A stretch of DNA of 64,000 nucleotides. Origin: Alphaproteobacteria bacterium UBA3773. Its GTDB lineage: Bacteria > Pseudomonadota > Alphaproteobacteria > RF32 > CAG-239. Location of the stretch: NCBI GenBank assembly GCA_002372275.1, contig DFFP01000025.1, forward strand, positions 2,157 through 66,156. Reading direction: 5' to 3'. Made by a program: the position numbers and the translations under genes. Positions 1 through 64,000 of this stretch are shown piece by piece (position 1 is the stretch's first letter; every line of letters begins with the position of its first letter). The notes beneath the pieces were generated by a model. It was not told the DNA's origin and did no database searches. It worked only from the letters and a program-made list of their open reading frames with translations.

Positions 1-1390
<1,390 letters not shown>

Positions 1391-1417
1391 GGGTTTGATA
1401 GACTTTCTCTTCTCCCG

Positions 1418-1449
1418 GCCGCTTTTCAGTTTTGAAAGGCGGCTTTTTT
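1418..1449 (+). terminator. Rho-independent terminator after gyrB
   Basis: Hairpin gccgcttttc / gaaaggcggc (10 bp with one G-U pair, 6-nt loop) followed by TTTTTT. Confidence 0.6.
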
Positions 1450-1455
1450 GCAGTC

Positions 1456-1487
1456 AAAGAAAGCCTCCCGATGGGGAGGCTTTCTTT
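1456..1487. terminator. Bidirectional hairpin terminator between convergent gyrB and the OmpA-family gene
   Basis: Perfect palindrome aaagaaagcctccc-gat-ggggaggctttcttt, with A/T runs on both sides. Confidence 0.65.
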
Positions 1488-1507
1488 TTATAAAATCAAA
1501 ACAAAAT

Positions 1508-2167
1508 TTATTGTGCGTTAATTAAATAAATTTCAACACGTCTGTTTTGTTCTCTGCCTTCTGCGGTTGCATTTGTTGCAATCGGGTTTGACGCGCCCAT
1601 ACCGGCAGCTGAAATACGCGTAGCCGCCACACCTCTTAACACCAAATAGTTTGCAACAGTTTGAGCTCTTCTTTGTGAAAGCGGGATATTGATTTTATCA
1701 TTTCCCGTTGAATCCGTATAACCTAAAACCTGCAAGTTTGTTTTGTTATATTCTTTAGCCACAATCGCAACCGAATCCAAAACTCTGTTTGCACTTGTTT
1801 TCATCACATCTTCATTGGTGTTAAATGTGATGGCGTTTGGCATAATCAGCCTGATATTTTGACCGTCTCTGGCCACCTGAACACCTGTTCCTTGCAGGCT
1901 TTCACGAAGTTTTCTTGCCTGAATATCCATATAACCGCCCGTACCGGCACCTGCCACCGCGCCGACACCTGCGCCGATCAGCGCACCTTTTTCACCGCCG
2001 ACAAGTGCGCCCACACCGGCGCCGAGTGCCGTTCCGATACCTGTTCCCCAAGCTGTTTTCGAAACCTTAGATTCACCTGTATAAGGATCTGTGGCACAAG
2101 CGCCCAAAAACAACACAGCTATGAATGATAAAATGATTTTTTTCAATTTTTTTCTCCTTAAAAACAC
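1508..2167 (-). CDS. OmpA-family lipoprotein with glycine-zipper segment
   Basis: Signal peptide with lipobox LGAC. Gly-zipper GIGTALGAGVGALVGGEKGALIGAGVGAVAGAG. OmpA C-terminal domain motifs: LGYTDSTGN, LSQRRAQTVANYL, GMGASNP, NRRVEI. Confidence 0.85.
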   Translation of the reverse strand: MFLRRKKLKKIILSFIAVLFLGACATDPYTGESKVSKTAWGTGIGTALGAGVGALVGGEKGALIGAGVGAVAGAGTGGYMDIQARKLRESLQGTGVQVARDGQNIRLIMPNAITFNTNEDVMKTSANRVLDSVAIVAKEYNKTNLQVLGYTDSTGNDKINIPLSQRRAQTVANYLVLRGVAATRISAAGMGASNPIATNATAEGREQNRRVEIYLINAQ

Positions 2168-2236
2168 CTTCTTAAGGTAGCCTTAAAAATCACATTAATC
2201 AAGAAAAACTTTCAAAAAGATAGAAGGAAAATAATC

Positions 2237-2265
2237 TTGACAATATTTGCATTTCATCATATAAA
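2237..2265 (+). promoter_or_regulatory. Sigma70-like promoter for valS
   Basis: TTGACA (2237-2242), 17-nt spacer, TATAAA (2260-2265). AGGAG Shine-Dalgarno sequence lies just before the ATG at 2296. Confidence 0.45.
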
Positions 2266-2295
2266 CTTCACCATGTTTTTAAATAGGAGAATGTC

Positions 2296-4884
2296 ATGAA
2301 ATATAAAGAGATTTCAAGCCTTGATGATAAATTAAATATCTCAGAGGTTGAAAACCGCTGTAAAGAATATTGGCAGCAAACGGGCGTTTATCGGTATAAT
2401 CCTGATAAATCAAGGGAACAAACTTTTATTGTTGATACCCCGCCGCCGACCGTATCAGGCTCTCTTCATATCGGGCATATTTTCAGTTACACACAAACGG
2501 ATGTTATCTCAAGATACCAACGAATGAAAGGAAAAACGGTTTTATATCCGATCGGGTGGGATGATAACGGCCTACCGACTGAAAGAAGGGTTCAAAACTA
2601 TTACAATATTTCATGCGATCCGACACTTCCTTATGACAATAATTTCAAGCCTGAACACATTGAAAACAATAAATCACCTGTCAAAGAAATTTCCCGCAAA
2701 AATTTTATTGAGGCATGTGAAGAATTAACAGGCTCCGATGAAGGTATTTTTGAAAATGTATTCAAAAACATCGGACACTCTTATGATTGGAACATTAAAT
2801 ACTCAACCATCAGCCCGTCTTCCATTAAAGTTTCGCAAGAATCTTTTATAGATCTATATAAAAAAGGCGAAGTGTTACAGGTTGAATCACCGACCATGTG
2901 GGATGTGACTTTCCAGTCCGCCGTTGCACAAGCTGAAATTGAAGACAGAGAAACGGCAGGTTTTTTCCATGACATTAAATTCAAAATCGAAGGAACAGAT
3001 GAGAGTGTTGTGATTGCCACCACCCGTCCGGAATTTTTACCGGCCTGTATTGCTATTGTTGCACATCCTGATGATGAAAGATATCAACGCTTTTTCGGCA
3101 AAAAAGTAATTATTCCTCTCTTTGGCAGCAAAGTTGATATTATCGCTTCCGAGCATGCCGAAAAAGATAAAGGCACGGGTATTATGATGGTTTGTACTTT
3201 CGGGGATGCCGCCGACGTTCAGTGGTGGAAACAATCAGGTTTACCGCTTAAACAAATCATCGGTCTTGACGGCTGCTTACTTGATGTCAAATTCGGTCAA
3301 GAACCATTTACTTCCGAAAATCCTTCAAGAGCAAATGAATATTATCAGCAACTTGTCGGTTTAACGACCAAACAGGCACGTGAAAAAATCGTCTCATTTT
3401 TAAGAGAAAGCGGCGATTTAGCTTCTGAACCGCGCCCGATTACACATGCCGTTAAATTTTACGAAAAAGGCAATCGTCCTCTTGAATTTGTAACTTCACG
3501 TCAATGGTTTGTTAAATTACAAGATAAAAAACAACAAATGATTGAAGCCGGACGCCAAATCAAATGGAAACCGGAACATATGCAGATTCGTTATGAAGAA
3601 TGGGTTAAAGGGCTTAATCAAGATTGGTGTATTTCGCGCCAACGCTTTTTCGGCGTTCCCTTCCCTGTTTGGTACCGCTTAGATGACAAAGGGCAACCCA
3701 TCTACGACAACCCCATTATTGCAGATCTCAATCAACTCCCTGTTGACCCGATGGTTGATACACCTAAAGGCTTTACCTCTGATATGCGCGGCAAACCGAA
3801 CGGCTTTATCGGTGATAAAGACGTGATGGACACATGGGCAACATCTGCTTTAACTCCTCAAATCGTTCTTGATAAAGTCCAAAATAAAAAAATAGCTTTA
3901 CCGTTTGATATCCGCCCGCAAGCGCATGATATTATTCGTACATGGGCATTTTATACAATTGCAAAATCATTAATACATGTCCATACAATTCCTTGGAAAG
4001 AGGTTTTAATCAGCGGCTTTATTTTAGATCCTGACCGCAAAAAAATGTCAAAATCAAAAGGTAACGTTGTCACACCGCAACATTTAATTGATTCTTACGG
4101 TGCCGATTCTGTCAGATATTGGGCTTCGCGCGCACACTTAGGTGTCGATACCGCTTTTGAAGAACAAGTGATGGCTCAGGGCAAAAAGTTAGTGACCAAA
4201 ATATTTAACGCAAGCAAATTTGTGTTCCAAATTTTTGAAAGAGGCAATCTTAAAAATCAAGAAAACTATCAAAAATACATTACATCCAAACTTGATTTAT
4301 CTTGGATGAATAAGCTTTCCCAAATGCTTCAAACAGCTTCAAAATCACTCGAAGAATACGATTACGCTTCGGCTTTAGATGTTGTCGAGAAAAGATTTTG
4401 GGATTTTTGCGATAATTATCTTGAGATTGTTAAAAAACGCGCTTACTCGGAAGACAGTGATTCTGCAATAGCGTCACTGATTACAACAATTGATGTTTTC
4501 TTAAAAGCTTTTGCACCGTTCTGCCCGTTTATCACCGAAGAAGTTTATCAGGTTCGTCCGTGGGCTCAAGCAAACGGGTCTATTCATGCCACCTTATGGC
4601 CAAAGCTTGAAGATGTTTTTTCTTCTGATATTCAAAGTTCTGATAATTTGTATGATTATATTTCATTTATCACCGCTGAAATCAGAAAAGCCAAAACAAA
4701 AGAAAATGCTTCACAAAGAACGGGTATTGATCAAATCACGCTTTCAGCGCCTGAAAACATTCAATCTTTGATCAAGCCTTGCCTGATTGATATTTATAAT
4801 GTCGGAAGTATCAATAACGATATAACCTTAAAAATATCCGATAAATTAGAAGTATCAGATATCACCTTGGCCCCTGTTGCTTAA
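2296..4884 (+). CDS. valS: Valine--tRNA ligase (short, atypical-signature type)
   Basis: Class I aaRS with HIGH motif PPPTVSGSLHIGH and KMSKS motif KMSKSKGN. The WCISRQRFFG block is typical of ValRS/IleRS-type editing enzymes. 862 aa. Confidence 0.82.
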   Translation: MKYKEISSLDDKLNISEVENRCKEYWQQTGVYRYNPDKSREQTFIVDTPPPTVSGSLHIGHIFSYTQTDVISRYQRMKGKTVLYPIGWDDNGLPTERRVQNYYNISCDPTLPYDNNFKPEHIENNKSPVKEISRKNFIEACEELTGSDEGIFENVFKNIGHSYDWNIKYSTISPSSIKVSQESFIDLYKKGEVLQVESPTMWDVTFQSAVAQAEIEDRETAGFFHDIKFKIEGTDESVVIATTRPEFLPACIAIVAHPDDERYQRFFGKKVIIPLFGSKVDIIASEHAEKDKGTGIMMVCTFGDAADVQWWKQSGLPLKQIIGLDGCLLDVKFGQEPFTSENPSRANEYYQQLVGLTTKQAREKIVSFLRESGDLASEPRPITHAVKFYEKGNRPLEFVTSRQWFVKLQDKKQQMIEAGRQIKWKPEHMQIRYEEWVKGLNQDWCISRQRFFGVPFPVWYRLDDKGQPIYDNPIIADLNQLPVDPMVDTPKGFTSDMRGKPNGFIGDKDVMDTWATSALTPQIVLDKVQNKKIALPFDIRPQAHDIIRTWAFYTIAKSLIHVHTIPWKEVLISGFILDPDRKKMSKSKGNVVTPQHLIDSYGADSVRYWASRAHLGVDTAFEEQVMAQGKKLVTKIFNASKFVFQIFERGNLKNQENYQKYITSKLDLSWMNKLSQMLQTASKSLEEYDYASALDVVEKRFWDFCDNYLEIVKKRAYSEDSDSAIASLITTIDVFLKAFAPFCPFITEEVYQVRPWAQANGSIHATLWPKLEDVFSSDIQSSDNLYDYISFITAEIRKAKTKENASQRTGIDQITLSAPENIQSLIKPCLIDIYNVGSINNDITLKISDKLEVSDITLAPVA

Positions 4885-4907
4885 AAAGAATTTTGCCAAA
4901 TAAACAA

Positions 4908-5290
4908 GCGTGTCATGCTGAACGTATTGGAGCGCGACAGCTACGCATTGTCATCCTGGAATCAACGATGAGCAAGCTTGTCGCGCTCTATTTGTTTCAG
5001 GATCTTTACCCGTCACCCTTAGATTTATCCCGAGGGTCTCTCTATCTGTCACGCCTCGAGAACACCATCGGTGTTCGAGATTAGGCGTCCATGAAAGCAA
5101 CAAAATCGCCATTCCGAGGAACGCCCTGAGGCGTGACGTCGGAATCCATTCCTTATAAAAAGAATTTTCGCAAACACCGTGTCGCAATCCATTCCCTATT
5201 TACCCTCCCCTTAAGAGGCTCCATTTCTTTTCTCCCCCTTGAGGGGGGAGGTTTGGAGAGGGTGAAAATCATTTACCCTTATTAATAATC
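4908..5290 (-). repeat. Cluster of short palindromic REP/MITE-like elements (minus orientation), 3' of paralogue A
   Basis: On the minus strand: GGAATGGATTGCGACACGGTG..., GGAATGGATTCCGACGTCACGCCTCAGGGCGTTCCTCGGAATGGCG, GCCTAATCTCGAACACC-GAT-GGTGTTCTCGAGGCGTGACAG, plus the hairpin ctccccc-ttga-gggggag. The same element families occur at 26.7 kb and 48.0 kb. Confidence 0.7.
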
Positions 5291-5416
5291 TTTTATAGCT
5301 CAAACGGCGACATTTTGTTCATAAGCAAATACAGCGAAATTAACAAACAAGTGACCAAAGAGAATGCCAGCTCTCTAGAAGATAAAGAGAGGGTGATAAT
5401 AAATAATTCCTTACCC

Positions 5417-6325
5417 CTACCGATACCTTAACTTAAACGTATTTTTATTATCTTTCACAAGCGCTGAGGCCTCATCAACGTTCAAAATTCTTTTTCCTTG
5501 TAAACCAATTAGCTTTCCATCTTTATCATAAATCGCCACCGATCCATCTGAAGCATAAGAATATCGTTCAAGCAGTTCACCATTACCATTATATTTACCT
5601 AAAATCTTCCCATTCTCATCTTTTTTGGTATAACTTCCGGATATCACATCACCATTTGCCGTAAAATTTTCAAAACTGCCAAAAATTTGTGTAATATTAC
5701 CATCTTTATCATAAACCACATAATTATCCCCGTCTTTTTCATAGATAAGCGCATTACTTCCGCATTTTGAAGATGTGCAATATACTGTTCCGCTCGGCCA
5801 ATACGTTAATTCAACATCTCCCTGTACCCATGGGTAATATATTCGAGTATTTTCTGGAATAACCACACGTTTGACACCTGAAGAATAAAAAATATTGCCG
5901 GTTATTTTTTCTACAGTTTCAGGTATAACTAAATTTGGTGTAGACAAACGATAAAAAGCACCACCATTTATTTCTTTTAATGAATTTGGTAAAGATACTT
6001 CTCCGGCGCTTAAACCCGTATATCCTGAAAAACTGTCAGCAATACTTTCCATCCCTTCTGCAAAAACAATTTTTGAAAGATTTTTTGTCGGCATGTCTCT
6101 CAGCCAAGGAGACTGATATCCGTAATTTCCATAAATTGCCTCTGTTTTTTTGCCTGAAAATGTCAATGTATTTGAAGCAGAATCATACCGTGCCGTACAA
6201 TCTGAACCGCACGACCAACAATTTGAATCCGTATCCCCGTTTTCTTGCCCACATGGCGTTGCAATACCTGCCAAAACAGGTTTAACCATTAACAGCAAAA
6301 AACTTAAACACAACATCTTTTTCAT
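5417..6325 (-). CDS. Exported Cys-rich BspA-type LRR / YD-like repeat protein with conserved C-terminal tail (paralogue A)
   Basis: Signal peptide MKKMLCLSFLLLMVKPVLAG, taking the ATG at 6325 with GGGAG upstream; the ORF extends to a TTG at 6340. N-terminus CG..C..C...NTLTFSG. LRR_5-like SLPNSLKEINGGAFY / VIPETVEKITGNIFY. YD-like YDKDGN repeats. Tail GKRILNVDEASALVKDNKNTFKLRYR. Confidence 0.75.
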   Translation of the reverse strand: MKKMLCLSFLLLMVKPVLAGIATPCGQENGDTDSNCWSCGSDCTARYDSASNTLTFSGKKTEAIYGNYGYQSPWLRDMPTKNLSKIVFAEGMESIADSFSGYTGLSAGEVSLPNSLKEINGGAFYRLSTPNLVIPETVEKITGNIFYSSGVKRVVIPENTRIYYPWVQGDVELTYWPSGTVYCTSSKCGSNALIYEKDGDNYVVYDKDGNITQIFGSFENFTANGDVISGSYTKKDENGKILGKYNGNGELLERYSYASDGSVAIYDKDGKLIGLQGKRILNVDEASALVKDNKNTFKLRYR

Positions 6326-6343
6326 TATTTTTTCTCCCAACTA

Positions 6344-6457
6344 TTATAAAAAAAATCGCTTTCATAAAAAGCGACTGGAAGTTGGAAACTACTAACTAGA
6401 AATAGTGCGCATATTCGCTAAATGCTTATTTTGCGACCTTCCAGTCCAAACTGGAAG
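6344..6457 (-). promoter_or_regulatory. Structured 5' leader of paralogue A with alternative pairings and a terminator-like hairpin
   Basis: Plus-strand coordinates: gactggaag (6373-6381), cttccagtc (6438-6446), actggaag (6450-6457). The middle segment can pair with either flank. Hairpin tcgcttt-cataa-aaagcga (6356-6374) is followed on the minus strand by U8 (6348-6355), just upstream of the SD and ATG. Confidence 0.3.
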
Positions 6458-6562
6458 CTTGACATCATAAAAACTATGACGCTAGTTATGAGGTTTCCAC
6501 ACCCCAGATAGCTTTTTTTTGCCATCTATCGTTATTGTAACAAATATTGTCAAACAAAGCAA

Positions 6563-6592
6563 GAAAAAAAGCCACCTGACAACAGACGGCTT
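6563..6592 (-). terminator. Rho-independent terminator after the tolC / PopZ-like operon
   Basis: Minus strand aagccgtctg-ttgt-caggtggctt (10 bp including two G-U pairs) followed by TTTTTTT. Confidence 0.55.
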
Positions 6593-6628
6593 CATTATAA
6601 AATTTTTACAATACTGTAAAGTGCTGTT

Positions 6629-6880
6629 TTATTCTTCCGTTTTTTCAAGCTCTTGAACATTTTGTTCCTGAGCTTGATTTTTTGTATCAAGAATAAACGA
6701 AAATTCCTTTATGATTTCACCGGCGACTTTATCATAATCCACTTTATACGATTTTTTATAGATCATTTCTTTTGTGAGTTCAAAAATATCTTCTTTCGAA
6801 ACAATTTCTTTTTTCTCAAGCAAAATATTTCGAATGGAAGTTAATATTTCTTCTGTTGATATTTCTTCCGTTTCGTTCAT
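6629..6880 (-). CDS. Small acidic protein with PopZ/DUF2497-like N-terminal motif
   Basis: 83 aa. N-terminal EEISTEEILTSIRNILLEKKE resembles the (M)EEILASIRRII motif of PopZ/DUF2497. It starts 9 nt after the tolC stop, which suggests an operon. Confidence 0.55.
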   Translation of the reverse strand: MNETEEISTEEILTSIRNILLEKKEIVSKEDIFELTKEMIYKKSYKVDYDKVAGEIIKEFSFILDTKNQAQEQNVQELEKTEE

Positions 6881-6889
6881 ATTTCATCC

Positions 6890-8251
6890 TTATTTATCAA
6901 TCGAAAGTGAAAGCCATTTATTTCTGATTTTTTGGCTCATTTCATCAGGGTTATGATATTTCACGTTTAATTTTAAATCTTTTGCGGTTAATTTACCCAT
7001 TGAAAGTAAAAGTGCCATTCCTGAAACGTAATAATCACGTCTGGCCTCAACTTCAGCCACATTAGCATTTAAAAGTTCCTGATAAGCGTCTAAAACGTCC
7101 AAAACAGTTCTGTTTCCGAGTGCTTCTTCCTGCTGAACACCGTCAAGTGCAATCGCATACGCTTTAATTTGATCTTTTGAGGATTCGATGCGTGACTCGT
7201 TTGTGACCATATATTCATAGTTACCCGAAACGGTTGCAATCATCGCTCTTTCAGCTTCTCTGACTTTTTCTTCAGCTTCCCATCTTTTATACTTACTTTG
7301 CCTGATTTTAGCGCGTGTTTCACCCGAAGAATAAAGCGGCACAACCATATTAACCCCCCATTGATATGTGTGTGTTTCCGGATCTTTTGAGCGATAAGCT
7401 TCTTGTTTCGATCTTGCAGCCGAAGCTTCAAAATTAACTTGCGGAAGAAGTGCTCCTTCGTTTGCAACAACCGTATTTTTTTGTGCTTTTAAGGCACTTT
7501 TAGCAGCTTTTAATTCATAATTGTGTTCATAAGCGAATTTTAAGGCTTCATCGGCATCTTTCGGAAAAGCCTCTGATAAACTGGCCGGTTCTGTTAAATT
7601 TTCGGGTGTTGTTCCGATAATTTGAATATAGATTGCTTTAGAGGCCGCTAAATTTCCCTCAGCGGCAATTCGGCTTGAAATCGCAGCACTGTGGCGAGCC
7701 TCAGCCTGAGCCACATCCGTACGCGTCACCTCCCCCACATTAAAACGTTCACGCGTTTCATCTAAACGTTTTTTCAAAAGTTTTTCATTATTTTTTTGTA
7801 AATTCACAATAGATTCATCTTTTAAAACGTCCAAATAAGCTGTTGAAGCGGCAAGCAATATTTCCTGCTCCACTTCATATAAAGCATATTGTTCAGCCTC
7901 AGCTGCTTTATCAGCTGCCCTCACAGCGTAATACGTTGAAAGTCCGTTAAAAATAGGCTGACTTAAAACGGCGGCAATTGATTTTTGATATCCGTCATTA
8001 TATTGAACAGCCGGGTTCATATCGTTATGGGCGTGTGTATCTGTATATCCGCCTTTTAAGGCAATATTCGGGCGGTATCCTGATTTTGCAATCGCTACAT
8101 TTTCGCTGACAGATCCTAAATTTGCTCTTTCTCCTGCTAAAGTCGGGTTATGATTATAAGCATCTTCCATAGCTTCAAAAATAGATGCGGCCTGAACATT
8201 GAAGCAAACGGCCGAAAAACAGCAAAAAGACCAAAAAATTATTCTTTTCAT
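6890..8251 (-). CDS. tolC: TolC-family outer membrane channel
   Basis: Signal peptide. Two tandem TolC repeats with coiled-coil heptads. Typical alphaproteobacterial TolC N-terminus (EAMEDAYNHNPTL...ANLGS) and size (453 aa). Confidence 0.85.
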   Translation of the reverse strand: MKRIIFWSFCCFSAVCFNVQAASIFEAMEDAYNHNPTLAGERANLGSVSENVAIAKSGYRPNIALKGGYTDTHAHNDMNPAVQYNDGYQKSIAAVLSQPIFNGLSTYYAVRAADKAAEAEQYALYEVEQEILLAASTAYLDVLKDESIVNLQKNNEKLLKKRLDETRERFNVGEVTRTDVAQAEARHSAAISSRIAAEGNLAASKAIYIQIIGTTPENLTEPASLSEAFPKDADEALKFAYEHNYELKAAKSALKAQKNTVVANEGALLPQVNFEASAARSKQEAYRSKDPETHTYQWGVNMVVPLYSSGETRAKIRQSKYKRWEAEEKVREAERAMIATVSGNYEYMVTNESRIESSKDQIKAYAIALDGVQQEEALGNRTVLDVLDAYQELLNANVAEVEARRDYYVSGMALLLSMGKLTAKDLKLNVKYHNPDEMSQKIRNKWLSLSIDK

Positions 8252-8323
8252 ATAAGTTCAATCCTTACAAAACAAAACTTTTTTCATACTAAACATTTTC
8301 CAAAATTTTGCAAGTTTTTTTTA

Positions 8324-8351
8324 TTGAAATCAAAATCAAACTTTATATAAT
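8324..8351 (+). promoter_or_regulatory. Sigma70-like promoter for gltX
   Basis: TTGAAA (8324-8329), 16-nt spacer, TATAAT (8346-8351). AAGGA Shine-Dalgarno sequence before the ATG at 8384. Confidence 0.45.
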
Positions 8352-8383
8352 GGGAATAATTTTGAATAGACAAGGATACAAAA

Positions 8384-9706
8384 ATGTCAAACGTTAAAGT
8401 AAGGTTTGCTCCCTCGCCGACGGGATATATGCATATCGGCAACACAAGAACGGCACTTTTTAACTGGCTCTGGGCGAAAAAAATCGGTGGCGAATACATG
8501 CTCCGTATTGATGACACCGACAAACTCCGTTCCAAAAAAGAATACGAAGATTCTTTAAGAGAAAGCCTTAAATGGCTCGGTCTTTTTTGGTCAAGCGAAG
8601 CGCGTCAATCCGCCCGTTTTGACAGATATAAAGAAGTCACGGCAGATTTAATTAAAAAAGGGCGCATTTATCCTTGTTATGAAACACCTGAAGAACTCGA
8701 ATTTAAGCGCAAATACGCTCTTTCAAAAAAACTTCCTCCGATTTACGACAGACAAGCCTTAAATTACACGCCGTCTGACATCGAACGCTTTGAAAGAGAA
8801 GGTCGCAAACCGCACTATCGCTTCAAATTAATTGATGGCGAAATTTCGTGGAATGATGCCGTCAGAGGCGAAGTTAAATACGATGCTTCCAAACTCTCTG
8901 ACCCGATTATCATCAGAGAAGACGGTTCTTATCTTTATCACTTACCGTCTGTCATTGACGATACGGATTTCAAAATCACACATATTTTACGTGGCGAAGA
9001 TCATGTCACAAACACAGCCTCCCAAATTCAAATGTTTGAAGCTATCGGAGGCCAAGTTCCAACCTTTGCACACCTTCCTTTATTGACCGGAAAAGAAGGA
9101 AAGTTATCTAAAAGACTTGGGAGTTTAGGCGTTCGTGAACTTAAAGCTGAAGGAATTGAAAATATGGCTATTTCTTCTTATTTAGCCAAACTCGGAACTT
9201 CTGAAAATATTGAACCCTTTTATAGTTTAGATGATTTAGCTCAAACGCTTGATTTTTCACTTATCGGTCGTTCTCAACCGAAATTTGATGTCGATGATTT
9301 AAGACGTTTCAATCAAAAATACGTTCATAATCTTCCTTTTGAAAATATCAAAGACCGTTATAACGTCACAGAAGACTTTTTTAATGAAGTCAAGTCCAAC
9401 TTAAACAAGGCGGATGATATTATTATTTGGGATAAAATTTGTAATGATGAGATTAACCCTCAAATTTTAAATCCGTCTTTAACGGACACGGCGGCCTCAT
9501 TACTTCCAAGTGAGCCTTGGAATGAAACCACATTTCAAACATGGATTTCAGAAATAAAAGAAAAAACAGGCCTTAAAGGACATGATTTATTCCATCCGAT
9601 TCGCATGGCCGTGACCGGTATGGAAAGCGGTCCTGAGCTTAAAACTTTACTTCCTTTCATAGGTTATCAAAAAGTCCTCAAACGCCTTAAAGGTCAAAAA
9701 GCTTAA
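8384..9706 (+). CDS. gltX: Glutamate--tRNA ligase
   Basis: VRFAPSPTGYMHIGNTRTALFNWL (HIGH region), RIDDTD, LSKRLG (KMSKS-equivalent). 440 aa. Confidence 0.93.
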   Translation: MSNVKVRFAPSPTGYMHIGNTRTALFNWLWAKKIGGEYMLRIDDTDKLRSKKEYEDSLRESLKWLGLFWSSEARQSARFDRYKEVTADLIKKGRIYPCYETPEELEFKRKYALSKKLPPIYDRQALNYTPSDIERFEREGRKPHYRFKLIDGEISWNDAVRGEVKYDASKLSDPIIIREDGSYLYHLPSVIDDTDFKITHILRGEDHVTNTASQIQMFEAIGGQVPTFAHLPLLTGKEGKLSKRLGSLGVRELKAEGIENMAISSYLAKLGTSENIEPFYSLDDLAQTLDFSLIGRSQPKFDVDDLRRFNQKYVHNLPFENIKDRYNVTEDFFNEVKSNLNKADDIIIWDKICNDEINPQILNPSLTDTAASLLPSEPWNETTFQTWISEIKEKTGLKGHDLFHPIRMAVTGMESGPELKTLLPFIGYQKVLKRLKGQKA

Positions 9707-9709
9707 AAA

Positions 9710-9748
9710 CAAAAAAAATACCAAACTAAATGTTTGGTATTTTTTTTA
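9710..9748. terminator. Bidirectional terminator after gltX
   Basis: A-run, then ataccaaac-taaat-gtttggtat (9718-9740), then T8. Confidence 0.65.
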
Positions 9749-9753
9749 AATCT

Positions 9754-9915
9754 TTAACGCTTAAAAAAGACGTTAATTAAGGCTGCTATAAAAATCGGAA
9801 ATAAAAATCCGATCACATAAATTAAAGAAAATTCATCATCTGTTATTAACTTTGTCATAGCTGTCACAACAACAGCTAAACAAATAATGAAAACAGATAA
9901 ATACTTGTTTTTCAT
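9754..9915 (-). CDS. Possible small two-TM membrane protein
   Basis: The ORF's internal ATG gives MKNKYLSVFIICLAVVVTAM...FLFPIFIAALINVFFKR, which has two hydrophobic segments. No homology recognised. Confidence 0.25.
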   Translation of the reverse strand: MKNKYLSVFIICLAVVVTAMTKLITDDEFSLIYVIGFLFPIFIAALINVFFKR

Positions 9916-10111
9916 TTTTTTCTCAGAGTGATTTAAAAAATAACACTCTAAAAAACACGCCGGAACACACCCGAGCATGAAAAAAAGAACGACATCTGAA
10001 CACATAATATATATTTTTTTTAAATGGTTTATTTCTAATAATTTGAAAATATCTTAATTTTGTCTAAATTTACTTTATTAAAACAAACTTGTCAATATTT
10101 TTTTATTTATA

Positions 10112-10148
10112 GTAAAAAAACAGCCTCTGAAGTTAAATCAGAAGCTGT
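10112..10148 (-). terminator. Rho-independent terminator after rho
   Basis: Minus strand cagcttctga-tttaact-tcagaggctg followed by TTTTTTT. Confidence 0.6.
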
Positions 10149-10166
10149 TTTGAGTATTGTTTATTT

Positions 10167-11420
10167 TTAACTGTTCATATTATTAAAGAAGTCTTTGTTA
10201 TCTTTTGAAATCTTTAATTTATCAAGCAAAAATTCCATACCATCCGTTATTCCCATTTGCATTAAAACGCGGCGCAAGACCCACATTTTAGAAAGTGTTG
10301 CCTTATCAACAAGAAGTTCTTCCTTACGTGTTCCCGAACGCGTGATATCGATTGTCGGGAACAAACGTTTATCGGTTAATTTTCGGTCTAAAATAATTTC
10401 AGAGTTACCTGTTCCTTTGAACTCTTCAAAAATAACTTCATCCATTTTAGAGCCGGTATCAATTAAAGCTGTAGCAATAATTGTCAAACTTCCGCCTTCT
10501 TCCACATTTCTTGCTGCACCAAGTAATCTTTTTGGGCGCTGCAAGGCATTTGCATCCACACCACCTGTTAAAACCTTACCGGATGATGGAACAACAGCGT
10601 TATAAGCTCGACCTAAACGTGTAATTGAATCAAGTAAAATCACAACATCTTTTTTCATCTCAACCAAACGTTTAGCTTTTTCAATCACAAGCTCAGCTAC
10701 TTGAACATGACGTGTTGCCGGCTCATCAAATGTTGATGAAATCACCTCACCTTTAACGGAACGTGTCATATCCGTCACTTCTTCAGGTCTTTCATCAATA
10801 AGAAGTACCATCAAATAAACTTCCGGATGATTGGTTGAAATCGCATGCGCGATATTTTGCAGCATCACGGTTTTACCTGTTCTGGGCGGTGCCACAATTA
10901 AACCTCTCTGTCCTTTACCTTGAGGCGAAATCAAATCAATGACGCGAGTTGTATAATCTTTTTCTCCGCATATAATATCAAAGTTCAGCTTTTCAGTCGG
11001 ATAAAGAGGTGTTAGGTTATCAAAATTAACTCTGAGTTTTGACTTTTCAGGGTCTTCAAAATTAACTTTATTAACGCTTGTTAAAGCAAAATAGTGTTCA
11101 TTTTCTTTGGGCGCTCTGATTTCCCCTTCAACGGTATCACCTGTTCTTAAAGAATACTTTTTCACCTGTTGAGGTGCCACATAAATATCATCGGCTGAAG
11201 CTAAATAATTTGAGTTAGATGATCTTAAAAAACCAAATCCGTCAGGTAAAACTTCAATCACACCATCACCATATATAACCTCATTACCATCGGCGATTTT
11301 ATTCATAATCGCAAAAACCAAATCCTGCACACGCATGGAAGAGGCTTCTTCCACACCTAAATCTTCAGCCCAAGTCAATAACTCCTTAGGAGATTTTTCT
11401 TTTAATTCCTTTAAATACAT
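10167..11420 (-). CDS. rho: Transcription termination factor Rho
   Basis: N-terminal Rho motif [22 protein letters not shown]-binding GFGFLR. Walker A PPRTGKT. 417 aa. Confidence 0.97.
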
Positions 11421-11826
11421 CTTGATACCTTATAAAATGAAAAAAAATGAGAGAATACTCACTTGAAAAGTGATATATCATGATTATTATAAAAAGTCAA
11501 TGTATGAGCGTTAAAAAAATTATACACACCATTTTTTTGCATACAATATTTATAATATTTTATTGTTTTAGTTGTATATCTTAGCTTAAATTGTGCATAA
11601 AAAAATATCCACCGGTTTATCAACAAAATCAAAAATTTGAAAAACAAGATATTTCAAAAACTTGCAAATATTATAAACAATATAAGCAAGTTGTTAAAAA
11701 AGATATGAACATGTTTATAAATGATATAATTTCTTTTGCAATAGATTCATAAAAAAGCTAAAATGCGCAATATATAACAAGTTATACACAAAAAAAGTTA
11801 ATAATGTGTATAAATATGGAAAGAAA

Positions 11827-12411
11827 ATGAATTTAATCGGTATTACAGGCAATATAGGCAGCGGAAAATCAGAAACGGGGCGTATTTTAAAGTCACTGGG
11901 ATATGTTGTTTTTGACATGGATGTATGGTGCCGCCAAATGTATCATGACACCTTATTTCTTCAAAAAATCAAAGAAAATTTTCCCTACACTTTTGAAAAA
12001 GGTGTTTTTAATAAACGACTCTTACGTCAAACAGTCTTTTCAAATATAAAAGAACTTCAAAAACTAGAAGCATTAACACACCCTTATTTGGTTCAAAAAT
12101 TTATTAAAACAGCGCATCGTTTTCGTTTTTCACCTTATCCTGTTTTTATACAAACGGCTTTACTTTATCAGATGAATTTATTTAAATACTGTCAAAAAGT
12201 GATTTATACCACAGCGCCCTATCATATTATCAAAGAACGTGTGATCAAAAGAGATGGTGTTAAATCTTCGTCTGTTGATGATATTTTAAAAAATCAACTT
12301 CAATCCGAAGTTTGTCAAAAATATGCCGATATCGTACTTCAAACAGATACTGATTTAAGTGTTTTAAAAGCAGAAATCATCAAAATTTTAATTAAGGAAA
12401 TAGAATGTTAA
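11827..12411 (+). CDS. coaE: Dephospho-CoA kinase
   Basis: MNLIGITGNIGSGKSE P-loop at the N-terminus. The ATG at 11827 is preferred over the upstream GTG at 11806. Overlaps dnaQ by 7 nt. Confidence 0.85.
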   Translation: MNLIGITGNIGSGKSETGRILKSLGYVVFDMDVWCRQMYHDTLFLQKIKENFPYTFEKGVFNKRLLRQTVFSNIKELQKLEALTHPYLVQKFIKTAHRFRFSPYPVFIQTALLYQMNLFKYCQKVIYTTAPYHIIKERVIKRDGVKSSSVDDILKNQLQSEVCQKYADIVLQTDTDLSVLKAEIIKILIKEIEC

Positions 12412-13091
12412 GAGAAATTGTGTTTGATACCGAAACAACCGGACTTGATCCTAAAACAGGCGATAAACTTGTTGAAATAGGTGCTTTAGAATTGATTAAT
12501 CATATTCCGACCGGTCGCACCTATCATCAATATATCAATCCGATGCGTGATGTGCCTGAAGAAGTTGTTAAAATTCACGGACTTTCAAACGATTTTTTAA
12601 AAAACTATCCGAAATTTTCCGAAATTGCAGAGGATTTTCTCTCATTTGTCGGTGATGATGGTGTTATGGTGGCGCATAATGCAACATTTGATATGAATTT
12701 TGTTAATTATGAGCTCAAACATGGTGGTTTTGAAACACTTGAAAAACATAAAGTGATTGATACTCTTGAAATTGCAAAGTCTAAATTTCCCGGCGCTCGA
12801 AATAACTTAGATGCTCTTTGTCACCGCTATAATATTGATAACTCTAAGCGTACCAAACACGGCGCTCTTTTAGATGCCGAATTATTATCCGAAGTTTATC
12901 TTGAACTACTGGGCGGTGTCGAACCGAGCATGAATTTATCTTCTGCTCAAAAAAAATCCGAAGAAAAAATTGAAAACATCACAAGACAGGTCCGACCGAA
13001 AAGAACATTTTCTTTATCGCCCGAAGAATTACAAATTCATGATGATTTTTTGGCGCAAAAAATAAAAAACCCATTATGGCTTAAAGAGTAA
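12405..13091 (+). CDS. dnaQ: DNA polymerase III epsilon subunit (3'-5' exonuclease)
   Basis: Exo motifs IVFDTETTGLDP, VAHNATFDMNF, HGALLDAELLSEVY. Confidence 0.92.
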   Translation: MLREIVFDTETTGLDPKTGDKLVEIGALELINHIPTGRTYHQYINPMRDVPEEVVKIHGLSNDFLKNYPKFSEIAEDFLSFVGDDGVMVAHNATFDMNFVNYELKHGGFETLEKHKVIDTLEIAKSKFPGARNNLDALCHRYNIDNSKRTKHGALLDAELLSEVYLELLGGVEPSMNLSSAQKKSEEKIENITRQVRPKRTFSLSPEELQIHDDFLAQKIKNPLWLKE

Positions 13092-13769
13092 ATGTCAGAA
13101 CTTATTGATAAAATCATAGATTATTTCAAATGGCCGATAGCTATATATATGTTTATATCGCTGCCATCGCTGTTAAAATCGTTTGAATTTTTCAATTGGA
13201 CAACGTTTAAGTTTATTGCCTTATTTATAGGTCTTGTATGCTTTATATTTGTGAAAATATCGATGGATCCGTCGATGCGTGTAAATATGCAGGTTTTAGC
13301 TCACGAATTATCACACAGTATATTTGCGCTCTTAACATTTCATAAAGTTAAACACCTTCATATCAACGCAGATGATACAGGCGGTGAAATGGGGTTTACG
13401 GGGCGAGGTAATTTTTTAATTGTTATCGCGCCATATTTTTTTCCGTTTTTTGCACTTATTTATATGGTTGTGATGAGCTTTTTACCTGACCATTATATGT
13501 ATAACGGCCTGCTTGGTTTTTTTCTGGGCTATCATTTAGATACGGTTTTATCACAAATTCACCCCAAACAAACGGATTTACCGAAAGTCGGCTATCTTTT
13601 TTGTTTTCTTTTTCTACCCGGCATCAATTTGTTTGTCATCGGCTCAATTTTAGCTTTTAACAGCCGCGGATGGGGTGGAATGGCTGATTATATTTTACTT
13701 ATCAATCGCCTTAATTTTGAGTTTATTCATCAAGCTCTCGAATACATAAAGACGATAAATCCATTTTAA
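13092..13769 (+). CDS. Polytopic membrane protein with HExxH motif (M50B-like putative metalloprotease)
   Basis: Several TM segments. AHELSHSI lies at a TM boundary. Starts directly after the dnaQ stop. Confidence 0.5.
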   Translation: MSELIDKIIDYFKWPIAIYMFISLPSLLKSFEFFNWTTFKFIALFIGLVCFIFVKISMDPSMRVNMQVLAHELSHSIFALLTFHKVKHLHINADDTGGEMGFTGRGNFLIVIAPYFFPFFALIYMVVMSFLPDHYMYNGLLGFFLGYHLDTVLSQIHPKQTDLPKVGYLFCFLFLPGINLFVIGSILAFNSRGWGGMADYILLINRLNFEFIHQALEYIKTINPF

Positions 13770-14610
13770 TCTTTTTCCCAATCGGTAAAATCACTTTATC
13801 TTTGATATGCCCGTACGGAAAGTTATAAACAACCGGCACATCCACACTTTTTGAAAAACGACAGATGATTTCATCAACCGAGCCGTCACATTCGTCAGCT
13901 GTTTCACATTTTTCAAAAGAGCCGAAAATCAATCCTTTTATTTTATTAAATCCCTTTTGAAGTTTGAGTTGTTGTAACATCAAATCGATATGATATGTTT
14001 TTTCTCCCACATCTTCAATTAAAACAATTTTATCTTCCAAATCCGGAAAATAAGGTGTTCCGCAAAGTGACATAAACACACTCAAACACCCGCCGATGAG
14101 TATACCTTCACTATCCTTATGATTGATAATATCAAATTGATTGCTTGAAAAAGGAACACCGTGAAGTGTATTTAAGAGTGATTTTTCGGTTAAAGGTGAT
14201 ATTGCCCCGCTTTTGAAATCATAAATCGGTAAAAATCCGGTATAAGAAACATTATTTGCTTTTGTATAAAGTGCATTTTGAAGCGCTGTCGAATCGCTTA
14301 AACCGAAAACAGGTTTCGGGTTCTGGCGGATAACATCATAATCAAGTTTATCTAAAACTTTTAATGCCCCTGCCCCGCCTCTGATACAAAAAATAGCTTT
14401 AATATCCGGGTTTAAGAATGCTTGATTAATATCTTTTGCCCGATTTTCGCTTGAACCTGCTTCATAAAAACATCTGTCATACGCATTTTCAGATATAACA
14501 GGCTTAAAACCCTGATTTTCAAACCACGCCAAACCTTGTCTTAAATCATTTTGTTCAAACCATCCGGATGGTGCAATGAAAGCAATTTGATCACCTTTTT
14601 CTAAAATCAT
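13723..14610 (-). CDS. ldcA: LD-carboxypeptidase (peptidase S66, LdcA-like)
   Basis: IAFIAPSG; nucleophile motif GLSDSTAL; LIEDVGE; C-terminal FPYGHI (Ser-Glu-His triad context). Confidence 0.8.
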   Translation of the reverse strand: MILEKGDQIAFIAPSGWFEQNDLRQGLAWFENQGFKPVISENAYDRCFYEAGSSENRAKDINQAFLNPDIKAIFCIRGGAGALKVLDKLDYDVIRQNPKPVFGLSDSTALQNALYTKANNVSYTGFLPIYDFKSGAISPLTEKSLLNTLHGVPFSSNQFDIINHKDSEGILIGGCLSVFMSLCGTPYFPDLEDKIVLIEDVGEKTYHIDLMLQQLKLQKGFNKIKGLIFGSFEKCETADECDGSVDEIICRFSKSVDVPVVYNFPYGHIKDKVILPIGKKIKMDLSSLCIRELDE

Positions 14611-15968
14611 TTTAAGCCCTCCAAAATACTTTTAGCAAAAGTGGTTAATGTGTTATCCCTGGCACCCATTATTACAATTCTATCGCCTTTTTGAGCTGTT
14701 TTTAAGATCTCATTTTTGATTTCATCACGCGTTTGTTTATAAACGGCGTTTATTCCAAGCGATAAAGCTTCTTTGATTAAGTCTTCGGATGATATATCGC
14801 GTGTGACGGTTCCACCCGTATAATAAATATCCGGCATAAAAAGCACATCATCTTTATCTAAAAGCGTTGCAAACACTTTGATAATATCGCTTCCCATCAT
14901 TTTCATCGGCTTAAAACCATGCGGTTGAAACATAATTAAAAGCCGCCCTTTATAATCCTTAAGCGCTGAAACGGAAGCTTTAATTTTATCAGGATTATGT
15001 GCAAAATCATCAATAACGGTGATGTTATTTTTAATTCCTATGACATCAAGCCTTCTTTTCGTGCCTAAAAAATCTTCTAAAACCAAAGCCGCTTTTAACG
15101 GGTCAATTCCAAGCAAACTCACGCACGCAATCGCCGCGGCTGCGTTAGAAACGTTAAAAGCCCCGATAAGCGAAAGCTGAAAATCATGATTTTTGAATTT
15201 ATACGATACACCGTTTTTCATCGGTTTAATGTCATATAAATAAACATCTGCATCTTTGTTATAAATTGAAAAAGTCACAACATTTTTTAAGCTCAATAAT
15301 TCTTTTGAATAAGCACAATCCAAATTCACAACGGCATATTTTGAGCGCTTGGCAAAATCTGAAAACAATTGCTTTAATTCGCTTATATCCTTATGATCTT
15401 TTCCGATGTTGTTAATCACACCGATATAAGGCGTATATTTTTCGATTGACCCGTCCGATTCGTCAGCCTCAATCACTACAATTTGCCCGTCATTTAAGAT
15501 AACGTTTTCAATTCCTTTTTGATTTTGATAATTTTTCATCAGTCCGCCGTTTATAACGGTTGGCTCAAAGCCGAGGTTATCTAAAATAAAACCGATCATG
15601 GCGGTTAACGTGGTTTTACCCGATGTTCCACCCACGGCAATACCTTTTGAAAAGGAAGAAAAAATTTTTTGAAGTAAATCTGATCTTTTTTTAATCGGTA
15701 TATTGAACTCAATCGCTTTTTGAACATCAGGAATCGAATCTTCCACAGCTGTCGAAACATATAAAAAATCCATATCAGGTGTAACAGATGAGCCGTCTTG
15801 CTTAAAAATTTTAATCCCGATTGATTCTAATGCTTTTTTATTTTCAAGATCATGTCCAAGGTCAAAACTTCGATCTGAGCCCGAAACATCAACACCTTTT
15901 GCTTTCAAAACCTGTGCGAGCGCACTCATTCCGCTTCCTGAGATACCGCAAAAACTGACTTTAACCAT
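14607..15968 (-). CDS. MurC-family Mur ligase (MurC or Mpl-like recycling ligase)
   Basis: GISGSGMSALAQVLKAKGVDVSGSD, GTSGKTT, EADESDGS, NIGKDH, DDFAHNP, FQPH. The ATG at 15968 avoids overlap with the upstream gene. 4-nt overlap with ldcA. Confidence 0.78.
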   Translation of the reverse strand: MVKVSFCGISGSGMSALAQVLKAKGVDVSGSDRSFDLGHDLENKKALESIGIKIFKQDGSSVTPDMDFLYVSTAVEDSIPDVQKAIEFNIPIKKRSDLLQKIFSSFSKGIAVGGTSGKTTLTAMIGFILDNLGFEPTVINGGLMKNYQNQKGIENVILNDGQIVVIEADESDGSIEKYTPYIGVINNIGKDHKDISELKQLFSDFAKRSKYAVVNLDCAYSKELLSLKNVVTFSIYNKDADVYLYDIKPMKNGVSYKFKNHDFQLSLIGAFNVSNAAAAIACVSLLGIDPLKAALVLEDFLGTKRRLDVIGIKNNITVIDDFAHNPDKIKASVSALKDYKGRLLIMFQPHGFKPMKMMGSDIIKVFATLLDKDDVLFMPDIYYTGGTVTRDISSEDLIKEALSLGINAVYKQTRDEIKNEILKTAQKGDRIVIMGARDNTLTTFAKSILEGLK

Positions 15969-15981
15969 TTGATTATCCTTT

Positions 15982-16824
15982 TTAGAGCGCATCATACATT
16001 TCTTTGAGCTCAATATCTTGCATTTTTAGGTTCTTATAATCAATGATAATATAGGTATATCCGTCTGCGTTGGCTAAAAGTGCAAGTGTCACGCCGATAT
16101 GATCGCCCTCAAAAGTTGAAAAAAGGGTTGATTCGCCGCTCATTAGTTTTTCTTTAAATCCGTCTGAGCCTTTTTCTAACAGAACTTGTTTAATGGAGTG
16201 TGATACCGTGCCGTCTTCAGCTTTTTTTTCTTCATCCACGTTCATAACAGCCGGTGTAAAAAACTCCTGCGGGTTTCCGTATTTATCTTTTAAGATGTCA
16301 TAAAATTTCTGATATTCTTCCAGACCTTTAGAAGCGTTTGAATCATCTTCAATCAGGTTACCATAAGCCGCGATTCGCCACAAAGCGTCCGTATTTCCAA
16401 AACTGACTAAAACTTCTCTAAATGCCGTTAAAGGTTTTGGTAAATTTGTGGCCATATAGCTGTTTGGAGAGTCTTTAACGTTGGTTTTGGTTAAAATTAC
16501 TTTCATATATTCAATTTCGCTTTTGGGCGCAAGCCATTTTAAACCGAAAGGTGCAATTTCATAGACTTGTGTTATAACTTCTTTGTTTTTATCCTCTTTG
16601 ACCTGAATTTTTGCATTTTCATCAATACGTAATTTAATCGGTTTCTGGTCTAAAATTTCACCGGCTTTGAGTTGTCCTTCCATACGGCCGATATCTTCTT
16701 GTGCTTGTTGTTTAATTTCGTCTGTCATAACCAAATCATCAAAAAAATCATTTTGAGCCGAAACAAGGGTAGGTTCTGAAGAGGCTAAAAGAAGGATGAA
16801 AATATAAAAAAGGTGTTTTTTCAT
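15982..16824 (-). CDS. Exported hypothetical protein
   Basis: Clear signal peptide MKKHLFYIFILLLASSEPTLVSAQ. No family recognised. Confidence 0.5.
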   Translation of the reverse strand: MKKHLFYIFILLLASSEPTLVSAQNDFFDDLVMTDEIKQQAQEDIGRMEGQLKAGEILDQKPIKLRIDENAKIQVKEDKNKEVITQVYEIAPFGLKWLAPKSEIEYMKVILTKTNVKDSPNSYMATNLPKPLTAFREVLVSFGNTDALWRIAAYGNLIEDDSNASKGLEEYQKFYDILKDKYGNPQEFFTPAVMNVDEEKKAEDGTVSHSIKQVLLEKGSDGFKEKLMSGESTLFSTFEGDHIGVTLALLANADGYTYIIIDYKNLKMQDIELKEMYDAL

Positions 16825-16924
16825 TTAAAATCTCCGAAAAACAAAAGAAAAAAATTGAACAAGGTTCATTTTTTGTGTATGAATATATAAATCATATTTC
16901 TTAATTTTACGATAAGATTTTGCC

Positions 16925-17518
16925 ATGAATAAAGATGATATTCAAGAAAATTTAATAAAAATCGGTCGCAACATTGTTCAAGAAAAAGGGCCTGATTTTC
17001 TTACAGCGCGTAAGCTTTCCGAGGCTTCCGGTTATTCTGTCGGAACGATTTACAATCAATTCGGAAATATGGATAATTACATTTTGATACAAAATTATAT
17101 CACACTTGACACACTTTATCATAACCTCATCAAGGTTCAAAAAAATAGTTCTTACGAAAAATTAAACGAATACATTCGTATTTTTGCTGAATTTGTTCTT
17201 CAAAACAGATTTTTATGGCACATGCTTTTTAATTTTCACTTAAATTGTACCGATCGTTTGTTCTCTGTGACATATTTACGCCGTGTTTCTATGATCATCT
17301 CTTTATTTGAAAAAAATTTAACTGATCTTTATCAAGGTCTTGAGTTCAAAAAGCGGCATGCGTTTGTTGAAGTGTTATGGATTACTTTATTTGCTTTAAG
17401 TTCTCTTTTAACAACGTCGGCGCTTGAAACATACAGCAAAATAAATGCCACAAAAATTTGTGAGTTGCTGCTTAATACTTATTTAGCAGGTATTAAAGTG
17501 TCTGAAAGAATCGGATAA
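16925..17518 (+). CDS. TetR-family transcriptional regulator
   Basis: N-terminal HTH LTARKLSEASGYSVGTIYNQFGN. About 200 aa, all-helical. Confidence 0.8.
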   Translation: MNKDDIQENLIKIGRNIVQEKGPDFLTARKLSEASGYSVGTIYNQFGNMDNYILIQNYITLDTLYHNLIKVQKNSSYEKLNEYIRIFAEFVLQNRFLWHMLFNFHLNCTDRLFSVTYLRRVSMIISLFEKNLTDLYQGLEFKKRHAFVEVLWITLFALSSLLTTSALETYSKINATKICELLLNTYLAGIKVSERIG

Positions 17519-18075
17519 TGGATTTTATTCATCTCTTGTTTTCTAAAATTCAAAATTTTTTTAATGATCCTGAAACGTTAAGAATATTTGTAGGCAATCG
17601 TTTTTTGATGATTTTCTTTGTTATTTTTATCGTTCGATTAAAGTATAAAACATACTCTAACATATATTTGGCATCTCTGATTAATATTCCCGGAACACTT
17701 TTACATGAAACTGCTCACTTTGTTGTCGGTTTTTTATTAAATGCTTCTCCGACGAGTTTTAATATCTTTCCTAAGCGACAGGGAGACTACTATATGATGG
17801 GCAGTGTAGGGTTTAGAAATGTTCAATTTTATAATGCAATTCCGGCATCATTTGCCCCTTTAATTCTTCTTGTAATAGGCTATTATTTTAATCGATGGTT
17901 CTTTTCAAATATTGAAATAGGATATATCAATTATCTTTTATATATTTTACTTCAAAGCATCATAATTGAAAATGCCATTCCATCCGTAACAGATATCAAG
18001 GTTGCATTTTCTCATCCGGTCGGTGTTATTTTTTATAGTGTTTTATTTGTTTTATCTGTGATTTTTCTTTTTTGA
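17518..18075 (+). CDS. Polytopic membrane protein with HExxH motif (second M50B-like paralogue)
   Basis: LLHETAHFVVGFLL followed by further TM segments. Its start overlaps the TetR stop (TAATG). Confidence 0.45.
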   Translation: MDFIHLLFSKIQNFFNDPETLRIFVGNRFLMIFFVIFIVRLKYKTYSNIYLASLINIPGTLLHETAHFVVGFLLNASPTSFNIFPKRQGDYYMMGSVGFRNVQFYNAIPASFAPLILLVIGYYFNRWFFSNIEIGYINYLLYILLQSIIIENAIPSVTDIKVAFSHPVGVIFYSVLFVLSVIFLF

Positions 18076-18083
18076 ATTAAATC

Positions 18084-18893
18084 TTAAAATTTTTCATGAA
18101 CATATTCTTCAACTGTTTTGGAAAAAGTCTTTATATACGATTCATCTATATGTAATTTTCTTAAAATATCCGGCATTTTTTTAAAAATTTTAAGGCGTTT
18201 ACAATAGAAAATACTGTAAGGATAATTGATATCAAAAAGCCAAGCAAATGTTGTAATAGCACTATCGGCAGTTGTTTTTGAAAATTTCCGAACCACAATT
18301 TTTTTATTTATAAAAAAGTCCCAAACTGCATCTGTAATTTTTTCTGAATTTGGTTTATCTTTACCTGCAAACCAAAACTCAAAACGCTCATCTGAAACAA
18401 AAAGCGGGTACCAATTTGCGATTTTATCGGCGTCACGAATTGCAAAACAAATATGTTTAACAATATCTTGCGTTTTCTCATCTAAATTCTGATATTCTGG
18501 GTCGTTATATAAATCTTCGATGATGTGCCCGTGATGTTTAATCGGAAGTGTAATATATAGATGATTAAATTCTTCAAATTGTTTTAAGAATTCTGCTCCT
18601 TGCACACCGTGGTCGCTTCTTTCTCCCGTCAAACAGAGCTTAGTATACTCTCTAAAGCGATAAATGTCGTGAAGCAAAACAGCCACACGACATATTTCCA
18701 TAAATTCCGGAGTTTTATCTTGAAAAAAAGCTTCATGAAGCAAAATCCCATTTCCGGCGCCCATCACTTGAAGCGAATGAACATATTTTTCATCTATAAA
18801 ACCTTTATAATAAGAGTTTGTTTTAACTTGTTCAAAAGCCTCTTTGTACTCTTTAAGTAAAAGGGCTTTTGCTTTAGAATATAATAGTCCCAT
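18084..18893 (-). CDS. HD-domain phosphohydrolase
   Basis: H...HD...H...D pattern: HSLQV, LLHDIYRF, DHGVQGAEFL, IRDADKI. Confidence 0.7.
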   Translation of the reverse strand: MGLLYSKAKALLLKEYKEAFEQVKTNSYYKGFIDEKYVHSLQVMGAGNGILLHEAFFQDKTPEFMEICRVAVLLHDIYRFREYTKLCLTGERSDHGVQGAEFLKQFEEFNHLYITLPIKHHGHIIEDLYNDPEYQNLDEKTQDIVKHICFAIRDADKIANWYPLFVSDERFEFWFAGKDKPNSEKITDAVWDFFINKKIVVRKFSKTTADSAITTFAWLFDINYPYSIFYCKRLKIFKKMPDILRKLHIDESYIKTFSKTVEEYVHEKF

Positions 18894-18912
18894 TTTTTAT
18901 AGTCCTATTTTT

Positions 18913-19224
18913 TTACTTATTTGCGTTGATCCAAGATGTCACAGAGGCTTCAGATGTAAAACCGATTTTTGAATCGATTTGTTTTCCGTCTTTGAAAAGG
19001 AACATACACGGAATACTTCTGATTTCAAATGAGGCAGCTGTGTTCGGTGCTTCGTCGACGTTCACTTTGCAGAACTTTACATCAGGCATTTGAGCAGAAA
19101 CATTTTCCAAAATAGGGCCGAGTTGACGACACGGACCGCACCATTCAGCCCAAAAATCAACCAAAACCAAACCTTTTGAATCAAAAACTTCTGATTTGAA
19201 ATTATCTTCGCTTAAGTTTAACAT
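18913..19224 (-). CDS. trxA: Thioredoxin
   Basis: VLVDFWAEWCGPCRQL active site. 103 aa. Confidence 0.93.
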   Translation of the reverse strand: MLNLSEDNFKSEVFDSKGLVLVDFWAEWCGPCRQLGPILENVSAQMPDVKFCKVNVDEAPNTAASFEIRSIPCMFLFKDGKQIDSKIGFTSEASVTSWINANK

Positions 19225-19293
19225 TTTTTTCCTTTCAACAAAATTGCACTTTTATATATAGTGTTTTTTATTTCAAATTAAAGACACACAAAT

Positions 19294-19539
19294 TTATTTA
19301 ACATCTGTTCCTGTCTTTTTATAGCAGTGACAGTGACAAATTCCGTCACGTTCAATATCAGTTTTACAAAGTTCCGAGCCGCAATATCTTTCGGGATTTT
19401 GCCCGTCACAAGGGCAGCGTTGCCACTCTTTATCGCCAAACATCATTGTTTTGGCACGTGCGATTTTTTCGATATTTTCCGTGGGTTCATAGCCGCCTTC
19501 TTTGCAGCTCTGAAGCATTTTTTCTAAAATGGTTGCCAT
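19294..19539 (-). CDS. Ferredoxin:thioredoxin reductase catalytic-subunit-like Cys-rich protein
   Basis: 81 aa with CPC-x8-C-x4-C-x9-CHCHC (CPCDGQNPERYCGSELCKTDIERDGICHCHCY). This resembles the CPC...CPC...CHC signature of FTR beta chains. Confidence 0.55.
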   Translation of the reverse strand: MATILEKMLQSCKEGGYEPTENIEKIARAKTMMFGDKEWQRCPCDGQNPERYCGSELCKTDIERDGICHCHCYKKTGTDVK

Positions 19540-19551
19540 AATTAAAGTCCT

Positions 19552-20409
19552 TTATCTCTCAAGTTTTGCAAGTAATTCTTCGAGCTCAACAAAATTGTTA
19601 TAGCTCAAAACGATTTTCCCTTTTCCTTTCTTATTGAAAGAAATTTGCGTTTTTACGTTATAACGACGTGTTAATTCTTCTTGCAGTTTCAAAACATCGT
19701 CACTGGGTGTAAAAACTTTTTTCTCTTTTTTACCATTTTTTATTGTGTTAATCAAGTCTTCCGTTTGACGAACGCTCAAATTTTTTGCAATGATTTGAAG
19801 TGCGATTTCCTCGGCGTTTTCAAGGCCGATGAGCGGTCGAACGTGTCCGATGGTCAGTTTTCCTTGAGAAACATAATCTTGAACAGATTTCGGTAATTCT
19901 AAAAGCCTTAACGAGTTTGTGATATAACTTCTTGATTTTCCAATAGATTTTGAAATATTTTCATGTGTTAAACTAAATTCTTCCGTGAGTGTATGAAATC
20001 CGTTTGCTTCTTCGATCGGGTTTAAATTTTTTCGCATGAGGTTTTCAATCATCGAAATTTCAAAAGCCTCACAATCACTCAATTCTTTTTGAATAACCGG
20101 AACTTCTTTTAAGTTTGCTTTTAACGCGGCGCGATAGCGTCGTTCGCCTGCTACGATTTCAAAAAAATCACCTTTCGGGCGAACGAGAATCGGTTCTAAA
20201 ATACCTTTTTGGGAAATGGACTGAGCGAGTTCTTCCAATCCTTCTTCGTTAAAGTCCTGTCGCGGTTGAGATGTACAAACCTTGATTTTTTCAACCGGTA
20301 ACGTTTGATTGTTTTCAGATAACACCAAATTATCAAGATTAAATGTTTCCGAATCGTCACCGAATAAAGCATCTAAACCTCTGCCAAGTCCGTGTTTTTG
20401 TTCTGTCAT
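19552..20409 (-). CDS. parB: Chromosome partitioning protein ParB
   Basis: GLGRGLDALF, ParB box EPILVRP...EIVAGERRYRAA, HTH region SIGKSRSYITNSLRLL. Confidence 0.93.
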   Translation of the reverse strand: MTEQKHGLGRGLDALFGDDSETFNLDNLVLSENNQTLPVEKIKVCTSQPRQDFNEEGLEELAQSISQKGILEPILVRPKGDFFEIVAGERRYRAALKANLKEVPVIQKELSDCEAFEISMIENLMRKNLNPIEEANGFHTLTEEFSLTHENISKSIGKSRSYITNSLRLLELPKSVQDYVSQGKLTIGHVRPLIGLENAEEIALQIIAKNLSVRQTEDLINTIKNGKKEKKVFTPSDDVLKLQEELTRRYNVKTQISFNKKGKGKIVLSYNNFVELEELLAKLER

Positions 20410-21177
20410 TTATATTTCTCCTTCTCTTTTTAAAACTTCTTTTGCTAAACTTAAATAACTTTGTGCACCGACACTTTTTAAATCATAAAACAAAATCGGT
20501 TTACCATGTGACGGTGCTTCGGCGATACGAACCGATCTCGGAATAACTGTTTGATAAACAAAATTTTTAAAATGTGCGCGCACATCTTTTTCAATCATCA
20601 AACATAAATTATTCCGCTTATCAAACATCGTGAGTACAATTCCCTGAATTTTAAGTGTCGGGTTAAACGTTCTTTTCACGCGTTCAATATTACGCATCAG
20701 ATCCGCTAACCCCTCTAAAGCCAAAAATTCGCATTGAAGAGGAATCAAAATTGAATTTGCAGCGCAAAGGGCATTTACAGTGAGCAAATTGAGTGACGGT
20801 GGACAATCTATCAAAAAATAGTCAAAATCGCTCTCTACGGCCCTTAAAACGGCTTTTAATATTTTTTCACGTTCCGGCGTGTTAATCAGCTCAATTTCGG
20901 CTGCGGCTAAATCAGGTTTTGCCGGTACCATCCAGAAGTTCGGAATAAAAGTTTGCACCAATGATTCGCTGACAGGTATGTTGTTAACTAAGATATCATA
21001 TGTCGAAAATTTCAAACTGTTTTTATCAATCCCTAGTGAAGTTGTGGCATTTCCCTGCGGATCTAAATCAAGCAGTGCAACTTTTTTACCAATCGCTGCC
21101 ATAGATGTTGCGATATTAATCGCCGTTGTTGTTTTTCCGACGCCGCCTTTTCTGTTTGTAACCGCAATAACTTTCAC
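20410..21177 (-). CDS. parA: Chromosome partitioning ATPase ParA/Soj
   Basis: Deviant Walker A NRKGGVGKTTTAINIA. DLDPQGNAT. Confidence 0.95.
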   Translation of the reverse strand: MKVIAVTNRKGGVGKTTTAINIATSMAAIGKKVALLDLDPQGNATTSLGIDKNSLKFSTYDILVNNIPVSESLVQTFIPNFWMVPAKPDLAAAEIELINTPEREKILKAVLRAVESDFDYFLIDCPPSLNLLTVNALCAANSILIPLQCEFLALEGLADLMRNIERVKRTFNPTLKIQGIVLTMFDKRNNLCLMIEKDVRAHFKNFVYQTVIPRSVRIAEAPSHGKPILFYDLKSVGAQSYLSLAKEVLKREGEI

Positions 21178-21806
21178 TTTAATTTTCCTTTTCTTTTTTT
21201 AAGTTCCGTTATTTTTAAGACAACACCATCATCTGAGGTTGAACTTTGAATTGTTTCATATTTGAAAGACCAATGTTTTTGTGCTTCATTTAATTCTTCA
21301 TTATATGACTGACCTTTCAGCAAATAGAACACTGTTTTTTTATCGGCAAGCAAATAAGACAGCTCAAAAAGTTTATCAAGAGCGGCCACAGCTCTTGCCG
21401 TGATGATGTCAGCCGGTTTTAGTTTTAGACTTTCTGATCTTGCGTTCAAAATTTCTACATTTTTAAGGTTCAGTCGTTCTTTGACATCATTTAAATACAG
21501 CGTTTTTTTTGTGATACTTTCAATTAAATGAAAGCGTGTCGCGAGATGATTTGTTTGCGCAGCAATTGCCAAAACGATTGCCGGAAATCCGGCACCCGAG
21601 CCAATATCATAAACATTTTGAACGCTGTTGTTGATGTATCTGAAAAGTTGATATGAATCGGCAATATGTCTTGTCCAAATTTCATTCATAGATTTCGGAC
21701 TGACAAGATTCATTTTGTTTTGCCATTCTGTTAAAACGGAAACAAAATCCGATAATTTTAAAAATGTTTCACGTGAAACACTGTATTTTTTTTCAAAATT
21801 TTCCAT
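21174..21806 (-). CDS. rsmG: 16S rRNA (guanine527-N7)-methyltransferase
   Basis: VSRETF...L..W..K.NL, SAM motif DIGSGAGFPAIVLAI. 4-nt overlap with parA. Confidence 0.9.
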   Translation of the reverse strand: MENFEKKYSVSRETFLKLSDFVSVLTEWQNKMNLVSPKSMNEIWTRHIADSYQLFRYINNSVQNVYDIGSGAGFPAIVLAIAAQTNHLATRFHLIESITKKTLYLNDVKERLNLKNVEILNARSESLKLKPADIITARAVAALDKLFELSYLLADKKTVFYLLKGQSYNEELNEAQKHWSFKYETIQSSTSDDGVVLKITELKKRKGKLK

Positions 21807-21946
21807 GACTCCTTTATATAATAAAATAACATTTTTTAAAACTCTAAATAGAAGTTATGAACAATGTTCATTTATTTTTGAACAGTGTTCATTTTTTTAT
21901 TTTGTTTTTTATTGTTTTGTGATATTTCTTTTTTAGGAGAAGAACA

Positions 21947-22684
21947 GTGTTTTCATTTCTATCAAAAATTCAAAATTTTATCATCAAGCATTTATATGGT
22001 ATTTTTGCACTATGTGCACTTTTTGTGTTTTTCTATCCGCAATATTTAAGGTCATTGTTTTATCCTTATATTTTAGGTCTGCCGACGGAAGAAACACTCG
22101 AAATTTCGCAACATGACAGTATTGAAAATGTAACATTGGATTCGTTTTTATATGAAAATGGTAATGAGCCTGTTATTTTAACACCAAAAGCGATATATCG
22201 CGTCACAGCTCGTATTCTTGATTTAGAGCGTTATGACACACTGTTTGAAAGGTTTTATCACGGGTATGATAAAGGACGTATGCTTTATAACAGCTTTGCG
22301 CCTCTTGATTTGGTTTTAGGTTTTTCGGACATGGCAAAGCCTGAAATTTTAAAGCACTACAAATTTGAACATCAATGGCGCGGATCAATACCTAAATGTT
22401 ATCCTTGTGACGGAAATCCACAAGAAAATATGAATAACTATCATATTATACCGGCAAGTGACGCTGTTAGAAAAGCCTTTGAAATGGTCATTAAAGGCGA
22501 AACCATACACCTGGAAGGTTATCTAGTTGATGTTCAGGCCAAAAATATACCCCATTTTAAGCTACATACGGGACTATTGCATGGCTCGTTTCATGATGAT
22601 CAGCTTTTAGGTGGTCGAACAACAGGTATGTGCTTTATTTTATATGTCACAGAAATGACATATAGGGGTAGGGTATATCGCTAA
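21947..22684 (+). CDS. Hypothetical N-terminally membrane-anchored protein
   Basis: A single N-terminal TM segment (LYGIFALCALFVFFYP). No recognised motifs. Opposite strand to both flanking core genes. Confidence 0.45.
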   Translation: MFSFLSKIQNFIIKHLYGIFALCALFVFFYPQYLRSLFYPYILGLPTEETLEISQHDSIENVTLDSFLYENGNEPVILTPKAIYRVTARILDLERYDTLFERFYHGYDKGRMLYNSFAPLDLVLGFSDMAKPEILKHYKFEHQWRGSIPKCYPCDGNPQENMNNYHIIPASDAVRKAFEMVIKGETIHLEGYLVDVQAKNIPHFKLHTGLLHGSFHDDQLLGGRTTGMCFILYVTEMTYRGRVYR

Positions 22685-22693
22685 AATACTTTG

Positions 22694-23512
22694 TTATAAT
22701 GAAAATCGTTTAGCGTGTAAGTTATTAAGATATTGATCAGCGGATTCAAATTCAAAACACATTTCGTTTGTTTGATGTGAATCATCGCTGATTAAAAGGG
22801 AAATATCTGACTGAATAAGTTTTTCCAGAATACTTTGTGCGGGGTAAAAACCGTTTGAACGTCTTAAACCCTTTGTATTCAGCTCGCATGCCGTATTTGT
22901 TTCTTTTAAGGCTCTGATCACATTTTCTATTTCATTATGAAAATCGGTTTCGTGATATGAAGAAATTTTTTTAACATAATCCATATGTGCTAAAAATGTA
23001 AAAAATCCGGAGCGGATGGCTTTTTCCATTGTTTCAAAATGGCGCTGAATGGATATTTTTATCGGCTCGTTTATATCTTCGTTTGGATTTTTAGCAATAT
23101 AGGTCATATCTTCAATGTATTCGCCTGTTTTATCCATTAAAAAGTGATTTCCGTTAATCAGATAATCGTAATCTATTTTTTTTAAGAAGTCAGACATTTC
23201 ATCGTGCCAGCCGTCATAAATAAAATAGTCTGTTTCAAACCCTACTTTAATTTTTATTTGATGTTCTTTTTGGAGGCGGCGAAGTTCTTCAATATGTTTT
23301 GAACACCGTTCATACGCATCCTTAAAATTTGAAAAAGTCATCTTTTGTAAAAACGGATAGTTCTTTGTTTGAGCAATGTTTTTATGAACGATTAAATGGT
23401 CGGAAATTCCGATTTCAAAAAGCCCTAAACGTTCGGCCTGTTCAATCATTTCATTTGCCGTATTTTTACCGTCTGAAAAGGTTGTATGCGTATGATACGA
23501 AAAGCGTTGCAA
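22694..23512 (-). CDS. PHP-family phosphatase (HisJ-type histidinol-phosphatase-like)
   Basis: N-terminal YHTHTTFSDG, GISDH, later FLAHMDY: the metal-ligand pattern of the PHP fold. Confidence 0.72.
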   Translation of the reverse strand: MQRFSYHTHTTFSDGKNTANEMIEQAERLGLFEIGISDHLIVHKNIAQTKNYPFLQKMTFSNFKDAYERCSKHIEELRRLQKEHQIKIKVGFETDYFIYDGWHDEMSDFLKKIDYDYLINGNHFLMDKTGEYIEDMTYIAKNPNEDINEPIKISIQRHFETMEKAIRSGFFTFLAHMDYVKKISSYHETDFHNEIENVIRALKETNTACELNTKGLRRSNGFYPAQSILEKLIQSDISLLISDDSHQTNEMCFEFESADQYLNNLHAKRFSL

Positions 23513-23515
23513 AGA

Positions 23516-25363
23516 CTATCTCCTGATATAACCTAAAATTGCCGTAATCGCGGCCGGCGTCATTCCCGGAATACGTGAAGCTTCGCCAATAGTTGACGGT
23601 CTGACCTTTTCAAGCTTTGAGGTGATTTCACGCGATAATCCGCCGATTTTTTGATAATCGATATCTTCTCTGATTTGAAGCTCTTCATCTTTTTTGAAAA
23701 CTTCGATATCGGCCATTTGTCGTTTCATATAACCGCTGTATGTTGATTCGATTTCAATTTGTTCAATAACTTTTGAGTCAAACTCATTGATTTTCGGAAA
23801 TATTTCTTTTAATGTTTCACGTGAAACATTGTTAAATCCCATTAAATTAAAAAGCGTTTTTTGCGTTCCGTCATGATTGATTGTCACCCCGAAATCATGA
23901 AGTGCGGCATAATTTAGTTTTTCGCTTAAAGTATATTCTCGAAGTTTATCAATTTGATTTTTCTTTTTTGTAAAAGATTGATAACGCGCGCTACCTACAA
24001 CACCGATTTGATGTCCTTTTTCGGTTAATCTCAAATCAGCGTTATCTGCTCTTAAATAAAGGCGATATTCAGAGCGCGAGGTAAACATACGATAAGGTTC
24101 ATCAACGCCTTTTGTGATTAAATCATCGACCATGACGCCGATATATCCTTCCGAGCGGTCAATTGTGAAAGTGCGTCCCTTGTTTTCAGCAGAAAGTGCC
24201 GCATTAATGCCGGCAAGCAAACCTTGCGCAGCGGCTTCTTCGTAGCCTGTTGTGCCGTTAATTTGACCGGCTAAAAAGAGGTGAGGGACTTTTTTAACTT
24301 CTAAGCGAGAATTAAGCTCTTGCGGATTGACATAATCATATTCAATCGCATAGGCGTAGCGCAAAATTTCGACATCTTCCAAGCCTTTCATTGTGTGAAT
24401 AAAGGCATCTTGCACATCAGCAGGCAACGAGGTTGAAATACCGTTGGGGTAAATCACGTTTGTATTGTAGCCCTCGGGCTCTAAAAAGATTTGGTGCGAT
24501 GTTCGATCGGCAAATTTAACGAGTTTATCTTCAATAGAGGGACAATATCTCGGGCCGACACCTGTGATTAAACCGGAGAAAAGAGCACATTTTGAAAAAT
24601 TGTCGCGGATGATTTGATGGGTTTTTTCGTTTGTGTGAGTGACAAAACAATCAATTTGTTTGTTTGTGATTTTATCTGTTAAAAAAGAAAAAGGTTCCGG
24701 TTTTTCATCTCCGCTTTGACGTTCCAGCTCATCAAAATGAATGGTATCTGCATTTAAGCGGGCAGGGGTTCCGGTTTTTAAGCGACCGAGCGAAAGGTTG
24801 AGCTCTTTTAAGGATTCGGTTATACCATGACAAGCCGGTTCACCGATTCGGCCGCCAATGGTTGTTTGATGACCCGTAAACATCACACCGTTTAAAAATG
24901 TGCCCGTTGTTAAAACAAGAGCAGAACATAAGATTGTTTCACCCGTTGCAAGAACCACCCCGCAAACACCGTTTGGATCAGAACAAATTTTTTGAACTTC
25001 GCCTTCAATGATTGTTAAATTTTGGGTGTTTTGTAATGCCTCAAGCATATATTTTTTATAAAGTTCACGATCTGCTTGCGCACGCGGTCCGCGAACGGCT
25101 GGCCCTTTGGATAAGTTCAGCATACGAAATTGAATACCGGCCTTGTCAATCACTTTTCCCATTAAGCCGTCGAGCGCATCGACTTCGCGTACCAAATGAC
25201 CTTTGCCGAGGCCACCGATAGAGGGGTTGCACGACATTTCACCGATATTGCCGATTTTATAAGTAATTAAAGCGGTATGCGCACCCATGCGTGCGCTGGC
25301 TGAGGCAGCTTCAACACCGGCATGACCGGCGCCGACCACGATAACATCAAATTTTTGTTGCAT
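23516..25363 (-). CDS. mnmG: tRNA uridine 5-carboxymethylaminomethyl modification enzyme MnmG (GidA)
   Basis: [23 protein letters not shown] motif (ATG at 25363; the ORF extends to 25429). [36 protein letters not shown]. Confidence 0.97.
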
Positions 25364-25858
25364 ATTATTATCCTTTGAAAATGTTTGTACTATACGCCCA
25401 CATATTAAAAATTCAAGAAAAAAAGTCATTCCAAAGCAGTATTGTATGGTGTATAATGCTTTTTAATGAATCTAAGATGATTTTTACTTGCATTAATAGA
25501 AAAAGTGTGAGATAATTTTAAAAGATAGAGAAAGAATTTCTTTATCGAGTGCCTGAAATGAGGCGCGGAGCTTTAACGAGCTTTTTATACCGAGCAGTGA
25601 TGGATAACACTGCAAGTTGTGCTGTCCTTTTTTATTTTAAAGGATTGCATTTTATCCCCGATTTATCTTTGGTTCGGGGAGTCCGTGACGAATGTTCAAG
25701 ATTTATCTAAAGGTCACGGAAGTCATTTCTCGGTATATGATTCGTTAACTCTCCGACCGCTTTTTTCAAAGGCGGTTTTTTAATTGGATTAATTTATTGT
25801 CACCCTCTATGTGTCTCCCCTTTTCTGGGGGAGAGGAAATGGATAAAGGAGAAAGATT

Positions 25859-26713
25859 ATGAAAATAAATCGAGTTTTAATTACTGGAATTATTGCGATA
25901 ATTTTTGTATTTCCATGCGTTGTTTCGGCAGAGACAGGTACGTGTGGTTCAAATGCAACAGCAACTTGTATATGGGAAACGATTGTTTTGCCAAATGGGG
26001 AAAAACAGCTTGTTATTTCACGCGAAGGAACGGGAAATGTGGCTTTAAATACTAAAACAAAGCCTTGGGGCTCAGGAATATCGGAAATTGTCATTAAGGA
26101 GGGAATAAACAAGATAAAAGAATGGGCTTTTGATGAGCAAAAAGGTGTAAAATCAGTTAATATGAGTGAGGCTAAAGATTTAACAACCATAGAACGAGCA
26201 ACTTTTTCAAATATTCCATCGTTAAAAACGGTTATAATGCCAGAAAATCTCACTTCTGTATATTATGATCGAAATAATGATTTTAATAATCATCTTTTTA
26301 TACGCTCCGGTATAGAAAAGATATACTGTACAGCTTCACAAATGACTGGAGCTTGCTCCAAATTAGCTGCAGATTATAATGTGCAAAAATATGCGCAGGA
26401 TGGAAATTATTATATTGTTTATGATAATGAGGATAATATTTCGGCAATTTTCGATAGCTCAAGTGATTTTCAGCATAATAAAGTATCAGATGGTTCATAT
26501 ACAAAAAAAGACGAAAATGAAAAGCCTATTGCTCAATATGATGGTAGGGGAAATGTTATTGCTGCGTATTCATATAACAACGACGGGTCGGTTTCGATAT
26601 ATGACGCGAATGGAAAGTTGATTGGTTTGCAGGGAAAACGCATTTTAACCGTTGATGAAGCGTCGGCACTTGTGAAAGATAACAAGAATACGTTCACATT
26701 AAAGTATCGGTAG
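25859..26713 (+). CDS. Exported Cys-rich BspA-type LRR / YD-like repeat protein with conserved C-terminal tail (paralogue B)
   Basis: Signal peptide MKINRVLITGIIAIIFVFPCVVSA. TGTCGSNATATCIW. LRR_5-like IVIKEGINKIKEWAF / TTIERATFSNIPSLKTVIMPENL. YD-like repeats. Tail GKRILTVDEASALVKDNKNTFTLKYR. Confidence 0.75.
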   Translation: MKINRVLITGIIAIIFVFPCVVSAETGTCGSNATATCIWETIVLPNGEKQLVISREGTGNVALNTKTKPWGSGISEIVIKEGINKIKEWAFDEQKGVKSVNMSEAKDLTTIERATFSNIPSLKTVIMPENLTSVYYDRNNDFNNHLFIRSGIEKIYCTASQMTGACSKLAADYNVQKYAQDGNYYIVYDNEDNISAIFDSSSDFQHNKVSDGSYTKKDENEKPIAQYDGRGNVIAAYSYNNDGSVSIYDANGKLIGLQGKRILTVDEASALVKDNKNTFTLKYR

Positions 26714-26718
26714 AATAA

Positions 26719-27010
26719 GGAATGGATTGCGACGCACTGCGTGCTCGCAATGACGGGTTAAGGGTAAGGAATGGATTCTTCGCTAGCGCTCTTAAATGAC
26801 AATTGTTTTTTATAAGGAATGGATTCTTCGGCCTAAAGGCTTTTGGATAATGTTTTTTTAGACCCCTAACTCGTGCGATTATATCGCACTCAGGGGTGAC
26901 AGGAAAGAGGAATGGACCCAGACATCGGACGAACTTCTCCTCTTAGGTGACGGTCTTATGAGATGACTGACATTTTGCTATTTGCAAAGCAGGCATGACA
27001 GAAAGAGCAG
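26719..27010 (+). repeat. Cluster of short palindromic REP/MITE-like elements 3' of paralogue B
   Basis: GGAATGGATTGCGACGCACTGCGTGCTCGCAATGACGG (26719-26757). GGAATGGATTCTTCGCTAGCGCTCTTAAATGAC (from 26768). GGAATGGATTCTTCGGCCTAAAGGC... (from 26816). CCCCTAACTCGTGCGAT-TAT-ATCGCACTCAGGGGTGACAGG (about 26863-26905). GGAATGGACCCAGACATCGG... (from 26909). Confidence 0.75.
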
Positions 27011-27021
27011 AAAAATAGGGC

Positions 27022-28368
27022 TTATTTACCGATACAGAAACTGCCGAAAATTTTATCTAAAATTTCACCGACTTCAATTTGTCCCGTGATTTTGCCGATG
27101 GCACGGGCGGCAAGGCGTATATCTTCGGCAGAAAGCTCGATTTCTTTTTCAAAATTAAAGTTTTCAAGGTTTTTCAAACATTCCGTTAAGGCTTCGCGAT
27201 AACGTGCGCGTGTCATAAGCGCGCTTGTGTTGGAGCCGATATTTTCTTTAATAAAAGCTCCTATTGAAGAAAATAATTCATTGATACCTGCGTTTGTTTT
27301 GGAAGAGAGGCACAAAATGTTTTTATTTTCAAATTCAGAACACTGTTCAGGTGTTATTTTATCGGCTTTTGAGGCAATAAGCCACAGGTTGTTCGGATGC
27401 TTTCTTTTTAAGGCGTTAAAAATATCGGGCTCTGTATCAGAGGCATCAAAAAGCGCTAAAATTAAGTCAGCCTCATCTATTTTTTCACGTGCCAGTTCAA
27501 TTCCTTCTTTTTCAATCGGATTGTTTGTTTCGCGAATGCCTGCCGTATCGGTTAAAATAACGGGATACCCGTTAACATCAAGCCTGATGTCAACAGCATC
27601 TCGGGTGGTGCCCGGAATATCTGACACAATAACGGCTTTGCGCTCGGTGATTGCATTGATAAGGCTTGATTTTCCGGCATTTGTCGGACCAGTGATAACA
27701 ATATGAAAACCATCTCTTAAACGTTCGCCGAAACGAGATGTTTTAAGGTGTTCTTTAATTTCAGATTTCAGTTTTGAAACATTATCTGAAATTTGATTGG
27801 TTAATTCTTTAGGTAATTCTTCTTCCGGAAAATCAATATAAGCTTCTAAATAAGCTTCAATATTTAATAGCCTCTCACGCCAAGAAGAATAAAGATTGTG
27901 CAAAGTGCCCGAAATTTGACGCAAGGCTTGTTTTTGTTGTTCGCGTGTTTCAGAATCGATCAAATCGGCCAAACCCTCAGCCTCGGTTAAATCCATTTTT
28001 TGATGATAAAAAGCGCGGCGCGAAAATTCACCGGGTTCGGCAAGACGAAAATTTTCAAACTTTGCAAGGGCTTCTAATATGGAAGATATTACAGCGCGCG
28101 AACCGTGGCACTGAATTTCGACAATATCTTCACCCGTAAACGAATGAGGCGCCTTAAAATAAAGAACAAGTGCCTGATCTAAAACCTCTTTTGTCAGAGG
28201 CGAAATGATAGGTGAAAAATAAGCATATCTTTCTTTGATTAAATGCGTGTCAATCGTTGTCATTTGAGAAATCACATCAATGGCATTATCGCCCGAAACA
28301 CGAATAACAGCCACGCCTGATTTGCCGTAAACAGTTGAAAGTGCGTATATTGTTTGTTTTAAATTCAT
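27022..28368 (-). CDS. mnmE: tRNA modification GTPase MnmE (TrmE)
   Basis: TIYALSTVYGKSGVAVIRVSG, G-domain GPTNAGKSSLINA / DTAGIR, C-terminal FCIGK. Confidence 0.96.
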   Translation of the reverse strand: MNLKQTIYALSTVYGKSGVAVIRVSGDNAIDVISQMTTIDTHLIKERYAYFSPIISPLTKEVLDQALVLYFKAPHSFTGEDIVEIQCHGSRAVISSILEALAKFENFRLAEPGEFSRRAFYHQKMDLTEAEGLADLIDSETREQQKQALRQISGTLHNLYSSWRERLLNIEAYLEAYIDFPEEELPKELTNQISDNVSKLKSEIKEHLKTSRFGERLRDGFHIVITGPTNAGKSSLINAITERKAVIVSDIPGTTRDAVDIRLDVNGYPVILTDTAGIRETNNPIEKEGIELAREKIDEADLILALFDASDTEPDIFNALKRKHPNNLWLIASKADKITPEQCSEFENKNILCLSSKTNAGINELFSSIGAFIKENIGSNTSALMTRARYREALTECLKNLENFNFEKEIELSAEDIRLAARAIGKITGQIEVGEILDKIFGSFCIGK

Positions 28369-28385
28369 TTTTTTCTCTATAAGGT

Positions 28386-31085
28386 TTAACTTTTATTTTC
28401 ACTATATAAAACTTTTAATTCATATAATTTATCTAAGGCTTCGCGCGGGGTTAAGTTATCCGGATTGAGCTTTTCGAGCATATCATACAAAGGAGAGTTT
28501 TCTTTTTTATGTTCTGTTTCATTTGTTTTGATAAAAGAACTGAAAAGAGGCAAATCATCTTCAATATGCGCAATTTTTTGGCTACTTCCTTGTTTTTCAA
28601 GCGTTTTTAAGATTTGTTCGGCGCGTTTAATTGTGAGTTTTGGCAGACCGGCCAGTTTGGCAACATGGATTCCGTATGAGCGATCGGCTGTGCCGTCAAT
28701 CACTTCGTGCATAAAAACAACGTTTCCTTCAAATTCTTTGATTTTCATGGCGTGAAGCGTTAAAGCTTTTAATTTTTCTTTTAACACGGTCAGCTCGTGA
28801 TAGTGGGTCGCAAAAAGTGTGCGGCAATGATTGATTTCGTGCAAATGCTCAACAACCGACCAGGCAATCGACAGACCGTCATAGGTGGCCGTTCCGCGCC
28901 CGATTTCATCTAAAATCACAAAAGAGCGCTCGGTCGCGTTGTTTAAAATGGTTGCCGTTTCAACCATTTCGACCATAAAAGTCGATCGGCCTTGTGAAAG
29001 ATCATCTGAAGCACCGACACGTGAAAAAACTTTATCGATAATGCCGATATGAGCAAATGAGGCCGGCACATATAGCCCTGTTTGTGCCATAATGGCAATG
29101 ATGGCGTTTTGACGCAGAAAAGTTGATTTTCCGGCCATGTTCGGGCCTGTGATAAGCCAAATTCGGTCGTTTTCGGCGCTTAAAAAACAATTGTTTGTCA
29201 CAAAAGGACCATCATGAGTTTTATTTAAGGCGTTTTCAACCACCACATGGCGTCCGTCCTTAATTTCAAAAACAAGGGAATGATCAATAACCGGTCTGAC
29301 ATATCCGTGCTTTAAGGCAGACATGGCAGACGCTGAGGCGACATCAAGTTTGGCATAAATAAGTGCCAGCTTTGAAATATCATCGGCTCTGGCTAAAATT
29401 TTAAGCGTTAAATCTTGATATGTTTCAAGTTCCGCATTTAAGATTTTTTCATCAAGTGAAGAGATTTTTTGCTCTAAATCAGAAAGTTCTGCCGTGGTGT
29501 AACGAAGAGCATTTAAGACGGTTTGTTTGTGGATAAATTTGCTGTTTTTGGAAACAATGTCAACAAACCTGTTCGGGACTTCAAGATAACGGCCGGCAAT
29601 GCTGTTATATTTGATTTTAAGGTTTGGAATACCAAGCTCAATACTATATGCTTTTTCAAGATTTGAAATCAGCTCAGATGAGTGGTTTTTGTAGTTTTTT
29701 AATTCATCTATGGTCGGGTTAAAGCCATCTTTGATAAAATCGCCGTCGCGCGTTAAGGTCGGCAGGTCGTCATAATCTTTCAGCGCCCGATCAAGCTCAT
29801 CGGCAAGGGCGCTGAAATCGGATATTTCAGACAGCATTTTTTGAATAGATAAAGGAATATCCGTGACCAGTGTTTTGAAAATGCCGAAATTGTTAATCAG
29901 GTTTCGAATTTTCGGGGCATATAAAAGAGCGGTTTTAAGCGCAAACATATCTTTCGGACCGCCTCTTTTTAAGGCCAGTCTCGAAACGACACGTTCCATA
30001 TCCGTTATTTGTTTCAAATAAGAACGCAGTTCTTTTTGAAGTTCGGGAATATTAAAGAAAAATTGAACGGCATCTAAACGGTTGTTAATTTCGTTTTCAT
30101 CGGTTGACGGGGAAAGCAGACGGCTTAAAAATAAACGCGCACCGGCACCCGTGACCGTTTCGTCGATATTGAAAAGAAGTGAAGATTTTTTGTCGCCGCC
30201 GAACCCCTCAAAAAGTTCTAAATTTCGGCGAGATGACGGATCTATTTCCATTAGATTTGAAGCATTTTGACATTTTAGGTTTTTGATGTGCGGTTTTTCT
30301 TGAATTTGCGTGGTGCATATATAATCAAGCAAAACCCCGGCTGCTGAAATTTCAGCCTTTGAAAGAGAACCGAATATATCAAGGCTTGAAACGGCAAAAA
30401 ATGATAAAATCGTTTTTTTGGCGTTTTCAAAGTTAAAACGATTAAAAGGCAAAACAGTTAATCTGTTTTGATACGCACTTAAAACCTTAAAAGCACTTTG
30501 ATTGGCGTAAAGAGCATCGGAGATGATAATTTCACTCGGGTTAATATTTGTGAAAAAATGATAAAGTATGTCGGCATAAGAATGTGATAAAACGGGAATT
30601 TTTTGAGAGAAAAAATCACCGGTCGACAAATCAAGCCACGAAAAACCAAAAATATCATCGTTTAAGGCAACACTCATCAGATAATTGTTTTGTCTGGCAT
30701 CAAGAAGCGTGTCTTCGGTTAAAGTTCCTGAGGTGACAAGGCGGATCACTTCGCGTTTGACAAGAGCACTGCGTCCGCGCTTTTTGGCTTCTTCGGGCGT
30801 TTCCGTTTGTTCGGCGATAGCTACCTTAAAACCTTGTTTAATCAGTCGCGCCAGATAATTTTCGTAAGCGTGAAACGGAACGCCGCACATCGGAATTTTT
30901 TTCCCCTTATAAGTGCCTCTGTGCGTAAGGACTAAATCAAGTGCTTGCGAGGCTTTGACGGCATCTTCAAAAAAAAGTTCGTAAAAATCACCCATGCGGT
31001 AAAAAACAAGGTATTCTTTATATTGATTTTTAATGTCAAGATATTGCTGAGTCGATGGATTTACTTTTTCTTCCGATATTGCCAT
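28386..31085 (-). CDS. mutS: DNA mismatch repair protein MutS
   Basis: N-terminal mismatch-binding TPSTQQYLDIKNQY..FYRMGDFYELFFEDA. Walker A GPNMAGKSTFLRQ. DEIGRGT. 899 aa. Confidence 0.97.
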   Translation of the reverse strand: MAISEEKVNPSTQQYLDIKNQYKEYLVFYRMGDFYELFFEDAVKASQALDLVLTHRGTYKGKKIPMCGVPFHAYENYLARLIKQGFKVAIAEQTETPEEAKKRGRSALVKREVIRLVTSGTLTEDTLLDARQNNYLMSVALNDDIFGFSWLDLSTGDFFSQKIPVLSHSYADILYHFFTNINPSEIIISDALYANQSAFKVLSAYQNRLTVLPFNRFNFENAKKTILSFFAVSSLDIFGSLSKAEISAAGVLLDYICTTQIQEKPHIKNLKCQNASNLMEIDPSSRRNLELFEGFGGDKKSSLLFNIDETVTGAGARLFLSRLLSPSTDENEINNRLDAVQFFFNIPELQKELRSYLKQITDMERVVSRLALKRGGPKDMFALKTALLYAPKIRNLINNFGIFKTLVTDIPLSIQKMLSEISDFSALADELDRALKDYDDLPTLTRDGDFIKDGFNPTIDELKNYKNHSSELISNLEKAYSIELGIPNLKIKYNSIAGRYLEVPNRFVDIVSKNSKFIHKQTVLNALRYTTAELSDLEQKISSLDEKILNAELETYQDLTLKILARADDISKLALIYAKLDVASASAMSALKHGYVRPVIDHSLVFEIKDGRHVVVENALNKTHDGPFVTNNCFLSAENDRIWLITGPNMAGKSTFLRQNAIIAIMAQTGLYVPASFAHIGIIDKVFSRVGASDDLSQGRSTFMVEMVETATILNNATERSFVILDEIGRGTATYDGLSIAWSVVEHLHEINHCRTLFATHYHELTVLKEKLKALTLHAMKIKEFEGNVVFMHEVIDGTADRSYGIHVAKLAGLPKLTIKRAEQILKTLEKQGSSQKIAHIEDDLPLFSSFIKTNETEHKKENSPLYDMLEKLNPDNLTPREALDKLYELKVLYSENKS

Positions 31086-31178
31086 GATGCGCGCTTTTCT
31101 TAAATGAATTTAAACTTGCCTTATTGTAATATATTTTATAATCTTGTCTATATTTTTATTTTAAAACGGAGAAAAAGT

Positions 31179-32588
31179 GTGTTTAAAAAATTTCATATTT
31201 TTGAAATTGACCAAAATTCGAATTTTTTATTTAAGATATTTGTGCTATCCGTTCCGTCGGCGATTGTGCTTCTTGTGTTGGCTGTCAGTAATTTTTTATC
31301 GCCGCTTTCGGCTATTTTGGCTTATGGTGCGATCATCGTTTTTAATATGCTTCTGATTCTTCCGATTTCGATCGAATTGCAAAAACTGAAAAAATATATC
31401 AACAGCCTCGGTGAAGAAGACAATCCGGAGATTATTTTATCTGAAAAAGAAGTGAAAGAAATTGCAAATGCGGCTAAATCGTTACACCAAAATTTCAGAG
31501 CTGAAGCAGATGCCTTAAAAGCAAAGGCTGTTTCGGATACGGCGGTTTTGGACACACTTCCTGATCCGATTTTGATGATGGACAGATCAGGCAATATTTT
31601 ACAAGCCAATACAGCTGCAATAACACTTCTCGGAAATGTAAAAGATCAGAATGTTGAGAAAATTTTTAACTCTGAACGTGCATATGAGGCCATTTCAAAA
31701 ATAAGAAAAGAAGAAAGCGATTCGCAAAGCATCGCTTTTTATCTTTCGGAGCCGATAAATAAAAAAATGTATGCACACATCAAAAAATTGCCGTGGTCGC
31801 CGATTAGCCGCGCGTTTGCCGTAATCTCACTTTATGATTTAACAAAAGCTATCAAACTTGAAAAAATGCAATCGGATTTTGTGGCTAACGCCAGCCACGA
31901 ACTCAGAACACCGCTTGCCGTCATTGCGGGCTTTATTGAAACACTTCAGACATCAGCCAAAGATGATGAAAATGCCAGAGAGCAATTTTTGAAGATTATG
32001 GCCGGACAAGCTTCTTTTATGTCGGATTTGATTGAAAATCTGCTCTCGCTTTCAAGAATCGAACTCTCGCAAGATGAGCCGCTGAAAGATAAAATTGATG
32101 TGGCTAAAATTGTTAAAGAAGTTTCAGATGCCTTAAAATTAAAAGCTGAAAGCCAAAATATGAAAATTGTGATTGATATGCCCCAGAAAATTTCTAAAAT
32201 TACGGCAGACGGGGGACAAATTAAGCAACTTATTCAAAATCTGACGGATAATGCTATTAAATACGGCCTCAAAAATTCTGAGGTGACAATCAGTGTGAAA
32301 GTGGCAGATAAAATTCCGGCTTCAAAAAGTATGCATATTTCAAAAGGTAAAGCCGTTGTCGTTTCAATCAACAACAAAGGCCCAAAAATAGATGCCGAAA
32401 AACTTTCAAGACTAACGGAGCGCTTTTATCGCCTGCAGGAACATAAAGATCTCGGGATTAAAGGAACAGGTCTCGGACTTTCGATTGCTAAACAAATTGT
32501 GATGCACCACAGAGGAAATATCACCGTTTCATCAACAAGTAAAAACGGTACGACTTTCAGTGTTTATTTGCCGTTTAACCCGAAATAA
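31179..32588 (+). CDS. PAS-domain sensor histidine kinase (PhoR-like)
   Basis: Two N-terminal TM segments, then a PAS region. H-box FVANASHELRTPL, N-box NLTDNAIKYG, G-box GTGLGLSIAKQIV. The GTG at 31179 with GGAG upstream is preferred; the ORF is open from 31104. Confidence 0.85.
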   Translation: MFKKFHIFEIDQNSNFLFKIFVLSVPSAIVLLVLAVSNFLSPLSAILAYGAIIVFNMLLILPISIELQKLKKYINSLGEEDNPEIILSEKEVKEIANAAKSLHQNFRAEADALKAKAVSDTAVLDTLPDPILMMDRSGNILQANTAAITLLGNVKDQNVEKIFNSERAYEAISKIRKEESDSQSIAFYLSEPINKKMYAHIKKLPWSPISRAFAVISLYDLTKAIKLEKMQSDFVANASHELRTPLAVIAGFIETLQTSAKDDENAREQFLKIMAGQASFMSDLIENLLSLSRIELSQDEPLKDKIDVAKIVKEVSDALKLKAESQNMKIVIDMPQKISKITADGGQIKQLIQNLTDNAIKYGLKNSEVTISVKVADKIPASKSMHISKGKAVVVSINNKGPKIDAEKLSRLTERFYRLQEHKDLGIKGTGLGLSIAKQIVMHHRGNITVSSTSKNGTTFSVYLPFNPK

Positions 32589-33517
32589 AAGCTTTCGATA
32601 AAAGACATGATCTCAGTATGTTTTTTAAGATGTTGAAGTAAAAGCCAGCTTTTTCTGGGGGATAAAAACAGTTTCGGAAAATAAAGTCTTCTGCTCAGCA
32701 GCCTTAAAAAATACATATTAACGCCGTATATCCAATCGTTTTTTTGGAGATGAAACGTTTCGGTAAATTCTTTGAAAATTAAAGAAAATAATTTTTTATT
32801 GTAGCGCCAGACGCTGTGTTGCAAAATAAGAGATAAGGCAAATTGTGCTAAATCTTCAATGGTATACCCAAGGCGCATCATTTCAAAATCAAGCATGATT
32901 AAATGGCCATTTTTTAAGATAAAATTATCGGGTTTTGTGTCGGCATGAATGATGACAGGGGTTGAGGAAAGAGTTGGCGTTTGCGAATAAATTTCTTCGA
33001 CATAAAACGATATTTTCGGTTCAATAAAGCGAAAAAATGAGTGTTTTTGTTGTTTTAATTTTTGTATGTTTTGAGAAATTTCGGATACTAAATCACTCGG
33101 TTTGATGATGGGTTTTAAAAATGAAGCCTGCGCCGGGGGACAAGAGGCTAAAATTTGTTCGCTTTTTTCAAAAGAAGACAGAATCGGAAATGAAAGATTT
33201 GAAAGCGATAAACGGTGTCCTTCAATGAAATTTGCAAGTAATAAAATATGGTCTTGACAGATATAAAATTGATTATTGATAAAATGAGGTGTGTAAGAAA
33301 AATTAATTTCTTGTAAAAAGCGATCAATCAAAAGAAGTTGTTCGGCACGATTTGTTGAGATATCTGAAAGAGGAAAAACTTTTAAAAGATAAGAACCTTT
33401 TGGAGTGTCAAGACGATAATTTTTTGAAGTTCCGCCACGATGAAGCGGGCGAATTTTTTCAATTAAGAAATGTAAAATTTCGGTTTCGATATATTGTACG
33501 ATTGAGGGTTTCAGCAT
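32564..33517 (-). CDS. Aminoglycoside/choline-kinase-like phosphotransferase family protein
   Basis: Brenner-type catalytic loop IIHADTKPDNFIL followed by MLDFE. 317 aa. Its 3' end overlaps the kinase gene convergently. Confidence 0.6.
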   Translation of the reverse strand: MLKPSIVQYIETEILHFLIEKIRPLHRGGTSKNYRLDTPKGSYLLKVFPLSDISTNRAEQLLLIDRFLQEINFSYTPHFINNQFYICQDHILLLANFIEGHRLSLSNLSFPILSSFEKSEQILASCPPAQASFLKPIIKPSDLVSEISQNIQKLKQQKHSFFRFIEPKISFYVEEIYSQTPTLSSTPVIIHADTKPDNFILKNGHLIMLDFEMMRLGYTIEDLAQFALSLILQHSVWRYNKKLFSLIFKEFTETFHLQKNDWIYGVNMYFLRLLSRRLYFPKLFLSPRKSWLLLQHLKKHTEIMSFIESFYFGLNGK

Positions 33518-33561
33518 GGTTTTTTTTATATCACTTTTGAATGGATTGTAAAATGAAAAGT

Positions 33562-35331
33562 TTAATTTGTTTCAAGCATTGTTTTTTTAAGAATATCAGA
33601 CGTTAAAATTTGAGGCAGAATTGTATATTGTTCTTTTGTGGCTCCTTTGGGGTAAAAAACATATAAGGGGACACTGCTGCGAGAATAAAATTTAAGAGCT
33701 TCATATATTGAAGAATCTTTATTGGTCCAGTCGGCTTTGAAAAGCTTGATGTTTTGATTTTTAGAAAGCTGGCGAAATGATTGCGTGTCTAAAGTTGTTT
33801 TTTCATTAAACAAGCACGTTAAGCACCATTTGGCCGTAAAATCAATGAAGACGGCATCGCCTCGATTTAAGGATTCTTCAAGTTTTTGGATTGAAAAAGG
33901 TTCAAAAGAGTCTGTTTTTGATGAATTTGAAAGCTCATGAAAAAGAACCCATCCGAGCCATATAACCGTCAGCAAAATCGGCACAGATAAAATGTATTTG
34001 AGGCGTTCCATCCACTTGCCGGGGGCAGGGAGGATCTTTTTTAAGAAACCGGGAAACAATTCAAGAAGTGTGAAAGGAAGCGCATAGCCGAACCCTAAGC
34101 TTAAAAAAATCGGAAAATAAACAGACGGTTTTTCAAATAAAGCATAGCCGATGGCGGCGCCCATAAAAGGACCGGTGCAGGGGGTGGCTATCAGGACGGC
34201 AAAAAATCCGGCTAAAAATGAGTTGAGAGATGAAGCTTTTGTGAAAAAATTGATAAAAGGCATTTCAATTTTTAAAATGTTCCATAAATAAAGCAAAATA
34301 AGGATGAATAAAACGAGGATGAGAGCAACAAATAAGGGGGATTGAAGCTGAAATCCCCATCCTAAATAAGCGCCGCTCTTTTTAAATAAATATAGTACAA
34401 AACAAATCGATAAAAAGGAAAGTAACACCCCACACATATATAAAGCGCCGTTTTGAAAACGTTTGGAAAAAGAAGTGTCCGAAGAGGCTAAAAACAGGGC
34501 TTTGAGGCTTAAGACAGGAAAAACGCACGGCATTAAATTTAAGATCATACCCCCGATGAAAGCAAGCAAAAGAAGCCACAGAAAATGAGGCGTTTGTTGT
34601 ATAACGGGGGCGATATAAACCTGATTTTGTGTGCGTATGATGACCTCATCCGGCAAAACGGGGTTGATTAAATCCTCAATAATGACTTTGCTCTTTTTGC
34701 CTTTTTTGATTATTTTTTGTTTGGAATCCGTCGGGATAATATCGGGGCTGGCAGAAATGAGAGATAAAATATCATCATCAAGTGTTATATCTAAGAATAA
34801 GTGACCGTTTTTGAGGGTTGCTTCAATAGGTTTTTCGAGTTTTTTCGGAAAAGTTTTTTCAGCTTTTTTTTGCGTTTTTTCAAACAAAGGAGATGTTTCT
34901 TTTAAGATATCAATTTGAAGTTCTTCGGGAATACACTCGTCTTTGCAGGCAGTCCAAGAAAGAAAAAGAGACGGGGTTTTAGTTAGCTCAGAAAGATGAA
35001 ATAAATAATACGCTTCGTTTGAATAACCGTATTGTGTTAAAATTTCTTCGTATAAAAATTCTTCAGGCACAGATGAGGCAACAAAAAAAGCTTTGGCATT
35101 TTGAAAATTAAATTGCGTCGGCACACCGGCATCTCCGGGGTTTTGCCACGAAATATGCCAACCGTTTTTTAAAGAAAATTTGAAGAGAATGTCAAGTGTT
35201 TCGTTTGTGTTTATTTTAGAAAAAGATTCGATTTTAAGTTTGTTGTTTTCAAAAGTAAAAGCATTTGCTTTTGAAATAAACAACAAGCAAATCATGAAAA
35301 AAAAATATATGCCGTATCTTATACTTTTCAC
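33562..35331 (-). CDS. dsbD: Thiol:disulfide interchange protein DsbD/ScsB family
   Basis: N-terminal domain GWHISWQNPGDAGVP. TM core with CVFPVLSLK and ATPCTGPF. C-terminal thioredoxin-like FTAKWCLTC. Confidence 0.8.
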   Translation of the reverse strand: MKSIRYGIYFFFMICLLFISKANAFTFENNKLKIESFSKINTNETLDILFKFSLKNGWHISWQNPGDAGVPTQFNFQNAKAFFVASSVPEEFLYEEILTQYGYSNEAYYLFHLSELTKTPSLFLSWTACKDECIPEELQIDILKETSPLFEKTQKKAEKTFPKKLEKPIEATLKNGHLFLDITLDDDILSLISASPDIIPTDSKQKIIKKGKKSKVIIEDLINPVLPDEVIIRTQNQVYIAPVIQQTPHFLWLLLLAFIGGMILNLMPCVFPVLSLKALFLASSDTSFSKRFQNGALYMCGVLLSFLSICFVLYLFKKSGAYLGWGFQLQSPLFVALILVLFILILLYLWNILKIEMPFINFFTKASSLNSFLAGFFAVLIATPCTGPFMGAAIGYALFEKPSVYFPIFLSLGFGYALPFTLLELFPGFLKKILPAPGKWMERLKYILSVPILLTVIWLGWVLFHELSNSSKTDSFEPFSIQKLEESLNRGDAVFIDFTAKWCLTCLFNEKTTLDTQSFRQLSKNQNIKLFKADWTNKDSSIYEALKFYSRSSVPLYVFYPKGATKEQYTILPQILTSDILKKTMLETN

Positions 35332-35399
35332 TTTTTAACCTTCTTTTGGAAATATAGTCATTGATTTACTAAAAAGTGATAAAGATTTTTTTAAAAAAG

Positions 35400-36131
35400 T
35401 TATTTTTTCAATGTTCGGGCGATGGTTAAGGTGTCAACGCTTTGGGCGCCTGCTTTTAAGAGTGTTTTGGCGCACTCATTTAAGGTGCTGCCCGTTGTCA
35501 TCACATCATCGATTAAAAGAATGCGTTTCCCTTTGATTTGATTGGGATTTTTCACGGCATAGGCATTTTTGATGTTTGTTAATCGAAGGTTTTCACTTAA
35601 AGCCGCTTGAGGCTTTGTGTGGCGGATTTTAATTAAGGTGTGCGGTAAAACTTCAACATTAATCAGTTTTGAAAGGTCATAAGCTAAAAGAGCGGACTGA
35701 TTATATTTTCTTTTTAATATTCTTTGAAAAGAAAGCGGCACCGGCACCATCACATCTACGCCTTTTTCGAAAATATCGGCTCCGGCTACTTTGAGCCACT
35801 TGGCAAAGAGTTTGGAAAGAAAAATTTTATCATTAAACTTAAAATCAAGTAATGTTTTTTTGGAAAAATCATCATAAACAATACAGCTTCGATGAAGCCG
35901 CGTGATGGGCTTTTTTGAAAGGCAATCGGGGCAAATCAAATGAGAAGAGGAGGCTAGCTCTGTTCCTGTTTCAAAAGGTGTGCCGCAAATTTGACAATAT
36001 GGCGCACTGATAAAATGAAGCTTTGAAAAACATTCGGTGCAAATGCTGTGTTCGCTTTCGATAATTTTGCCGCAATAAGCACAACGATTCGGTAAAATCA
36101 GATTCAGAAGTGTTTTAAGTATTAAAATCAT
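35400..36131 (-). CDS. comF: ComF-family phosphoribosyltransferase-domain protein
   Basis: N-terminal double Cys pairs (CAYCG...CTEC, CQICG...CPDC). C-terminal PRTase motif ILLIDDVMTTGSTL. Confidence 0.75.
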   Translation of the reverse strand: MILILKTLLNLILPNRCAYCGKIIESEHSICTECFSKLHFISAPYCQICGTPFETGTELASSSHLICPDCLSKKPITRLHRSCIVYDDFSKKTLLDFKFNDKIFLSKLFAKWLKVAGADIFEKGVDVMVPVPLSFQRILKRKYNQSALLAYDLSKLINVEVLPHTLIKIRHTKPQAALSENLRLTNIKNAYAVKNPNQIKGKRILLIDDVMTTGSTLNECAKTLLKAGAQSVDTLTIARTLKK

Positions 36132-36991
36132 ATCAAATTTTTTAAGGCAAGGTGTAAATCATCGATGTTGTCAATCACGGTTGCACCGGCATTTTTAAAA
36201 AGTTGTTTTTTATCTTGGGCCGTGACTTTGCCGTGTGTCAAGATATCGCTTGCATATCCCATATCGTTTTCTTCTTCAAAGCCCGTAATATAAACAATCA
36301 GCGGTTTTTTATTTTTCGCTTTTTGATAAAACTCGGCAGCTTCTTGTTCGTATGTGGCGCCGGTTGTGCCGATTAAAACAACGGCTTTGGTTTGCTCGTC
36401 ACTGAAAAATAAATCAAGCAAAGGATTAAACGAGGTGCCTGCAATCATATCGTCGCCGATGCCGATGACGGTGCTTTGCCCAAGTCCTGCACGATTTGTT
36501 TCTAAAATAGCTTCATAGGCAAGTGTGGATGAGCGCGAAATAATACCGATGGAGCCTTGTTGGCATATTCCTTCGGGAAATACACCTAAACAGGCCTCAT
36601 TCGGGGTAATGATTCCGGGTGTGTTCGGGCCGATAAAAACAGCACCGCATTTTTTGATTTTTTGATGAATCTCTAAAATATCTAAAATCGGTACACCGTA
36701 CGCAATGGAGACAATCAGTTTGATCCCCTCGTTTAAGGCTTCGAAAACAGCCGACTTAACACTGCCCGCCGGCACAAATAAAAGACTGGCGTTCGGGTGT
36801 GTCTTTTGAGCTGCCTCATGAACGGAAGAAAAAACAGGGACACCGAGATAAGATTTATCGCGTGCATTGGGCGAAACGCCTGCCACAACATTTGTGCCCA
36901 TGGAAATGACGCGTCTGGTGTGAAAAGAAGATTGAAGCCCCGTGATGCCCTGAATGAGAACGCGTGTGTTTTTATCTGCTAAAATAGACAT
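36128..36991 (-). CDS. sucD: Succinyl-CoA ligase alpha-subunit-like protein lacking the catalytic histidine
   Basis: Collinear with SucD along its length: MSILADKNTRVLIQGITGLQSSFH, GPNTPGIITP, SRSSTLAYE, GIGDDM. The phosphohistidine motif MGHAGAI reads MGYASDI (Tyr246, nt 36254-36256). Confidence 0.7.
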   Translation of the reverse strand: MSILADKNTRVLIQGITGLQSSFHTRRVISMGTNVVAGVSPNARDKSYLGVPVFSSVHEAAQKTHPNASLLFVPAGSVKSAVFEALNEGIKLIVSIAYGVPILDILEIHQKIKKCGAVFIGPNTPGIITPNEACLGVFPEGICQQGSIGIISRSSTLAYEAILETNRAGLGQSTVIGIGDDMIAGTSFNPLLDLFFSDEQTKAVVLIGTTGATYEQEAAEFYQKAKNKKPLIVYITGFEEENDMGYASDILTHGKVTAQDKKQLFKNAGATVIDNIDDLHLALKNLI

Positions 36992-38194
36992 TCAGTTGTT
37001 CTCCTTCATGGCTTTTATCAATTTATCGGCGGCGTCTTGAAGGCTGTCGGATGTGAGAAAATCAAAGTTGTTTTCTTGCAAAATTTCTTGAGCCATTTGT
37101 TTGTTTGTGCCTTCAAAGCGCGCAACAAGAGGCATGTTAAAACCGATTTCTTTAGAGGCGGCAATAATGCCGTCGGCAACCAAATTACACCTTAAAAATC
37201 CGCCCAAGATGTTAATTAAAATGCCTTCAACCATCGGATTTGTCATTAAAATTTTGAGGCTTTGTGCAATTTTATCTTCGTCAACACCGCCTTTGATATC
37301 TAAATAACAGGCTGTTTGATAACCGAGTTTTTCAAGATAATCACGCGCAGCTAAAGCAGGTCCGTCGCCGTTGACAATAAGCCCGATTGAGCCCGTATTA
37401 AATGTGTGATATTTAAAACCGCACCTGTTGGCACGCAAAACGTTTTCATCGACTTCATAGTCATCGTGCATCAAGACAACATCGGGGTGCCTGAAAAGGG
37501 CATTGTTATCAAAGGATATTTTGGCATCAAGCGCGATAAATTCATCGTTTTTGGTGATGCCGACCGGATTGATTTCAAGCATGGTGGCGTCTAAATTTAA
37601 GAAGGCTCTATAAAGGTTTTGAATCAATGTCGTGAGATTATTGTGGTATTTTTCACTCAAATTCAAAAATTTTAAAATTTGTAGTGTATCTTTTTTTTGT
37701 ACGCGGTGGTTGAGATGAAAGTGAATGCGTAAAATGGATTTTGGATCGTTTTTGGCCAACTCGACAATATTATCTGTGGCCCTTGAGACCAAAAGAGTAA
37801 TACAGGCTTTTATGCGATTGATGACAAAACTTAAATAAAAGGTTCGTTTCGCCACGCAAAACTCTTCGATATAGATTTTACTGACAAGTTTACCCTCTTT
37901 TCCGGTTTGGGGAGTCACAAGAGTATTGCCAATCATTTTTTCAGCAAAAAGGGGAATATCATTGAGTTTTTGAACAATACAAATGCCTGAAAGATTTTTG
38001 GTGTTATCTGATGTGAAATGTCCCGCTTTGCGCGCGCCGGACTGAATTTGAGCCTTTAAAACAAAAGGACCTGTTTTTGAAATTTTTTGCGCACGGCTTA
38101 AAGCCTCGCTCGGAGTATAGGCAATGGCGCCGTTTGGTATTTTGATTTTATATTTTTTTAAAAGTTTTTTAGCCTGATATTCGTGAATGTTCAT
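36992..38194 (-). CDS. sucC: Succinyl-CoA ligase beta-subunit-like protein (divergent)
   Basis: MNIHEYQAKKLLKKY, LEINPV, IVNGDGPALAARD, NILGGFLRCNLVADGII. The ATP-grasp Gly-rich loop is degenerate (AQIQSGARKAGHF). Confidence 0.72.
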   Translation of the reverse strand: MNIHEYQAKKLLKKYKIKIPNGAIAYTPSEALSRAQKISKTGPFVLKAQIQSGARKAGHFTSDNTKNLSGICIVQKLNDIPLFAEKMIGNTLVTPQTGKEGKLVSKIYIEEFCVAKRTFYLSFVINRIKACITLLVSRATDNIVELAKNDPKSILRIHFHLNHRVQKKDTLQILKFLNLSEKYHNNLTTLIQNLYRAFLNLDATMLEINPVGITKNDEFIALDAKISFDNNALFRHPDVVLMHDDYEVDENVLRANRCGFKYHTFNTGSIGLIVNGDGPALAARDYLEKLGYQTACYLDIKGGVDEDKIAQSLKILMTNPMVEGILINILGGFLRCNLVADGIIAASKEIGFNMPLVARFEGTNKQMAQEILQENNFDFLTSDSLQDAADKLIKAMKENN

Positions 38195-38610
38195 TGTTGT
38201 TGTGCTTCTGCTTTTATAGCGTATAAACGGATTTTTTCCACCATGGAAAGCATTCCGTTTCTGCGAGAAGAACTTAAATGTCCTTCCAAGCCCAGTGTAG
38301 CAAAAATTTTTTCAACTTCAATGTTTTTTATTTCATGAATGCTTTTTCCGTTATAAATGGCTTTTAAAACATAAATAATACCGCGAACCATCATGGCATC
38401 ACTGGTGGCCTTAAAATAGAATTTGCCGTCTTTGATTTCGGGCACCAGCCACACTTGTGACTGACAACCCGTAACCTTAAATTCATCTGTTTGAAAACAG
38501 GTATCCAAAGGTTCTAATTTTTCACCCAAATCAAGCAGGTATTGATATTTATCTTCCCATGATTCAAGAAAAGAAAAATTATCTGACAGTGTTTCAATAT
38601 TTTCCATCAT
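38191..38610 (-). CDS. sufE: Cysteine desulfuration protein SufE
   Basis: WEDKYQYLLDLG and the active-site context VTGCQSQVWL. 139 aa. Confidence 0.87.
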   Translation of the reverse strand: MMENIETLSDNFSFLESWEDKYQYLLDLGEKLEPLDTCFQTDEFKVTGCQSQVWLVPEIKDGKFYFKATSDAMMVRGIIYVLKAIYNGKSIHEIKNIEVEKIFATLGLEGHLSSSRRNGMLSMVEKIRLYAIKAEAQQQ

Positions 38611-38621
38611 CCTTATCCTTA

Positions 38622-39023
38622 TTAAAATATATCTATCATGGCGCGGCCTTCTTCGGTCATGCGGTCAATGGTCCATAAAGGTTCCCAAACGATTTGAACG
38701 GTTACTTTGCCCGCACCCTCAAGCGCAGCCACGGCTTCAGCCACTTGTTGCGGTAAAATACCGGCAACGGGACAACCCGGCGCTGTTAAGGTCATGTTGA
38801 TGTGGACATCGCCATTATCTATAAGGTCAATATCATAAATGAGCCCCATGTCATAGACATTGACCGGAATTTCGGGATCAAAAACACCGCGAATCGCTTC
38901 AATTATTTCTTCTTTTGTGGCTCTCGGGGCGCCTTTTTCAAGCGCATTTCCGACCGTGACGCGATAATCTGTAGTTTCTGTCATCGCTTCTAAAAGCTGT
39001 TCTTCGTTTTGATTTTCTTCCAT
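38622..39023 (-). CDS. sufT: SUF Fe-S assembly protein, DUF59/MIP18 family (SufT-like)
   Basis: DPEIPVNVYDMGLIYDI...MTLTAPGCPVAG. The ATG at 39023 with AAGGA upstream is preferred over the TTG at 39053. Confidence 0.75.
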   Translation of the reverse strand: MEENQNEEQLLEAMTETTDYRVTVGNALEKGAPRATKEEIIEAIRGVFDPEIPVNVYDMGLIYDIDLIDNGDVHINMTLTAPGCPVAGILPQQVAEAVAALEGAGKVTVQIVWEPLWTIDRMTEEGRAMIDIF

Positions 39024-39070
39024 GTTTTTTCCTTTGTGCCTTTTATATCCCAAACAAGTCAGATGTCAAA

Positions 39071-40285
39071 TTAAAAGAAACGATCTGCTTTTAAAAGAGC
39101 CTTAAAAAATAAGTCAATGTCTTCTTTTAAGGTGTACATCCCAAAAGATGCACGAGCAATGGAAGAATAACCCATGCGGTGAACAAGCGGTTCGGCGCAG
39201 TGATGTCCGACGCGAATGGCCACATTTTCGTGCGACAATATAAATGATAAATCTTGAGGGTGAATGCCTTTATAATCAAAGGATATAACACCGCCTTTGT
39301 TTTTTGCCGTTCCGATGATTTTAAAATGCGGTAGCTCGTTTGCTTTTTGGTTAAAATAAGTTAAAAGCTCTTTTTCATATGAAGAAATGTTTTCCATCCC
39401 GATTTTAGAAAGATATGATACAGCTTCGCCTAAACCGATAGCCTCGACAATGGCCGGTGTGCCGGCCTCAAAACGAGCCGGTGGCAAGGCGTAAGTTGTT
39501 TTTTCATATGTGACTGTATCAACCATATCGCCACCTGTTTGATAAGGGGGCATATCTTTTGAAATTTCGGATTTAATGTATAAAACACCGATTCCGGTCG
39601 GTCCGTATAGTTTGTGGCCGGAAAAAGCCAAAAAATCACAATCAAGGTCTTGAACATCCGTTTTTTGATGGACAACTCCCTGACAGGCATCAACCAAAAC
39701 TTTGGCGCCGACTTGATGAGCTTTTTGTATGATTTGACGAATGGGAAAAATGGTGCCCAAAACGTTTGACATGGCGGTAACGGCAACCAATTTGACATTG
39801 TCTTTTAATGATTTTTCAAATTCTTCTTGTAAAAAATTCCCTGTATCTGAAATTTTGAAAACCTTGAGTTTTGCACCCGTTTTTTGAGCGACAATCTGCC
39901 AAGGAGTGAGGTTGGCATGATGCTCGGCTTCGGAAACTAAAATAACGTCGTCTTTTTGAAGATTTTCAAGACCCCATGTGTTTGCGACCAAATTAATCGA
40001 TTCGGTGGCATTGCGGGTAAAAATAATTTCATGAGAAGATGAAGCACTGATGAAATTTTGAATGCGTTCTCTCGCGTTTTCATAAAGCGTTGTGATTTCA
40101 TCTGCCAGAAGATATTCGCTTCGATGAACGTTAGCATAAGAATTTTGATAAACGTCTGTCATTTTATCAAGAACGCACTGCGGTTTTTGAGCAGATGCCG
40201 CGCTATCGAGATAAACAATAGGTTTTCCGTTTTCTATTCTTTTAAAAATCGGAAAATCTGCGCGAATTTGATCAATGTTATACAT
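39071..40285 (-). CDS. sufS: Cysteine desulfurase SufS
   Basis: IRADFPIF...YLDSAASAQKP, PLP-lysine context FSGHKLYGPTGIG, catalytic loop RVGHHCAEP. Internal ATG (MYNIDQIR) preferred over the TTG at 40336. Confidence 0.93.
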   Translation of the reverse strand: MYNIDQIRADFPIFKRIENGKPIVYLDSAASAQKPQCVLDKMTDVYQNSYANVHRSEYLLADEITTLYENARERIQNFISASSSHEIIFTRNATESINLVANTWGLENLQKDDVILVSEAEHHANLTPWQIVAQKTGAKLKVFKISDTGNFLQEEFEKSLKDNVKLVAVTAMSNVLGTIFPIRQIIQKAHQVGAKVLVDACQGVVHQKTDVQDLDCDFLAFSGHKLYGPTGIGVLYIKSEISKDMPPYQTGGDMVDTVTYEKTTYALPPARFEAGTPAIVEAIGLGEAVSYLSKIGMENISSYEKELLTYFNQKANELPHFKIIGTAKNKGGVISFDYKGIHPQDLSFILSHENVAIRVGHHCAEPLVHRMGYSSIARASFGMYTLKEDIDLFFKALLKADRFF

Positions 40286-40439
40286 AACTAAAACTCCGTT
40301 TTCGGGGTAATTTAGCAAAAAATAAAAAAAATTCAATATCTATATATATCCTTGGATATAAAACAAATGTGAATCGTTATGTTATTGATTTTTTTAGTAA
40401 AATATGTTATAGTTTTTTAAAATAATGGGAGATAGGGTC

Positions 40440-41213
40440 ATGAGAATACGATATTTCTACGTTTTTTTATTTACATGGCTATTATCAGGCGAGGTCTTAG
40501 CTGCTTGTACATGCACAACCATTGCGACAAATGAAGCCGGACAAGTCACAAAGGAAGATTGCGGAGCATCTTGTGGTGTGAAAGAATACCGTTATGACGG
40601 AGATACGAGATATACGACAACCACCAAAACAGAGTCCGGGAATATCGTGATCAGAGAAGAAACGCATATTAAATCTAAAAGCAGCAGCACATCATACAGC
40701 GTTACAACAGCATACAAAGAAACAGAATATGATGCACAAAATAATCCGAAAAAAATTGAAAACAGGTATTATACCCTTACAGAATCAAGTACGGGAACAA
40801 AATCATCTTCTTTAGCTTCGGGTGTGGTGATCAGTAATACTTATCAAAACGGTTTGCTGGTATCTGCAACAGAAACAAATAAAATCAGGGGCTCAAGCGG
40901 CAGTTTGGTTAATGAGGGAACCAGAAATAAAATTACATATACATATGATGATAATCAAAAACTGATTTCAAGTGAAAGTGTTTTACAAGTATCGGTAGGT
41001 ACAAATAAATGGGAAGAAGCTGATCCGCCCGTTGTGACAACAAATAAGTATGCCTCAAACGGAACTTATGAAACATATGTGAACGGAAAAATGACAGGAA
41101 AATACAATGCAGACGGTACAGCATATTTAGCTAAAAGAATATATACTGTTGATGAGGCTACAAAAGCTATTCGTAAAGGTGGTAAAAATTCTTTTTCCAT
41201 AAGGTATCGTTGA
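40440..41213 (+). CDS. Exported Thr/Ser-rich protein sharing the conserved C-terminal tail (paralogue C)
   Basis: Signal peptide MRIRYFYVFLFTWLLSGEVLAA. ACTCTT...CGASCG. No obvious LRR. YD-like NADGTAY. Tail AKRIYTVDEATKAIRKGGKNSFSIRYR. Confidence 0.65.
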   Translation: MRIRYFYVFLFTWLLSGEVLAACTCTTIATNEAGQVTKEDCGASCGVKEYRYDGDTRYTTTTKTESGNIVIREETHIKSKSSSTSYSVTTAYKETEYDAQNNPKKIENRYYTLTESSTGTKSSSLASGVVISNTYQNGLLVSATETNKIRGSSGSLVNEGTRNKITYTYDDNQKLISSESVLQVSVGTNKWEEADPPVVTTNKYASNGTYETYVNGKMTGKYNADGTAYLAKRIYTVDEATKAIRKGGKNSFSIRYR

Positions 41214-41290
41214 GTTTTTTTATATAAACACAATTGAATTTAAGAAGATGCTCATTATTTAAACCTTAAAAAATTTTTCAAGGGTTTAAA

Positions 41291-42406
41291 ATGAGCAGAA
41301 AAAAATCTATCGGACTTATTTTTGTTGTCGTTGTTGCCTTTTGGACGGGCGTTTTTTCGTTTTGGTTTTATCAAAAAAAAGGTGTGGCAACTTTATATCA
41401 ATCAAACGAAGAGGAAATCGAGCTGAACACGGCAGATGTTTTAGCGCAAGATGCGGTTTTAAGTAAAAAATATGTGGGTTATGTGACACCTGTTCATGAG
41501 GCTGTTATTCAGCCGTTTATCAGCGGATTTATCGAAGAAATTAACGTAAAAGGCGGGCAAAATGTGAAAAAAGGCGAGATACTTCTGATCTTAAAGCAAG
41601 ACGAATATCAGGCAAAAATAAAAGCCGCAAAAGCTGCACTTGAACAGGCAAAGGCAAATTTAAAAAACAAAGAAGTGTATTATAGGCGCCTTCAAAAGGC
41701 AGGCAAGGCCGTTTCGCCCTCGGAACTTGATGCGGCTGAGGCAGATTATTTGGCCTCGCTTGCCTCTTTGCAAAGCGCCGAAGCGGATTTGAAAATTGCA
41801 GAAGTGAATTATGAATATACGTATATCAAATCAGGTATCAGCGGGGTCACAGGCGATGTGTCTTTAACGAAAGGAAATTATGTTTCGCCGCAATCAAAGT
41901 TACTGACTGTGATGCAATTTGAACCCATCCGAGTTGTGTTTTCCGTTCCGAGCAGCGAGTACCGAAAAGAAATGAAAAAAACAAAGCCTTTTGAGGATGA
42001 AAAAATTTTTTTAGCATTTGAAAATGGAGACATCTTTCATGAAGAAGGGGCGTTTCAATATACCGATAATGCCATTAATCAGGCAACGGATTCCATGGCT
42101 GTTTATGTGGATTTTAAAAATAAAGAGCACCTCCTTATTCCGAATTCTTATGTGACGGTTTTGTGTTTTGAAAAATTAAAAAATGTGGTTTTGGTGCCTA
42201 AACAATATGTGGTGATGAAAGACAGCGGGAATTTTATTTATGTTGTGCGAGGCGGAACCTTAAAACAAGTTGAAATTAAAATTTTAGGAACAATCGGGGA
42301 AAATTTTGCTGCTCAAAATGTTTTTGAAAATCAAGATCAAATTGTGCTTCAAAATGTCAATCCGGCCGATTTGGATAAAAAAGTGAAACAAAAAAAAGAG
42401 GCTTAG
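41291..42406 (+). CDS. RND efflux periplasmic adaptor (membrane fusion protein)
   Basis: N-terminal TM anchor, lipoyl/hairpin coiled coil (QAKIKAAKAALEQAKANL...SAEADLKIAEVNYEYT), beta-barrel C-terminal half. Confidence 0.85.
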   Translation: MSRKKSIGLIFVVVVAFWTGVFSFWFYQKKGVATLYQSNEEEIELNTADVLAQDAVLSKKYVGYVTPVHEAVIQPFISGFIEEINVKGGQNVKKGEILLILKQDEYQAKIKAAKAALEQAKANLKNKEVYYRRLQKAGKAVSPSELDAAEADYLASLASLQSAEADLKIAEVNYEYTYIKSGISGVTGDVSLTKGNYVSPQSKLLTVMQFEPIRVVFSVPSSEYRKEMKKTKPFEDEKIFLAFENGDIFHEEGAFQYTDNAINQATDSMAVYVDFKNKEHLLIPNSYVTVLCFEKLKNVVLVPKQYVVMKDSGNFIYVVRGGTLKQVEIKILGTIGENFAAQNVFENQDQIVLQNVNPADLDKKVKQKKEA

Positions 42407-45400
42407 ATGTTTGCAAAGTTTTTTATCGACAGACCGCGTTTTGCTATTGTTGTGGCGATTGTTATGGTGCTACTCGGCACGCTTGCCTTATTTGTTTTGC
42501 CTGTGTCGCAATATCCGGAAATTACGCCGCCTCAAATTGTTGTGACGACAAATTATTTGGGGGCAAATGCCGAGGTTTTAACAGATACCGTTGCTATTCC
42601 GATTGAAAATCAGATGAACGGGGTGGAGAATATGCTTTATATGTCATCGACGTCTGATGACAGCGGAAAATATACTTTAACCGTGACTTTTGACATCGGA
42701 TCTGATCCGGATATTTCGCAGGTCAAAGTTCAAAACAGACTCCAGCAGGTGACCTCAGAATTGCCGCAAACGGTGACTGAACAAGGAATTGATGTTTCAA
42801 CGCGTAACTCGAATATCTTGGGTTTTTTGGTTTTGCGTTCGCCGGGCGGAACATATTCAAATCTTTATTTAAGTAATTATGCCTATGAAAATTTGAAAAA
42901 TCCGCTTGCGCGTGTTCCGGGGGTCGGAAATGTGCAGATTTTCGGTCCGCAATACAGTATGCGTATTTGGATTGATTCGGATAAACTGACAGCTCTCAAT
43001 TTAAGCAGTACGGATGTGATAACGGCAGTTCAGACACAAAATGTTCAGGCCTCGGTTGGAAGTATCGGGGCAATGCCGTCACCTGAAAATAACACGATGG
43101 TTTTATCACTGACCGCCAAAGGGCTCTTAAAAAGTGTTCAGGACTTTGAAAATATTGTGATTGCCACCTCAAATGAGGGCGGAATTGTTCGTCTGAAAGA
43201 TGTGGCACGTGTGGAACTCGGTGCCGATTCTTATTCCATACATTCTTCTTTTAAAAATGCGCCGGGGGTCATTATTGCTTTAAATCAAACACCGAATTCA
43301 AATTCACTTGATGTGATGAAAAGAATTAAAAAAGAAGTCAAAGAACTTTCAAAAAGTTTTCCTTCCGATATGGTTTTTGAAGTGGCTTATGATTCAACAA
43401 AATATGTTTCGGCGTCGATTAAAAGTATTATTGAAACGCTTGTCATCACATTTTCGCTTGTGGCGATTGTGACTTATTTGTTTTTACAAAACTTGAAAAC
43501 AACGCTTATTCCGCTCTTAACCATTCCGGTTTCATTGATTGCGACATTTATTGTGATTTATTTAATCGGGTTTGATATTAACATTTTAACCTTATTTGCT
43601 TTTATTTTGGCTATTGCGCTTGTGGTGGATGACGCAATTATCGTCGTTGAAAGAGTGGAGTATTTAATGGAGCACGAAAAATTAAATGCTTATGACGCCT
43701 CGGTGAAGGGTATGAAAGAAATTTCAAGCGCCATTGTCGCCACAACGTTTGTTTTGCTTGCGATTTTTATTCCGGTCGGTTTGATGGCCGGTATTACGGG
43801 AAAAATTTATCAACAATTTGCGGTGGCGATTTCAACATCCGTTGCTTTTTCTGCGCTCAATGCCTTGACGCTTTCACCGGCACTATCGGCCGTTTTTTTG
43901 AAAAATATTGATCTGAAAGGCCGAAAAAACAGATTTTTTGAAAAATTTAATGACCTTTTATTTAAGGCGGAAAAAATATATGGTCGTTTTGTGGCTTTCT
44001 TTTCAAAACATTTGTTTTTAACGGCAGGCAGTGTCATCGTTTGTATTTTGCTTATTTTTTTAAGTTTTAAAATCACGCCGGTTTCGTTTTTGCCTGAAGA
44101 AGATCAGGGAATTATTTTTGCAAATTTACAACTGTCTGAGACAGCATCCCTTAATCAAACAGATGAGGCCTTAAAAGAACTTTCAAATAAGGCGATGAAA
44201 ATGAAAGGAGTCGATTTTGTGGTCAGTGTGGCAGGTTACAGCCTGCTTGGCGGACAGGGCGAAAATGTGGCGCTTGCCGTGATCGGACTTGAAGATTGGG
44301 ATAAGCGAAAAACAAAAGAATTGTCAGCTTCTTATATTACAGATTTGCTCTCAAAGGAATTTTCAAAAAATACAAATGCCTCGTTTAACTTTTTTCCGCC
44401 ACCTGCCATTGCAGGTATCGGTCAGGCCGGCGGGTTGAGTTTTGAGCTTTTATCGCTTGACGGGGCTTTGACGCCTTCTGATTTATATTTGAAATTGCAG
44501 GAACTTTTAAAAAAACTTAATCAGCTTCCTGAAATTTCGTATGCTTTTTCAACATTTAGATCAGATACGCCTCATGTTTATTTAGATATTGATCGAACAA
44601 AACTGGAGAGTTTTGATGTGCCTGTTTCAAATCTTTTTCAAACACTTCAAAATAATTTGGGCGCAAGATATATCAATAATATTGCCTTAAACGGACAGGT
44701 AAATAAAGTGATTGTGCAGGCTGATTTTCAATACCGAAAAAATTTGGAAGATATCGGAAATTTATATGTGACCTCGAAAAACGGCAATCAGATTTTGGTG
44801 AAAAATTTTATCAATCTTTCAACATTTGTCAGCCCGAAAATAATAAGCCGGTATGATTTATATACCTCAGCTTCGGTGACCGCGCAGGCAAACGAAAACG
44901 TTTCAAGCGGAACGGCGATTGATTTGATTGAAAAAACAGCTCAAAAAATTTTGCCGAGCTCTTATAAAATTGCATGGACGGGGCTTTCGCTTCAGGAAGT
45001 GGAGGCCAGAGGGCTGGCCGGTATTTTAATCGGGTTGGCACTTGTTTTTTGTTATTTGTTTCTGGTGGCGCTATATGAAAGTTGGCTTTTATCATTTTCT
45101 GTGATGTTTTCAACCGTTTTTGCCATTTTAGGGGCTTTTATCGGACTTCATCTGATGGGGCATTCTTTGAGTATTTATGCGCAGCTCGGGCTGATTATGC
45201 TTATCGGGCTGGCGGCTAAAAATGCTATTTTGATTGTGGAATTTACAAAAAATTATCGTCAAGCAGGTTTGAGTATTGTTGAGGCTTCCGTAAAAGGTGC
45301 GACCGAGAGGTTTCGGGCGGTTTTAATGACGGCACTGACCTTTATTTTGGGTGTTTTTCCGATGCTTGTGGTCAAAGGTGCGGGAGCTCAATCGCAACAT

Positions 45401-45538
45401 GCCATCGGGACTTCGGTTTTTTATGGGATGATTGCGGCAACATTTATCGGTATTATTTTTATTCCGGCACTTTTTGCTTTTTTTGAGAGCATCAAAGAAA
45501 AATTCGGTACACCAAAAAAAGGGGCAGAAAATGGTTAA
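42407..45538 (+). CDS. RND efflux permease (AcrB/MexB family)
   Basis: [24 protein letters not shown]. 12-TM architecture with two large periplasmic loops. [10 protein letters not shown] motif. 1043 aa. Confidence 0.95.
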
Positions 45539-46940
45539 AAAAATAATGTTTATGATGTTTTTTCTTTTGTCATGCACCGTCGGCCCGGATTATCAAAAAA
45601 AAGAAATTTATGAAGATCAGAAAATCGCTCAAAATTTGGAACTGCGTGGTCAAAAAACACAAATTTCCAAAGATTGGTATCTGATGTTTCAAGATGAGGT
45701 CTTAAATCATTTAATTTCAAAAGGTCTTCAAAACAGCCCGAGTGTTTTGGCTATGGCCGAAAAATTAAGGCAGGCACGCTTGGTTTTCAAAAAAGGGCAG
45801 GCTCAATATATGCCGATGTTTAATTTCAAAGGGGGATACAGTGATGAAAAGGTGAGCAAAAATATCGGTCTTGCCGCGGATTCGGAATATTTTTCAGCCG
45901 GATTTGACGCCGTTTGGGAAATTGATATTTGGGGTAAAGGGCGGCGCCTAAACGAGCAAAATTTAGCAAACCTTTCAAAAAGTTATTATACGCTTGCCAA
46001 TATGAAAGCTATTCTTTCATCTGAAATTGCCAAAACATATTTTTTAATGAAAACAGCGCAAGAAAAAAAACGTATTGCGCAAAATAATTTGAAACTCCAA
46101 AATGATATTTTTCAGAGCATTGAAGATAAATTTAAAGCAGGCCTGACAGATGAAACAAGTTATCGCCAAAGCCTATATCTGCTTGAAAAGACAAAGTCTT
46201 TAATTCCGCAAATTGATGCGCAAATTTTAGCTTATCAACATTCTTTGGAAGTCTTGACGGGAACGTTGCCGCAAAATAGGGCAGATGCGGCGCTTTTTTC
46301 ATCTGCTTTTAAGCCAAAAATTCAATTTGAAACCAAACAGCTTTTTGATTTGCCGGTGAATATTATCCGCTCACGACCTGATGTGAGGGCATCAGAGCAA
46401 GCTTTAATTGCGCAAAATGCGGCTGTCGGGCAAGCCATAGGTGCATTGTATCCTGATGTTTCAATTTCAGCGCTTGTGGGGTGGGCAGCGCAAAACGGGA
46501 CGGATTTATTTAACCACAAGAGCAATACATCTTCGGTTTCGCCGTCTGTTATCGCGCCGATTTTTCATTTCGGGCAGCTTCAAAATCAAATTGAAATTGA
46601 AAAATCAAAATATAAAGAAGTTTATGAAAATTATAAAAGTACAATCTTAAATGCCGTTGCGGAACTTTCAAATGCGATGGTGCAGGTTAGGCAAGAATAT
46701 AAGGCAAACGAACACAAAAAAAATTCTGTTTTTCAGATGAAAAAGGCTTTAAGCGGACAAAGACAAAAATATGAAAGCGGTTTGATTGAGTATTCGGCTT
46801 TGCTTGAAAGCCAGCAGGATTTGCTTTCATCCGAACTGGATTTAACCGAGAGTTTGGGCAATATATATACGGCCATCATCGCTTTTTATAAAGCAACAGG
46901 CGGCGGGTATAACGAAAACACTTTGGCTGTTGGAAACTAA
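45531..46940 (+). CDS. Efflux outer membrane factor lipoprotein (NodT family)
   Basis: The ATG at 45531 gives [21 protein letters not shown] (lipobox LLSC) and overlaps the permease stop by 8 nt. OEP repeats are present. Confidence 0.85.
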
Positions 46941-47112
46941 AAAGCACTTTACAAATCACCCAAAATAGAGCATAATAAACTTGATAAGCTGATAGCTTAT
47001 TGTGTTCAACAAAACACAGCAAGTACGATACTCCTTTTTGATGGGAGTGAATGAAATAAGGCATTTTTGCACGAATAAGTTCGGCTATGTACTTGTAGCT
47101 TTTGTTGACTCC

Positions 47113-47145
47113 CACTTTGGAATTTTTTCAAAGTGATTTTTTTTA
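47113..47145 (+). terminator. Hairpin plus T-run upstream of paralogue D (efflux-operon terminator or leader attenuator)
   Basis: cactttg-gaatttttt-caaagtg followed by ATTTTTTTT. Confidence 0.4.
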
Positions 47146-47151
47146 TTTATT

Positions 47152-47178
47152 GAGATCCCGAAATAAATTCGGGATGAC
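47152..47178. repeat. Palindromic REP-like element
   Basis: gagATCCCGAAataaaTTCGGGATgac, a perfect 8-bp inverted repeat ending in the ...GATGAC motif shared with the other elements. Confidence 0.4.
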
Positions 47179-47195
47179 AAATCGGGAGAAAAGTT

Positions 47196-48011
47196 ATGAA
47201 AACGAATCGAATTTTAATACCAGGCTTTATGGGAATAATGTTTTGTTTTCAGGCGTTTGCGGCAGATACGGGATCGTGCGGAAAAAACTGCCGATATACA
47301 TACAGTAACGGTACTTTGATTTATACGGGCACGGGACCAAACAACAGCGGCGTCATAACAGAAATAAATCGATCTTGTTGCAATGATTATGGGCTTTCAG
47401 GCGAAATTGAAAATATCATTATTGAAGAAGGTATTACAACTATTCAAACAAACGGATGGGGCGTTGTGAACGGAGGAAACGGTAAAGGTTATGTTAAAAT
47501 ACCGAGTACAATGACATCTTTGCCGTTGAATGCTATAGGAGGCTTTTTTGAGACAATTGAGATAAATTCAAAAAATCTTGCAGTCGGGGATAGTGCATTT
47601 AAGTTTAGAGGTGATGATGTTAAAATTATTTTATCAGGTGATGCCGATATTAGTTTTGATCGGTATGCGTGCTATGATAATTCGCATAGTAATGCGATTT
47701 ATCCAGATAAATTAACGATATTATGTAAAGGAAAACCTCAGGAGTGCTTAGAGAAGTTCGGTCATGCTCTTGATTCTATGACAGGAACAATTAGCGCAGA
47801 CTATTACAAGGGCTTGAATGAAGATGGCAATTGGGAAGTGTGGAGTGACAGTGGAAAGGCAGTTTATGCCGATTCGAGCATGCAGAAGTTAATTGCAAAA
47901 TATGATTTTGACGGAAATCAAATAAAGCCGAAACGTATTTATACTGTTTTGGAGGCTGAGGAGGCTTTGGGGAAAAATAATAGGAATACGTTTAAGCTAA
48001 AGTATCAGTAG
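47196..48011 (+). CDS. Exported Cys-rich BspA-type LRR protein with conserved C-terminal tail (paralogue D)
   Basis: Signal peptide MKTNRILIPGFMGIMFCFQAFAAD. GSCGKNCRYTYSNGTLIYTGTG. LRR_5-like IIIEEGITTIQTNGW / VKIPSTMTSLPLNAIGGFF. Tail PKRIYTVLEAEEALGKNNRNTFKLKYQ. Confidence 0.72.
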   Translation: MKTNRILIPGFMGIMFCFQAFAADTGSCGKNCRYTYSNGTLIYTGTGPNNSGVITEINRSCCNDYGLSGEIENIIIEEGITTIQTNGWGVVNGGNGKGYVKIPSTMTSLPLNAIGGFFETIEINSKNLAVGDSAFKFRGDDVKIILSGDADISFDRYACYDNSHSNAIYPDKLTILCKGKPQECLEKFGHALDSMTGTISADYYKGLNEDGNWEVWSDSGKAVYADSSMQKLIAKYDFDGNQIKPKRIYTVLEAEEALGKNNRNTFKLKYQ

Positions 48012-48020
48012 GAAGAATAT

Positions 48021-48226
48021 TGAATGGATTCTTCGCTTCGCTCTTAAGTGACGGTTTTTTTTATATTTTAGATGCCTAACTCGCGCCTTTGGCGCTCAGG
48101 CATGACAGAAAAGAGGAGAATAACGGTTCTTTGGATCTTCGGGACAAGCCCAAAGATGACGAGAAAGAGGATAAAAAAGGAATGGATCCTGACGTCACGC
48201 CTTTCGCCGTTCCTCTGGATGACGGT
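48021..48226 (+). repeat. Cluster of short palindromic REP/MITE-like elements 3' of paralogue D
   Basis: TGAATGGATTCTTCGCTTCGCTCTTAAGTGACGG (48021-48054). TGCCTAACTCGCGCC-TTT-GGCGCTCAGGCATGACAG (48073-48108). GGATCTTCGGGACAAGCCCAAAGATGACG (48133-48163). GGAATGGATCCTGACGTCACGCCTTTCGCCGTTCCTCTGGATGACGG (48179-48225). Confidence 0.75.
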
Positions 48227-48300
48227 TGTTTTTGAGACCCTTGAGCTCGGATATTGATATTTTAAATAAGGGTATTATCTTCTGCTTAAAGGAGATAATC

Positions 48301-48600
48301 ATGAAAAAAATAGGGATATTTTTTGTTTTGTGGCTTATGGCTTGTACTTACGGAGCAGGCGTTAATGAGAGTTTGACTTATCAATGTGGCGGGCAGATTG
48401 TGGATCTGGTATTTTCAGATGATGAAACGATTGTTATCAATATAAGCGGGCAAAATTATGTTTTAAATCAGGTGAATACTTCGGTTGGTGAGCAATATAT
48501 GAATGAAGAACAAAATATTATGGTTGTTACAGATGGCAATGACGTCTACGTCACAATCAACGGCGTTTCGTTTCCGCAATGCGCGCAAATAACAAAATAA
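48301..48600 (+). CDS. Small lipoprotein, possibly MliC-like (lysozyme-inhibitor fold)
   Basis: The ATG at 48301 gives MKKIGIFFVLWLMACTYG (lipobox LMAC). About 100 aa with YQCGG...VGEQY...FPQC spacing reminiscent of MliC. Weak, motif-only evidence. Confidence 0.4.
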   Translation: MKKIGIFFVLWLMACTYGAGVNESLTYQCGGQIVDLVFSDDETIVINISGQNYVLNQVNTSVGEQYMNEEQNIMVVTDGNDVYVTINGVSFPQCAQITK

Positions 48601-48624
48601 AAAAACCTCCTTATCGGAGGCTTT
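48600..48624. terminator. Hairpin terminator between convergent genes
   Basis: cctcc-ttatc-ggagg. On the minus strand it is followed by TTTTTTT, directly after the stop at 48629. Confidence 0.5.
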
Positions 48625-48628
48625 GTGA

Positions 48629-49390
48629 TTATTGTAAAGGCGGAATGTTGAGCTGAGCAATGGCTCCCGGACGAATTTTAACGCTTGAATAACGCATGTT
48701 GCCCGTTTCAATTACAAAACGTTGACGCCCTGTGAGCTGCGAAGCTAAATCATAAAAATCGCGACCGTTTAATTCTTGACGTTGGGGATTCATGACGTAT
48801 AAAACACACCCTTGCATTTTTTCGGAAACACCGCAGCGCGCACGTCCCTTCGGGACTTCAGGGTTAATCACAACGCCTTGCAAGCCGTTTTGGACGACTT
48901 GATCGCCACCTTTAAAGAAAAGTGCGCCGATAAAAACACCGACAAACAAGCAAAGAAGCGCAATCCAAAGAACTTTCTTTTTTTCTATGGTGCCGTATAA
49001 ATATGAAGAAGATGAGGCGTAAGCTGTTTGATCGGTTTGATTGTAGGCATAAGGGTCATCCTGCACATAATTTTCTTGAGGGGCATATGTGTTTTGAGCG
49101 TTCATTTGAGGCTCATAGTATTGCGGGACATTTGCGCTCATCTGAATGTTTTGTGTATCAGACGGTTCGGCCGATTCGTAGGTAAAAGGGGTGTTATCAT
49201 ATGAGGCATAGTTTTGAGCGTTTTGATCATTGCCTTGCATATCATATGAGGGATTTTGAGGAGCTTGAGAATAGATGTTGGGCGCGCTTTCGGTGCTGAT
49301 CGGTGTGGCATGTTGTTTCGGACGTTTGATTTTTCTTAAACGTCTGTTGCCAACGATTATTTCATCACCTTGATTATAATTTTCAGGCAT
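48629..49390 (-). CDS. Bitopic membrane protein: Q/N/Y/P-rich N-terminus, one TM segment, about 90-aa C-terminal domain
   Basis: AAGGAG Shine-Dalgarno sequence. Low-complexity N-terminal half (QNPSYDMQGNDQNAQNYASYDN...). TM segment VLWIALLCLFVGVFIGALFF. Last gene of the secretin operon. Confidence 0.6.
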   Translation of the reverse strand: MPENYNQGDEIIVGNRRLRKIKRPKQHATPISTESAPNIYSQAPQNPSYDMQGNDQNAQNYASYDNTPFTYESAEPSDTQNIQMSANVPQYYEPQMNAQNTYAPQENYVQDDPYAYNQTDQTAYASSSSYLYGTIEKKKVLWIALLCLFVGVFIGALFFKGGDQVVQNGLQGVVINPEVPKGRARCGVSEKMQGCVLYVMNPQRQELNGRDFYDLASQLTGRQRFVIETGNMRYSSVKIRPGAIAQLNIPPLQ

Positions 49391-49401
49391 CTTTTTCTCC
49401 T

Positions 49402-50649
49402 TTATAAATTGTTCTGTATCATGGCAGATGTTTTCATTGTTTTAATCAGGCGGGGAACCATGAAAACAACTGTTTCGGATTTGGGTTCTTTTTGACCGAA
49501 TAATTCGCCCGGCAACCCGATAATCATAAAGTTTTCGCCAAGTTCATTTCGAACGGAAAAATGTGTGAGTTGACCATCTGTTTTTTCAAGCGTGATGTCA
49601 GATGAAATATGATTATCGGCTTCAACAGAGGCTTTGGCCAAAACGGAAAGTTCCGATTCGGGGCAGGCCATGACACCGCATTTTCCGACATCAAAACGAG
49701 ATAACCATTGATTGGGGACAATAAATTTGCCCTCTGAAACAACTTGGACATTGGCTTTAGAGCCTAAAAACTTTTGAAGCGTTTTGATGTTGATGTCGTT
49801 TGTTGTGGTTAACACGCGACCGATCACACCTGTTTGTGCCGTTGTGATGCTGCCGAAATGAAATTCATCTAAAAGTGCTTTCCACTCGACATCGCACCCG
49901 TCAAACGGCGTGATTTTGAAAACACTGACATCATAAGCAACAAGTATAGGATTTTCTTCAAAGTATTCAATTAGTCTGGATATTTTGTTTTTTAATTCCA
50001 TATCCGCATTAAATGTGACGGAATATTCTGCCCAGTTGGTTGTGATGTTGGTTAAACCGGCACCGCGCAAAACATCTAAAAGCCCTAAAAGAATCGGGCG
50101 TGTTTTCGGAACATAAACAACGTGATCGGCGCGGCGAGATAACGTCATCAGCTTTTTGTCGGCATCGTATGAGTAAAAAACACCGGCAGCTTCGGTCATC
50201 ATGTTCACAATATCGGTTAGTTCGCCTTTTAAATCTTCGCCGGAAATGGAAGCATAGGGCGCATCCTTGGCTGTTAAGGTGATTCCGGCTTCTTTTGTTA
50301 ATTTGACAAGCGCTTGTTCCACAGGCATGGTTTCAAACGTAAAACCGGTGACTTCAAGTTTCGGTAAATCATCGGAGACCTTAACGGGCATAATCTTAAA
50401 TGCCGTGTTGTTAAAAGGAAGCGTTAAAATCATTTGCTGTGTTTCGCTGTTAATATTACAACGAAGGGGCGTTTCTAAATCAAGCGCATTGGCACCGTCA
50501 GGGGTGCGAATGGACATTTCATGCGGTTTTTCAATTTTAACATTAAGTTTTGAATAACTGTCATCTGCTATTTGAGCTTCACTTGGGGCAGTTGTGTGAC
50601 AAGCTGCTAAAAAACTCAAACATAAGAAACTTTCAAACAAACGTTTCAT
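49402..50649 (-). CDS. Short secretin-family outer-membrane lipoprotein
   Basis: Lipobox FLAAC. N0/secretin-N-like PVEQALVKLTKEAGITLTAKD...AAGVFYSYDADKKLMTLS. Secretin-core-like C-terminal half ending FMIIGLPGELFGQKEPKSETVVFMVPRLI. ATGA start/stop overlap with the upstream gene. Confidence 0.6.
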   Translation of the reverse strand: MKRLFESFLCLSFLAACHTTAPSEAQIADDSYSKLNVKIEKPHEMSIRTPDGANALDLETPLRCNINSETQQMILTLPFNNTAFKIMPVKVSDDLPKLEVTGFTFETMPVEQALVKLTKEAGITLTAKDAPYASISGEDLKGELTDIVNMMTEAAGVFYSYDADKKLMTLSRRADHVVYVPKTRPILLGLLDVLRGAGLTNITTNWAEYSVTFNADMELKNKISRLIEYFEENPILVAYDVSVFKITPFDGCDVEWKALLDEFHFGSITTAQTGVIGRVLTTTNDINIKTLQKFLGSKANVQVVSEGKFIVPNQWLSRFDVGKCGVMACPESELSVLAKASVEADNHISSDITLEKTDGQLTHFSVRNELGENFMIIGLPGELFGQKEPKSETVVFMVPRLIKTMKTSAMIQNNL

Positions 50650-51155
50650 TTATTGTCTCCCGTATCTTCAAAGGTCGGCATATTTTCTGCCTGACCGCTC
50701 TCTTTTAATAGTTTGTTGACGACATCATCGATGTTCATACCGGCACCGGCCGTCGGATCATCTGTTTTGCTGAATTCGCCTAAAGCATCTTTCATTTTAG
50801 AAATTTCGTTCGGATCTTGTTTTAATTTGTCGGGTGATGTGTTGCTTTCAAGTTCTTGCTGGTAAACAGCTAAATTTTGTTGCAATGCATTGATTCCGCC
50901 GGCAATCTTGCGCTCAACATAAGGGTATAAGGCCGGTTTTGCTAAAATATAATTTCCGGTGTCGCAAATTTCTTCTAAAACATCTAATACGTAACCGTAA
51001 AAAGGATATTCTTCTAATGCGATATTTCCCATACGAATACAACGTGCGGCAATACGCGAAATGGTGCGCTCGTAATAATCTCTTAAAAGAAGATAATTAT
51101 CAATGTGCCAGATATCTTCTTTTGTGACGACGGATGAATTTTCATTTTGTTCCAT
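50646..51155 (-). CDS. Hypothetical soluble protein (169 aa) in the secretin operon
   Basis: AGAGGA Shine-Dalgarno sequence. No TM segment or signal peptide. Acidic C-terminus. Translationally coupled to the secretin gene. Confidence 0.55.
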   Translation of the reverse strand: MEQNENSSVVTKEDIWHIDNYLLLRDYYERTISRIAARCIRMGNIALEEYPFYGYVLDVLEEICDTGNYILAKPALYPYVERKIAGGINALQQNLAVYQQELESNTSPDKLKQDPNEISKMKDALGEFSKTDDPTAGAGMNIDDVVNKLLKESGQAENMPTFEDTGDNK

Positions 51156-51215
51156 GTTATTTTCCTCTTACGGTTCTAAAATAAACGAGTATCAATCATT
51201 TGTAAATGACTTTTT

Positions 51216-53279
51216 TTATGCTTTATCCTCTTTGTTGTCGCTGTTAAGCTGATTGACAAGAGAATCGGTGTTTTCCTGATTTTGATCTGCAAACTGTGCA
51301 AGTAGTGCATCTGTATCCATTGCGTCTTCAGGCGCAGATGTGTTGCCATTATAGTTATCAGCAAACTCTGCAAGCAGGGCGTCACTGTCTAAGTTTTCAT
51401 CAGAGACCGGTATATTTTGATCATCAGGGTAAGAAAACTGACTTAACAGAGAGTCGGTATTATCGTTATTTTGATCAGTATATTGCGCAAGAAGAGCGTC
51501 ACTGTCTAACGCTTCATCTGAGGCCGGTAGATTTGGATCATTTTGAGAAGCAAATTGATCTGCAAAGTTCAGATTATCGTTATTTTGATCAGCATATTGT
51601 GCAAGCAGTGCGTCACTGTCTAACACTTCATCTGAGGCTGGTAGATTTGGATCATTTTGAGAAGCAAATTGATCTGCAAAGTCCGGATTATCGTTATTTT
51701 GATCGGCATATTGTGCAAGAAGAGCGTCACTGTCTAACACTTCATCTGAGGCCGGTAGATTTGGATCATTTTGAGAAGCAAATTGATCTAAAAGATTATC
51801 CATATGATCTGTTTCACTTGAAAAAGGCGTATCTGTTTGATCAGGGTTTTGATTGATTTGGGTGTCATAGTTGAATTGCTCGTCCGGTAAAGAGGAGTCT
51901 GATGTGATGTTGTAAGAATCACTTGCAGTATCATAAGAATTGATATCACTTGTCGTATCTTTATAAGGTAATGGATCTTGAGGGGCTACATCAGATGTGT
52001 TTGTCTCTTGGGGTAAAATTGTATCCGATGGCTCTTCAACATATTCCCATTCACTGTCATCATCGGAATCATCATCGGAATCTTCAATATACTCCCAATC
52101 CCAATCTTCATCGTTGTTGGAAGAATTTGAAAGTTGTTCCGTATTTTGTACATTAGAAGAGAATTCTGAATTTGTGGGCTGATTTTTTTCTTCAATCGGT
52201 GGTAAATCGTTGAGATCAGATTTTAAGGTTTCTGTTTGTGAATGGTCATTTAAGGACACAGGCGTGTCTGTAAAATCATCAAGCGAAACAGGTGTTTGGT
52301 CTATTTCAGGTACTGTGTTTTTTTCAGAAGACGATTTAAGCGTTGTGAAAATCTTTTTTGTTAAATTAAAAATGCTGTTTTTTGTTTCAGAACCTGTTTC
52401 TGAAACACTCGAATTTTCTTTTGTTTTTTCTTTTAAATCGGTCGATTTTTGATTATCGGAATGATTTGTTGCCGATATGGAAGAATCTTGTTTATTGTTA
52501 TCCTTATTCTTTTCTTTCTTGTCTTTTTTATCTTTTTTCTTATTTTTTTCGTTCTTTTTATTTTCGAGCGCGCTTTCTTCTTCGATTTCTTTTTCAACTT
52601 TTTCTTCAATCGGATCTGAAGCAACTTGCTTGTCTTGTATGATATCTTTTTCTTGTTCATCTTCCGGTTTCGGCGTTGGTTTGTTTTCCGGCTCATCTAA
52701 AACAGGGTTTATGTTTTTTTCAGCTGCAACGGTTTGCACGGCGACAGCTTGGGCACTTAATGCTTCTTTTAAGGTGTTTGCAATATTTTCTTGAGAACGC
52801 ACCATCATTTCAAAGAGCATTTCCATATCTTTAGCATGTTGAAGCTCGTTTTGTTTTAAAATACTTAAAATATCGCTGCTGATGGCATTACTGCTTGCAC
52901 TCACTTCAGGATTTTGAACATTTTGTTTGATATTGGATTCTTTTTCTTTGGTTTTCACAGATGATTGAAAGTTATGATCAACTGATGGTTTGGCCAAATC
53001 ATAGTTTTTGAAAGATGATTGAGTGTGTTTTTGATTTTCTTTTTCTTCAAGGTTTGCAATATGGTCAATTAAAATTGATCCGCCGGGCAGTGTGCTCAGT
53101 AAAATGCGTATGTTAGATGGAAGCTCTAATAATGAATCATCGAACTCTTTTTTTCTTTTATCGTTAAAAATATGAATTTGATGGAAAATATTAAGGTATC
53201 TTTGAGCAACTAAAATGGGATCTTCGTTGCCTTCATGGGTCCCCGTAAATTCTGCATCCTGGTTTAATTCATCTGACAT
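51216..53279 (-). CDS. Large, highly acidic low-complexity protein with C-terminal 38-aa tandem repeats
   Basis: 687 aa. About 100-aa ordered N-terminal domain (ILVAQRYLNIFHQIHIFNDKRKKEF...), Lys-rich patch (NKKKDKKDKKEKNK), Asp/Glu/Asn/Ser-rich middle, and repeats DQFASQNDPNLPASDEVLDSDALLAQYADQNNDN. Confidence 0.7.
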   Translation of the reverse strand: MSDELNQDAEFTGTHEGNEDPILVAQRYLNIFHQIHIFNDKRKKEFDDSLLELPSNIRILLSTLPGGSILIDHIANLEEKENQKHTQSSFKNYDLAKPSVDHNFQSSVKTKEKESNIKQNVQNPEVSASSNAISSDILSILKQNELQHAKDMEMLFEMMVRSQENIANTLKEALSAQAVAVQTVAAEKNINPVLDEPENKPTPKPEDEQEKDIIQDKQVASDPIEEKVEKEIEEESALENKKNEKNKKKDKKDKKEKNKDNNKQDSSISATNHSDNQKSTDLKEKTKENSSVSETGSETKNSIFNLTKKIFTTLKSSSEKNTVPEIDQTPVSLDDFTDTPVSLNDHSQTETLKSDLNDLPPIEEKNQPTNSEFSSNVQNTEQLSNSSNNDEDWDWEYIEDSDDDSDDDSEWEYVEEPSDTILPQETNTSDVAPQDPLPYKDTTSDINSYDTASDSYNITSDSSLPDEQFNYDTQINQNPDQTDTPFSSETDHMDNLLDQFASQNDPNLPASDEVLDSDALLAQYADQNNDNPDFADQFASQNDPNLPASDEVLDSDALLAQYADQNNDNLNFADQFASQNDPNLPASDEALDSDALLAQYTDQNNDNTDSLLSQFSYPDDQNIPVSDENLDSDALLAEFADNYNGNTSAPEDAMDTDALLAQFADQNQENTDSLVNQLNSDNKEDKA
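51453..51788 (-). repeat. In-frame 114-bp tandem repeat (three near-identical copies, with degenerate copies continuing to about 51219)
   Basis: The DNA repeats with a 114-nt period (gcgtcactgtctaac...gatcattttgagaagcaaattgatctgcaaag...). It encodes three 36-38-aa units plus two degenerate DSDALLA(Q/E)(Y/F)AD units. Confidence 0.85.
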
Positions 53280-53362
53280 ATTGATTTGCCTTTAAAATAT
53301 AGCTTAAGCCCTACATGACAAGCATATTAGTGAAATAAGGGTAAATTTCAAGTTAATATTAT

Positions 53363-53393
53363 AAAAAAAACACCTGTGAAAAGGTGTTTTTTT
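53363..53393. terminator. Hairpin terminator after the XRE regulator gene
   Basis: aaaaaaaacacct-gtgaaa-aggtgttttttt lies directly 3' of the stop at 53398 and is flanked by A and T runs. Confidence 0.55.
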
Positions 53394-53397
53394 ATCT

Positions 53398-54375
53398 TTA
53401 TAAGTCAATGGCAACTACTTTGTGTAAGTTTGTCAGATTGCTGTTGTCTATTTCAATTTTTTCATCCGGATTGAAACGCAAGCCGTAAAGCTGTCCTTTC
53501 TCATCTTCTCGGATACAAATAAACATTGCCTCTTCTTCTGAAATGTAATACAACGCAATGTCTCCGACGCTGACGGATTCTTGCGGATCAATAAATAACA
53601 CAGCACGATTGGAAAGAATATTGCCAAGTCTTCTGGTACATAAATTGACGGCATAGGCATCACGCTTGTTCATTAAACGGAAAGGACAAACAACTTCTTT
53701 GGCTTCTTCATCATCCATATCAATCAAAATATTTCCGTTGCTTGAAGGAGTTCCGAATACTTTCATTAACGGCATTTCACCCGTATAAACACCATACATG
53801 GAAACATGGCTGCCTTTCGGGGTGGCAAGAGATTTGTATTTAGCGTCTGTTTTTTCCATAATCTCATTGAGCTCGCCGGCGTCTTTTAATTTTTGAATTT
53901 CTGATTTTAAGGCATCAGGAGCTAAAGAAAGGGCTTTAGCGATATTTTTAAATTCTTTGTCGGATACTTCACGTTGGCCCATCTCAATACGGTGATAAAC
54001 AGATAATGTCATATCGGCGTTTTCGGCAACTTCAATAAGCGTTAAATCACGAATTGTTCTTAAACGGCGCAAAGCTGCACCTAAAACTTTTAAGCCGGCA
54101 TCTGTGTTGATTTTGTTACGTCTTTCTTGTTCACGACGCCAACTTTGAACAACTTCTTCTTTGGAGTTTTGTTCGTTAACATATAAATCTTGCAAAGAGC
54201 AATTTGTAAGCTCGGCAACGGAAATCAGTTGTTCCTGGCTTAAACGGCGATAACCCTTTTCAATTTTGGAAACAGCAGATAAACTGACACCTAAATGGTC
54301 GGCCAAAGCTTGCATTGAAACGCCTTTTCTCTTTCTTTGGAGCCTAATCTGATTTGGAAAAATAATCTCTTCCAT
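53398..54375 (-). CDS. Dual-HTH XRE-family transcriptional regulator with degenerate S24/LexA-like C-terminal domain
   Basis: HTH1: IRLQRKRKGVSMQALADHLGVSLSAVSKIEKG. HTH2: LRRLRTIRDLTLIEVAENADMTLSVYHRIEMG. The C-terminal beta-rich domain has GDIALYY where S24 proteins have GDIV, but no GDSM Ser or obvious Lys. Confidence 0.75.
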   Translation of the reverse strand: MEEIIFPNQIRLQRKRKGVSMQALADHLGVSLSAVSKIEKGYRRLSQEQLISVAELTNCSLQDLYVNEQNSKEEVVQSWRREQERRNKINTDAGLKVLGAALRRLRTIRDLTLIEVAENADMTLSVYHRIEMGQREVSDKEFKNIAKALSLAPDALKSEIQKLKDAGELNEIMEKTDAKYKSLATPKGSHVSMYGVYTGEMPLMKVFGTPSSNGNILIDMDDEEAKEVVCPFRLMNKRDAYAVNLCTRRLGNILSNRAVLFIDPQESVSVGDIALYYISEEEAMFICIREDEKGQLYGLRFNPDEKIEIDNSNLTNLHKVVAIDL

Positions 54376-54407
54376 AACAACCTCTTTATGACATTAAAAA
54401 CTAACTC

Positions 54408-54435
54408 ATATTAACATTTGTCAAAAAATATGCAA
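54408..54435 (-). promoter_or_regulatory. Sigma70-like promoter for the XRE regulator
   Basis: Minus strand TTGCAT (54435-54430), 16-nt spacer, TAATAT (54413-54408). AGAGG Shine-Dalgarno sequence before the ATG at 54375. Confidence 0.35.
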
Positions 54436-54479
54436 GACAAAACTCAAGAAAGTAAACAAAAAATCATAAATATAAAATT

Positions 54480-57400
54480 TTAGCTTCCAGAATCAGGATT
54501 TTCGTTTGTTCCTTCCCAGCGGCTTCTGTATTCTTCACGCTGTTGTTCTTCTTGTTCGCGACGTTGTTCTTCTTGTGCACGTTCTTCTTGATCAGAAATC
54601 GCAAAATTTAAAAATTCTTCTAAAGTTGTTTTTTCGTGCTTGTTTCTCTGATTCTTACGCTCATTTTCTTGTTTGGCAAAGGCAACGCGATCTTCATCCG
54701 TTAAACCCCACATGGCAGAATTTGGATCAATGGAGGGGGCAAATCGGCCAAGCTGACCGCCAAAGTTCATCAGGTTTTGAACACTGCTGTTACGCACAAA
54801 TCGCTCATCGAAATTGTAGTGTGAAACAGCCTCTTTCCCCTCTTGTTTGGTCGTGGTACGCCGGACAACACCATTGTCGGTAATTTGTGTAATATTACCG
54901 TTTTTATCGGCCGTTCGCATGTGTATGAGCATTTGTCCGTTGAGAATTTCGCTGGTAACTACGGTTTGAGAACCATCGTTATTTATTTGTGTGATAATGG
55001 TTTTGCCGTCTTGATGAATGGTTTCGCGCGATTGAAATGAATTGGCAATATCCATATGCCTGTCTTTCATCACGGTGTGCATAATAGCCTCGTTCACCAG
55101 TTCTTGGGATAATCCGGTGTTTTGTCTTAAGTTTTCAATTAATGACATATTCAGTCTTCCGTCACGCTGAACAATATACTTATCGGCATCCGTTTTGAAA
55201 GCAAAATCGCGATGGACAATGTTGCCGTTTTGGTCTGTGACATTGCGAACTGCAAAAAATTGATCTTTTTGAACTGTATCTTGGAATTTGGGCGCACCTG
55301 ACAAATCTGTTTGATGATGTGCCCCGTAAGTGTTTGCAAAACTTTCAAGCTTGCTTCCTTTAGACGCAAGGGAGGCAAGGATTTTTGCTCTGAGAGATGC
55401 TGTGGATTTAGTCATCTCATATCCGCCAGCTGCGTTTTGCTTGATGTTCAGTGTTACTTGGCGTCCTCTTAAATTATGATGTGTGACATTAGCGCTGATG
55501 AGATTATGATTTTGATCAAACACTGTTTCGTTAAAGCCCCCGGAATGATTACGACGCGAAATCACCGTGTTTCCATCGGCATCGGTTGTTTTTTTAGCAA
55601 TCACTTCGCCTTTAGCATTGGTCATGGTGATGTTACCGTTTTCATCTTTATTGATGGTTCGTATAAGTTCACCGTTTTCGTTGAAAATTTGCTGTGTTTT
55701 TCCGTCGGCAGAGGTCGTTTGACTTTGACCGTTTTCAAGTTTCCCATTCAATAAATCTTCAACTTTTGCGGTGTTTGATAGGGTATTTGATAAACGTGCC
55801 TGATTAACTAAGCCTTGCGCGGCCCCTTTGATTTGTTCTTTAATACTGTGTTGTTGTTCGGAATATGAAAATGAGCCGTCTTTGTTGAGCATGGCAAAGC
55901 GCGTTGTTTTATGTGGGTTTAATTGATCAAAAAGTTTGTTTCCTTTGCCTTGACCGACATCTAATTTGTACCCGATAATATTGCCTTGATCATCTTTAAT
56001 GGCCTCACCGTTCTTTTTGACATTTTCCATCTTTTTTGCTATTCGGCGATTGCGGATAGGTGTGCCGATATAATAGCCACCTGCTGCCCAGCCGAATTTG
56101 CCTAGCTCTTTGCCTATGCCTAAGACGCCGCCGGAGCGTTTACCCGTTTCTTCATCTTTACCGCCTAAAGCTACTCTTTCAGCCGCTTGGGCAAAGAAAC
56201 CGCCTGTTTTACGGCCAATATCTAAATCCGGCGCTTTGGCAAATTCACCGGCTAATTTTGTTCCGTTATCTAAAAAGACCCAGCCGAGTAAACATATGGT
56301 CATTAGTTTAATAAAATTTACACCCCAAAAAGCAAGGCCCGTGAGCGGACTGACGATTTTTTTATAATCCGTAGCGTACGCATCAAGGCCTGAAAGGAGA
56401 TCTTGCGTGGCTTGCAAAATGATGTATAGAATAATACTTAAGAAAACAAATTGGAACATGGCGTTCATAAAGTAATCCCATATTTTTTTGAGGTATGAGG
56501 CTTGTTTTGGAAAGGCCCATGCACCAATGGCTGCCGGCATTAAGGCAGAGGCAATGGCCATGTTTAAGACGCAATCAATCAAGCACCATGGAAACGCCAA
56601 GACTAAAATCAGGCCGCCAATCATCAGAAGAAGACCGGTTAAGACATAGCCGGGGTTGGGGAGCATACCAAAAATAATTTTTTCGATGTACACGCCGATA
56701 CACACAACTTCTCTGCCGAATGCGACAATTTTCCAGACACCATCTTGCATGGTCTTGATGGCACATAAGATGTTTTGCCCCATGGAAACGGGCAGTGCGC
56801 CTTGTGATTTGTCGGTTAATTCTTTGTCATATCCCATTAAACCTTCCATATAAGAACCGGAACATTTGGTTTCAGTGGAAATGGTTTGAGCATAGGCCAT
56901 TCCTGTGTTGAAAACAGGGGCAAGAGTTAGTCTTAAAATATGAGCATAACTGACACGTAAAATCAAGACAACAAGCAAAACACGAAAGGCCTGAACAAGC
57001 CATTCTTGAATCATCTTTGAGGGTTTAACGGCTTGAAGTGCAGCAATATTTTTCAAAACAAATAAACCGGTCCAGAGCGCAAAGAAAATGACAACGACGA
57101 CCGCAATGCCGCCGGCTAATGTTTGATATGCTTTTTGTGCCAGACGACTTGCCGTGTTAAATAAAACCTTAAATATAGGACAAAAATAGCATTTGTCGCT
57201 ATCGGGCATATATTGGTGCCACTCACAGTCATTATTTGTTGTTTGAGCCATGCCTTCGCCTGCCGGAGTTTCGGTAATACCTGCCGCGTATGCAACACTT
57301 TTGCTTTGCTGAGCCGCGTCGCTTAAGGTTTCACGCGGTTCTCCCTCTTTTTTATCAAGACATTCTTCTGTTGAATAATCTTCAGATCCTCCGCCGCAAA

Positions 57401-58190
57401 GACTTTGAATATCTTCACATAAAGGATCAATTATGGATGATTTAATTGCTTGGTAACCTTTTGAAAAATCGCCGCTGTGAATTTCAAAATGAAGGTGCGG
57501 ACCATAAGGTTTACAAGGACCGTCCGGATAAGGATAGTCGCAAAGGGTGTTTGTGGCTGTGTGGTAGTTTGAACCGCCGACATGTCCGATCGGATCGCCT
57601 TTTTTGACATGACCTCCTGTTTTAATGTAATCTTTTAAGTGAAGATAAACTGTGACATATTTATTATCACAAGAGCCGGATGAACCTTTGGCCGAACACT
57701 TACATGCTTTGGTGTGTTCGATCATGATGGCACGTCCACCACCGCCTAAGGGTTTTGCCCAGACGATGTTGCCGTCAGCCGCGGCTGTGACAAGTGTGCC
57801 GGCATCGGCAGCATAGTCTGTGCCGAGGTGATTACGCGGTTTCGGGTTGCCACCGGCACCATTTGCACGATAACAGTTTGTTTCGGCAACTCTGTTAATT
57901 TTTGAAACAGGCATGGTATCTAGGCACGAACATGACTGCGCATTTCTGTTCATAATACACGCCGTGTCGACATCGTTTCGTTTGCCACTCGGACATGTTT
58001 TTTCAAGCTTGCCGCCGGAAGTTGAAAGCGTACATGTCCCGTTTGAACAATCTTTGCCGCCGCAAGAATCACCTGATGAAGAACGAGATGAAAAGTCAAA
58101 AAGCTGTGCACAGGCCAAATGGCTGTTTTCCACCATTAAGAACATGAAAAACAAAGAAAAAAACAAGTAATGTGATTTAATTTTTTTCAT
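54480..58190 (-). CDS. M23 peptidase / VirB6(TrbL)-like polytopic membrane protein fusion with long YD-like C-terminal extension
   Basis: Signal peptide. M23 motifs NHLGTD (HxxxD) and GPHLHFEIH (HxH) at aa ~105-255. VirB6-like TM core at aa ~320-640 (DKCYFCPIFKVLFNT, LMPAAIGAWAFPKQASYLKKIW). Hydrophilic tail of about 590 aa. Confidence 0.7.
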   Translation of the reverse strand: MKKIKSHYLFFSLFFMFLMVENSHLACAQLFDFSSRSSSGDSCGGKDCSNGTCTLSTSGGKLEKTCPSGKRNDVDTACIMNRNAQSCSCLDTMPVSKINRVAETNCYRANGAGGNPKPRNHLGTDYAADAGTLVTAAADGNIVWAKPLGGGGRAIMIEHTKACKCSAKGSSGSCDNKYVTVYLHLKDYIKTGGHVKKGDPIGHVGGSNYHTATNTLCDYPYPDGPCKPYGPHLHFEIHSGDFSKGYQAIKSSIIDPLCEDIQSLCGGGSEDYSTEECLDKKEGEPRETLSDAAQQSKSVAYAAGITETPAGEGMAQTTNNDCEWHQYMPDSDKCYFCPIFKVLFNTASRLAQKAYQTLAGGIAVVVVIFFALWTGLFVLKNIAALQAVKPSKMIQEWLVQAFRVLLVVLILRVSYAHILRLTLAPVFNTGMAYAQTISTETKCSGSYMEGLMGYDKELTDKSQGALPVSMGQNILCAIKTMQDGVWKIVAFGREVVCIGVYIEKIIFGMLPNPGYVLTGLLLMIGGLILVLAFPWCLIDCVLNMAIASALMPAAIGAWAFPKQASYLKKIWDYFMNAMFQFVFLSIILYIILQATQDLLSGLDAYATDYKKIVSPLTGLAFWGVNFIKLMTICLLGWVFLDNGTKLAGEFAKAPDLDIGRKTGGFFAQAAERVALGGKDEETGKRSGGVLGIGKELGKFGWAAGGYYIGTPIRNRRIAKKMENVKKNGEAIKDDQGNIIGYKLDVGQGKGNKLFDQLNPHKTTRFAMLNKDGSFSYSEQQHSIKEQIKGAAQGLVNQARLSNTLSNTAKVEDLLNGKLENGQSQTTSADGKTQQIFNENGELIRTINKDENGNITMTNAKGEVIAKKTTDADGNTVISRRNHSGGFNETVFDQNHNLISANVTHHNLRGRQVTLNIKQNAAGGYEMTKSTASLRAKILASLASKGSKLESFANTYGAHHQTDLSGAPKFQDTVQKDQFFAVRNVTDQNGNIVHRDFAFKTDADKYIVQRDGRLNMSLIENLRQNTGLSQELVNEAIMHTVMKDRHMDIANSFQSRETIHQDGKTIITQINNDGSQTVVTSEILNGQMLIHMRTADKNGNITQITDNGVVRRTTTKQEGKEAVSHYNFDERFVRNSSVQNLMNFGGQLGRFAPSIDPNSAMWGLTDEDRVAFAKQENERKNQRNKHEKTTLEEFLNFAISDQEERAQEEQRREQEEQQREEYRSRWEGTNENPDSGS

Positions 58191-58194
58191 AGTT

Positions 58195-60288
58195 TTATTC
58201 CTGACTTTCCTCTTTTTCTTTTTTCTCTTCCCAATCTGCCCATTCTTTTTGTCTTAAGTATTCTTCATTTGCTTTGGGTTTGTTGTTCTGCATGGCATCG
58301 CCCGTGCCTTCTAAAATTTTTCCGGGAACTTTCCATACATTTCCGACACCTTTAAGGAATTTATCACCGTATTTTTGAGTGTATGCCTCTCCATAATCTA
58401 GGACATTTTTGACGACAAATTTGGTGCGCCTATAACCATTTCTAACAGATTCACGAAGATCTACACCATTTTGAAGAGCTTTACTTGAAGCATTAATTGC
58501 TCCATTAACAATTATATCCGGTGTTTTTAAGGCAGCATTAGCAATTTTTAAGTGGGTTGTGGAAGCGACCGACGCAACTTTCGATGCAGTTCTGTAAAAA
58601 CTTGTTGCTATGTTACGGCGAATGCGTTTTTGTGCCCAATTAACCCATCCGTCTTCAGATTTTTCAGCTAATTTTCCATTATTGATGCGATCAACGTTTC
58701 TGTTTGCCCAATTAGCAATTTTTTGAGTTCTTCCTTCCAACATATTACTGAGTTTTTCTGAACTTTTATGGCGCCATTTGGCTAATTTATTTTCTGAAAA
58801 CGCTTGTTTTATTTCTTCTGCTTTATTGTTAATTTTTTGATTTAGATCGTTTAGAGGACCTTTTTTAAGCAATTTTCTATCAAGCGAATCCTTGAGAATT
58901 TCAAGTTTTTCATTTGCCTCTTGTTGATTTTGAGCATGCCACTCGGCAGCTTTTTGAGGGATATCCAGCACGCCGGAATTGTTAATGGCTTGCCTCAAAG
59001 CTGACGGATTGGCGTTTCTTTGTGCTTCATTTTGACGAATCTGGGCATTGATATTGTCTATATTGTTTTGGTAATTTTCTTTTTTTGTTTGTGCCTGTTG
59101 GGCAACAGTTTCGTTGGCAGCATTTTTTTGTTCGGCAACGTGTGCTTGAAAAGCTTCTCTTCCCTCGCCGGAGAGTATGGCTGAACCAAGGGTGCTTTTA
59201 AGCCCGAATTTAATATTATTACCTCTTTGCTTAAAATATTTTTCTACGGAAGCGCCACCGCTTCTAAGATTTGCTAATGCCTTCTTGCTTGTTTCTTTCG
59301 GATTTCGAATGGCAACGCCTGCCTGATGTATACCGCTTTTGATTTGATTATGATATTTCCCTTGTATGAGTTTTCCGGTACCTGATACAACGTGTCCGCC
59401 TAAATTGTTTACAACATCACGTGTATAGGCGGCCACAGGTGCCACGGCTTTTTGTTTGACAAAGTCAACGCCTTGGGTTGAGAGCATATGCATTGGTGAG
59501 GCTTTTGAGCCTTTACCAAACATTTGATCGGGGAAAAATTTGTCAACATAATCCGGAATGGTGGATCCAATCATTTTCATGCCATAAATGAGGACAACAA
59601 CAATAAGTAAAAATGTACCGGAAGTAAGTGAAAATGTTTCAGAAACAAATGTCGTTTTATTGTGTGTTAAGGCATCCATAATAGGTGGAAGAGCACCTAA
59701 AGCTTCAATCAGCATATTTAATGCATAGGCGGTTGTGATGGAAAGAAAAACAAGAATGCCGGCACTTTTTAAGAAAACACTGATACAAACCATGAGTTTG
59801 TCTTTGGTCCATGAAAACGGCCATAAAGCAATTGCAATCGGCAGAACGATAATTGAAAAACCCAATTTAAATGAAACATCTACAATATAAAACGTGACAC
59901 TTAACACGAGCATAAATCCGAAACAATAAACAATTGCACCGCAAAGCCATATCGGAATGTTTGCCCAATCAAAAAGATGGATACCTAAAACTGTAGCCTC
60001 CCACGGATCACCATAAACAGCATGACACATTAAAGTATCTCCTAAGACCTGGATACTTATCAGGTTATCCGAAATATTTTGAACGCTGTTTGAAAAATTA
60101 TTTAACAAGCTTATGGGGATAATACTGCCTTTTAAGGAAACATCTTGGAATGTAGGCTTAGCTTTTGCTTTAAGAACTGCACATTTACTTTGTTTTTCAG
60201 ACCTCGAAAGAGCATAACCCTCAGAAGTCGGCAAAACAAAAAAGGTTGTTAAAATAAGTAAAAGAAATATGCATATCTTTTTAACCAC
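58195..60288 (-). CDS. VirB6(TrbL)-like protein, C-terminal half of the TM core plus long basic/coiled extension
   Basis: GTG start preceded by GGAGGA. TLMCHAV...FYIVDVSFKLGFSIIVLPIAIALWPFSWTKDKL aligns with the second half of the 458-aa paralogue. About 430-aa hydrophilic tail. Confidence 0.65.
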   Translation of the reverse strand: MVKKICIFLLLILTTFFVLPTSEGYALSRSEKQSKCAVLKAKAKPTFQDVSLKGSIIPISLLNNFSNSVQNISDNLISIQVLGDTLMCHAVYGDPWEATVLGIHLFDWANIPIWLCGAIVYCFGFMLVLSVTFYIVDVSFKLGFSIIVLPIAIALWPFSWTKDKLMVCISVFLKSAGILVFLSITTAYALNMLIEALGALPPIMDALTHNKTTFVSETFSLTSGTFLLIVVVLIYGMKMIGSTIPDYVDKFFPDQMFGKGSKASPMHMLSTQGVDFVKQKAVAPVAAYTRDVVNNLGGHVVSGTGKLIQGKYHNQIKSGIHQAGVAIRNPKETSKKALANLRSGGASVEKYFKQRGNNIKFGLKSTLGSAILSGEGREAFQAHVAEQKNAANETVAQQAQTKKENYQNNIDNINAQIRQNEAQRNANPSALRQAINNSGVLDIPQKAAEWHAQNQQEANEKLEILKDSLDRKLLKKGPLNDLNQKINNKAEEIKQAFSENKLAKWRHKSSEKLSNMLEGRTQKIANWANRNVDRINNGKLAEKSEDGWVNWAQKRIRRNIATSFYRTASKVASVASTTHLKIANAALKTPDIIVNGAINASSKALQNGVDLRESVRNGYRRTKFVVKNVLDYGEAYTQKYGDKFLKGVGNVWKVPGKILEGTGDAMQNNKPKANEEYLRQKEWADWEEKKEKEESQE

Positions 60289-61042
60289 CGCTTCCTCCGT
60301 TGATATATGTTTGTACTATATTGTTTCCGAGTGCTGAAACGGAATCGGCTACATCAATACCCATTTCTAGAATAGGAACGAGTGTGTAATGTAAAATAGT
60401 GGACATGCCGGAATTAATAATCACAAGAGCCAATACAACCTTAAAGCATTGAACAAAAAATTCTTGCAAAAGTTTCATCGGTTCAACGGAAGTAAACGCT
60501 GTGACATTTTTGAAAACAAAAAAAGCCAGCCAGATCATCATACACACAAGTGCAACCGCATTGGCTGCCTGCCGGGATATATCATAGGCATGGGAAGCTG
60601 CTGTGATAAAGGCAGAGATAAGAGTTTTAATAATAATGCAACCGTAACAGGTGGAATATTTTATAAAGAAATTTGACGCAATACACTGTTTGCCTCTTCG
60701 GTGTGAACCTTCTATAAGACCAAGGTACCCGTTGTAGGTGTCACCTGAAATACCGCCATCTTTTGCATGTGAACAATCACCCGAAGGTTTTGATGACGAG
60801 CAATAAAAAACTTCTTTGTGCTTTTGTTGAATACACAGTGTCCACATGTTACATTCCCACTCATGGCATTTATAACATTTGTTGTCTTTTAGATTACACA
60901 TGTTCATATCGCCATCATCCTTCATACCGCATACAACTTCGACTTTTCCGCTTGAGGGATCGGGCATTAAACGCTGAGATAAAGCAGGTTTTGAACTTAA
61001 GATTAACAAGAAGAGAAGAATATGAAAGAAGATATGTTTCAT
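60281..61042 (-). CDS. VirB6(TrbL)-like protein, N-terminal half only (Cys-rich periplasmic region plus first TM segments)
   Basis: Signal peptide and Cys-rich region. STCYGCIIIKTLISA and FVFKNVTAFTSVEPMKLLQEFFVQCFKVVLALVII align with the first half of the paralogues. Ends GGSGG and overlaps the next ORF by 8 nt. Confidence 0.6.
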   Translation of the reverse strand: MKHIFFHILLFLLILSSKPALSQRLMPDPSSGKVEVVCGMKDDGDMNMCNLKDNKCYKCHEWECNMWTLCIQQKHKEVFYCSSSKPSGDCSHAKDGGISGDTYNGYLGLIEGSHRRGKQCIASNFFIKYSTCYGCIIIKTLISAFITAASHAYDISRQAANAVALVCMMIWLAFFVFKNVTAFTSVEPMKLLQEFFVQCFKVVLALVIINSGMSTILHYTLVPILEMGIDVADSVSALGNNIVQTYINGGSGG

Positions 61043-61043
61043 T

Positions 61044-62357
61044 TTATTCTCTCCCTGCCAGTTTGTTCATGCGCTCTTGCATTTCTTGTTTCATATGTTG
61101 AGCTTTTTCATGAATCTCTTTTAACTTTTGATTTTTATCAATAACGGATGTAAATACTTTGCTTGCGCCTGCAGTAAAGGAAGAAAGAACTTTTTTAGCA
61201 GCAGAAGCTGCCGCTTTTGCAATTTTCTTTTGGAAATCTGTTCCGGCACCGCCGCCGACAAGTGTGCCCGCTAAGGCAACCGAAATTTCAATACTCTTTA
61301 AAACCAAAAATCCGATTAAAATGAGTGATAATGGCATAATCCCGGCATCAGTAAAGTTTTCGGTTATAAAAAGATCGTAGTTGTTAAGTATAATCATTTG
61401 CATTGCGGCCAGCGACATAGAAACCATAATGGCTATAAATGCCATAATAGCCGCCGAATTTAAAACTGATACAAAACCTGTTTTCGTCCATTTTCGGCTG
61501 AATTTGAACGGATAAGCCATAATAAAACAAGGAAGAAGTATTAACATAATTGTCATGCGGAAAATACTATCGATGATATAAAAAACAAAATCAAGTTTTA
61601 CAATAGCAAAAATGGCAAATAAAATAATCCCGCAAACAACAGAGGATAAAGAGGCAATACCTAAAAGTTTTGTTGCAAGTTGAAAACCGATGTTCATACG
61701 ATCGTTAACCGCACAGGTCAAACACTGCATCATAAAAGAAGGACCTTGCGGAAAATGATTGGCATCGACAACTTCCAAAGCAGGAGGTTCGCATACAATC
61801 GGTTGATCATAAATGAGGCAAAAGCCGTCTTCTTCGTTTCCGAGATATATACCGTCGCTATTACCGCCAAGTTGCATTGAATTTAAGACAGCCCCTCCAT
61901 ATTCTAAAAAAGCGTAGTATATCGGAAAAACGAGTTTATTTAAGACAAACATTAAAAATCCGGTCTGTGAGGCCAATATACCGCAGACAAAGCACGTGAA
62001 AAACATACGCGTTATTTCAGTCCAGACTTCAGAAATGTTTTCAGGAACAACCGATGAAACGTGTTTCAAAAGTCTGATGGAAAGCCAGACAGCAAAGGCC
62101 ATCATCATAAACGGCATGGCACTTTTGGTCACTTTCGGGTAGGCGGCCATGGCTGCTTTTCCCATAACTCTATAAAACGCACTTAAGATGGATGCTTGCC
62201 AACAAGTACGTTGCTGCTCATCCAAATCACTTTCTTCGCCGGCAACAGGCTCATCTTTAATAAGCCCCTCGTCGTTACAAGCTGTTAACATCATAACGGA
62301 ACAGACAATCATTAAGATTGTTCTTAAAAATTTGAATATGTTTTTTTTCTGTTCCAT
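61044..62357 (-). CDS. VirB6(TrbL)-like polytopic membrane lipoprotein
   Basis: Lipobox MLTAC. TM core with MMQCLTCAV and LLPCFIMAYPFKFSRKWTKTGF. Gly/Ala-rich then coiled C-terminus. Confidence 0.65.
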   Translation of the reverse strand: MEQKKNIFKFLRTILMIVCSVMMLTACNDEGLIKDEPVAGEESDLDEQQRTCWQASILSAFYRVMGKAAMAAYPKVTKSAMPFMMMAFAVWLSIRLLKHVSSVVPENISEVWTEITRMFFTCFVCGILASQTGFLMFVLNKLVFPIYYAFLEYGGAVLNSMQLGGNSDGIYLGNEEDGFCLIYDQPIVCEPPALEVVDANHFPQGPSFMMQCLTCAVNDRMNIGFQLATKLLGIASLSSVVCGIILFAIFAIVKLDFVFYIIDSIFRMTIMLILLPCFIMAYPFKFSRKWTKTGFVSVLNSAAIMAFIAIMVSMSLAAMQMIILNNYDLFITENFTDAGIMPLSLILIGFLVLKSIEISVALAGTLVGGGAGTDFQKKIAKAAASAAKKVLSSFTAGASKVFTSVIDKNQKLKEIHEKAQHMKQEMQERMNKLAGRE

Positions 62358-62405
62358 GTTTCCTCGTTTTTATTTTTTGTATATTTGTCAGATTTGAATG
62401 ATATT

Positions 62406-63782
62406 TTATGTTGTCCCGCCGGAACCACCTGAGCCTGAGCCGGAGCCACCTGAGCCTGAGCCGGAACCACCTGAGCCTGAGCCGGCAAATTTAGCACGCG
62501 CTGCATCGTTTCGGGCTGCGATTCGATCTTTTACACCCTTCATTGCACCTGTGGCTCCCGTGACATCTGCGATACCTTTTGCGGCACTCGTTGTCGCGCG
62601 TTTGGCTACTTGAGCTGCCAAACCACCAATCTTACCACCGATGTTTGTGCCGCCTGAGGTACCTGAAATATCATTAGCTAACTGATTAATTTGTTCAATC
62701 AATTTGAAAGCAAAAATACATGAGGCAATCAATACTAAAAATTTACCATTACCGAAGTCAAAAACACTTTTTAATTCATCGACCCTATCACTGTCAATAA
62801 GATCCATCAGGTCATCTGCTGTCATACCGCCACCGCTTAAGGCCTGCATCACCAGTTCGGTAGTAAGCGAAATCACAAGCCCCATCATAATAAAGTTAAA
62901 GGCTGTGTTCATAAAAATATCCCAACCGGCTTTGGTGTATTTTGCTGTGACCTTAAACGGCCATGCGGCAATTAAAAAAGGAAGTAACGTGCAGAAAATA
63001 CCGAAACGCACAACCGAGTCTAAAAGATAAAAACAAGCAGCCAGTGAAATCATCCAGCCAAATCCGTACACAACAAGGCCTTGGATAAACATACTGATGT
63101 CTATCAAAAATTCAGCAGCACGGTGTGTCGAAGCGCACATTAAAGCGGTTCCGACAGCAGGGAGTGTTGCGGTTGAATTGCTGAAAGTTTTAATAGCACC
63201 TTTGACCTGAGCCATCAAATCTACAGAAATGACACCTTTTTGCATTTCAGATTTAGCAGCTTCTGTAGCACTTTGCATGGTGCTTAAAGCCTCTTCATCA
63301 ATAATGGTCAAACCAAACTCAAGAGAAGCTGACATTAAAGGATTGATGATATAGTGATAGGCAAAATTGGAATTTGTCAGAAAAAGCGCTGCAACCAAAG
63401 CCTTGAATGCCTGAAATAAAATGCTTTGCAGATATTTACCTGTATCTTGCTTTGTCAGCGCGGTGACAGTGATTAATGTTTGATAAGCAATAAAAAGCGC
63501 CATTACCACGATCACAACGTTTCGAAAACTGGCAGCAAGAGCACTAAATGAGCTGGTCGCCATGGCTTGATCGGTGTTTAAAATGACCTGAAACACAGGG
63601 CAGAGAATACATTGACCGATGTCAGACATAATTTCGGGTACTTTACGGCAATCGTCAGCAAAGACTTGGCCTGTGTATAAAAGTGCCGTTGTAAATACTA
63701 ACATAAAACAAACAAAAGACAAAGAAGATAAAGAACATCTCTGTTTGATGTTATTGATTATACTGTTTATTTTATTTTTCAT
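62406..63782 (-). CDS. VirB6(TrbL)-like polytopic membrane protein with Gly/Ser-repeat C-terminus
   Basis: GQCILCPVFQVILNT, ALMCASTH, YLLDSVVRFGIFCTLLPFLIAAWPFKVTAKYTKAGW. C-terminal GTSGGTNIGGKIGG...GSGSGGSGSGSGGSGSGSGGSGG. Confidence 0.7.
   Translation of the reverse strand: MKNKINSIINNIKQRCSLSSLSFVCFMLVFTTALLYTGQVFADDCRKVPEIMSDIGQCILCPVFQVILNTDQAMATSSFSALAASFRNVVIVVMALFIAYQTLITVTALTKQDTGKYLQSILFQAFKALVAALFLTNSNFAYHYIINPLMSASLEFGLTIIDEEALSTMQSATEAAKSEMQKGVISVDLMAQVKGAIKTFSNSTATLPAVGTALMCASTHRAAEFLIDISMFIQGLVVYGFGWMISLAACFYLLDSVVRFGIFCTLLPFLIAAWPFKVTAKYTKAGWDIFMNTAFNFIMMGLVISLTTELVMQALSGGGMTADDLMDLIDSDRVDELKSVFDFGNGKFLVLIASCIFAFKLIEQINQLANDISGTSGGTNIGGKIGGLAAQVAKRATTSAAKGIADVTGATGAMKGVKDRIAARNDAARAKFAGSGSGGSGSGSGGSGSGSGGSGGTT
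62415..62483 (-). repeat. In-frame Gly-Ser microsatellite-like repeat
   Basis: ccgccggaaccacctgagcctgagccggagccacctgagcctgagccggaaccacctgagcctgagcc: imperfect 18-nt period encoding (GSGSGG)n at the extreme C-terminus. Confidence 0.8.
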
Positions 63783-63975
63783 GTTCTTTATCCTTGTTTT
63801 GGTCTGCTCTTAAAAAAGGAATACCAAGTACCTTTACAGCTGCCGCGATGGCAATACACAAAAAGATAAAGCTTGTCCATATAAAAGCGGTACTTGATAA
63901 AATGTCAAAAACCTTAAACCGAATTAAAAGTAAAACGGCTCCGAAAAGTAAAAATGTTATCAATACCGATTTCAT
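63772..63975 (-). CDS. Small two-TM membrane protein at the head of the VirB6-like array
   Basis: 67 aa with two hydrophobic segments. AGGAAAAAG Shine-Dalgarno sequence. Its 3' end overlaps the next gene by 11 nt. No VirB2 or VirB3 motif recognised. Confidence 0.45.
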   Translation of the reverse strand: MKSVLITFLLFGAVLLLIRFKVFDILSSTAFIWTSFIFLCIAIAAAVKVLGIPFLRADQNKDKEHEK

Positions 63976-64000
63976 GGCGCAATCTTTTTCCTAGTTTTAA

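What the first reader, a model, noticed from the sequence alone, without database searches (positions are those of the whole stretch)
54480..58190. M23 (LytM-type) peptidase fused in one ORF to a VirB6-like channel subunit and a YD-like tail
This is one uninterrupted 1236-codon ORF. It begins with a signal peptide and a Cys-rich stretch (SCGGKDCSNGTCTLS). Residues ~105-255 (nt 57426-57878) carry both M23 metal-ligand motifs in canonical order: H121-LGT-D125 (HxxxD) and H232-L-H234 in GPHLHFEIH (HxH). Residues ~320-640 (nt ~56271-57227) form the VirB6-like TM core. Residues ~650-1236 are hydrophilic with degenerate YD-like repeats (DDQGNIIGYKLD, NENGELIRTINKDENGNITMTNAKGEVIAKKTTDADGNTVISRRN, TDQNGNIVHRDF, TADKNGNITQITDNG) and a Glu/Gln/Arg tail. 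Classical T4SSs breach peptidoglycan with a separate VirB1 lytic transglycosylase, and rvh-type operons lack an obvious virB1. An endopeptidase attached covalently to the channel subunit would be a different solution. I do not know of this domain fusion being described.
Basis: partly seen in the sequence, partly recalled or inferred. Interest (0 to 1): 0.8.

Follow-up and report, generated by a model that had tools for sequence, protein, structure and literature searches.

The report
Cell-wall peptidase fused to VirB6
One 1236-residue protein of an uncultured gut alphaproteobacterium joins an intact M23 cell-wall endopeptidase to a VirB6-type membrane subunit of a type IV secretion system, so the machine probably carries its own wall-cutting tool instead of using a separate VirB1 enzyme.

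Summary
ORF 54480..58190 (-) is uninterrupted. It encodes a signal peptide, a Cys-rich segment, an M23 peptidase domain (Pfam 63.8 bits, cutoff 28.7), a flexible linker, a 5-TM VirB6-like core and a 590-residue hydrophilic tail.

- **M23 domain:** all five catalytic/ligand residues are invariant in 51 homologues.
- **VirB6-like core:** an AlphaFold model matches only R388 TrwI/VirB6 (Foldseek prob 1.0, TM 0.62). Several homologues pass both Pfam thresholds on one chain.
- **Not an assembly artefact:** the fusion occurs in 64 of 73 complete orthologues from about 80 species of uncultured gut and rumen Alphaproteobacteria.
- **Position:** it is always the last of 4-5 tandem VirB6 paralogues in a conserved cluster of roughly 15-18 kb.
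- **T4SS context:** in one sub-lineage the cluster abuts an rvh-like virB8-B7?-virB8-virB9-virB10-virB11 islet.
- **Modular N-terminus:** relatives carry M23+VgrG3-like lysozyme, M23+SLT, GDSL+M23+SLT, lysozyme only, or nothing.

I conclude that it acts as a built-in VirB1 equivalent. This is inferred, not assayed. The "YD-like" tail is a beta-hairpin repeat array and fails the RHS profile. I found no description of such a fusion. I rate it a new variant of a known kind.

The parts
54480..58190 (-). Whole ORF: 1236-aa hydrolase-VirB6 fusion protein (stop codon included)
   Evidence: The identical protein is carried by three contigs read in the assembly look-up. 104 homologous clusters.
58107..58190 (-). 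Residues 1-28: Sec-type signal peptide (KKIK, hydrophobic core, ACA|QL)
   Evidence: Read from the translation. The A-x-A-Q position is nearly invariant (A28) in the 51-sequence alignment. Cleavage is inferred.
57879..58106 (-). Residues 29-104: conserved Cys-rich periplasmic segment (C..C.N.TC.L...CPSG.R.DVD..C.MN.NA...SC.DTMPV), function unknown
   Evidence: Consensus and conserved Cys. 40% mean identity. 5.4% Cys across the pre-TM region 29-350.
57423..57878 (-). Residues 105-256: M23 (LytM-type) Zn metallopeptidase domain; H121/D125/H234 metal ligands, H184/H232 catalytic
   Evidence: PF01551 63.8 bits. PDB sequence hits 3slu and 6muk. Foldseek hits to M23 enzymes, prob 1.0. The five residues are invariant. 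Best-conserved region, 53% mean identity.
57228..57422 (-). Residues 257-321: linker. Its start is Cys-rich (C258, C265, C277 invariant). About 50 residues are low-confidence and poorly conserved, consistent with a flexible tether.
   Evidence: pLDDT <50 for model residues 182-234, which are protein residues 267-319. 29% mean identity.
56241..57227 (-). Residues 322-650: VirB6/TrbL-like polytopic core. It has a C334-x-F-C337-P-x-F motif, five hydrophobic segments (353-385, 393-424, 512-558, 573-600, 621-640) and a Cys-containing periplasmic loop 420-512.
   Evidence: Foldseek match to TrwI/VirB6 8rt9_F and 7o3v. PF04610 is sub-threshold here but above threshold in homologues. Hydropathy and Cys distribution.
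54483..56240 (-). Residues 651-1236: family-specific hydrophilic tail. It is an array of beta-hairpin repeats with helical inserts and ends in a Glu/Gln/Arg-rich helix. It is nearly Cys-free.
   Evidence: AlphaFold pLDDT 81. Only local Foldseek similarity to OspA-type single-layer sheets and Rhs shells, TM <=0.25. RHS_repeat 9.1 bits. The tail HMM hits only this orthologue group.
58195..60288 (-). VirB6-like paralogue, C-terminal half (P2 loop, TM3-5, tail), 697 aa; 4-nt gap to the fusion gene
   Evidence: blastp to fusion residues 466-842; junction sequence.
60281..61042 (-). VirB6-like paralogue, N-terminal half (signal, Cys-rich, CxxC, TM1-2), 253 aa; overlaps the next gene by 8 nt
   Evidence: blastp to fusion residues 334-438. 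The split is conserved in 58 loci; it is a single ORF in L028, L037 and L062.
61044..62357 (-). VirB6-like paralogue, 437 aa
   Evidence: blastp to the other paralogues; cluster 0.
62406..63782 (-). VirB6-like paralogue, 458 aa, with a CILCPVF motif
   Evidence: blastp E 1e-26 to fusion residues 316-672. The related P0104 passes PF04610 at 35.5 bits.
63772..63975 (-). 67-aa two-TM protein that opens the paralogue array; overlaps the next start codon
   Evidence: A counterpart (63 aa) holds the same position in L082. No family hit.
53398..54375 (-). Double HTH_3 (XRE-type) regulator, 325 aa, immediately downstream
   Evidence: Pfam HTH_3 80.5 bits. Found at this position in 72 loci.
48629..53279 (-). 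Four further co-conserved genes of unknown function: an acidic 687-aa repeat protein, a 169-aa protein, a 415-aa lipoprotein and a 253-aa TM protein
   Evidence: Synteny in 51-70 loci. 41-64% mean column identity for the 169-, 415- and 253-aa proteins. No Pfam, NCBIfam or significant PDB-sequence hit.

Best explanation
The gene encodes the last of four to five tandem VirB6-type inner-membrane (stalk/channel) subunits of a chromosomal, rvh-like type IV secretion system in an uncultured gut alphaproteobacterium. Its N-terminus is a built-in peptidoglycan hydrolase.

**Proposed mechanism.**
1. The Sec signal peptide exports the N-terminal 320 residues to the periplasm. There the Cys-rich parts form disulfides.
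2. The VirB6 core inserts with five TM segments in the classical VirB6 topology: N-terminus out, large periplasmic loop, C-terminus in.
3. The active M23 Zn-endopeptidase most likely cuts peptide cross-links, as MepM and ShyA do. A flexible tether of about 50 residues holds it at the periplasmic face of the subunit.
4. It can therefore open the sacculus only where the stalk has to cross it. This does the job of soluble VirB1 while confining lysis to the assembly site.
5. If the subunit oligomerises like the TrwI pentamer, several hydrolase heads would ring the stalk.

**What is shown.** Domain identities, intact catalytic residues, conservation of the fusion, its fixed position in the gene array, the swap with SLT and lysozyme modules in relatives, and adjacency to virB8-11 in one sub-lineage.

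**What is inferred.** Enzyme activity and bond specificity, topology, oligomeric state, action in cis during assembly, and the role of the 590-residue tail.
For: **M23 domain.**
- PF01551 63.8 bits.
- NCBIfam's best, though weak, matches are the DD-endopeptidases ShyC, MepM and ShyA.
- PDB and Foldseek matches are to M23 enzymes.
- H121, D125, H184, H232 and H234 are invariant in 51 homologues.
- M23 is the most conserved region, 53% mean identity against 48% for the core.

**VirB6 core.**
- The only non-M23 structural matches are TrwI/VirB6 chains, prob 1.0, TM up to 0.64 normalised to the target.
- PF04610 is above threshold in homologues that also carry PF01551.
- Four tandem paralogous ORFs lie upstream; two of them are the halves of one split copy.

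**Periplasmic placement.**
- The pre-TM part has 5.4% Cys and the 420-512 loop 3.4%, against 0.08% in the tail.
- The K/R-rich loops fall on the predicted cytoplasmic side.

**T4SS context.**
- In L085 and L082, VirB8 - 62 aa - VirB8 - VirB9/CagX - a 1140-aa protein - VirB10 - VirB11 lie convergent with the cluster.
- VirB11 follows the cluster in 5 of 37 loci with enough flank.
- The gene order equals Rickettsia rvh islet C, and the tandem VirB6 genes equal islet A (PMC2653234).

**Functional coupling.**
- M23 sits on the last paralogue in 64 of 64 cases and never on any other paralogue.
- The same slot holds M23+VgrG3-like lysozyme, M23+SLT, GDSL+M23+SLT or lysozyme alone in relatives.
- L087 shows the same upstream gene layout for the SLT-bearing form.

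**Literature.** Reviews state that Gram-negative T4SSs breach the wall with soluble VirB1, whose activity must be restrained (PMC12857230, PMC12624023).
Against: - There is no biochemical or genetic evidence of any kind.
- The window protein itself is below the Pfam TrbL threshold (16.9 against 25.9 bits). A profile of the core found nothing in PDB by sequence.
- The 64-kb window holds no VirB4, VirB8-11 or VirD4 gene. The flanks read with Pfam annotation are housekeeping genes. A complete T4SS in this genome is therefore assumed from relatives.
- Nine of 73 complete orthologues have lost the hydrolase module, so it is not indispensable.
- The model's pTM is modest (0.55). I could not inspect coordinates to check the zinc-site geometry or the orientation of the domains.
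- The hydrophobic stretch 512-558 could be two TM segments, which would flip the tail to the periplasm.
- Whether these genomes also keep a separate VirB1-type transglycosylase was not determined.
Confidence: 0.72

Rival explanations
1. The M23 module is a non-catalytic LytM-type factor. It would either anchor the VirB6 subunit to peptidoglycan or activate an amidase (as EnvC and NlpD do), rather than cutting the wall itself.
For: The LytM domains of EnvC are among the structural matches (4bh5_A TM 0.69, 8c0j_B). The VirB9 of a relative carries a weak SPOR hit, a domain that binds amidase-processed glycan. From my own recollection, not checked here, the LytM domain of Gram-positive PrgK is not the main lytic activity.
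Against: All three metal ligands and both catalytic histidines are invariant across 51 homologues down to 26% identity. From established knowledge of that family, degenerate LytM factors have lost these residues. The closest sequence matches are active enzymes (MepM, ShyA, NMB0315).
Confidence: 0.08
2. The protein is chiefly a delivery or display device for its variable C-terminal tail. The tail would be surface-exposed or released, as in the extended VirB6 proteins of Anaplasma or TraG of F plasmids. The M23 module would only help that domain pass the wall, or it would serve another purpose.
For: - The tail is family-specific and confidently folded (pLDDT 81).
- It is poorly conserved (20-28%, and 10% at the C-terminal end) and almost Cys-free.
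- Some homologues add true RHS repeats and long extra C-terminal regions.
- The C-terminal extensions of Anaplasma VirB6-3 and VirB6-4 are reported to be surface-exposed (PMC7648143).
Against: The positive-inside pattern and a count of five hydrophobic segments put the tail in the cytoplasm. No toxin or effector domain was detected in it. This reading does not conflict with wall cutting by M23; it adds a second function.
Confidence: 0.15
3. The cluster is not part of a T4SS. It would be a separate envelope system built from VirB6-like membrane proteins, for example a wall-remodelling or contact-dependent system of its own.
For: No VirB3 or VirB4 gene precedes the VirB6 array, unlike rvh islet A. 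Six or seven co-conserved genes have no recognisable family. In most genomes the cluster is not next to other virB genes.
Against: It lies convergent with virB8-virB11 in one sub-lineage. The structural match to the T4SS stalk subunit TrwI is unique. Scattered vir islets are the rule in Rickettsiales (PMC2653234). The VirB1-type SLT domain sits in the same slot in relatives.
Confidence: 0.08
4. The long ORF is an assembly or sequencing artefact that joins a separate M23 gene to a VirB6 gene.
For: None, apart from the fact that the window comes from a metagenome assembly.
Against: The identical protein is carried by three contigs read in the assembly look-up. The same architecture appears in 104 clusters and about 80 species, with 26-78% identity and no break at the junction.
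Confidence: 0.01

Closest known systems
VirB6/TrbL family, 'extended VirB6' subtype (Rickettsiales RvhB6a-e; Anaplasma VirB6-1 to -4)
   Same: Polytopic core with a large periplasmic loop, several tandem paralogues in one operon, long hydrophilic extensions flanking the TrbL/VirB6 domain, and vir genes scattered in chromosomal islets (PMC2653234, PMC7648143).
   Different: In the papers I read, the described extended VirB6 proteins carry repeat or unstructured extensions, not an enzyme. Here the N-terminal extension is an intact M23 peptidase, with SLT or lysozyme modules in relatives. No virB3-virB4 precedes the array. The host is a gut or rumen alphaproteobacterium known only from metagenomes. 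Phylogenetic relatedness to rvh was not tested.
VirB1 (soluble lytic transglycosylase of Gram-negative T4SSs)
   Same: The proposed job is the same: local opening of the sacculus for T4SS assembly. Relatives of this protein carry the same SLT domain in the same slot.
   Different: VirB1 is a separate soluble protein that cuts glycan strands. This one is an M23 endopeptidase, expected to cut peptide bonds, and it is covalently tied to an inner-membrane subunit. No SLT domain is present in the window protein.
Membrane-anchored multidomain hydrolases of Gram-positive T4SSs (PrgK of pCF10: LytM+SLT+CHAP; TraG of pIP501; CwlT)
   Same: The wall hydrolase is tethered to the membrane at the secretion site. 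Endopeptidase and glycosidase modules are combined in a modular way, and a LytM/M23 domain is associated with a T4SS (PMC12857230).
   Different: Those enzymes are anchored by a single TM helix and are separate from the VirB6 homologue (PrgH). They belong to monoderm systems. Here the anchor is the VirB6 subunit itself, in a diderm.
Periplasmic M23 DD-endopeptidases (MepM, ShyA/ShyC, NMB0315/Mpg, Csd3)
   Same: Fold, HxxxD and HxH motifs, and the catalytic histidines. These are the best sequence and structure matches.
   Different: Those are free-standing housekeeping or cell-shape enzymes with LysM or other regulatory domains. This domain has two Cys-rich insertions and a different, Cys-rich N-terminal segment, and it is fused to a T4SS subunit.

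Membership tests
Peptidase family M23 (LytM-type metalloendopeptidase) | Profile match above the curated threshold (PF01551) | tested here: met
   63.8 bits against a cutoff of 28.7, residues 120-239.
Peptidase family M23 (LytM-type metalloendopeptidase) | HxxxD and HxH zinc-ligand motifs plus the catalytic His, in canonical order | tested here: met
   H121-LGT-D125, H184 (YLHL) and H232-L-H234; invariant in 51 homologues.
Peptidase family M23 (LytM-type metalloendopeptidase) | M23 beta-sheet fold superposable on solved enzymes | tested here: met
   Foldseek prob 1.0 to 3slu, 6muk (rmsd 2.8 A over 142 columns), 2gu1 and 9gy1 (TM 0.73 normalised to the target). The geometry of the ligand side chains could not be inspected.
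Peptidase family M23 (LytM-type metalloendopeptidase) | Zinc-dependent peptidoglycan endopeptidase activity | not testable with these tools
   Needs an enzyme assay on sacculi or muropeptides.
VirB6/TrbL T4SS subunit | Profile match above the curated threshold (PF04610) | tested here: inconclusive
   The window protein scores 16.9 bits against a cutoff of 25.9. Same-architecture homologues pass: P0049 28.5, P0062 28.4, P0074 26.5, P0246 32.7, P0282 42.1.
VirB6/TrbL T4SS subunit | Fold like a solved VirB6 (R388 TrwI) | tested here: met
   8rt9_F E 8.9e-4, prob 1.0, TM 0.62 normalised to the target, 325 columns. 7o3v chains F, G and J match similarly. The next unrelated hit has E ~1.
VirB6/TrbL T4SS subunit | Polytopic topology with periplasmic N-terminus, about 5 TM segments and a large periplasmic loop | tested here: met
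   Five hydrophobic segments. Cys-rich N-terminal part and 420-512 loop. K/R-rich alternate loops. This is a prediction only.
VirB6/TrbL T4SS subunit | Genomic association with other T4SS genes | tested here: inconclusive
   None in this 64-kb window. In relatives the cluster is convergent with virB8-virB8-virB9-virB10-virB11, and VirB11 is adjacent in 5 of 37 loci.
Rickettsiales-type rvh T4SS | Tandem multiplied VirB6 genes, duplicated VirB8 flanking a small ORF, vir genes scattered in islets | tested here: met
   compared with PMC2653234. Organisational resemblance only.
Rickettsiales-type rvh T4SS | Phylogenetic grouping of VirB4, VirB6 and VirB10 with the rvh/lvh clade | not tested
VirB1-like lytic transglycosylase | SLT (goose-lysozyme-like) domain with a catalytic Glu | tested here: not met
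   No PF01464 hit in the window protein. SLT is present in relatives P0316, P0320, P0324 and P0330. The protein works like VirB1 but is not a member.
Rhs/YD-repeat proteins | RHS_repeat/YD profile matches | tested here: not met
   9.1 bits against a cutoff of 22 in the window tail. The cutoff is met only in extra C-terminal regions of some homologues (P0074 24.7; L053 31.2).
Rhs/YD-repeat proteins | Closed beta-shell (cocoon) fold | tested here: not met
   Foldseek hits to Rhs, Tc and teneurin shells have TM <=0.10 and rmsd of about 30 A. This is local hairpin similarity only. The best hits are single-layer OspA sheets.

The most novel reading that the evidence does not exclude
This gene would be the commonest form of a large, undescribed class of 'self-drilling' VirB6 stalk subunits. 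In a whole order-level lineage of gut and rumen Alphaproteobacteria, the T4SS would dispense with a soluble VirB1. Instead it would mount interchangeable wall-hydrolase cassettes (M23, SLT, VgrG3-type lysozyme, GDSL esterase) directly on one dedicated VirB6 paralogue. Lysis would then be stoichiometric and confined to the stalk. The family-specific beta-hairpin tail would be a second functional module, either a cytoplasmic docking platform or an exported domain. Together with the split VirB6 paralogue, the giant beta-flower VirB10 and six or seven unknown co-conserved genes, this would define a distinct T4SS subtype in organisms known only from metagenomes.
Probability: 0.35. Interest if true: 0.78.

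Novelty: new variant of a known kind. Interest (0 to 1): 0.62.

Why it matters
How secretion machines cross the cell wall without killing the cell is still poorly understood. [quoted passage not shown]

A hydrolase covalently attached to the stalk subunit is a simple answer: dose and place are fixed by the machine itself. The natural series found here (none, M23, M23+lysozyme, M23+SLT, GDSL+M23+SLT on one scaffold) amounts to a ready-made experiment on which bond has to be cut.

The finding also gives a first functional handle on one member of the puzzling multiplied 'extended VirB6' proteins. It also points to an rvh-like T4SS in abundant but uncultured gut and rumen Alphaproteobacteria, whose substrates and targets are unknown.

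In the public records I saw, these proteins carry only generic names: 'M23 family metallopeptidase', 'peptidoglycan DD-metalloendopeptidase family protein' or 'type IV secretion system protein, partial'.

Tried and rejected
- A profile of the TM core against PDB sequences gave no hit, even at E 10. The link to VirB6 came from structure, not sequence.
- tblastn of the core against 72,556 plasmids found no match. The family is not on known plasmids.
- The four conserved downstream genes and the 67-aa gene gave nothing usable in Pfam or NCBIfam. Profiles of the 415-, 253- and 169-aa proteins gave nothing usable against PDB sequences.
- The promoter and terminator scan of 53200-64000 gave counts no different from shuffles. 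I draw nothing from it.
- The first representative search, with the M23+core alignment, failed because the profile was too long. I repeated it with the core only.
- YD/Rhs membership of the tail is rejected.
- The frameshift or assembly-artefact explanation is rejected.
- An antibacterial T4SS effector role for M23 is rejected. The domain has an N-terminal Sec signal and is upstream of a polytopic membrane core, not a cytoplasmic substrate with a C-terminal signal. This is inference from the architecture.
- Cluster-member names added nothing: all but one are unnamed metagenomic proteins.

Full report
**1. The observation**

The ORF at 54480..58190 on the minus strand is 1236 codons long, starts at ATG and has no internal stop. 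The stop codon of the upstream gene lies 4 nt before the ATG, so the gene sits in a tightly packed operon.

**2. Domain anatomy**

| Residues | Feature | Evidence |
|---|---|---|
| 1-28 | Sec-type signal peptide | |
| 29-104 | Conserved Cys-rich segment | |
| 105-256 | M23 peptidase domain | see below |
| 257-321 | Linker | |
| 322-650 | VirB6-like core | see below |
| 651-1236 | Hydrophilic tail | see section 3 |

*M23 domain.*
- Pfam PF01551 scores 63.8 bits against a cutoff of 28.7.
- phmmer finds the Neisseria M23 enzymes 3slu and 6muk.
- The weak NCBIfam hits are to the DD-endopeptidases ShyC, MepM and ShyA.
- In a 51-sequence alignment spanning 26-78% identity, H121, D125, H184, H232 and H234 are invariant. 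These are the full set of metal ligands and catalytic histidines.
- This domain is the best-conserved part of the protein: 53% mean identity, against 48% for the core, 29% for the linker and 20-28% for the tail.

*Linker.* About 50 of its residues have pLDDT below 50 and low conservation, which is consistent with a flexible tether.

*Core.*
- It has five hydrophobic segments and an invariant C-x-F-C-P-x-F motif at its start.
- In this protein PF04610 (TrbL/VirB6) reaches only 16.9 bits against a cutoff of 25.9. A sequence profile of the core found nothing in PDB.
- An AlphaFold model of residues 86-665 (pLDDT 77.5) gave two classes of Foldseek hits and no others. One class is M23 enzymes. The other is the TrwI/VirB6 chains of the R388 T4SS stalk (8rt9_F: E 8.9e-4, prob 1.0, TM 0.62 over 325 columns). 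The next unrelated hit is at E ~1.
- Homologues with the same architecture pass both Pfam thresholds on one chain: P0049, P0062, P0074 and P0246.

*Topology.* Cys content is 5.4% in the pre-TM part, 3.4% in the 420-512 loop and 0.08% in the tail across the family. Together with the K/R-rich alternate loops, this fits the classical VirB6 topology: periplasmic N-terminus, large periplasmic loop and cytoplasmic C-terminus (topology as cited in PMC7648143).

**3. The tail**

Residues 660-1236 fold confidently (pLDDT 81) into runs of beta-hairpins with helical inserts and a terminal long helix. Foldseek finds only local similarity:
- engineered OspA single-layer sheets (E ~2e-6, TM <=0.25);
- at lower rank, Rhs, Tc-toxin and teneurin shells (TM <=0.10, rmsd ~30 A).

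RHS_repeat scores 9.1 bits against a cutoff of 22 in the window protein. It reaches threshold only in extra C-terminal regions of some homologues. 'YD-like' is therefore a fair description of the hairpin repeat style, but the tail is not a member of the Rhs family.

An HMM of the distal tail hits only this orthologue group. The tail is a family-specific domain of unknown function.

**4. Not an artefact, and where it occurs**

- The identical protein is carried by three contigs read in the assembly look-up.
- 104 protein clusters share the architecture.
- A scan of one genome per GTDB species returned 80 loci. Most records are titled uncultured Alphaproteobacteria or proteobacteria from human gut, rumen, rabbit, reindeer and similar samples; a few bins carry other names.
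- The window's flanks are ordinary chromosomal genes (MutS, MnmE, Rho, GltX, SucCD, Suf), so the locus is chromosomal.

**5. Gene neighbourhood**

Clustering all ORFs of the loci shows a conserved same-strand array:
- a 146-aa lipoprotein;
- a 280-aa protein;
- a ~65-aa two-TM protein;
- two or three VirB6-like paralogues;
- a VirB6 paralogue that in 58 loci, including this window, is split into an N-terminal half (60281..61042) and a C-terminal half (58195..60288);
- the hydrolase-VirB6 gene;
- a double-HTH regulator (72 loci);
- an acidic repeat protein;
- three highly conserved proteins of 171, 426 and 231 aa with no detectable family.

In one sub-lineage the array is convergent with VirB8 - 62 aa - VirB8 - VirB9/CagX - a 1140-aa protein - VirB10 (1441 aa, beta-flower repeats plus TrbI) - VirB11. 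VirB11 is the next gene in 5 of 37 loci with enough flank. That order mirrors Rickettsia rvh islet C, and the tandem VirB6 genes mirror islet A (PMC2653234). In this window no other vir gene is present.

**6. The key comparative result**

*GTDB loci.* M23 is carried by the last paralogue in 64 of 73 complete cases and by no other paralogue. Seven of those 64 carry M23 followed by a VgrG3-like C-terminal domain (PF21277; from my knowledge, a lysozyme/chitosanase-type wall hydrolase), confirmed by Pfam for L079 and L080. Nine have lost the module; L070 still keeps the post-M23 linker.

*Wider family.* A search of 1.84 billion representatives with the core profile found 1514 relatives, 461 of them at E <= 1e-30. 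Among 232 family proteins the N-terminal modules were:

| N-terminal module | Proteins |
|---|---|
| M23 | 134 |
| M23 + VgrG3-like | 9 |
| M23 + SLT | 6 |
| GDSL-like + M23 + SLT | 1 |
| VgrG3-like only | 3 |
| none | 64 |
| unassigned | 14 |

Pfam confirmed these assignments for P0101, P0246, P0316, P0320 and P0324 (SLT 64.2 bits). The SLT-bearing P0320 sits in the same upstream gene layout.

The slot occupied by M23 in the window protein is therefore a cassette position for peptidoglycan hydrolases, and it includes the very domain that defines VirB1.

**7. Mechanism proposed**

1. The signal peptide exports the N-terminal part, and disulfides form.
2. The VirB6 core inserts in the inner membrane.
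3. The tethered, catalytically intact M23 endopeptidase cleaves peptide cross-links in the producer's own sacculus, exactly where the stalk must pass.
4. This replaces or complements soluble VirB1.

Reviews describe VirB1 as a soluble enzyme whose activity must be restrained, and they report membrane-anchored multidomain hydrolases (LytM, SLT, CHAP) only for Gram-positive systems (PMC12857230, PMC12624023). Activity, bond specificity, oligomeric state and tail function are all inferred. Loss of the module in nine lineages shows that it is dispensable in some backgrounds.

**8. Rivals**

- *Degenerate LytM factor* (anchor or amidase activator). Unlikely, given the invariant active-site residues.
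- *Tail-centred role* (surface exposure or release, as for Anaplasma VirB6-3 and VirB6-4; PMC7648143). This cannot be excluded and could coexist with wall cutting.
- *Non-T4SS system.* Made unlikely by the TrwI match, the adjacency to virB8-11 and the SLT cassettes.
- *Assembly artefact.* Excluded.

**9. Novelty**

Eight full-text searches found no description of a VirB6-hydrolase fusion. Public names for these proteins are generic. Both domains and the concept of T4SS-associated wall hydrolases are known. What is new is the covalent, modular mounting on a dedicated VirB6 paralogue in a diderm, across a large uncultured lineage. I rate it a new variant of a known kind, with interest of about 0.6.

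Noticed in passing
window 60281..61042 (-) and 58195..60288 (-): One VirB6-like paralogue is split into two overlapping genes (8-nt overlap). The first encodes the N-terminal half (signal, Cys-rich part, CxxC, TM1-2). The second encodes the C-terminal half (periplasmic loop, TM3-5, tail). The split is conserved in 58 loci, while the gene is a single ORF in L028, L037 and L062. It therefore looks like a genuine two-piece VirB6, not a frameshift.
   Followed up: partly
L085 1..15308 (relative; also L082, L086): An rvh-like islet reads VirB8(252) - 62 aa - VirB8(241) - VirB9/CagX(546, weak SPOR hit) - 1140-aa unknown - VirB10 - VirB11. The VirB10 is giant (~1400-1500 aa), with beta-flower (PF21784/PF21785) and DUF3659 repeats ahead of TrbI. 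More than 230 such clusters exist.
   Followed up: partly
window 48629..51155 (-): Three genes (169 aa; 415-aa lipoprotein; 253 aa with one TM and a conserved C-terminal domain) are co-conserved with the VirB6 array in 51-55 loci. Their mean column identity is 41-64%. They have no Pfam, NCBIfam or significant PDB-sequence match. They are candidates for unknown components of the system.
   Followed up: partly
window 51216..53279 (-): A 687-aa, highly acidic protein with 3.8 copies of a 114-nt (38-aa) tandem repeat (motif FASQNDPNLPASDEVLDSDALLAQYADQNNDN...). It holds a conserved position in 70 loci but is very variable in sequence and length.
   Followed up: no
window 53398..54375 (-): A 325-aa protein with two XRE-type HTH_3 domains lies directly downstream of the fusion gene in 72 loci. 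It is a possible regulator of the cluster. It has weak similarity to Wolbachia Wmk-type double-HTH proteins in NCBIfam.
   Followed up: no
window 48301..48600 (+): A 99-aa lipoprotein with a weak precomputed MliC (lysozyme inhibitor) hit lies at the edge of the cluster. I did not find it conserved at this position in other loci.
   Followed up: no
window 40425..41213 (+) and 47196..48011 (+): Two secreted proteins flank the RND efflux genes. They share only a ~40-residue C-terminal motif (KRIYTV.EA...; 44% identity over 41 aa, E 1e-8). It may be a common sorting or anchoring signal.
   Followed up: no
window 54483..56240 (-), and homologues: The tail of the family is almost free of cysteine: 24 Cys in 29,342 residues, and 30 of 51 sequences have none. 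The periplasmic N-terminal part has 5.4% Cys. This could reflect an exported or unfolded-transport state, or merely composition.
   Followed up: partly
window 63772..63975 (-): A 67-aa two-TM ORF overlaps the start of the first VirB6 paralogue. A counterpart is present in L082. It has no family match. A VirB3-like or pilin-like role is possible but unsupported.
   Followed up: partly
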